Below are positions 1-64,000 of a stretch of 64,000 bases of DNA, piece by piece. The notes below the pieces were generated by a model. It was not told the origin of the DNA, did no database searches, and saw nothing but the letters and a program-made list of their open reading frames with translations. The position numbers were made by a program, and so were the translations under genes. Position 1 is the stretch's first letter; each line of letters starts with the position of its first letter. Source of the DNA: Macrostomum lignano (Eukaryota); contig NIVC01000618.1 in the NCBI GenBank assembly GCA_002269645.1, positions 434,001 to 498,000 on the forward strand. The letters are read 5' to 3'.

Positions 1-395
1 ATTAGTTGTAGCCATTCGGTAACTGATTAGTTGTAGCCATTCGGTAACTGATTAGTTGTAGCCATTCGGTAACTGATTAGTTGTAGCCATTCGGTAACTG
101 ATTAGTTGTAGCCATTCGGTAACTGATTAGTTGTAGCCATTCGGTAACTGATTAGTTGTAGCCATTCGGTAACTGATTAGTTGTAGCCATTCGGTAACTG
201 ATTAGTTGTAGCCATTCGGTAACGGATTAGTTGTAGCCATTCGGTAACTGATTAGTTGTAGCCATTCGGTAACTGATTAGTTGTAGCCATTCGGTAACTG
301 ATTAGTAGTAGCCATTCGGTAACTGATTAGTTGTAGCCATTCGGTAACGGATTAGTTGCAGCCATTCGGTAACTGATTAGTTGTAGCCATTCGGT
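1..395. repeat. 25-bp minisatellite (about 16 copies, truncated by window start)
   Basis: ATTAGTTGTAGCCATTCGGTAACTG. Confidence 0.95.
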
Positions 396-1732
396 AATAA
401 GACATTCGACATTAAGACTGAGTCTGTCTCAAAGGAAGATTATCTGGGACAAGCCTCGTCTCAATGAAATCTCATACACTGTAGTCGCAGTCGGGCAGAC
501 CTAGGAGGTCGGCACAATGGAAGAATCTCAAGTTAAGAGGGTTTCTCGAGCATTCCGTGACTGTTCTGTAACAGCAGCATCGAAAAGCAAAGGGTCGACT
601 CATCCGTTCTCAGAGGGTGCATGCGCCTCTTCAATTATATTTGGCTTCACTATTCGATCAGATTATTTTTATCATCATTCTTTTGTTGCCGCTGCATACG
701 GCTAGCGGAGAATGGAAAGGAGATTGATGCCCCAATGCTTCTGGCCACGCCCCAACAACCAGCGGTGCCCTTACTTGCATGGCCTTTAGAAAACGTGGGC
801 GTGCGATACAGTTGTAAATAAAGCTAGCTGAGGTTTTTGGCTCGCAGCAGGTGAGCTCTGAAGTAAATATGCCGGGAGACAGTTGCTGTACAATAAAGTT
901 GGAGCACCTGCCTTTTTGCTCTCTCTCTCTCTCTTTTCTGGCTTTCTATCCGCTTCCCTATCAGCAAGGTTGCACTGCACAGCTGTGCCAACCAAAAAGC
1001 AACACCAAGTTTTTAGTGCCAACTCTTTTCTGCAACCCTTGGCTTCAATACCAGCGTAGAGAATTGAGGCATGGGCATGGTTTCTGCTTGACAAGGAGCA
1101 CTCTGTGATATTGCTGGGCCATAGTGACCTCTCGGTCACACTCTCGCTCCTCTTTCCTTCTTCCAAACTGAAATATCTGTAAGCTCTGCCTTCTTTTTCA
1201 CCAAAGCCTTGCTTCTCCACAATTTTTATTAGGCATTTCAAACCGCTTATAAGGCTGTTGTAAAATGGATTTAGTTATTTGTTTCATTCTGAAGATTAGG
1301 AGGAGTGGCTACAGAGAGGTATTGAATCCCATATATTCAATGAACTATAGTCCCTACAACTCGTACCTGCATACCGATGAAGGCACTGTACCGAATCCAC
1401 TGAGCCCCGTAACTAGCCTACAGCGAGCTGGTATGAGATTAAATTCCCCATTGCTGTAGCTTAGCTACAGAGAAATTAATTCCCCACACGCGCCTGTGCA
1501 ACACGCAGAACACGGAGGCAGCGGGGGGCTGTAGATGGAACCCCAGATCGATATGTCAAATCCGACTGGCTTTAGGGCGCGGCCCTGCCACTTTTCTCCT
1601 TCTGCTCGGCTCTGCGCGTCTCTTCCCTCATTTTGCTCACTATATGGGCTCCCGGGCTTCACGTAGGCATGGCGAAATACATTTACTATTCTCATAATTG
1701 AGGCAGCTATGATTCACTGACCTCTGCCTCTC

Positions 1733-2150
1733 CCCCTCACTCTTATCTCTCTCCCGCTACTCCTCCTCTCTCACCTCACTCTATCTCTCTCCCGCTACTC
1801 CTCCTTTCTCACCTCACTCTTATCTCTCTCCCGCTACTCCTCCTCTCTCACCTCACTCTTATCTCTCTCCCGCTACTCCTCCTCTCTCACCTCACTCTTA
1901 TCTCTCTCCCGCTACTCCTCCTCTCTCACCTCACTCTTATCTCTCTCCCGCTACTCCTCCTCTCTCACCTCACTCTTATCTCTCTCCCGCTACTCCTCCT
2001 CTCTCACCTCACTCTATCTCTCTCCCGCTACTCCTCCTTTCTCACCTCACTCTTATCTCTCTCCCGCTACTCCTCCTCTCTCACCTCACTCTATCTCTCT
2101 CTCCCGCTGCTCCTCCTCTCTCACCCCACTCTTAACTCTCTCTACTCCCA
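1733..2150. repeat. 38-39-bp pyrimidine-rich minisatellite
   Basis: TCTTATCTCTCTCCCGCTACTCCTCCTCTCTCACCTCAC. Confidence 0.92.
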
Positions 2151-3304
2151 CTCGCTCTTATTTCTCTCAAGCACTCTCTCCTTCTTCATCATATCTCCCT
2201 CGACACTCCGTCTAGCCCACTCTATACTCATCCTGTTATTGTTGATTTGGAGTTTTTGATTAGTTAAAAATACTATAGTACTCGTAGCAGTCACTATGAA
2301 GAGCTTTAAAGTCACTTTCTTCTTATGACCTCAATTTGTTTGTTGTAAGCCACGAAGTCATCGCTAGTTCGCGTGCACCAATGACAATATTCAGCTTCCT
2401 TAGTCAATAATGCAGCCAGAATATCTTCAGAGCCTCTTCAGCCCAGGCAGACAGGCAGAAGCAGAGACTGTTTTAAAGAATGCTGTTAGAAAATCACCAG
2501 GACGTCAGGAAGGAAAGACGAAAGACAAGGGAGCCAGCAAAGTGAAAGCTGGACAAAAAGACCTATTGATTTATCACTCGGCCCCCCATCTCCTGCTCTG
2601 AAGAAAATTGTTGATGCCACACAAAGGATGGAGGAAAATGATGAAGCTGAGCTGCCCCGGCCGAAAAGAGCCGCAACAAGTCTGGAGATGCTGCGGCTGA
2701 CAATGGAAATTTTTGCCTCTACCAGCCCCCCCCCCCCCCCTGTTACCTGCAATTCCCTCATTTCCACGACTGCCTAAAAATTTCTCTGCCCCATTCCATT
2801 CTCTTTGCAGCTGAACCTCAGGGCAATTTAATGCGCACATTCTCTTCTTCTGGAACACTGGGAGACGGACGAATTGCAGTAGCAGACTGGAAGCAAATCC
2901 CTCCATTCCTTCTCTTCCCCGATCAGCCATCCTCATGCTGGCTAGACGATTTCTGGGGCTCTGCTGAACTCACCGCTCTATTCGCCCGTATATTTTCCAC
3001 CTTTGCTGCTGTCGCCTTCGAGGCTGGCATCATTCATCATCTGCGGTGATGAAGAGAAACTTCATCCGGCAGAGACAGTGAAGAGCTTGTTGAGGACTTA
3101 AATCACGGATAATCTGGGAATTTATAGTCGACGAAATTACTGGAGATACAGCTAAGCCGATGCGAATCTGGTGGGAGATAGATATAGGAATGAAAATCTT
3201 TCTGCACAACTGCTTCTGTGGGGATAGAGCCCTGCATACTGGCCTCTTCTGCTGCCCAGACTGATACTAAATTTGACACTAAGCCAGACGCCTCCAGCAA
3301 AACG

Positions 3305-4715
<1,411 letters not shown>

Positions 4716-4716
4716 A

Positions 4717-4770
4717 TTTCCTTAACTCCATCGGCTACAAAAAAACCGTCGGCCGCCAAATGCCGGTCAC
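4717..4770 (+). promoter_or_regulatory. Putative U12-type branch point (TTTCCTTAAC) and AC 3' splice site
   Basis: Exact TTCCTTAAC at 4718-4726; ...TCAC|G TGG TTC GAG lies at the conserved P|WFE intron position of Cav channels. Confidence 0.6.
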
Positions 4771-5016
4771 GTGGTTCGAGCGAATCAGCATGCTGGTGAT
4801 CCTGGCCAACTGCATCACGCTGGGCATGTACCAGCCCTGCGTGGACGAAGACTGCGCGATGACGCGGTGCCGAGCGCTCAGCGGATTCGACCACGCCGTA
4901 TTCGCCTTCTTCGCCTGGGAGCTCTGCGTCAAGGTGGCGGCCATGGGATTCTGGGGCAAGCTGGGATACCTGGGCGACTCCTGGAACCGGTTGGACGGCT
5001 TCATCGTTGTTGCCGG
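4771..5016 (+). CDS. Cav3: Cav3 exon, domain I S1-S3
   Basis: [23 protein letters not shown]...[17 protein letters not shown]; donor GTAGGT at 5017. The 5' boundary assumes the AC acceptor at 4769-4770. Confidence 0.9.
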
Positions 5017-8000
5017 GTAGGTCTGGGGAAACGGGCTGGTAGCGACATCGGAGTCACCGTCAACACTCCGCATTGCAGGCTGCTGGAGTACCTGCCGCAC
5101 ACCAAGGATTTGAGCTTGACGGCTATTCGAACTATTCGAGTGCTGCGTCCGCTGCGAGCTATCAATCGAATTCCGAGTAAGTTGAGTTTAATCAGCTAAG
5201 ACGCATAGAATGACAAATGCGCTGCAGATGGAGAGGCAAGCCGATACGGCCGTACGAGTACATGCAAGTAAAATAAATAAGATGGCTATCGTTATGATAT
5301 AGCGGATTGAAGGGTTGATTGACTGACTTGATTGGTTGATTGTTTATACTATCCTAGTTAGCGCTCTTAAAGAGCTCTCAAGACGCAGCTCTATGTACAT
5401 AGCTTCATCAACGAAGAGAGACAGACGCCTTGCTGCTAATCAGATTGATTTCGGATCGGATATTTCTGCTTGCTGGAGAAAAAATAAATTGCCAGCAGAG
5501 AATGCTACAAGAGAAGAATTTTAGAGCAAGAGTATTGATCTAATTGAATCGAAATTTTGCACAAGGAAACGAAATTCTTTTGATTGCAATCAGACGGGGT
5601 GCCTAAATGCGAATAAAGCCCCCCCCCCGCTTTTACCATCACTGCAGGCATGCGGATCCTGGTGATGTTGCTGCTGGACACCCTGCCAATGCTGGGCAAC
5701 GTTCTCCTGCTCTGCTTCTTTGTGTTCTTCATCTTCGGCATCATCGGGGTGCAACTGTGGAAGGGCGTGCTCAGAAACCGCTGCTACCTTAGCCTGAATG
5801 CCAGCTACCTGCATCCCGGGTGAGCTCGACTTCCTTATCCCATCAGCTGGCTTATTTCAGGGGCTATGCGATACCGAGTTGCTTATATAGTCTATCCACC
5901 TCATGAACAATCTACCTCATAGACCTCATAGACCTCATAGGCAATCTACCTGATAGACAATCTAACTCATAGACTATATACCTCATAGAAAATCTACTCA
6001 GACAATCTACCTGATAGACTATCTACCTCAAAGACTATCCTCATACACCATCTACCTCAAAGACTATCCTCATACACCATCTACCTCAAAGACTATCCTC
6101 ATACACCATCTACCTCAAAGACTATCCTCATACACCATCCACCTCATAGACTGTCTACCTCATACGCCGAAGACAATCTGCCTCATAGGCACTCTACCTC
6201 ATAGACAATCTACCCATAGACGGATCTGATACACTTTCCAAGTTTTTTATCCCACTGATGTCCGAATACCTACTGATTACAGAGTGAACCTGACCGAGTT
6301 CTACAAGCTGAACAATAGCATCGACAACCTGGCCGGTGCAAAAGACTTCATTTGCGCGGGACACGAATCCAACGGCATGCAGCAGTGCAGTCAGATCAAC
6401 CCCACTGTCATGTGGCTGGAGGAGGGCCGCTACATCACCTGCAATCGGAGCGCCAACATAAATAGCGACAACCTGCCAACCAACACAAGCTGCGTGAATT
6501 GGAATCAGTACTATACCAATTGCAACACCACTGTGCACAATCCCTACATGAATGCAATCAACTTTGACAATATTGGCTTTGCCTGGGTGGCCATCTTTCA
6601 GGTGAGAAAGGCTTGGTCAGGTTTTGACCGTCATGTTTGGAAAAATTACGATGCTCAATCAGGGAATGACGCTCCTCAGTCAGGGGATGACGATCCTTTG
6701 TCAGAGAATGACGATCCTCTGTCAAGGAATGACGATCCTCAGTCAGGGGATGACGATCCTCAGTCAGGGAATGACGATCCTCAGTCAGGGGATGACGATC
6801 CTCAGTCAGGGGATGACGATCCTTTGTCAGGGAATGACGATCTTCTGTCAAGGAATGACGATCCTCAGTCAGGGGATGACGATCCTCAGTCAGGGGATGA
6901 CGATCCTCAGTCAGGGAATGACGATCCTCAGTCAGGAAATGACGATCCTCACTCAGGGAATGACGCTCATCAGTCAAGGAATGACGATCCTCAGTCAGGG
7001 GATGACGATCCTCTGTCAGGGAATGACGATCCTCTGTCAGGGAATGACGATCCTCTGTCAGGGGATGACGATCCTTTGTCAGAGAATGACGATCCTCTGT
7101 CAAGGAATGACGATCCTCAGTCAGGGGATGACGATCCTCAGTCAGGGGATGACGATCCTTTGTCAGGGAATGACGATCCTCAGTCAGGGGATGACGATCC
7201 TCAGTCAGGGAATGACGATCCTCTGTCAAGGAATGACGATCCTCAGTCAGGGGATGACGATCCTCAGTCAGGGGATGACGATCCTCAGTCAGGGAATGAC
7301 GATCCTCTGTCAGGGAATGACGATCCTCACTCAGGGAATGACGATCCTCACTCAGGGGATGACGATCCTCACTCAGGGGATGACGATCCTCAATCAGGAA
7401 ATGACACTCCTCAGTCAGGGATGAAGATCTTCAGACAGGGAATGACGCTCCTCAGTCAGGGATGAAGATCTTCAGACAGGGAATGACGCTCATCAGTCAG
7501 GGAATAGCCACAATTTCAGCTATTCTGGAGCTGAACTCCCAGAAAAAGTTCACAGTGACATGGTCCTTGAGACGCACGGACAGACTTTTGTCAACCCTAC
7601 AGGTAATAAAACAGATACACAATCCTAATTAGGACTTCCTGACCATCTGTGTGGGGTTCACCCCCGTCCCAGTTGTCGAAGATATTATGTGGCATTCTCT
7701 GGCGCAGCAAATATTTTAATAATGCATTGAGCGACCGGCGGAGACCGACTCCGGGACTAAGAGATCCGGACCCGGGAGTTAACAAGGATGTCCTGAGAGG
7801 TGCTGAGCCTCCTGCTCAAAAGGCTCCAGCACTTACCAGCTCATGCGATGCTAAATTATTAACCCGATTTCGCAGTGCCCAAATCTGTGCATAATGCCTC
7901 GTGGATTGGGGAGAGAATGAAGGAGGTTATACTCGGAAGAAGTGCAGAAAAGAGAAATGAGCGACATTTTGCAGGGGCTTTCAACTCCCTTGTCCCTGAT

Positions 8001-11000
8001 AGTCTCCTGCACAAAAATTACCTTCAGCTGCCTTTTTTCTGCTCCATGAACAAGCCCCTCTCTCTTAAACTCTCACTTTTACTCATTCTTTCATTTTTCA
8101 TCGAACTAATTAACAAAACTATAATTATTCTATATCTTTGTTAAACCAAATTTGAACCAGACGCGAGTTATTGCGAGTATATGGTTCAATCCGGTTTTTC
8201 ACCCCTCTGCGGTTTCTATCTCTCTACCCCTCGCTTCTGATTGGTTCTCACTTCGTTCCTTCTAGGTTGTCTCTCTTACCCTGTCTCTCCCCCGTAACCC
8301 CTTTTAACCCCTTTGTGCTTTATTATCTCTCTACCCATCGCTCGGTTCTGATTGGTTCTCACGTCGTCCCTTCTGGGTTCTCTCTCACCCTGTCTCCCCC
8401 CCCCCCTTGTCGCTCAGATCAGTTTTTTGTGCATTCTCAGCCTTCGTCATATACATGCACATGCATAGCTGAGGCTAACACTGTGTGCTATTAATCGGCT
8501 ACAGCATAAAACATGAAGCTTCAATGCGTCAATTGTGCGCAACACGATACATTTATCGCTGCCAGGTTCAACTGATTAAAAGTGAAAAGTAAAAAATCCC
8601 ATTCACCGCCTCATCAGCAATTTTACAATCAACAAAAACGCGTACAGTTACACGTCGAAAACAATTTATTTTTGCCTCGCCAAAGGTCTCAGTTTTCTGC
8701 ACGAATATTCTCATTCTGTCCCTGTATCCTGATATCCTTTTAATCAGGGCGGCCTCTTAAAAAATATCCGTATTTTCCAGCCTCACGCTCGTTCTGCCTG
8801 TACCGCCTCCCATCTGCGCCCAGGCAGATGGCCGGCCTGATGCTATTTGCAATGAAAATTCGCCCCCCGTACGCAGGCAGGTGCAAATTGTAAATCTGCT
8901 CCCCCCCCTCACACACTTCCCTGACTCAAGTTTGTGTCTCGGGTTTGACTGATAAGACAGCTTTTGTCAGGATATCCTCCATCGCCTCGAACAGATGTTA
9001 CCCAATCTTTTCTTCTACAGCTCTGAAATTCTTGCTACGGCTACTGCCGTTCCCGTCACTGCTCCTGCCATCCCGTCACTGCTCCTGCCATCCCGTCACT
9101 GCTCCTGCCATTCCCGTCACTGCTCCTGCCATCCCGTCACTGCTCCTGCCATCCCGTCACTGCTCCTGCCATTTCCGTCACTGCTCCTGCCATCCCGTCA
9201 CTGCTCCTGCCATTCTCGTCACTGCTCCTGCCATCCCGTCACTGCTCCTGCCATCCCGTCACTGCTCCTGCCATTCCCGTCACTAATCCTGCCATCCCGT
9301 CACTAATCCTGCCATCCCGTCACTGCTCCTGCCATTCCCGTCACTGCTCCTGCCATCCCGTCACTGCTCCTGCCATTTCCGTCACTGCTCCTGCCATCCC
9401 GTCACTGCTCCTGCCATTCTCGTCACTGCTCCTGCCATCCCGTCACTGCTCCTGCCATCCCGTCACTGCTCCTGCCATTCCCGTCACTAATCCTGCCATC
9501 CCGTCACTAATCCTGCCATCCCGTCACTGCTCCTGCCATTCCCGTCACTGCTCCTGCCATTCCCGTCACTGCTCCTGCCATTCTAGTCACTGCTCCTGCC
9601 ATTCCCGTCACTGCTCCTGCCATCCCGTCACTGCTCCTGCCATCCCGTCACTGCTCCTGCCATCCCGTCACTGCTCCTGCCATTCCCATCACTGCTCCTG
9701 CCATTCTCGTCACTGCTCCTGCCATTCCCGTCACTGCTCCTGCCATCCCGTCACTGCTCCTGCCATTCCCGTCACTGCTCCGTCATTCCTGCTACGGCTA
9801 CTACTATTAGCACAATCAAGTACTTGAATTATCCTTCCAGGTGATCAGTCTGGAGAGCTGGGTGGACATCATGTACTACGTGCAGGACGCGCACTCGTTC
9901 TGGGATTGGATCTACTTCGTGTCGCTCATTGTGGTGAGACTTCGATATTCGTGCCCAGCCCCGACCCCCCCCCCGAATCCGAAATGCGGGCCAAATGCAG
10001 AGCACCGAACGGTGTTATACGCGAGCTTTTTCCTTCTATTTCCAGTCGAGCTGTCCAGCAGCTGGTCCAAGGGGCAGAGAGGGTATCCGCCTACAGACCG
10101 GATTCGAGGGTTAAAGACAGAAATACATTGATTAGCTCGATACCCAGCTGCAGGATTAGCAAGCCTGCAATAGCAGAGACTTCTTGTTACACTTTATTGG
10201 AATATTGGGATTCGTAGGCGAGGGTTGGGAATGCCTAGCATCGCTGAGGTGTCAGAACTGCATTATTGAGACGGTCATGGCCTAACACCATGCCATACTT
10301 CACTCTCCTGTATTTCCACACCAATTCCTAAGCAATTTGGACAGCCAGCGCCTCTCTGAGACAGTCTCTCTCTTCCCCCCTCTCTTCACAAACCCGTAGA
10401 AAATTTGTGCAAACGGTTTCGCTGCCATGGCTTTTCAGCGGCTAGGGCAGGCTTAACACCAATTTTAATAAGTTTCTCTGCTAGGTCACGTCTCTCCCTC
10501 TCTGCTCCAATATTTCCCAGACCAGTTCTGCTCCACTAGCTGAGTGGCATCTGCAGATATATTATTGTCAGTTGATGCAGTTATTGGTTCACAGCAAGTA
10601 GTTAGGATTAGAGGAAAATTTAGTGAGATGAAGAGCGAGTAAATGTCAGGCAGTGCGGGGCAGAATTTTGAAAGGTGCAGTTTTAAATGGGAGGCATTTG
10701 CATTCCCAATATAATCAGAAAGCTTGGGAGATGAAAAATTTAATGATGGAAAACTTGGAGAATGGGAAACCTGTTCCCGTTTTAATCCTCTAAGTTTCGC
10801 ATCCTCTAAGTTTCGCATCCTCTAAGTTTCTCATCCTTCAAGTTTCCCATCCTTCAAGTTTCCCATCCTTCAAGTTTCCCATCTCCCAAATTTCCCATCC
10901 TCTAAGTTTCCCATCCTCCAAGTCTCCCATCCTCTAAGTTTCCCATCCTCCAAGTCTCCCATCCTACAAGTTTCCAATCCTCGAAGTTTCCCATCCTAAA

Positions 11001-12213
11001 AGTTTCCCGTCCTCCAAGTTTCCCATCCTCCAAGTTTCCCATCCTCCAAGTTTCCCATCCTCCAAGTTTCCCATCCTACAAGTTTCCCGTCCTCCAAGTT
11101 TCCCGTCCTCCAAGTTTCCCATCCTCCAAGTTTCCCATCCTCCAAGTTTCCCATCCTACAAGTTTCCCGTCCTCCAAGTTTCCCATCCTCCAAGTTTCCC
11201 ATCCTCCAAGTTTCCCATTCTCCAACTTTCCCATCCTCCAAGTTTCCCATCCTCCTCCTCTAAATTTCCCATCCTCCTGCTCCAAGTTTCCCATCCTCTA
11301 CATTTCCCATCTCCCAAGTTTCCCAAGAACTAAATTGTAGCGCAAACATGACGAATAAATGTAGCTAAGTTATTAACATTAATCCTAAACCCAAACACTA
11401 CGCAGATTGGATCCTTCTTCATGATCAACCTCTGCTTAGTTGTCATAGCAACGCAATTCTCCGAGACTAAGAAACGCGAAGTTGAAAAGATGCTCCAGGA
11501 GCGCAAGCGATTTCAGTCCAGCTCCACCCTGACGGACTCCAGCGAGCCGGCCTCCTGCTACGGCCAGATCGTGAAGCTGCTGGTCCGGCAGTGCAAGCGG
11601 CTCCATCGGCAGCTCAGCCTGCGCTATCGGCGCTACAGACTGGCTCGACTGCGTCAGCGCGAGGAGCAGCAGAAGATGCGACAGCAGCTGCCGCTGTTGC
11701 TGCTGCAGTCGGCTTGTCCCACTGCTACAGCAATCTTGCCGGCTACGGCTACGGCTACGGCTACGGCTACGGCTACGGCTACGGCTACGGCTATGGCAAA
11801 AGCTACTAGCCTGGCGCCGCCGCGAGCCAGTCCGGAATTTTCCGACGTCGATCCGTCGAATTCGCCTCGCCGACCGCGATTATTGGCGCTGATGCGCCGG
11901 GCATCTGTCACGGCCGTGGCGGCGGCGGCGGCGGCGGCACCGACAACGACGACTGGCGAAGGTAAAGACGCCGCTGTCGGGACGGCGATGCAGCCGGCTG
12001 GCAGTCGGCGATCCTCGTGGAACAGCTCGTCCGGCGCTACGAACACTTGGCGCCGGCTGACTCTTGGCTTCGACGAGGCAGCCGACTTTTATTGCCTCGC
12101 TTCGTCTGCCGGAGACGACGACGGAGGCGAGGGCGAGGCGAAAGCGACGGAAGCTGGGGTTGATGGTGAGCAGCTGCTATGAAGAATGTTAGACTAGTCT
12201 GTCCGGCTGTCTC

Positions 12214-12268
<55 letters not shown>

Positions 12269-13053
12269 GCCTGTCTGCCTGTCTGTCTTAGTGCCTGTCT
12301 GTCTGTCTGCCTGTCTGTCTTAGTGCCTGTCTGTCTGTCTGCCTGTCTGTCTTAGTGCCTGTCTGTCTGCCTGACTGTCTGTCTGTCAGTGTGGGATCAA
12401 AGCGCATGCAGCCAAGCGATTCAGAATTCAAGGCCAAATGAGATAAAAGTTGTTTGTATTTACTCGCTTCGGTAAAAAGTGTCGCTTCTTCATTCCCATA
12501 AGAGTTCCAACACGATGCTGTTGAGAATCAAGCCGTGATTTCCCTGGCGGAACCGCCGTCTCTGCCACTGCCGGTACTCCAATTTGGACGAGACGTAAAC
12601 ACACACACACACACACACACACGCAGTTTCTTGTCAGTAGATTCAGCAAATTGAGTCAACTTGGCTTGGATTTGGGGGACGGCCTGGGCAAAACGGGAGG
12701 AGTTTATTACTATGATTGCCACGAGGGCGTTGCTGTTCCTATTTCATATACTTTGCCTGTTGAGGAGCACAGGCGAGGTCGAAAGTAGGAAGAAGTGCGA
12801 AAAATTCGAAAATTGTAGGGGACTGATTCTCCCAAGAGTAGACTGCAAATTGCATTGCTCTCCCTTTAGAGAGTGACTCGAATTGTTCCTGGAGACAGGG
12901 TGGGGAGCAACTTTTTCTGGCGGCAATGAGAATTGGCGCAACAGAACTCATCAGGGCGCTGCGGGTTGCGTGCAGCCGAACTTTTTGGCTAACAGCTCGC
13001 CTGTCAGGACAAGGCATCCTCTGTCTGTGTGTCTGTCTGTGTGTCTGTCTGTG

Positions 13054-13084
<31 letters not shown>

Positions 13085-13377
13085 GTGTCTGTCTGTCTGT
13101 CTGTCTGTGTGTCTGTCTGTCTGTCTGTCTGTCTGTCTTAGTGTCTGTGTGTCTGTCTGTGTGTCTGTGTGTCTATCTGTGTGTCTGTCTGTGTGTCTGT
13201 CTGTCTGTCTGTCTGTGTGTCTGTCTGTGTGTCTGTCTGTGTGTCTGTCTGTGTGTCTGTCTGTGTGTCTGTCTGTGTGTCTGTCTGTCTGTGTGTCTGT
13301 CTGTGTGTCTGTCTGTGTGTCTGTCTGTGTGTCTGTCTGTCTGTCTGTCTGTGTGTCTGTCTGTGTGTCTGTCTGTG

Positions 13378-13468
<91 letters not shown>

Positions 13469-13501
13469 GTGTCTGTCTGTGTGTCTGTGTGTCTATCTGT
13501 G

Positions 13502-13536
<35 letters not shown>

Positions 13537-13645
13537 GTGTCTGTCTGTGTGTCTGTCTGTGTGTCTGTCTGTGTGTCTGTCTGTGTGTCTGTCTGTGTGT
13601 CTGTCTGTGTGTCTGTCTGTGTGTCTGTCTGTGTGTCTGTCTGTG

Positions 13646-13680
<35 letters not shown>

Positions 13681-13727
13681 GTGTCTGTCTGTGTGTCTGT
13701 CTGTCTGTGTGTCTGTCTGTGTGTCTT

Positions 13728-13776
<49 letters not shown>

Positions 13777-16700
13777 GTGTCTGTCCATCACCTGCAGCAC
13801 ACGCAAACCCGTGCTCTGGCCGCGCACATTCCAGCCAGTCTCCAGCTGCATCGCCGATCACTGCCAGACGAGGCCGGCCCGAGATCTGAGACGGACGCCC
13901 GGAAAAGCGTGGCCGAATGTGAGCAGCTATAAGTCTTTGGCCGTTTATTTTACTTTTTTTACACCATCCTACTCGTATCTCCCCTATTTCTATCTGAGAA
14001 AAGGTTTTGAGTGAGTAGGCATACTCACTATACCAGTGTTACTGAGCGTGCCAAAAAATTGGTGGCTGTATGCGCTAGCGGCAAGTGCGTGCAGACACAT
14101 GTATTTGGAGCTGCTGTAGTGGCCTACATGTATACCGGTAGGGATCGCACACCCAGGATAGAGGGATGGGAAGAGGAATACAAAACAGGGAAAATTGAAT
14201 AATTCAGTGGCTTTCGCCATGGCCGCCTCTCTCTGACTGACTGAGAGAGTTACTTTCTTCTCGTGACTAGTCGAAGCTTTTTTCTGCTTTTAAAAGCAGC
14301 GTCCCGACCTCAACACCGCACAGTACCAAGCGTCCAAGGGGTTCACAGGCTGCCTCTCCTGTCAAAGCCTCCGTATCTGGTGTTTGTTCGCCAATTTTCA
14401 ACATTGCTTCTCCCTTGCACTTCGTTTGGTTCTCTCAATGTAGCTGTGTAGTCTCCCTTACGCGTCATTATTTGCCTAAACTCTCGTCTGTTCCACAGCC
14501 TCACTTGCAAAGTTTGCATTCATTAAACGGAGCATTGTTTTGTGGTTGAGAAAGGTAAATAAAATTTCGTGTTACATGAAGCTACCATATGTACGCGAGA
14601 TCGTGAACAGGTTTCTTGTCGGGCAGCAGACGTGTATTTCCAATTCCCAAGCTTTAATATTATTAATAACTGATGGATTCTTTACGTTCCATTCAACTGC
14701 AACTCGAATATTATAATAAATTCAAGCAGTACATTGCCAGACAGTAGAAAAAGTCCCTTGAAAAGTGCACTGACTTATGCGCTATGTAGACAGAATTGAC
14801 GTTGACCGATTTTTCTACGGTTTCCAATTGAAGAATAGATGTTTTAGCAGTCTAGAGCAGTCCTGACTTAAAATTGCTCAATATCGCAATAGTTGAGGAC
14901 TGCTCGCTACTTGGTTCCGTTCTTAAGAACCACGGCTCTTAATTTTGGCTGCTGAGCGTGTGTGTTCAACGAACAGCTTGCCAGAGGCTTCCTACTGCAG
15001 CCTCAGATAACAATTCGTCCCCCTCCGTTCATTCAACCTGTTTCAGTTCTCTGGGATCGGATGCGGCTGGCGGTGAAGCGGCTGGTTAAGCACCGGTTCT
15101 TTCAGCGCGGCATCCTGTTTGCCATCCTTATCAACACGCTCAGTATGGGCATTGAGTACCACGATCAGGTGCGTTGCAAGGAGCTTTAGTTCAGAAACAT
15201 AAGCAAGGGTATGAAAACAGTTAGATTACCGCGCACCTCTTATTATACATTATACATTAATATATTTTGTTTGTAGTCGCAGGTAGAAGAGAATGGGACT
15301 ACAGAGTGGGCAAAACACTTCTCCTGGGTCAGTTCACACGGCATGTCTGGACACGAGTAGACATGGGGATTAGAAGTAAAGAATGCAACGCATGTAGCAG
15401 ATTCGATGTGAAAAGAAGCTCGTGGCAAACCTTATTAAAGTCCCAAAAAATCTTTAGCTGATCGACGAGCGTATGTTAATCCAAGTTTATTGCTTCGAAG
15501 TGTCTTCTGTGGCTTAAGAAACCATGGTTGTTTGAATCCATTCACGCATATGGTGTAAACTTCTCAACCAAGAGCTACAACGAGGATACTTGAAGATACT
15601 TGAAGCCGATTGCCATATAGCATATGCAACATACTTAATAGCACATTCAATTCTTGCAGCCTAAACAACTGACGGACATCATTGAATACAGCAATATAGT
15701 ATTCTGCGTCATATTCGGTCTGGAAATGGTGCTCAAGCTCACTGCCGAAGGCCCACTGCTCTACATTAGCAGCGGGTTTAACGTGTTTGACGCGGTCATT
15801 GTCATTCTCAGGTGAGGCGGGTCTACTGCTCTCAAACACACACGGTTATATCGTAATAATCGTACAGAATTAACCAGATATCAATTGGCACCTTTTGCTT
15901 GCATACTCCATCCAGCATCTTTGAGCTGATGCAAGGCCACAGCAGCGGCCTGTCTGTGCTGCGCACCTTTCGGTTGCTGCGGATTCTCAAGCTGGTCCGG
16001 TTCCTGCCGGCGCTCCGGCAGCAGCTATTTGTCATGCTCAAAACCATGGACAATGTGGCCACCTTCTTTGCACTGCTTGTTCTCTTCATATTCATTTTCA
16101 GGTTAGTGCGCGCAAGCCTCATTGTGACGAATGTAAAATTTACTGAACTCAATTTTGTCTGTAGTCGTGCACGAATCGATTTTTTAAAGCTTTTTCTTAT
16201 TTTCAAGGCTGAAGAGAAACGGGTAATTATCGTAGTATTGTTGGGTCCAACAATCTCGCCTTGCACGAGGTTGGGCTCCTGGCTTACCTGAGCTCAGGCA
16301 CGGAGACAGTCCCAGACTTATTGCCACACGTCGCAGCTGTTTTAGTAGGGTATTTTTATCTACTCTCGCTATATTCAGGTGAAGAGGTCCGACGGGACGA
16401 GAGTTCACTTTGAACACTCATACATGTATTGATGTGCACGTGCAAGCAATGTGCTTAGACCCAATTCTCAATAGTTTTAATGAAGGTCTTGGACACTTGA
16501 GTCATGTCCATACTGCTCTTGTTTCAGCGACTTGGGGATTGTTAGTCAGGTATTGTTCTGCACAATTGACTATTGTATTACAACAGACTGCACAACTGAA
16601 AGCAGAGGCACTGAGCCTTGAAGCTCTGTAATGCATGTCTCAATGCAGCTGCTTTTAGTGCCTTGGTGGGTTCTCTATTGGTAGCATTTGCTGTTTTTAT

Positions 16701-19700
16701 TGGGATTTGGCCCAATCGTCCTTTTTTCTAAAGCTTCTTTCTCTCTCAAGTACTTTAAATCAGAGCTTAAACTTTCCAGCGTACTTGGAATGACATTATT
16801 TGGTGGCAAATTCTGCTGGCACCCAGACGGCACCACTTGCACCTGCGCTGAGCGAGCAGATCCAAACGGAGACTGCACCTGCGACCGGGCCAACTTCGAC
16901 ACTATCATGTGGTCGTTGGTGACAGTTTTTCAGGTGATTGGCTCTTTAATGATTTTCAAATCGCTTTCTTATCGACTCCTGTTGTCCACGCATATGGGGG
17001 TGCTCTGTAAACCTTTTCACTGTAAAATCTTTCTACTTCATTTTGTTTTGATTATTTGGCCAATATACTATGCTAGCCTTGAAACTTCTGCTCAACAGTG
17101 TAACTTTGAAAACCCCAGGAAGCAGGGGCGTCGCCATGGATTTTATGGTGGGGGGGGGGCAAAGACAAGAATTCAACATGCACATGTACAGGACTAAAAT
17201 CCTAAATTTCCATTATTTTAAGAATCGTGTTGTCAGCGCTCATTTAGGCGCCGCAGGCACCCATTTTGGAACCGCAGGCATTTATTTTAGCGCTGACGGT
17301 ATTCCTTTTAGCGCTGACGGTATTCCTTTTAGCGCCGACGGTATTCCTTTTAGCGCCGACGGTATTCCTTTTAGCGCCGACGGTATTCCTTTTAGCGCCG
17401 ACGGTATTCCTTTTAGCGTCGACGGTATTCCTTTTAGCGCCGATGGTATTCCTTTTAGCGCCGACGGTATTCCTTTTAGCGCCGACGGTATTCCTTTTAG
17501 CGCTGACGGTATTCCTTTTAGCGCCGACGGTATTCCTTTTAGCGCCGACGGTATTCCTTTTAGCGCCGACGGTATTCCTTTTAGCGCTGACGGTATTCCT
17601 TTTAGCGCCGACGGTATTCCTTTTAGCGCCGACGGTATTCCTTTTAGCGCCGACGGTATTCCTTTTAGCGCCGACGGTATTCCTTTTAGCGCCGACGGTA
17701 TTCCTTTTAGCGCCGATGGTATTCCTTTTAGCGCCGACGGTATTCCTTTTAGCGCCGACGGTATTCCTTTTAGCGCTGACGGTATTCCTTTTAGCGCCGA
17801 CGGTATTCCTTTTAGCGCCGACGGTATTCCTTTTAGCGCCGACAGTATTCCTTTTAGCGCCGATGGTATTCCTTTTAGCGCCGACGGTATTCCTTTTAGC
17901 GCTGACGGTATTCCTTTTAGCGCCGACGGTATTCCTTTTAGCGCCGACGGTATTCCTTTTAGCGCCGACGGTATTCCTTTTAGCGCCGACGGTATTCCTT
18001 TTAGCGCCGACGGTATTCCTTTTAGCGCCGACGGTATTCCTTTTAGCGCCGACGGTATTCCTTTTAGCGCCGACGGTATTCCTTTTAGCGCCGACGTTAA
18101 TTCTTTTAGCGCTGACGGTATTCCTTTTAGCGCTGACGGTATTCCTTTTAGCGCCCTGAAGAAAAATTATTGATTACCACAACGGTTTACAAGGTGGGAT
18201 GGGGGACAAACCATTAAAATGTCCCCCCCCATAGCTTTTACTGAGGCGACATGTTCCCCCTGTCCCCCCTGTTGGCGACGCGCCTGATAGGAAGAACAAC
18301 ACCTGATGCTCACATCGAACAGCTCCCTGTCTCTGAACAGCCTACGCACTACTGTTCTCAAACTCCATTAACTTCAGATTCTCACCCAGGAGGACTGGAA
18401 CACGGTGCTGTACAATGGCATGGCCAGAACGTCCCCCTGGGCTGCTCTGTACTTCATTGCTTTGATGACGTTCGGCAACTACGTACTGTTTAATTTGTTG
18501 GTTGCCATCCTGGTTGAAGGCTTCTCCAGCGAGGTAAGCTATGAAAATTCAAATTTTGATCAAACACAATGTTTGATTGCTGGCTTGCAAATAAATGTAG
18601 CCCTCAGTGACACACCGCCTTTGATGAGGCCAGAAAATTCTGCATGTACAGTCACTCCTTCCACAGTGCTTGCAGTGGTCGGCCTTCAAGCTGACTTTGG
18701 AAGATTTTACAACCCAAAATAGATTAATGCAATATTGAGTCAAGGTTATGTGGCATACACACTTGGTAGACAGATTATATGTAAGATTAAAAGGTAAATC
18801 AGGTAAAATATAATTTTTTTGGATATTTCGAGCTAGGAGCATAAAGTATACTACTATATTAGAAAAAAATCTGTGTACATAGTCAGTTCCTCCGCAGAAG
18901 ACACTTGCACGAATATAGAATGCATGATACTGACTTTAGTTTATTGTGTTTTAATTCCCGATTGGCTCGTATCGTACTACTAGTAATTAGTAGTGAAGAG
19001 GAGTTTCTGAAGCAGACAGTCTATTTAAACGCCGCATTTAATTCAGAGAAAATACTATATCATGGAGAAATACCGACTTCAAAAGGTAATGTTTTGCTCT
19101 ACAATAATCTCGGTCTCTATTTATTTCTATATTACTTATAGTACAATACGAGGCCAACTCCTCCTCTAGAGGAGAAAGGGGAAGAACTCCCATCACCGGA
19201 ATTCCATTCCCTGAAATCCATCAGCTGAAATTCCATGACTTGAATCCCATCTTCCAAATCATCTCCAAATCCTCTGTAAAGCCTTTCAAATACCATATCT
19301 TGTTTTCCCTGTTCGCAAAAACTGACTGCCATTGTCCAGACTCAGATTCTTCTGTCTCCTCTCTTCTCTTTTCTCTCCTCTCACGTCTCTCATCTCATCA
19401 CCTTATTTATCTCTTCTCCCTCGTCTTTCGTCTTTCTCTTCTGTCTCCTTTATCCCCTGTTTTCTCCTCTCTCCTCTCTCCTCTCTTCTCTCCTCTCTCA
19501 TCTCTCATCCCTCATGCCTCATCTCACTATTTCTTTCTCCTCTACTCTCAGCTCCTCTCTTCTCTCTCCTCTCATCTCTCCTGTCTCCCTCTGCTATCTC
19601 ATATATTCCCTCTCATCTCCTCTCTCCTCTTTTCTTCTCTCTCCCTCTTCGTTCCCGCCTTACTCCCCTCTTCTCTCCCATCTGTCATGTCTAATCTGTC

Positions 19701-22700
19701 CTCTCTCATCTCTACTCTCTTTTCTATAATCTCTTCTCTCTTCTCTTTTCACTCTTCTCTTTACTCTCTTTACTGACTGACTGAAGATACCAAATCCATC
19801 AAAATCCCTCCGTGAAACAGAAATCCTCTCCGCGAAACAGAAATCCTCTCCGTGAAACTGGGCTCCATGGAAATCCTCTGAGTGAAACTGACATCCATCA
19901 AAATCGTCTCCGTAAAACAGAAATACATCTAAATTCTCTCCACGAAAAATAAATCCTCTCCGTGAAACCGAAAACCATCAGAATACTCCGTGAAACTGGA
20001 CTCAATCGAAATTTTCTCTGTCAAAAAGAACTTAACTTTCAGAATTCATTGGTTAGGGTTAGGGTTCGAGCTGCACAGAGCTGCGTGTTGAATTAATTGA
20101 ATCAATTAATTGCGCAAACCATTTCTCAGTCAGACAGTATCAGTCTTATTTAAAGTTAAATAAACAGTTGCGCAATCTAAATCAACCCTCCAATACACAG
20201 CAGCAGTGAGAAGTTGAACCCTCCCCCAACTTTATCTATTACGTCTCGCAAAACTAAGTACAATCTTTGCAGAAAGTTAAAAGTATGAAAATAGTTTTTC
20301 AAATGCTGTGCTTTTTCTTTTCATATATAAAGCAAACAACTTATATCCCCAAACTCAGCGTTGCAAGATCTTTCCAGCAATATAAGTCTCTCCTCTCAAA
20401 GTTTAAAACTCGAGGAACAGTTAGCGTTTGAAATTTACCGATTTCCCGACTGCTTGCTAGAGAAGCTCGCAAGTTTATTCATTGAATTTCACTGCCAAAC
20501 TAATACACAGGGCTGCCAATAATAAAACCAAATGAATCTCGACACAGTCTATCTATTTACACTGTACAACTGCTATGTACACTCAGCCCAAGCCCAACCC
20601 CCCAGTCTGGGGGAATCATTAAATTGAACTTAACCCCCCAACACGCGGGGGGTTTTATTTGCATTGAACGCAGAACACGCGCACCCACCACCCCTCAATA
20701 CACAGCGGCCCGCGGGCGGAGGTTGGGGTGGCTATTTTTACAAACTGGCTGAAGCCCCAGGCAGAGTGACCAAAGAAGGTTATTGGGGGTTAAAAAAGCA
20801 GTTTTCTGCTTTTTTAGGGATGTTAAAATGTGAAAATTAAAAATTAAAATAGCCTAAAGCCTGCTCCGGAAAATTTGCAGTTTTCCCATATAAGTTTCGA
20901 CGTTGACTTGGCAGAATTGTAGGAGTTCACTTGCTACATACAGACAGACAGACATACAGACAGACAAACATCGCGTCGGTTTTAGTATTAGGATTCTAAC
21001 GCTGTGCTATCAGAGCTTTCTTTTTGTTGTAAAGAGCTGTGATAGCTGCAGCTGTACAGTCTACCGCAACAGATACTTGAGCCTATCTTTGATATTCAAG
21101 ACTATTCTATCACTTTTCTTCTTAGCCATTTAGACTCTACCTGTGGAAACAGGGCCGTTTCTGTTGTGCCGGGACGTTGCATGCGCGCTTTTTATCAACT
21201 CATGACGAGCCATCTATGCTATTGTACCATGCTTTGTAATTGTTTTTTCTTCTGACCTAATTGTTTTCCGAATATTTTGCCATTGTATCGGGAAAGGAAG
21301 TGTACAGACAGACAACACTTTTATTTGGGGAATATTCCTCAGGTGGTTGTCTAACATACATGCTGCTTACTGAAGAGTTCTGATCCTGCACTGGAGACGG
21401 GAGTTTTTGAAGGTGGAATTTCAACAATTTGCAGAAGGCAGCAAACTCAGCTCGAGGCTCCATCAATGATAATGATTGCTCGGAATCGTCTCAGTCGGAC
21501 TCAGACAGCTCAACTTCATCGCATCGCTGTCAGAAGCAGCACCAGCAGCAACAAAATTTTCGACAGGCAAAACTAAGTGAGTGGGACACTGAAGCAAAAT
21601 TGGGTTGACTCTGTAATCAAAATCGCATTCAGTAGGCTTTCTCTAAAAACACTGACTCAATAAAAGTCAGTTTTATTAAGTGGGAAGTTTTGACACCATA
21701 TCTTAGCTCGGATCATTCGACTTCTCGGATCTATAATACTAATAATAATAATAATTGATTACACCTGCTTAAATTGGCGGATGTGCAACCGACCGCAGCT
21801 ATTGCGCGGCGCATCTGAAGGCTGCGTACGGCTGTACAGTCTAAGGACTGGGGGGGTCGCCACACACACCCTAATGCTGGCACCCATTTAACAGCTGGGT
21901 GAACTGAAGCAATACAGAGTCAAGTGGCCTTGCTCAAGGACACAAATTGTTCCAGTGGAATCGGGAATCGAACCCCCGACCTTCAAGTCGTGAGTCCGAC
22001 GCTCCAACCACTAGGCTACAACCCCCGGATCTATAAGAGTATCCGATGACAGTGTCAACTCTATCAGTGCTCAAACGCCTGCAGCCTGCTATAATACAAA
22101 TTTTCTTCACCATCAGAGTGCCTGCCGCCTCGCGAGGCACCCGCAGCCGCTGGCAGCGCCCTCATCCCGCCGATCATCACGCACACGGCGGCCACTCCGC
22201 AGCCGACGCCGCAGGGCAGTCCGGCCAACGAGGGAACAACCAAAGGTGGCAGCGATAGCAGCCCTATCAAGGGTGACCAGCTGAAAACAGCATTCGATAC
22301 AGCTTTTCATTACAGCTCGTCTAGCATAGACACCATCGACAGGTCTCTATCCGTAAGTATGACAGAAGAAACAGCCATTTAGTAACAGTCTCTCTGTACA
22401 GACAGTTACATGTCTCGCATTGCTCAACTGTTCAAACGCAGGCCACAGATCCAACTGGGCAGCAGGTGCTTTCGGCACGGTCTGATTCTCCAGGCGGATG
22501 CAGCAATGCTAACAGGTGAGCACAGTGGCTGGAAAAGTAACAAACTGGTTCTGTGTAGATCGCTATCAAGTTCTAAACCATTATTTTCTAATGAAGATTT
22601 CAACATTTTTAAGCTCTTTGGCTCTTACCGTTTAATTTTTATGTCTTACATTGTAGTGTAAATTTAATGCGTTTAACGCGAACCACGGATACTAGAATAA

Positions 22701-25700
22701 CTAGATGTGCCACTCAGCACATTTGCGTGCAAACTACTTTCAGTTCGGTAGTAAGTTAAACAGAAGTTTTAATGTATTTTTAAAGCCAAAGCTCATTTTA
22801 TTGGCTCTTACCTCCAGTTTAAAGTTTAAACCCCCCAAGCGCGCCTTTCCACATTACCCCCTCGCCCACCCCAATTTTTATTGCCCTTCTCGGAATTCCA
22901 GCCTAAAGCTGCCATGTACATTTCAGTGGACTGGCTAATGTACATTATCGCTGAACCAATTAGCAAGTTGTTTGCGCCTGCTGGCTTGGGATTCTAAACT
23001 TATCAAAGTCGTTTTAGCTGCCTTAATTTTTATAAAATAGCTTATGTATTCTTCTTTGCTACTGAACTGAAAGTAGAAAGCAGTTATTATTTTTTTTATT
23101 AGAGGCAGGGGGGTTGTGTGCACCCTGGCGCACTTTAAGCGACATAGGCACACAACCGGCGAGAGGCATTGCTGCCCATTCCGCCGACTCCCCTGAGCAG
23201 GCATACAAGCGCGCGGATGCGTACGCAGGCACACACTCACACTGGAGTGTACAGCGGCCTTAACTTTATTTTTTCGTTAGGTATGTACACTTCACTGCGC
23301 CTTGGGGGGTTGGCTCTCAAGGCCGTTAATTGCACGAGCAGAGCCAAGCCGAGATTCCAATTCAGCCCCACATTAATGTGACTGCACTTGGAATCGAGCC
23401 TGGGTCGCTGGCACACCAGAGCCTGCGCTACCGCTGGGCTACGGCCCCTTAGAAAGCGTTTTTATTAAGTATTTATGCCTGAGTGGCCATCTAGTTATTT
23501 TAAAGAGACCTGTGACGCGAACTAATAAATAAAGGCAAGAGAACTCTGATCGCTTTCACAACATTGAAATTTACAACGTTGAGCCAATCAAGCTAAATAA
23601 ATCCTGAATTTCACTACATTGAAAAAGTGAGCTGTCGGCCTCTTTCACTTTCATTAACCTTTCTTTATCAATAAAGCTATCAATTATCAATATATCAGCG
23701 TTATAACTTGGACTTCAAATCCTCGATAAATGAATTATACAAGTGTGTATATAGATAATCATGTTGAGTCACTGGACTATGGTTGACCACAAAAGTCTCT
23801 CTGACCCAGATGCTTCACTTTAATCCAGTCCTACCAGCCAATCAAGCGGCGGGACGCTGGCAGCGTTCGCTTCATTCGACTGGGGCGAGCAGTGCGCCTC
23901 GTGCTCGCTTGGCTGGCTGGGGCCCGGCGGACACTCGCACAGGTCAGCAGTCGCTAGCGGGCAAAATGCTTCAAGTGCTACTCGTAACCAGCGCCCGTCA
24001 CTTTAGTCCTGACCCGCAGCCAATCACCGGAATGCACTTTATTCTCGCAAGCAAATCTCAACGTAGCTTATGCTTGATAGCAGTTAAAAGTTACATACTA
24101 GCCAAACGAAAAATACACACAAAAACGGGAGAGAGGCTTGGAAAATGAAACTTTTTTGGTTTGAAAATTCACATTAAATGGGCTTTCTAGTTGACCTTCT
24201 GAAAAGCGTTGTCACATCCACTCTAACTGGTGCTTATCCATTAAAAATGTGACTTATATTCATTCAAATTTGTTCTGTTGCTTTCAGTTTAAATTGGCGC
24301 GTATCACATGTATTTAACAAACGCTTCACTTCTCCACCGCACCACCGCACCACCGTATCGTCGTGACTGCACCTGATAATTTGAGTGGAGGCTAACCATC
24401 TAGCATTAAAATAATCTACCCTTTCGTGTAAATTTTCAATTTATGGGTGTAAATTTTACTTTGCCATAATTTTTTGGTTCAACCGACTCTCAACAGCATA
24501 ATTTTACTAAAATATTTTAGTACGAGATTTTATGTCTAGAATCGTTACTGCGTTTAACCAAATTTATTCTCAAAAAAAGTTCTTGCTTATCAAAATGCAG
24601 TTAATAAAAGGTAATCGATGAAGACAGGGTTGAAAGGGTTAGACTGAGCACCTGGCCGAACTCAAAATCAATATAACTGGAACTTTCTCCACAGTGATTT
24701 CGAGCTAAAGTTCAAAACTTCATTGAACCGCCGACTGTCCTCATTAACAGCTGCAACGGCCATCTGTCAGCTCGAGCACCTGCAGCCGATCTACTCGGTC
24801 GTAACGGTCGCATCTTCCGCCCGGTAGCAGACACCCAGGCTGATACCACTGCCGTCGCCGCGGACGCCTCCGCTGTTGCCACCGCAGCAGTTTCCGCGGC
24901 CTGCGGAGCAATCGGTGTCTCACCTCGCAGTAGTCGCGGCAGCATCGGAATCAGCGTCGGCGGCTGCCGCAGTCACCGGACCGTGACGCCGCAGAACTCA
25001 ATTAGCAGCTGCAAAGACACCATGGGACACGCCTGGGTGAAGGACGGCGGCAAGGAATGTCAGCTGGGAGGTCGCGGACAGCAGTCAAGAAGGGTGAGTT
25101 GCAGGTCTACTGGTTTTTTCATTGATAAATTGTCGGTAACACTTTTGTTTCGTAGTACGCAGGGCCAAAATTTTACTAAACATTATGCTGTACTTAAAAA
25201 CCAATCTCAGAGTCGGTTCTGCCTGGCCAAACTGTTGCCGAAGCCGCACGGCTGCTTCCAGGATAGGCGGGACTATGCCCTGTACTTGCTGCATCCGGAG
25301 AACAGGTTTGAATACGTTTGCTAGCAAGCTATTCCATTTTGCATTAAACACCTAGCCGAAAGACGTCTCGTATTTGTTTTCCACAAATATCAAATTTGCA
25401 GATTTCGCGTCCTCTGCCAGACAATGATTTCTAAGAAATGTTTCGACTATACGGTTCTGTTCTTCATCGCTCTCAACTGCATCACTCTGGCCATGGAACG
25501 ACCATCGATACCTCCTGATAGCATCGTGAGGCAACACCCTTTTTAGTAGTACTAGTTAAATAAGGGAGTCGCTCTGAATTGAGTAAAGGCAATTTTACAC
25601 CAGAACAGCCCCGCTCCACAGTCAGGTAGTGGAGTTCCCAGCCACATCATCCATCTGGCTTCTCTTAACAAAAGATAAATTTCTACTTTATGATATCTCA

Positions 25701-28700
25701 TTAAATCACGTATATACCACTCAATATTTCCTTTCAGGAGCGGCAATTCCTCAGTATTAGCAACAATATATTCACACTGATCTTCGCGATCGAGATGTTG
25801 GTAAAAGTACTGGCCAAGGGCCTGATCATCGGGGATCACACCTATCTGCGAAGCGGCTGGAACGTCATGGACGGTTCTCTGGTCGCAGTGTCTCTGACAG
25901 ACGCATTTGTCACTCTGTTGATGGGCAGCTCCAGCCGGATATTTGGCATCCTGAGAGTGTTTCGTTTGTTGCGGACTCTGCGACCGCTGCGCGTTATCAG
26001 TCGAGCTCCGGGATTGAAACTGGTTGTGCAGACGTTGTTGTCATCGCTGCGGCCAATTGGAAATATAGTGCTCATCTGCTGTACTTTCTTCATCATCTTT
26101 GGGATTCTTGGTAAGTTATTGGGTTTTTTTGTACATTATGTTTGTCTACTTACCTCTAGAAATTTGAATGTTCACAATAGAGTACGCTCGTACATTAACT
26201 TGTTCAAAGTAATATTGCGCTCAATTGGAGGATTAAAAATGTGACCTTGTAGTCAGGTAAACTAAAAAGGTAATTTTTTTGTAAGGATAGAAATATAGAC
26301 TCATTAAAAACTTCCGATAGCCTTCTAGTCTATCCCAATTTTTCAGGTGTACAACTGTTTAAAGGAAAGTTCTACTATTGCGAAGGTCCCGACGTGAAGA
26401 ACGTCGTTAACAAGACCGACTGTTTGGCCGACAAACGAAATGACTGGAAGAAGCACAAGTACAACTTCGACAATTTGGGCCAAGCTCTCATGGCACTTTT
26501 CGTGCTATCGACGAAGGACGGCTGGGTGCAGATTATGTACACAGGATTGGACGCGGTTGGAGAAGACATGCAGCCTCAGGAAAACTACAACGAATTTCTA
26601 TTGGTGTACTTTATCTCGTTTCTACTGCTGGTGGGATTCTTCGTGCTAAACATGTTCGTCGGCGTTGTGGTAGAGAATTTTCACAAGTGCCGCGCCAGCC
26701 AGGAGAAGGAGGAGAAGGCGCGACGGGCGGCCAAACGGGCTCGTCGAATGGAGAAGAAGCGGAAGCGTAAGTTGCACGCAGACCTGACAGCACTTGGGAA
26801 GCCCACGTTGAATGGGAGAGGCTGCTCGGGATAGTCAGTTACTGGATCAAAATGTGAACATCTATACGACTTATAAGATAGCCAGAAAGATTTTTCCCAC
26901 AGGCATTCGCGAGATCCCGTACTGGGCTGGGTACTCACGTTGGCGGCACACAATACACAGCTTTGTGGACAGCAAGTACTTCGACCTGGTGATAGCTACC
27001 ATCATTGGTTTGAACGTTATTACAATGGCTATGGAGTTTTATCTCATGCCGAAGGTAAGAAAAACGTTGAATAAATTCATTTTCCACATTATTTGGGGGT
27101 TGTGCACGAAGAGTTGGCCGAGCGTTTTTCGTCCGATTCACACCTCTGAAAGGTAACCTCTAAGGCACAGAGTGTGTACATGCCTGACGATTAGAAAGTC
27201 AGGGCCGCTGTACTCCTGTGTGAGGGTGAGAATGACTGTACGCTCGTATTAGAATATGCTCAGCGGAATGAATGGAATTGATTTAGAGCTGGTGAAGAAT
27301 TTAGGAGTGGTGATCAATCACTCGAAAACTCCCACTTCTAGATACTGGGGAACAAGTGCCTAGGTGTATGCAAAATCGAATAGCTCTACTGCAGCGGATC
27401 CTTTAGTAGCTTGTATAGACGTCTGGGTTTGGAGTAGTGACTCGTTACATGTACCTCTGTGAGTCGTTGACTTTATCTGTGGGTCGACCAAAAGCGAGAG
27501 CGAATCAGAATTTCTTGACGGTCCTCGAGTTTGGAATTAGCAATAAAACATGCGCCTTAATGAGCAACTGATTTCTCTCTGTTTCTGTAATAGGTCCTCC
27601 TAAAGGGCCTACTTAATCTTAGAGTACTACTTTAAGTAGGGAATTACGGTATGGTTTTAATAGCTCTCTACACTGGTTGGGAGAAGATGCCACCGAAGGC
27701 GTTGCTCCCGCAGCCCTCTTGCAAATATGTATTATATATTTTTTGACATTAATTGTAACCCCAACCTGATATGCCTTCTAAAAAATACAGGAACTTGACT
27801 ACGCGCTAAAGACTGCAAATTACATATTCACATCCGTCTTCATTATCGAGGCAGTGTGCAAAGTGGTCGCCCTTGGCGCTAAGAGATACTTTAAAGACAG
27901 GTAGGTAGAATGACTGCTCTCACCCGTACTATTTTCTAGTTCAGTAGTTGCAGTTGACTGTCTGAAAATGTTGCAAAAGGTCTTAAATTAAAACTGCATC
28001 ATGGTAGCAACAAAAGACTCAAGCGCACTAATTATTTAATAATGCTAAAATTATCAGCACTAGAAAGCAATCTTGACAGTATATTTGTATTGACCGTGGC
28101 TACCTGGCTCATCACTTTCTATTTTGTTCCCGTCATTTACAGCAGGTGAGTTGACAAATTGCTCGCGAGCACGGAATGTCATAGCTGAGAATTGATGACG
28201 CCTTTTATCGTTGATTTTATTTTCGCTGCTTTGTCTGGAGTTTTTTGTTTTTATTCTGTTTCGCCTCTTTTGAAAAATATTTTCATAAGAAGTTTATGAG
28301 CTTTAATATGCTCCTGCCTGCAGCAGATACTCAGTGTGTTGCTTTTATTCTAGAATAGTCAGCTCTGCAAAGCGTGTGCATTTTTTGAGCACTGCATATA
28401 CGAGCGTCGTATTTATAGCTTTCGCCGATTCTGCAGATACTTTGTAGAGGTTTGATGAAATGAAGAGCTAGGCGGTGCTTCTTTTTGTTTTATTAGCATA
28501 TTAGGGAGGAAGTAAGAAAATGGAAATAGTGAGAAGTTGGCAATGCGCCTGCCGTATGTTTATAGATATGATTTGGTTTCCAAAAAGTAATATTTCTTAC
28601 AGTATAACAAATTTAAAGTGCAGATAAATTACAGATAATTTTACCGATATTGACTATGCTTTTTTAATATAATAAGTAAATTAATAATCATTAATAAATG

Positions 28701-31280
28701 CTTGAAATTAGAATATCATTAAGCAAAGAGAAATTTCTGAAAGATCGCGACATTTGGATTTGTGCTTCCTAGAATTATCGATCAATACGGTAAATGGAAG
28801 TTTCTCGAATGAAGGGCGCCACCGCTTTTTGAATTGAGAAAAACAATTTTGATATTCCAGAACATCAATGGTACTCTGAATATGATTATTCCGCGGTGTA
28901 TTTTGATTGATTTTTCGCCAAAATCAGTTGATTTTTTTGTTCAAAATGCGAGCGCGTTGTTTCGGTTTGAAACCACCAAAAGCACAGAAGACGATAATAT
29001 TAAATGAAAAGTTGAATTGACGATAGTGAAGTGTAGAAGGTTTTAAAAAGAAATTTTATATTAAATATATTTTTTTCGAATTTCTTTGTCACTTTGAATC
29101 TGTAAAAGTGGATTACGGGTGGTACCGTTTGGGTTGTGTTTCATGAAAACTTTAAATAGTATGCGACGAATTTACATTTTTTAACCACAACGTAATAGCT
29201 ATTTTGCCAAAAGTATGTATTTTAAAAACGTAATATAACTACGTCAGTCTTAGATTATTGTTATACTGTTGCATGTAAACCCAGTTTCACTAACTTAGCC
29301 AGGCAATTTATTTTGTGCTGAAAGCGCTTGAACTTCTCAATTTTTTAATAACAGATGGAACCAGCTGGATGTACTCATCGTTGTACTATCGGTCAGCGGT
29401 ATTGTGCTGGAGGAGATGGAGGCAAAAATTATACCAATTAATCCGACTATTATTCGGGTGATGCGAGTGCTGAGGATTGCTCGAGGTGAGTGGCTCTTCA
29501 TTTCCAATTCACGTGGGTCTACACGATTGGAAATTTAAATTAACACAATAAAACAAAAAATGCATTGACAGTTTTGAAGCTCCTGAAGATGGCCAAGGGC
29601 ATCAGAGCGTTGCTGGACACGGTGATACAGGCCCTGCCGCAGGTCGGCAACCTGGGCCTTCTGTTTTTTCTTCTATTCTTTATCTTCGCCGCGCTGGGTG
29701 TCGAACTGTTTGGAAGGCTGGGTGAGTAGCAAGATCTCTGCTGATATCCCACCGATTCCACCAGCTTGTCTATATTTTCCATATCCAAATATCTCATGTA
29801 TGTTTGCATGCGTGCAATGCGTAACCAAGTGCCCCTAGAGTAACAGGACGAAACGTTTTAAATCCACTGTAAACATTTGTACGTCCAAAGTCCTTCAAAA
29901 TACATAAGCAGAACGTGTATAAATTTTGTAAGAGGTGGTTTCACAAGTTTATGGGCACATTGCAACTTAATTTAACTTTACTGAGTATTCGATTAACTTC
30001 CTGATACCCGAAGTTTTAAGTCCTCTTTCTACTGGAGGTCAATACGCATAACCTACTCTTATACTCGTTTAATGATTAGAAACAACTCTCCAACAGAGCT
30101 TTAGTTGAGCTTGAATTTGACACGAATTCCCTAGCTTAGTCGTTGCAAAAAACCATAGCTGAAACCATGATTTTAAACATGCGGCTATTTCAGAGTGCTC
30201 GCTCGACAATCCCTGCGTGGGTCTGAATCGGCACGCCCACTTTGAAAATTTCGGAATGGCTTTCTTGACTCTGTTCCGCATAGCAACGGGCGACAACTGG
30301 AACGGTATTATGAAGGACACGTTGCGTAAAAAGTGCGACGCCAGCGATCAGTGTGTAAAGAACTGCTGCGTATCTCACGTGATCGCGCCGATTTACTTTG
30401 TTGTGTTTGTACTAATGGCTCAGTTCGTTCTCGTCAACGTAGTCGTCGCTGTCCTTATGAAGCACCTTGAGGTAAGTGGAAGCTGGGAGCCTAGGTGCGA
30501 TATGCACCTATCTAGCGGTTTGGCAAGGTATAGTAGAGTACAAGGGGTACAACCGGTAGCAAACTACGATACAAAATGATGAGAGTGAGCTAGTTGCGGT
30601 CTAATTCTTGCCTAAGCGACAATCACACACCGGAAAATCTTCAGGAGTCGCACAAGATGATGTCAGACGATGACGAATTGGAGAAGGAGATTCGACGCGA
30701 GCTCGAGGAAGAGAATCGAGAGAACCAACGGCAGAGGGATCGGCGAGAACGAGAGAGAAAGGAGGTGAGCACTTCATGTTCGTAAATAAAAACCGAATTG
30801 AAACTTCATGGGTGCTCTAAGAGGATTTTACCTGTGCCCCATCGACCCAATGACAATAAACTATACATGTACATGTACTTAAGAAAGGTAAGATATCTCT
30901 CTAATTTTCTGTTGCACCCGTTCCGCCAGCAGCTGACCCGCAATTCGGCGACAGTAGGCAACAAGACGACTCTAGCCGTTGCCAAAACTGTGGTTGTCGA
31001 TGTGAACGCATCCGCCTCAGACTTCGTTGTTGAGGACGGCAGTACCGCCAGGACTGGCGCTGCGGCTGCTTCCACTGCTACCGCAGAAGTTACTGACGAA
31101 TACATCGCCAATAGCAACGACGAAGAAGAAGATCTGCTGCTCCAGGAGGCTGAGCTCGAAGCCGTGGCTGCTTGCCGCAAAGCCTCACTGCCAGCCTCGG
31201 AAGCTGCGGCAGTGTCTCTGACTGGCGCATCTGTCGCTGCAGTCCAAAGTCTGCAGCCGTGTCTTGTAGAAGAGCGATGA
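4771..31280 (+). CDS. Cav3: T-type voltage-gated calcium channel alpha1 subunit (Cav3; CACNA1G/H/I-like), 26 exons, 5'-incomplete (N-terminal exon upstream of window)
   Basis: Four homologous domains with S4 motifs ([65 protein letters not shown]). Pore residues E(SLESW), E(TQEDW), D(TKDGW), D(TGDNW) give EEDD. The exons listed below join in frame, total 5557 nt = 1 + 1852 codons including the stop. Confidence 0.97.
5079..5176 (+). CDS. Cav3: Cav3 exon, domain I S3-S4
   Basis: CAG|[33 protein letters not shown]; donor GTAAGT. Confidence 0.93.
5648..5819 (+). CDS. Cav3: Cav3 exon, domain I S5
   Basis: [45 protein letters not shown]; donor GTGAGC. Confidence 0.95.
5925..6200. repeat. Degenerate tandem repeat (AGACTATCCTCATACACCATCTACCTCAA-like)
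   Basis: Direct inspection. Confidence 0.8.
6283..6601 (+). CDS. Cav3: Cav3 exon, domain I extracellular turret
   Basis: ...[12 protein letters not shown]...[21 protein letters not shown]; TTACAG acceptor, GTGAGA donor. Confidence 0.95.
6652..7502. repeat. 21-bp minisatellite (about 40 copies)
   Basis: GACGATCCTCAGTCAGGGAAT and variants. Confidence 0.95.
9050..9785. repeat. 20/21-bp minisatellite
   Basis: CCCGTCACTGCTCCTGCCAT(T). Confidence 0.95.
9841..9933 (+). CDS. Cav3: Cav3 exon, domain I pore (E)
   Basis: [31 protein letters not shown]. Confidence 0.95.
10787..11325. repeat. 16-bp minisatellite
   Basis: AAGTTTCCCATCCTCC. Confidence 0.95.
11406..12165 (+). CDS. Cav3: Cav3 exon, IS6, gating brake and I-II linker
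   Basis: [25 protein letters not shown]...[13 protein letters not shown]; APPRASPE; donor GTGAGC at 12166 (the 3' boundary is less certain). Confidence 0.88.
12211..12388. repeat. (TCTG)n microsatellite
   Basis: Direct inspection. Confidence 0.95.
13021..13785. repeat. Compound (TCTG)n/(TG)n microsatellite
   Basis: Direct inspection; explains the SVC/VCL ORFs. Confidence 0.96.
15047..15168 (+). CDS. Cav3: Cav3 exon, domain II S1
   Basis: [40 protein letters not shown]. Confidence 0.93.
15660..15811 (+). CDS. Cav3: Cav3 exon, domain II S2-S3
   Basis: [27 protein letters not shown]...[12 protein letters not shown]. Confidence 0.94.
15916..16101 (+). CDS. Cav3: Cav3 exon, domain II S4-S5
   Basis: [40 protein letters not shown]. 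Confidence 0.95.
16780..16933 (+). CDS. Cav3: Cav3 exon, domain II turret (exon 12b-like, 5 Cys)
   Basis: [51 protein letters not shown]. Confidence 0.95.
17123..18286. mobile_element. hAT-like MITE carrying an internal 21-bp tandem array
   Basis: TIR CAGGGGCGTCGCCA / TGGCGACGCGCCTG (13/14); flanks CCAGGAAG / ATAGGAAG (6/8, consistent with an 8-bp TSD). Confidence 0.6.
17288..18155. repeat. 21-bp minisatellite (about 41 copies)
   Basis: AGCGCCGACGGTATTCCTTTT. Confidence 0.97.
18378..18533 (+). CDS. Cav3: Cav3 exon, domain II pore (E) and S6
   Basis: [52 protein letters not shown]. Confidence 0.95.
19349..19770. repeat. CT-rich low-complexity tract
   Basis: Direct inspection. Confidence 0.85.
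21435..21576 (+). CDS. Cav3: Cav3 probable exon, II-III linker
   Basis: TTTGCAG acceptor and GTGAGT donor; open frame ([14 protein letters not shown]...[11 protein letters not shown]) bridging phase 0 to phase 1. No conserved motif. Confidence 0.6.
21737..22025 (-). mobile_element. tRNA-derived SINE with CORE-like central domain
   Basis: Head GGGGTTGTAGCCTAGTGG...GGTTCGATTCCC (A/B boxes); TGTGTCCTTGAGCAAG..ACTT..CAGCTGTTAAATGGG; (ATT)n tail; 11-bp TSD CGGATCTATAA at 21726 and 22026. Confidence 0.8.
22117..22352 (+). CDS. Cav3: Cav3 exon, II-III linker
   Basis: Contains [19 protein letters not shown], a motif seen in invertebrate Cav3 II-III linkers; donor GTAAGT. Confidence 0.8.
22442..22515 (+). 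CDS. Cav3: Cav3 probable small exon, II-III linker
   Basis: CGCAG acceptor, GTGAGC donor, frame-consistent (phase 0 to 2). Confidence 0.6.
23086..23448 (-). mobile_element. tRNA-derived SINE family 2, copy A
   Basis: Near-identical to 57484-57845; tRNA-like head, A-tail, partial TSD TAGAAAGC. Confidence 0.85.
24751..25093 (+). CDS. Cav3: Cav3 exon, II-III linker
   Basis: SCNGHLS (CNG motif)...; GC-rich open frame; donor GTGAGT. Confidence 0.75.
25211..25305 (+). CDS. Cav3: Cav3 exon preceding domain III
   Basis: [32 protein letters not shown]. Confidence 0.88.
25402..25525 (+). CDS. Cav3: Cav3 exon, domain III S1
   Basis: [41 protein letters not shown]. Confidence 0.94.
25738..26110 (+). 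CDS. Cav3: Cav3 exon, domain III S2-S5
   Basis: [11 protein letters not shown]...[44 protein letters not shown]. Confidence 0.95.
26347..26766 (+). CDS. Cav3: Cav3 exon, domain III pore (D), S6 and III-IV linker
   Basis: [27 protein letters not shown]...[10 protein letters not shown]. Confidence 0.95.
26903..27054 (+). CDS. Cav3: Cav3 exon, domain IV S1
   Basis: [11 protein letters not shown]...[22 protein letters not shown]. Confidence 0.94.
27791..27900 (+). CDS. Cav3: Cav3 exon, domain IV S2
   Basis: [37 protein letters not shown] (absent from the ORF track). Confidence 0.93.
29355..29485 (+). CDS. Cav3: Cav3 exon, domain IV S3-S4
   Basis: [21 protein letters not shown]...[16 protein letters not shown]. 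Confidence 0.95.
29572..29721 (+). CDS. Cav3: Cav3 exon, domain IV S4-S5
   Basis: [50 protein letters not shown]. Confidence 0.95.
30194..30471 (+). CDS. Cav3: Cav3 exon, domain IV pore (D) and S6
   Basis: [44 protein letters not shown]...[11 protein letters not shown]. Confidence 0.96.
30645..30764 (+). CDS. Cav3: Cav3 exon, proximal C-terminus
   Basis: [23 protein letters not shown]; donor GTGAGC. Confidence 0.88.
30930..31280 (+). CDS. Cav3: Cav3 probable terminal coding exon
   Basis: CCAG acceptor (NAGNAG), open Ala/Glu-rich frame to TGA; AATAAA at 31485-31490. Confidence 0.65.
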   Translation, partial: QLTRNSATVGNKTTLAVAKTVVVDVNASASDFVVEDGSTARTGAAAASTATAEVTDEYIANSNDEEEDLLLQEAELEAVAACRKASLPASEAAAVSLTGASVAAVQSLQPCLVEER

Positions 31281-32260
31281 GGTTCCTCGTCGATAACCTA
31301 TTCTAGTCTGCGAAGTGGCAGAGTGACTCAGGAAGATGAGGTGCGACCATGTGCACGGACAATCTAAGCATCTTATGACGCTTGAAATTCCATTCCGAGA
31401 CCTTCCCTCGTGGCAACCTGAATTTTGGGCAGAGAATCCTCTTACAGAAGAGACCAAACGTACTTCTGATTCACAAAGCCATCAAATAAAAGGACTGAGA
31501 AACAAAACTGCACCAACTTTGATCTCAGGTAATGGCGGTGGCGTGAAGAGGTTGGATTGCACATATCAATGGCGTGGAGTTGAGACGGGGATCTACTGGG
31601 AAAAGTACGCTAGCTACGAATGCATAGATTTTTATTTCGATTTGAAAATAATTGTTTGTATTTTTTTAAACATTGTACTCGTAAAAAGCCACTTGCGAAC
31701 TTTTTTATCGTACATGTACGAGTATTGCCCTGAAAGGAACAACAATTTCATGCGATAAAAATGCGTTTTCTTCAAAACTCGAACCAGTTACCAGAGCTAG
31801 ATTGTCTGTTTCACTTTCTCGCATAGTTTTAGCATGCTCAGATTTCTTCTAATGTTTGCCTGTTTTTTATTGACGCGATACAACATGCTCTACTGGCTAT
31901 TGCTGGCAGTAGCAGTGTTCAAATTCGACATTCGAAGCAATCATGTCAACAGTTCCCTCCACTGCTACCTTGCGTCTGTTTGCGTCAGCCAAACATTTTT
32001 TATAGAAAGATAGGCTCCATCTTTTGATAGATAAGTTTCAATTCCTGGTGTTTATGAGTAATGATCTTTTTGATTTGTAGACAAAGCACATGACGGCATC
32101 CCGCGACATCAACCAGCGCGCCTGAATCAAAACAGAGACCTTTGTTTGTTTTTGCATTTCATTTCACTTTTGATCTCGCCTTTTCTTCTCTGAATATAGT
32201 TTTCTACCCGAGGTAGTTGCAAGGCAAAGCTTCTCAGAACCACTGTCCAAAATGACACAG

Positions 32261-32900
32261 GTGTCACTGGTGAGTAGGTAGTGTCACTGGTGAGTAGCTA
32301 GTGTCACTAGTGAGTAGCTAGTGTCACTGGTGAGTAGCTAGTGTCACTGGTGAGTAGCTAGTGTCACTAGTGAGTAGCTAGTGTCACTGGTGAGTAGCTA
32401 GTGTCACTAGTGAGTAGCTAGTGTCTCTAGTGAGCAGGTAGTGTCAATGGTGAGTAGCTAGTGTCTCTAGAGAGCAGGTAGTGTCACTGGTGAGTAGGTA
32501 GTGTCACTGGTGAGTAGGTAGTGTCACTGGTGAGTAGGTAGTGTCACTGGTGAGTAGGTAGTGTCACTGGTGAGTAGGTAGTGTCACTGGTGAGTAGGTA
32601 GTGTCACTGGTGAGTAGGTAGTGTCACTGGTGAGTAGGTAGTGTCACTGGTGAGTAGGTAGTGTCACTGGTGAGTAGCTAGTGTCACTGGTTAGTAGCTA
32701 ATGTCTCTAGTGAGCAGGTAGTGTCACTGGTGAGTAGGTAGTGTCACTGGTGAGTAGCTAGTGTCACTGGTGAGTAGGTAGTGCCACTGGTGAGTAGCTA
32801 GTGTCACTGGTGAGTAGGTAGTGTCACTGGTGAGTAGCTAGTGTCACTGGTGAGTAGCTAGTGTCACTGGTGAGTAGCTAGTGTCACTGGTGAGTAGGTA
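32261..32900. repeat. 20-bp minisatellite (32 copies)
   Basis: GTGTCACTGGTGAGTAG(G/C)TA. Confidence 0.96.
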
Positions 32901-33789
32901 GCGTCACCAAATTGTATTACCGGTGTTTCCATAGCAACTCTTCAAAAACAACTAGACTCCCTATCAATTCAAATTTATTCTTAAACTACTAGCTAGATTG
33001 TCACTTTTCTCGATTGCATCTAGTTTTGAAGTTTTTGCAAACGTATTTTGCACCTTTGGTCTCCTCCATTCTTACAAGTAACTTAAGTAAATCCCATTCT
33101 TTAACTATATTAGCATACTTGTTTCTCTGTCGTCATCTGTCTTTCCCTGTTACTATGCTAGTTTTCAATGCGCCCGTTATTTATTGTGCAGAGTCTTGTG
33201 TCGAGTCAGTAACTGTAATTTGCGAAAATTAATCGAACTCAAATACAAACGCGGTTTGGTTTGCAGCACAATTAACTCAATCTGGTAGCCATGACGAAGC
33301 CAAAATTATGAGTACACTCTTGTTTCTTGAGGCGTCTCTCAGCAGATTTACAATGCACTTCAATAATAGTAACATTTTATAATCACAAAAAGGGACAACA
33401 AAAATAAAAGGGGGGTGGCTCAAGACTCACTCGTAACTGCCAACGACAAAGAGTGACGCACAGAAAACCGTAGCATAATTATATGTTGAGACCGAACTTA
33501 AAGCATGAATGAAATCTGGTGGCAAGATTTTTCTAGCTGGGAGATTTAATCGCATTTTCACATTTCAAAATTCAGCTTTGAATATGACAGAGCGGCTGGT
33601 CATTTGGCCAATGGGTACAGTGAGTTTTGACGAGCAGGAGAAAAGTACTCCGAATCGGGTAAATCCTGTGGGGAATCCTACTCGTATACAAACCACCGAA
33701 GCAACGGGATTCTTAGAGATAAAATCCCAAGTAGTCCCAAAAAATCCCTGAACTCCAGTCAAGTTCTTTTAGACAATGTTATCACAATC

Positions 33790-33985
33790 AGGCGAATCTC
33801 AGGCAAGGGAATCCAATCAATGGGAATCCCAGGCACGGCAATTCAATCAGTCAGGAGACTCCCAGGAGAGGGAATCAATCAATCAAGGGAATCCCAGGCA
33901 AGGGAATTCAATCAGGGGAATCCCAGGCAAGGAACTCGAATCAGGAGAATCCCCGGCAAGGGAATCCAATCAATCAAGGGAAATT
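33790..33985. repeat. Degenerate GGGAATCCCAGGCAAG/AATCAATC repeat
   Basis: Direct inspection. Confidence 0.75.
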
Positions 33986-34115
33986 TACAAGATCGACTTC
34001 AATTCGATTCTCAGAGACCCTCTGACAATGGGAGATCGCAGCAGAGCAAAAAGAATAACAAATCTCACAGAACCCTTGATTAACCGATAAGTCACAAATT
34101 ATCGAGCACTCCGGA

Positions 34116-54725
<20,610 letters not shown>

Positions 54726-56368
54726 CAGGTCAGGGATCGCCTCAGGTCTAGGATTCCTTCAGGTCTATGATCGCTTCAGGTCACCGCTTCAGGTGAGGGA
54801 TGGTTTTTATTTGTAAAGAGCTTACAAACAAATATTGCACTCATTTACCCTAAATGACTACTTTCAGTAAGCGTATTTCGATTCCGATAAATGTTTTCAA
54901 TGTAACTTCTAGCATGCAGGGCTTGAACGGCTTTGTATAACTAATATGATTCTCTGATTTAGACAAAATAATATAGAGGCTGCTTAACATACACGCGTTC
55001 ATGCATACATATATAGAGTCATTAAAAAGTTAACAGATTACTGGTAGACATGGCAGGCAACCGGCAGATCAGATGCCAGAATTGCCGATCCTGCTCAGTT
55101 CCCAATGCAGGCTCTCAACTCAATGCGGTACAGTTTCCGGGTCTCAGACAGGTCACAATTGATATGAAATCAGGTATCGGATGAGAACTGAGGGGAGAAG
55201 CGGGACAGGAAGATGGAGTGGTTATTTATATTGCTGGTGCCGGGATGCCTGCCACCTCCGCGCAGTGAAGGCTTTTCAGAGTGGCGTACACAACCGGGGT
55301 GCTATTTGTTTTTCTGGAGTTGACATGGTCGCTCAACCAGATAATATGGTTCGCACAGATCCCATTTTTATTGTTTGGTGTAGCTACAAATATTGGGTGC
55401 TACAACTAAGAAAAAGAGTGAAAGCTAGGCTTGCCTGCATTGGGACTAGCCAATGACAGGACTGGAATGGGGCAGGAGCGGTTTTACCGGTGCCTGAGTG
55501 CCTGAGTGACGGGCTTCGACCATAGACAATTTATGAGAGTTAGCTGAATGCTACGAGTATGCTGAAACAGAGGGATACAACATACGAGCGTAACTTTACT
55601 TCCCTCTTGCCAGTTACCAGCTTTGCTTTTGCATCAAATTTAACTCATCCGGAGATATTGGTATTTGAGTTTTCGCTTTTGAAAATTAATACACGGTTTG
55701 CGAGTGTTGCATTTTTCTTTCTGAAGGTGTCTTTGGCCTATGGATTTATTATCCGTGCTTATAATTAAATATCAATACCAGCCGTACAGACGAACTTCAT
55801 CGATGCTCATATCAGGGTTTGATTTTTAAATCTAGAAATCGTAATCCAGACTTGATGGAAGAGCAGCTAGCAGCTAGGAATGGCCTCGAAGCAGACTCTC
55901 CGAACATTCAAAGAGCAACTTTTCTCATTTTATCAGGTCCATGGTGCCATCCTAAATCACTAAGTGATAGCGCAAGCGTTAAAGCGAATATAATGTCGAC
56001 TTCTTTGTGCTGTGCAACCTAAACCGCTAGAGACTGTTTAAACATTACTGTGTATGCGACTATAAGGTCAAATGGACCGCAATGAATTGAATACACTTGC
56101 ACGGAGAAGCTCTCGAGATTTACCTGCTTGATTGACAGCTGTCGTCAAGCAAACAAAAGCTGCATCATTTTTGTGGGAAAGCAAGACAGTCTGCTCCGCT
56201 CTGACATGTGAAAGCAGAAAAGTCAAACAACGTCACTCTTTCGACCGGAAACACGTGCCAATCCGATGCGCATAAATTCAGAACTCCCAACTGCTCAAGA
56301 AGTCAACTTCAAACTCGACTCAATCTACACACAGCTCGAAGACTCGACTCGACTCGACTCAAGCAATC

Positions 56369-56563
56369 ATGAAGTGGCAACTCGCTCTCGGACTTCTGCT
56401 GTGCGCAGCCCTGGCCGTCGCCATGCCCAGCCAGGAGGAGAAGGCCATGGCCGAACGTGTGCTGGAGGAGACTCTGTCCAACCTGGACGAGTCCAGCGTG
56501 TCGGAGGAGCAGATTCCGAAGCTGAAGAAGAAGATCTTCCGTGTTCATGTTAGGTTCGGTTAG
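56369..56563 (+). CDS. Small secreted prepropeptide (64 aa); candidate RFamide-like neuropeptide or cationic peptide precursor
   Basis: Signal peptide MKWQLALGLLLCAALAVA, acidic pro-region, then KLKKKIFRVHVRF-G-stop. GC3-rich codons, A at -3, upstream CCAAT/TATA-like box. Confidence 0.7.
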   Translation: MKWQLALGLLLCAALAVAMPSQEEKAMAERVLEETLSNLDESSVSEEQIPKLKKKIFRVHVRFG

Positions 56564-57483
56564 ATAAGCACTCAGATACGCCTGAGATTGACAAGGCTTC
56601 ATCGAAGATTATCTGGCCCTGACAACTGACCTGACTCTGAACTTTTACTCGTTTGCGAATAATCCTTAAGCGTTGACAGTAAAATTAGTGATTACAGTTG
56701 AACCAAATATACAAACGAAACACCAACAATACTCTGTTTAAGCAACCCATGTAACTAAAAGCTCCTCCTTCTTAATTATTGTTTTTTATTTCTGAAAGTC
56801 GTGATTCGGTTTGGCCATAGTAGAGGAGTCATTAATTTATCATATTGCTTTTCTTTCCTTTAAAGGTCCAATGTTTTGACTCCTTATTTTGACTTCTTAT
56901 CCCTGAGATAGGAAAATGAAACACAAAGCCAAATGAAGCAGTCGTTTTTATACGAGATCACCTACTTAAGAATAGTAAGATAAGATTTTGAACCGAATCA
57001 TTTTATAGTGTGTGACTGTGCACCGATAAAATTGAATAGAACTTCAAACTTCAACGTGTGTGTTCACCAGTAAGGTTTTGGATTTGTGGTTTAGCTGTCT
57101 AAAAGTAAGGACTCAGAAGCTGGTCCTGACCTATCACGAAATTGAGTCTTAATTTTACTCGTAAACACCCAATTTTACTCGGAGGCTCAATCTTGTACCT
57201 ACTTTGTAGCAATCTACAGGCAGTTTACTGAATTTCACATATAAGTCCGTAAATTTAATGGTCTTTGCTGTTTCCCTCACCGCATTGATAAGTTATTTAA
57301 GCGGAAATTTACAATGAGAAGGACTGTAATCTAACCTATTCATGTCGCAGATATTTTCAAAGATTTTTTGGGATGAATATGCCTTTTTCTAATTTCAATT
57401 TTTTTTTCAGAGAATGTGTCCCCGAAGATACCGCTAGGCATGTGTCTTTGGGTATGGGTCATTGGAAGTATGGTTGATGAAAA

Positions 57484-57845
57484 GGGGGGCTGTAGCCCAG
57501 CGGTAGCGCAGCTGCTCTGGTGTGCCAGCGACCCAGGCTCGATTCCAAGTGCAGTCACATTAATTTGGGGCTGAATTGGAATCTCGGCTTGGCTCTGCTC
57601 GTGCAATTAACGGCCTTGAGAGCCAACCCCCCAAGGCGCAGTGAAGTGTACATGCCTAACGATAATATAAAGTTAGGGCCGCTGTTCACTCCTGTGTGAG
57701 TGTGTGCCTGCGTACGTATCCGCGCGCTTGTGTGCCTGCTCAGGGGAGTCGGCGGAATGGGCAGCAATGCCTCTCGCCGGTTGTGTGCCTATGTCGCTTA
57801 AAGTGCGCCAGGGTGCACACAACCCCCCTGCCTCTAATAAAAAAA
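57484..57845 (+). mobile_element. tRNA-derived SINE family 2, copy B
   Basis: GGGGGGCTGTAGCCCAGCGGTAGCGC...GGCTCGATTCC head, poly-A tail, 14-bp TSD ATGGTTGATGAAAA (57470 and 57846). Confidence 0.88.
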
Positions 57846-59485
57846 ATGGTTGATGAAAATGTCCATGAGAATGTGTATAATATGAGTTTTATTTGTCTCC
57901 CTACTAATATCTTACTCGTATTCGCTCGATCGCTCGATTCGCTCGAAACCTGTCTTTAGCTGAAGTTGGTTTTTGTCGTTATCCTGAAAAGTTTTTCAAT
58001 TTTAAATCTGTTATGCGACCAAAGCAGTCGTCCATATACGAGCTATTATTTAATGATATGCAACTAGTTACTGAAAAGTCAAGCAATTAAATTAGTACAA
58101 TAATTAAACTCTACCCTCAGTCGTTAAAATTCGCTTAGGGAACACACTGTAGGACTGCCGGTATTTGCTAGCTCATTTGGTGCGTGAACCTCGTCTGGGG
58201 GCACATCGCGTCACTTGAATTTTACTTGACGCGATTTCCCAGTATTGTACTTGAACAAGTGGGAGAAAATTCCATACTCGAATCCCCCATCGTCACAGAA
58301 TGGAGCTGCCAAAGCACACAGAGGCCTGAAATAATTGCACGCGATAACTACTTGAAATATCTTCACTCGGGTATCTGCATTAGGCTTTGAAAAGGACATC
58401 GCTGTCTATTGGATACCGAACTTTTGAGAACTTCTTGCCAGTCTTAGTCAATAGCCTTCCAGTGCACCAATGTTATTTGGTTGAACTTGTACTGACACAG
58501 CATTAGAGCAGTACTTGACTTGTTTGATTGTCAAGATGTCATCAAACAAAAAGTACTGCAGACTCGCAGACAGCAAGCCAGTCACTGCTCCGCTCTTCTC
58601 ACGTGAAAGCCTTCAACTCAAACAGCGCCGCTCCTCGGACCGGAAAACGTGCCAATCTGATACGCATAAATTCGCAGCCAGTGTTTTCATCAAAATCGTG
58701 GTGTCTGCAGTCACAGATAGTAAATTTTAGTGTTGAAGATGTCGAAATTATATTTGAACTGCTCGTGAACATGATTGCAACAATATTTTTTCATTAGACA
58801 CTTTTTAGAGAGACAATTAAAAAACTATCCAATAAAATCGCGGCCCATGATCCAGCCGGCGTCCATGTCATCAAGAAGATATCGCGGCAAAATATTTTTG
58901 CTGAAAAACATTAATCACGCGCTCGTAGCTGCTGACCGCTTAAGACAACTTCAGAATCAGAATCGACCAGAGAGCGACCAAAATGAATCAGACAACTGGT
59001 TGGATTATTGCGAGCTAGTCTTCGCGGAAAAGCCAAGCTTGAACCGAGCCCATTCGAGGCCTGATAGAAATACAAATGCTCGCACTCTGTTCCGAGAGGG
59101 TACTGAGGTAGCAGCTCTGCAGATGTACTCACTCGAGATTTATCTGGCTTCTGCGCCATTCAATGTGTCCCTCAATTCTTGTTCTCAAGCCCTGGAATCA
59201 TTGTACTGCACAAGTGCGGAAAAGGCTGAGCGGTAAGTACATGTATGATCTCTACCAAATCAGCTAGAAAAAATTATATGGCACCCTCAGCAGCTTTGGC
59301 ACCTTTTCCTTGAGGGTCATGTTAACGAGGTTTACAGTGGCCGAATCGTGGACTAGGGAACAGATTGCCATTGCACTGCCTCAAGTTCCAGTACTAGCAG
59401 CAATGCATTAAACTGATGGGCACCTAGGCTCTCTCAGACAATGCTACACATCACTTGAGGGAAGGCTGCTTTGGAGGTATTTTAA

Positions 59486-59832
59486 TGTTCTGAAACAATC
59501 ATAAATAGCTATTTGATGAGCCCTCCTGGTTGCTAGAATAACTCGAGATGAAAGACAAACTATATGCTGCGCTATTGAAACGATGAAAAACGAAAAGGGG
59601 CTCTTGAGCGAGATGCTCTGGGTCGATATATTTAATGAGCTGAGTGAAAGCGTACAATACACGTGAGCGTAATGTGGGGTGGGGCGATCAGTGAAGAATG
59701 AAAGTGGTGCGATCAATAATTAGGGACTGTACGTATGAGCAAAATAAATATGTTAGCCTAATTGAACGTACATGTAGCTATTGCAAACGAAAAGTTTAAG
59801 AAATACCACGAGACAGTGGCAGCTCCAGAACA
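59486..59832 (-). repeat. BEL/Pao 3' LTR (347 bp)
   Basis: TGTTCTG...CAGAACA terminal inverted repeat directly after the PPT. Confidence 0.85.
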
Positions 59833-60451
59833 TACCCCCCACCTTGACATGTCTATGGCAAAAACAAAATAATGATGCAAAAATGTAATTTTGAAAATGA
59901 GTGGCAGTGGAAGCAAAACCTATGAGATAAAGATGCAGAAAAGTTATAACGCAGAACTTACGCAATTCGTACTTGTACAAAACTTGACTAAACAAAATTG
60001 TCTTGGTGGGCTCTGTTACAGTAACGAAAAATGTAGAAAAAAAAGAAACGCGCTTGAGTTCGAAAACATAAACTGCAGTTGTAGCATTTCACGAAAAAAG
60101 ATTTTAAGACGATCAACCCATTACCAGAGAGTGATGTGATTACAAGACAAAGGACAACGTGAAATCGCGATGCAACATGGTTAAATTTGGATTACGATAT
60201 AAATAATAATCGATTCAAAAAATTAACAACCTAAATTACGAAGGCAAACACCAAACTCAAAATTTAAACATGACTGAAATAAACGTATTTGACAAACAAA
60301 CAAAATAAAACTAAGTAATCATTCGCATACCGAAAAAAACACTGTCTAGAAAGCGACAAAAATGATAATGACAAAATGACGAAAACGAAAATACGAATCG
60401 ACACAGGGATTAACAGTTACAGTCCATCGATCAGTGAGTCATAGTCAGCCT

Positions 60452-63400
60452 TCAATCAGTAATCAATGGGCACAGTCTGTTGATTGGCCGCGTCAGAACC
60501 TTGTCCGCCAGCTGCACTTTTACTACTCGAACATGGCCGTCTCGACCCGGGTACACCTCCAGGACTCGAGCCAGTGGCCAATGACCCCGAGGGCTGTCCG
60601 GACAGACATACAGCACGACGTCCCCAGGCTTGAGGTCGGGCTGCTCTCGCCGCCATTTGGTTCTCGCACCGAGGCCGGGCAGCCACTCTCGAAGCCATCG
60701 CCGCCAAAACGACTGCACCAGCCGCTGCACGTAGCGCCACCGCTTGGTTGGGTTGAACACCTCGTCAGCCGAGATCTCCGGTGCCAGCTGTCCGCCAACG
60801 TGCCCGTACAGGAAGTGCGCTGGCGTCAGGACCGGATCGTCACCAGGATGGGACGACTGGTAGGTCAAAGGCCGTGAGTTCAGCAGCAACTCTGCTCCGG
60901 TAAATGCTGTTACAAGCTGCTCATCGCTGACTTCTGCCGATCTCAGGATCGCGTTTATCGCTCTCTTTGCTGATTTTATCATTGACTCATGCACGCCGCC
61001 GAAGTGCGGAGCCGCGGGCGGATTAAAGTGCCACTTGATCGGTACGTGAGATGTGCGTGACTGCAATGCGTTCTTGTCCATCGACTTGCACAGCTCCTTT
61101 AGTTCTCTATCCGCACCAACAAAATTAGTTCCATTGTCTGAGAAGATTTCCAGAACTTGACCTCGGCGATTGATCATGCGAAACAACGCGTTTAGGAAGC
61201 TGCTTGCATCAAGGCCGTACGCCATTTCTAAATGAACTGCACGCGTTGCCATACAAGTGAAGAGCGCAAAGTACCGCTTCTGACGCACACGTCCCCGACC
61301 CTGTTTCGTCAGGAATGGACCTCCGAAATCTATTGATACTTTCGTAAATGCTCTCAACGGTTCTAGCCGACTGGGAGGCAGTGGTGCCATCAACTGCGAA
61401 GCTGGCTGTGCCTTTCTTCTCCTGCACTCAGCACACTTGACTTCCCAAGCTCGGATGGCCTCTCGGGCAGCTGGGATCCAAAATCGAGCAGTCACTGCAG
61501 CAAGTACTTGATTGGTGCCCGCGTGATACGCTTTTTCGTGATGGTGCTTGATTATCAATTCTGTCACGTGATGGCACTTTGGCAAGATGATTGGTGATCT
61601 GATACTAACCGGCAATGCTTCGGCCAACTGTAGACGACTCTCTGAGCGAAGAACGTCGCTAGGATCGAGTCTGGGATGCATTCTAGCCAGCTTGCTGCTC
61701 TCAGAAACGCTATTGTTCTTCCTCAAGGCGGAAAGCTCCGTGCTGAATGCATCTTGCTGCACATCCTTGATGATTCTTAACTCCGCGTCTTCTAGCTCCG
61801 ACGCCTGCAGCTCTCCTCGAGTTCGGTACTGTGGTTCGAAGCGACAATTGTTGGAAAATCTGCTAATCCAGGCATTTACCCTCAGGAATTTCATCCAGCT
61901 GGAGAACTTGCTCGGATCAAGCCGCTCTACTTGATGCTTTCTTTGCTCGCTGGTGACCATTGTTGCAGACATGACCGTTTCGGACGGGACTGAATCTTTC
62001 GCCGAACCTTTCGTCTCCAGGTCTGCTGGTCGCTCCAACCTGGTACTTGGCCACTTGTAATCGTCATGATGTAAAAACTCTGGACCGTTTTTCCATTTCT
62101 GATCCTCGGCCAGCTGAGTTATCGTTGCGCCTCTTGACAGCAGATCGGCAGGATTGCACGCCGTTGGCACGTGTCTCCACTGGTTCGGATCAGTTGCCTG
62201 CTGGATTTCTCCGATGCGATTCGCAACGAACGGTTTAAAGAAGCGTCCTCTTCCACGAATCCAAAACAGAACGTTCATGCTGTCCGACCAGAATACCGCA
62301 TCTTTGATGTTCATCTCTAGTGCCTTGGCAATCTTGACCGCTAGATTCAGCCCAATGACCGCTGCCATCAGCTCCAGCCTCGGAATGCTCATAGTTGCTA
62401 TGGGTGCAACTCGAGACTTGGCAGCGATGAGCCGAACGGATATCGAGGCGTCGGTGTACTTGCATCGTAGATAACACACTGCTCCGTAGGCCTTCTCCGA
62501 AGCATCGACAAAGCAGTGAAGCTGAGACTGCGTAGGTACGCAAGAGAACTGCAGACAGCGATAAACTCGAAAGCAGTTCAGCTTCGTCAGGTCAGCACAC
62601 CATGCTTGAATCCTCCTTTGCAGAGCCTCGTCCGGCGCTTCATCCCAATCAAGGCCGCTGCACCAGAGCTCCTGCAGTAGTATCTTTGCCTGCGCGGTGA
62701 AAGGTGCTATCAATCCGAGAGGATCGTACATTGAAGCCAATCTCTTTAGCAGAATCCTCTTTGACTTGACTGGTCTCAGCTCGCTATCAGCAACAAAGGT
62801 GAATTCATCGTCCTCACTTTTCCAGACTACTCCAAGCGTCTTCGAAACTGGCAACGGCTGACCATCCAGGCTCACCTCCGCGACTCTATCCTCTGGTGCT
62901 ACACACGCAAGCAATGCTCTCGAGTTTGAAATCCACTTCCTAGCGTGCATACCAGCTCGCTCCCACAATTGGCTCAGCTCCTGATACAACTGAATAGCCT
63001 CTGAATCAGTCTTCTTCGAATCCAGGCAGTCATCCATGTAAGTTGACTGGAGCACTGTTTCTGCGGCCGATGGAAACTCCTGCTTCAGCTTCTTTGCGTG
63101 CTCCTGAGTCACGAATTGCGCCAGAAATGGTGAGCTCGTTGCTCCAAAAACCACTCGGTTGAACTCGAATGTCTGTGGTACCTTTGTCGGATCCATGTCC
63201 CGCCACAGAAAGCTGTGCGCTGCCCGATCTTCTGGTGCGATCGCGATTTGCAAGTACATTTCAGAAATGTCGCAAGCAACCGCCACTGGATGCCTCCTGA
63301 AGCGCAGGAGCACATCAACCAGATCTTTCTGAAGCTTCGGTCCTGCCAGCATCAGGCTATTCAACGACTCCTCACCGCCAGCTGAAGCATCAAAGACGAT

Positions 63401-64000
63401 GCGCACTTTGGTAGTTGCCTTATCCATTCGAACCACTGGGAAATGAGGAAGGTGATACCTGTTCGCTGGTTGTTGCTCATGCTCCAGTACTCTTCTGATG
63501 TAGCCAACATTTTCGTAGCGACTGATGACGTCCTGATACTGCTTTGCTAGATCCGGATCTTTGCGGAGCCTCTTCTCGGTATTTGCAAGCCGCCTGATAG
63601 CCATTTCAAAGTTGCTATCATTAAACGTGACATCCGGTTTCCACGGAATGCCAACTTGGTATCGCCCATCGAAGAACTTTAGCGATGATCGAGTTCTTTC
63701 CAAAGCGAGCTGCTCTGCATTAGTAAATGAAGATGGTTCGATGCTTCTCACCTCTTCTACTTCCCAAAACTGGCGTAACAGTGGCGCTAGATTCTCAGAC
63801 CCGCCTCGGCTGAAGAACGTGTTTGCAAACAACGCGTGCTCCGAAGCTCCATCAACTCTACCGATACAAGTCCAACCTAAAGGTGTCAGCCGCGCTTGCG
63901 GATCTCCGGGGTCGCCGGTCACTTCCAACTGTGATGCATGCAAGTCTGGGTGATCGACTCCGATCAGCAAGTCAACCTCCGCTGGCGTTTGCATTCTTGG
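60452..64000 (-). CDS. pol: BEL/Pao polyprotein (end of PR, RT, RNase H/Peptidase A17, integrase, DUF5641-like tail), 5'-incomplete
   Basis: LPHFPV..TTKVRIVFDAS, YMDD, FVDASEKAYGAVCYLR, PRLEL, H..H/C..C, DFGGPF, SDNGTNF, FWRRWLREWL. Confidence 0.95.
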   Translation of the reverse strand, partial: PRMQTPAEVDLLIGVDHPDLHASQLEVTGDPGDPQARLTPLGWTCIGRVDGASEHALFANTFFSRGGSENLAPLLRQFWEVEEVRSIEPSSFTNAEQLALERTRSSLKFFDGRYQVGIPWKPDVTFNDSNFEMAIRRLANTEKRLRKDPDLAKQYQDVISRYENVGYIRRVLEHEQQPANRYHLPHFPVVRMDKATTKVRIVFDASAGGEESLNSLMLAGPKLQKDLVDVLLRFRRHPVAVACDISEMYLQIAIAPEDRAAHSFLWRDMDPTKVPQTFEFNRVVFGATSSPFLAQFVTQEHAKKLKQEFPSAAETVLQSTYMDDCLDSKKTDSEAIQLYQELSQLWERAGMHARKWISNSRALLACVAPEDRVAEVSLDGQPLPVSKTLGVVWKSEDDEFTFVADSELRPVKSKRILLKRLASMYDPLGLIAPFTAQAKILLQELWCSGLDWDEAPDEALQRRIQAWCADLTKLNCFRVYRCLQFSCVPTQSQLHCFVDASEKAYGAVCYLRCKYTDASISVRLIAAKSRVAPIATMSIPRLELMAAVIGLNLAVKIAKALEMNIKDAVFWSDSMNVLFWIRGRGRFFKPFVANRIGEIQQATDPNQWRHVPTACNPADLLSRGATITQLAEDQKWKNGPEFLHHDDYKWPSTRLERPADLETKGSAKDSVPSETVMSATMVTSEQRKHQVERLDPSKFSSWMKFLRVNAWISRFSNNCRFEPQYRTRGELQASELEDAELRIIKDVQQDAFSTELSALRKNNSVSESSKLARMHPRLDPSDVLRSESRLQLAEALPVSIRSPIILPKCHHVTELIIKHHHEKAYHAGTNQVLAAVTARFWIPAAREAIRAWEVKCAECRRRKAQPASQLMAPLPPSRLEPLRAFTKVSIDFGGPFLTKQGRGRVRQKRYFALFTCMATRAVHLEMAYGLDASSFLNALFRMINRRGQVLEIFSDNGTNFVGADRELKELCKSMDKNALQSRTSHVPIKWHFNPPAAPHFGGVHESMIKSAKRAINAILRSAEVSDEQLVTAFTGAELLLNSRPLTYQSSHPGDDPVLTPAHFLYGHVGGQLAPEISADEVFNPTKRWRYVQRLVQSFWRRWLREWLPGLGARTKWRREQPDLKPGDVVLYVCPDSPRGHWPLARVLEVYPGRDGHVRVVKVQLADKVLTRPINRLCPLITD

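Follow-up and report, generated by a model that had tools for sequence, protein, structure and literature searches.

A tandemly arrayed family of secreted prepropeptides with variable C-terminal tails in Macrostomum lignano, and a possible role in host defence

A small gene and its surroundings

The window analysed here is a 64,000-nt stretch of the Macrostomum lignano genome (contig NIVC01000618.1 of assembly GCA_002269645.1, positions 434,001 to 498,000, forward strand), which carries a small gene together with the exons of a channel gene, retrotransposons and dense repeat arrays (Table 1). The small gene is a 64-codon ORF on the plus strand (56369–56563), and translation of the window DNA showed that its earlier description as a 64-codon single-exon ORF was exact. 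Its GC3 is 0.78 against a GC content of 0.41 in the flanks, which bears out the coding-like bias that had been reported. An in-frame TAA at 56273–56275, upstream of the ATG, excludes a longer ORF at this position, and an A occupies position −3 relative to the ATG. Length by itself is no evidence of a gene here, because the whole window contains 105 ATG-ORFs of at least 64 aa. The ORF is nevertheless a real gene, as confirmed by intact paralogous ORFs, purifying selection on the signal peptide and a called gene at the locus.

Table 1. Features of the window, numbered from its first nucleotide
Feature	Position	Strand	Remarks
(CAGA)353 array	3305–4716		
21-mer arrays	6644–7505; 17285–18155		
20/41-mer array	9051–9781		
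12-mer array	13020–13785		
20-mer array	32261–32907		
Voltage-gated cation channel exons	~11400–26850	+	S6/linker-like exon at 11421–12182; Ion_trans (PF00520) at 15899–16291, 25795–26244 and 26394–26834
Ty3/gypsy-type retrotransposon	35720–39855	+	zinc-knuckle gag-like ORF at 35720–36202
Duplication unit (upstream block, ORF, 3′ flank)	56063–56897	+	88–90% identity to L001 9756–10597 and L004 646–1476
Near-invariant upstream block GACCGGAAACACGTGCCAATCCGATGCGCATAAATTC, putative core promoter	56243–56279	+	37 nt, near-identical in 10 paralogues
E-box CACGTG in upstream block	56252–56257	+	
CCAAT in upstream block	56258–56262	+	
TATA-like CATAAAT in upstream block	56271–56277	+	
Conserved 5′ leader, including a (CGACT)n run	56280–56368	+	paralogue upstream alignment
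ORF	56369–56563	+	product MKWQLALGLLLCAALAVAMPSQEEKAMAERVLEETLSNLDESSVSEEQIPKLKKKIFRVHVRFG-stop
Signal peptide MKWQLALGLLLCAALAVA (residues 1–18)	56369–56422	+	near-invariant in the family; pN/pS 0.08
Acidic propiece MPSQEEKAMAERVLEETLSNLDESSVSEEQIPKL (residues 19–52)	56423–56524	+	net charge −6 over 34 residues
KKK (residues 53–55), putative proprotein-convertase site	56525–56533	+	conserved; last two Lys are the family KK
Predicted mature octapeptide IFRVHVRF	56534–56557	+	hydrophobic/basic alternation; fastest-diverging part of the gene
GGT (Gly64, putative amide donor) and TAG stop	56558–56563	+	GGT plus TAG or TAA kept in paralogues
Probable 3′ UTR	56564–56730	+	paralogue downstream alignment
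Conserved 3′ motif TCTGAACT	56636–56643	+	
AATATA-type hexamer	56706–56711	+	conserved; ~145 nt after the stop
Probable insertion	56898–58349		~1.45 kb; absent from L001 10597–10644 and L004 599–646; 57563–57847 matches L003 12720–12993
Relic of upstream block	58569–58673	+	~79% identity (blastn); E-box mutated to AACGTG, TATA-like motif intact; not followed by a family ORF
BEL/Pao LTR retrotransposon	59527–64000 and beyond	−	intact 1180-aa pol ORF at 60452–63994

An exact look-up identified the called gene at NIVC01000618.1 490,276–490,563 in GCA_002269645.1, a 95-aa partial CDS whose product is the stop-to-stop frame enclosing the 64-aa ORF. The database entry being this longer model, an exact look-up of the 64-aa product gave no match. 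The suggestion in the earlier note that gene finders often miss such ORFs does not hold for this one. The Mlig_3_7 annotation derives from genome-guided assembly of RNA-seq data (PMC5730564), and the RNA-seq-guided gene model at the locus therefore implies a transcript, although the paralogues are too similar for this copy to be singled out. The possibility that the gene has no transcript, raised in the earlier note, is to that extent not borne out. A splice donor near 56538–56559 that would remove the RFG-stop ending was also considered, but was rejected because the genomic paralogues all retain the G-stop ending, as do the gene models based on RNA-seq.

The predicted product has the layout of a secreted prepropeptide, with a signal peptide, an acidic propiece, a basic site and a C-terminal peptide followed by Gly, as the earlier note had correctly recognised; its description of the precursor was otherwise accurate, but skipped MPSQ after the signal peptide and IP before KLKKK. 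According to the −3/−1 rule, the signal peptide would be cleaved after AVA, while a proprotein convertase may cut after KK. A Gly-stop or Gly plus basic residues at the C-terminus is a classical amidation signal, so the terminal Gly probably serves C-terminal amidation.

Conservation extends beyond the coding sequence. Further upstream than the block the sequence diverges among the ten paralogues, and the block itself is a putative promoter. The annotated 5′ ends of relatives lie 39 to 153 nt upstream of the ATG, and some annotated relatives start upstream of the block, which could therefore be either a core promoter or part of the leader. On the 3′ side, the AATATA-type hexamer is a candidate polyadenylation signal. 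L001 and L004 are the equivalent loci on two other contigs, and in both of them the relic of the upstream block lies downstream of the counterpart of the window gene; the relic therefore predates the duplication of these loci. Each of the two equivalent genes (L001:10067 and L004:981) encodes FVRVHVRFG.

The ~1.45 kb that follow the duplication unit are missing from both equivalent loci and are probably an insertion. Further along, the BEL/Pao element (pol domains Peptidase_A17, RVT_1, integrase and DUF5641) separates the window gene from the next paralogue, ending ~440 bp upstream of the ATG of that paralogue. The terminal repeats of the element are identical: a 306-bp segment (59527–59832) matches a copy ~6.5 kb further along the contig at 100% identity (L002 9355–9660), which suggests a young element of ~6.8 kb.

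The pol ORF of the Ty3/gypsy-type element, 1195 aa long and intact, encodes protease, RT, RNase H and integrase, and (GATA)n and (AGAT)n arrays lie on either side of the element. To judge by eye, the channel gene resembles one for a T-type calcium channel; minisatellites fill its introns. Micro- and minisatellite arrays are unusually dense at 1–20000 and elsewhere in the window, and they account for long spurious ORFs. Rfam and tRNA scans of the window returned no matches.

A tandem family with a constant scaffold and variable tails

The gene had been described as an orphan, but it belongs to a large tandem multigene family in M. lignano. Fourteen relatives emerged from a database search, each annotated as 'hypothetical protein BOX15_Mlig...' of M. 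lignano, and the window ORF is 66–95% identical to P0002–P0014. Profile searches of 1.84 billion representative proteins and a 5.8-billion set brought the relatives to 28 clusters at 90% identity (about 68 distinct sequences), with the wider family detected by the family profile at E from 1e-42 to 7e-4. All members carry M. lignano names except one, which comes from a Logan contig of run SRR31628392, and these protein-set searches found no homologue bearing the name of another organism. The window ORF is a member of this unnamed family, here called the Macrostomum 'MKWQLALGLLLC' prepropeptide family, as it has the shared signal peptide, acidic propiece, KK and C-terminal peptide, along with the shared upstream block and the tandem arrangement.

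When the window and four other genomic loci (L001–L004) were scanned with a regex, 14 intact single-exon ORFs were found: five in L001 (within 20 kb), four in L004, two each in L002 and L003 and one in the window, with degraded copies beside the intact ones. The family lies mostly in tandem arrays, and the window gene is the edge member of the NIVC01000618.1 cluster, the next copies being ~10, 14 and 19 kb further along the contig; the window itself contains no second family ORF, only the relic of the putative promoter.

In an alignment of 14 sequences, M1, K2, W3, Q4, a GLLL core, E23, E24, K25, K54 and K55 are invariant. Across the family, P20, E23, E24 and K25 are invariant or nearly so, while in the wider alignment K55 is invariant and K54 is present in at least 90% of sequences. 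The propiece of the family is probably helical; sub-threshold Pfam matches to PF22991 on this acidic helix were treated as compositional.

The tails behind this scaffold cannot be aligned across subfamilies. Short tails of 6–10 residues followed by Gly-stop comprise IFRVHVRF, FVRVHVRF, IFRVRVRI, IFRVRVHI, FVRLRVRI, IFRVRARIHI, WLRVRARVRI, FVRVRVRL, FVRVRARIRL, FIRARVRVRL, FIHIHF and GFHVHFH, and a further short tail, FHLHLP, is followed by GK-stop. Long tails span 18–33 residues and are Arg-rich, helical or Pro/Arg-rich, frequently with a GK or GKR ending: the Arg-rich WRMRHRIHFRWRRVYGVVHRVYRGYRRIIC ends in GKR-stop, the Arg-rich WRIRFRRIRIRWRRVYRVVRTAYRIYRHLPFP and WLLRRIRIRWRRVLRVASRVYRIYRYLPI as well as FRIRIRWGRVARNVLRLL end in GK-stop, WRIKSACKIFRRLLHLARKCYAKK, which has two Cys, ends in Gly-stop, and both WRRRRRFRWRKAIRVAGKVAKAVL and the Pro/Arg-rich FLRVRLPRVRMPRVRLPRVRLPRLRVRFRWSKK end without Gly. 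A Gly-stop, GK-stop or GKR-stop recurs throughout the family, and the terminal Gly, the loss of which in homologues the earlier note saw as an argument against its proposal, is present in 13 of the 14 close relatives and in all 14 genomic copies. The RF-Gly ending has a much narrower distribution, as it is confined to the window gene, P0002 (L001:10067) and L004:981, so that RFG ends two of the 14 aligned relatives and one more genomic duplicate. Since other paralogues have RI, RL, HI or HF ahead of the Gly (RIG, RLG, HIG or HFG), an RFamide ending is not a hallmark of the family.

Divergence along the precursor was estimated by pooled Nei-Gojobori counts over equal-length paralogue pairs, which are small counts from pairs that are not independent; these gave pS 0.077 and pN 0.006 for the signal peptide, pS 0.034 and pN 0.049 for the propiece, and pS 0.284 and pN 0.172 for the tail. 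The signal peptide is thus under purifying selection (pooled pN/pS 0.08), and the tail diverges several-fold faster than the signal peptide and propiece at synonymous and non-synonymous sites alike. The idea that the tail is under positive selection was dropped, as the tail pN/pS is 0.61, and gene conversion that homogenises the 5′ part of the genes could account for the fast divergence of the tail just as well.

Propiece and tail are matched in charge. Over 17 members, the net charge of the propiece (−2 to −10) is strongly and inversely correlated with that of the tail (0 to +14; Pearson r = −0.93), a coefficient that ignores relatedness and may represent three or four independent contrasts. 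Short-tail members taken by themselves show the same trend. Long-tail members carry a charge of +7 to +14, and IFRVHVRF a charge of +2 plus one His. The hydrophobic moment of every short tail is greatest at or near 180 degrees, as expected for the alternation of a beta-strand, and for IFRVHVRF the maximum lies at 180 degrees, whereas four long tails peak at a helical 105–110 degrees.

Several members depart from the common structure. A paralogue on the minus strand of L002 (8695–8913) lacks the usual stop after ...WLRVRARVRVG and reads on through SRRRSRSG-stop. The UniRef model of a comparable gene, P0015, has another ending; its name, 'SERPIN domain-containing protein', is probably an annotation error that stems from the older ML2 assembly. 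In P0011, 23 propiece residues are duplicated internally, and the P0035 gene model fuses two signal-plus-propiece starts in frame; these structures suggest that crossing-over within the arrays was unequal or that gene models were merged. The Logan contig of SRR31628392 (929 nt) carries P0018, which has a Pro/Arg-rich tail of 33 residues, behind a diverged version of the family upstream layout, and may derive from another Macrostomum species or from a copy missing from the M. lignano assembly.

Possible functions of the peptide

On balance, we modestly favour the reading that this member of an undescribed secreted prepropeptide family gives rise to a membrane-active host-defence (antimicrobial) peptide. 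The 18-residue signal peptide would direct the precursor into the secretory pathway, where the acidic propiece would neutralise the cationic tail during transport. A proprotein convertase would then cut after the invariant KK and the terminal Gly would be converted to a C-terminal amide, yielding IFRVHVRF-NH2 (about 1071.65 Da) or a K-extended form, a short beta-strand amphiphile predicted to act on membranes outside the cell. Membrane activity and the antimicrobial role are proposed by analogy with the long-tailed, strongly polycationic relatives that share the scaffold.

Host-defence families are typified by a constant prepro region, a hypervariable cationic cargo, a charge-balancing propiece and lineage-restricted tandem expansion. 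The window gene and its relatives combine a signal peptide with an anionic propiece that offsets the cationic tail, the tail is hypervariable compared with the prepro region, and the predicted mature peptide is amphipathic and cationic. This layout is favoured by the charge compensation, the fast divergence of the tail and the flags raised by a published AMP pipeline. An amidated cationic antimicrobial-type peptide had been the second option of the earlier note, and it is this option that the family-level evidence supports. Against it, eight residues at +2 to +3 lie at the extreme short end for natural AMPs and are a typical neuropeptide size, and KK is a rarer convertase site than KR or RR.

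The pipeline was a screen for helminth AMPs, in which supplementary file S5 lists BOX15_Mlig024774g1/g2 as positive with 100% of AMP predictors and BOX15_Mlig001477g4 as positive with 82%, all signal-peptide positive (PMC10414684). The N-termini of the family members listed there are near-identical to the signal peptide of the window gene, and the same entries are labelled 'Same genome' and 'Ungrouped', not 'Prioritised'; groups present in only one genome were discarded by the pipeline (PMC10414684). The processing steps themselves are available to flatworms, in which dibasic processing and the amidating enzymes PHM and PAL have been reviewed, including in Schistosoma (PMC9042389).

A secreted cationic peptide with some other extracellular role is possible but doubtful; it might be a toxin or allomone directed at predators or prey, a peptide with a part in mating or in the seminal fluid, or a beta-sheet material that self-assembles in mucus, rhabdites or adhesive secretions. 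A lineage-restricted, tandemly expanded and rapidly diverging family of secreted proteins would also suit toxin and reproductive protein families, and strictly alternating hydrophobic/basic peptides are known to form beta-sheet assemblies. The charge-balancing propieces and the AMP-predictor scores speak for membrane-active peptides as a class, whether their role is antimicrobial or toxic. Counting slightly against such roles, no gene ID of the family occurs in the searched parts of M. lignano supplements on germline and neoblasts, ageing, intestine, ploidy and reproduction-related genes, in which the ID systems differ. One apparent hit in the searched part of a supplement, Mlig024774.g6, was rejected, being a PRP19 gene that shares the cluster prefix with the family (PMC5816591).

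The first proposal of the earlier note was a new RFamide neuropeptide. As such a neuropeptide or hormone, IFRVHVRF-NH2 would be processed in neurons and act through an FLP receptor or an RFamide-gated channel, which we consider unlikely. The peptide does consist of eight residues after a dibasic site with an Arg-Phe-Gly-stop ending, and the FLPs of flatworms and nematodes have -IRFamide, -FRFamide or -VRFamide endings. However, RF-Gly is limited to the window gene and its two duplicate loci, and close paralogues have other endings. In neuropeptide families the receptor-binding C-terminus is conserved while the rest of the precursor drifts; here the signal peptide and propiece are conserved and the C-terminus is variable, a reversal that disfavours a neuropeptide. 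The same scaffold also bears polycationic tails of 24–33 residues with a charge of +9 to +14, and we know of no neuropeptide model that explains peptides of 18–33 residues and +7 to +14 charge on one scaffold. Five members were searched by hmmscan and had no match to the Pfam FARP family (PF01581) at E ≤ 10, and those short-tail peptide sequences that were looked up were absent from the literature searched. The secretory processing layout, which would suit a neuropeptide precursor, is the same in neuropeptides (PMC9042389).

The two readings could also be combined, with the window copy and its two duplicates being host-defence genes that acquired an RFamide ending and now act on RFamide receptors or channels of the worm, its mates, predators or prey. 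This is a long shot, but if it were true, the RFamide-ending copies would represent a transition from an antimicrobial-type to a neuroactive peptide caught in the act within one family. That the ORF is a chance ORF or a decaying pseudogene copy, as its commonplace length and the degraded copies and promoter relic nearby might suggest, is barely credible given its intact state in 14 genomic copies, the strong constraint on the signal peptide, the conserved upstream block and 3′ UTR motifs, the high GC3 and the RNA-seq-based gene model.

Relation to known peptide systems

A close parallel to the architecture of the family is found in the preprodermaseptins of frog skin (FSAP, PF03032), another multigene family in which a conserved signal peptide and acidic propiece are followed by a dibasic site and one hypervariable cationic peptide, often amidated through Gly; there, too, the prepro region evolves far more slowly than the mature peptide. 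There is no homology between the two families, which belong to different phyla; the frog precursors have a KR site instead of KK, and the Macrostomum tails are as short as 6–10 residues and show a beta-type alternation. Cathelicidins (PF00666) likewise place unrelated cationic C-terminal peptides (helical, Pro/Arg-rich or short and amidated, such as indolicidin) behind one pro-scaffold, but the Macrostomum family has, in place of the cathelin domain, an acidic and probably helical propiece of ~35 residues, and a putative release at KK in place of elastase-type cleavage. For the five members searched, hmmscan returned no match to PF03032 or PF00666 at E ≤ 10, and neither the precursor nor two long tails matched a related solved structure in sequence searches of the PDB.

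Natural amidated AMPs of eight residues exist, including temporin-SHf (FFFLSRIF-NH2) and the jelleines, and designed (hydrophobic-Arg/Lys)n amides such as beta-sheet peptides of the (IRIK)2-NH2 type are active. The Macrostomum peptide is not homologous to these ultrashort AMPs, but shares with them a length of about eight residues, a C-terminal amide (predicted here) and a richness in Phe, Ile, Val and Arg, and with the designed peptides a strict hydrophobic/cationic alternation. Flatworm FMRFamide-like peptides (YIRFamide and GNFFRFamide) are comparable in that a short Arg-Phe-Gly peptide follows the basic site of a secretory precursor. They differ in that RF is not conserved among the Macrostomum paralogues, which lack a FARP match, and in that the Macrostomum precursor is conserved and its peptide variable.

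Among the helminth AMP-like peptides of Irvine et al. 2023, two long-tail family members were predicted to be AMP-like, while the short-tail subfamily, including the window gene, was not found in the available part of file S5, and the portion of the main text consulted contains no description of the family (PMC10414684). Ten Mlig gene IDs, the start of the signal peptide and five tail peptides were not mentioned in the full-text literature searched. In that literature, the family has therefore been brushed against by an AMP screen but not described, and the gene adds a non-homologous case to a familiar kind of system, in a phylum from which few such systems are on record. The gene-encoded AMPs of marine flatworms were called "largely unexplored" in a 2025 review (PMC12466427).

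If the family does serve host defence, it would represent an independent origin of the design of a constant prepro region and a hypervariable cationic tail that is known from frogs and mammals. M. lignano would then offer a compact, expanded peptide family that includes some of the shortest natural amidated candidates (6–10 residues) and has a short, near-invariant upstream block that may be a shared promoter. Stable transgenesis is feasible in this species (PMC5730564).

One branch of the family is rich in His. This subfamily comprises P0007, P0026 and relatives (L001 319–507 and 4165–4353; L004 2898–3086 and 6732–6920), and has the tails FIHIHF-Gly and GFHVHFH-Gly. The window peptide has Arg at its third position and is without an ATCUN motif, whereas the tails of the His subfamily, if cut after KK, would begin with X-X-His, which we take to be the ATCUN copper/nickel-binding motif of histatin-5 and the piscidins.
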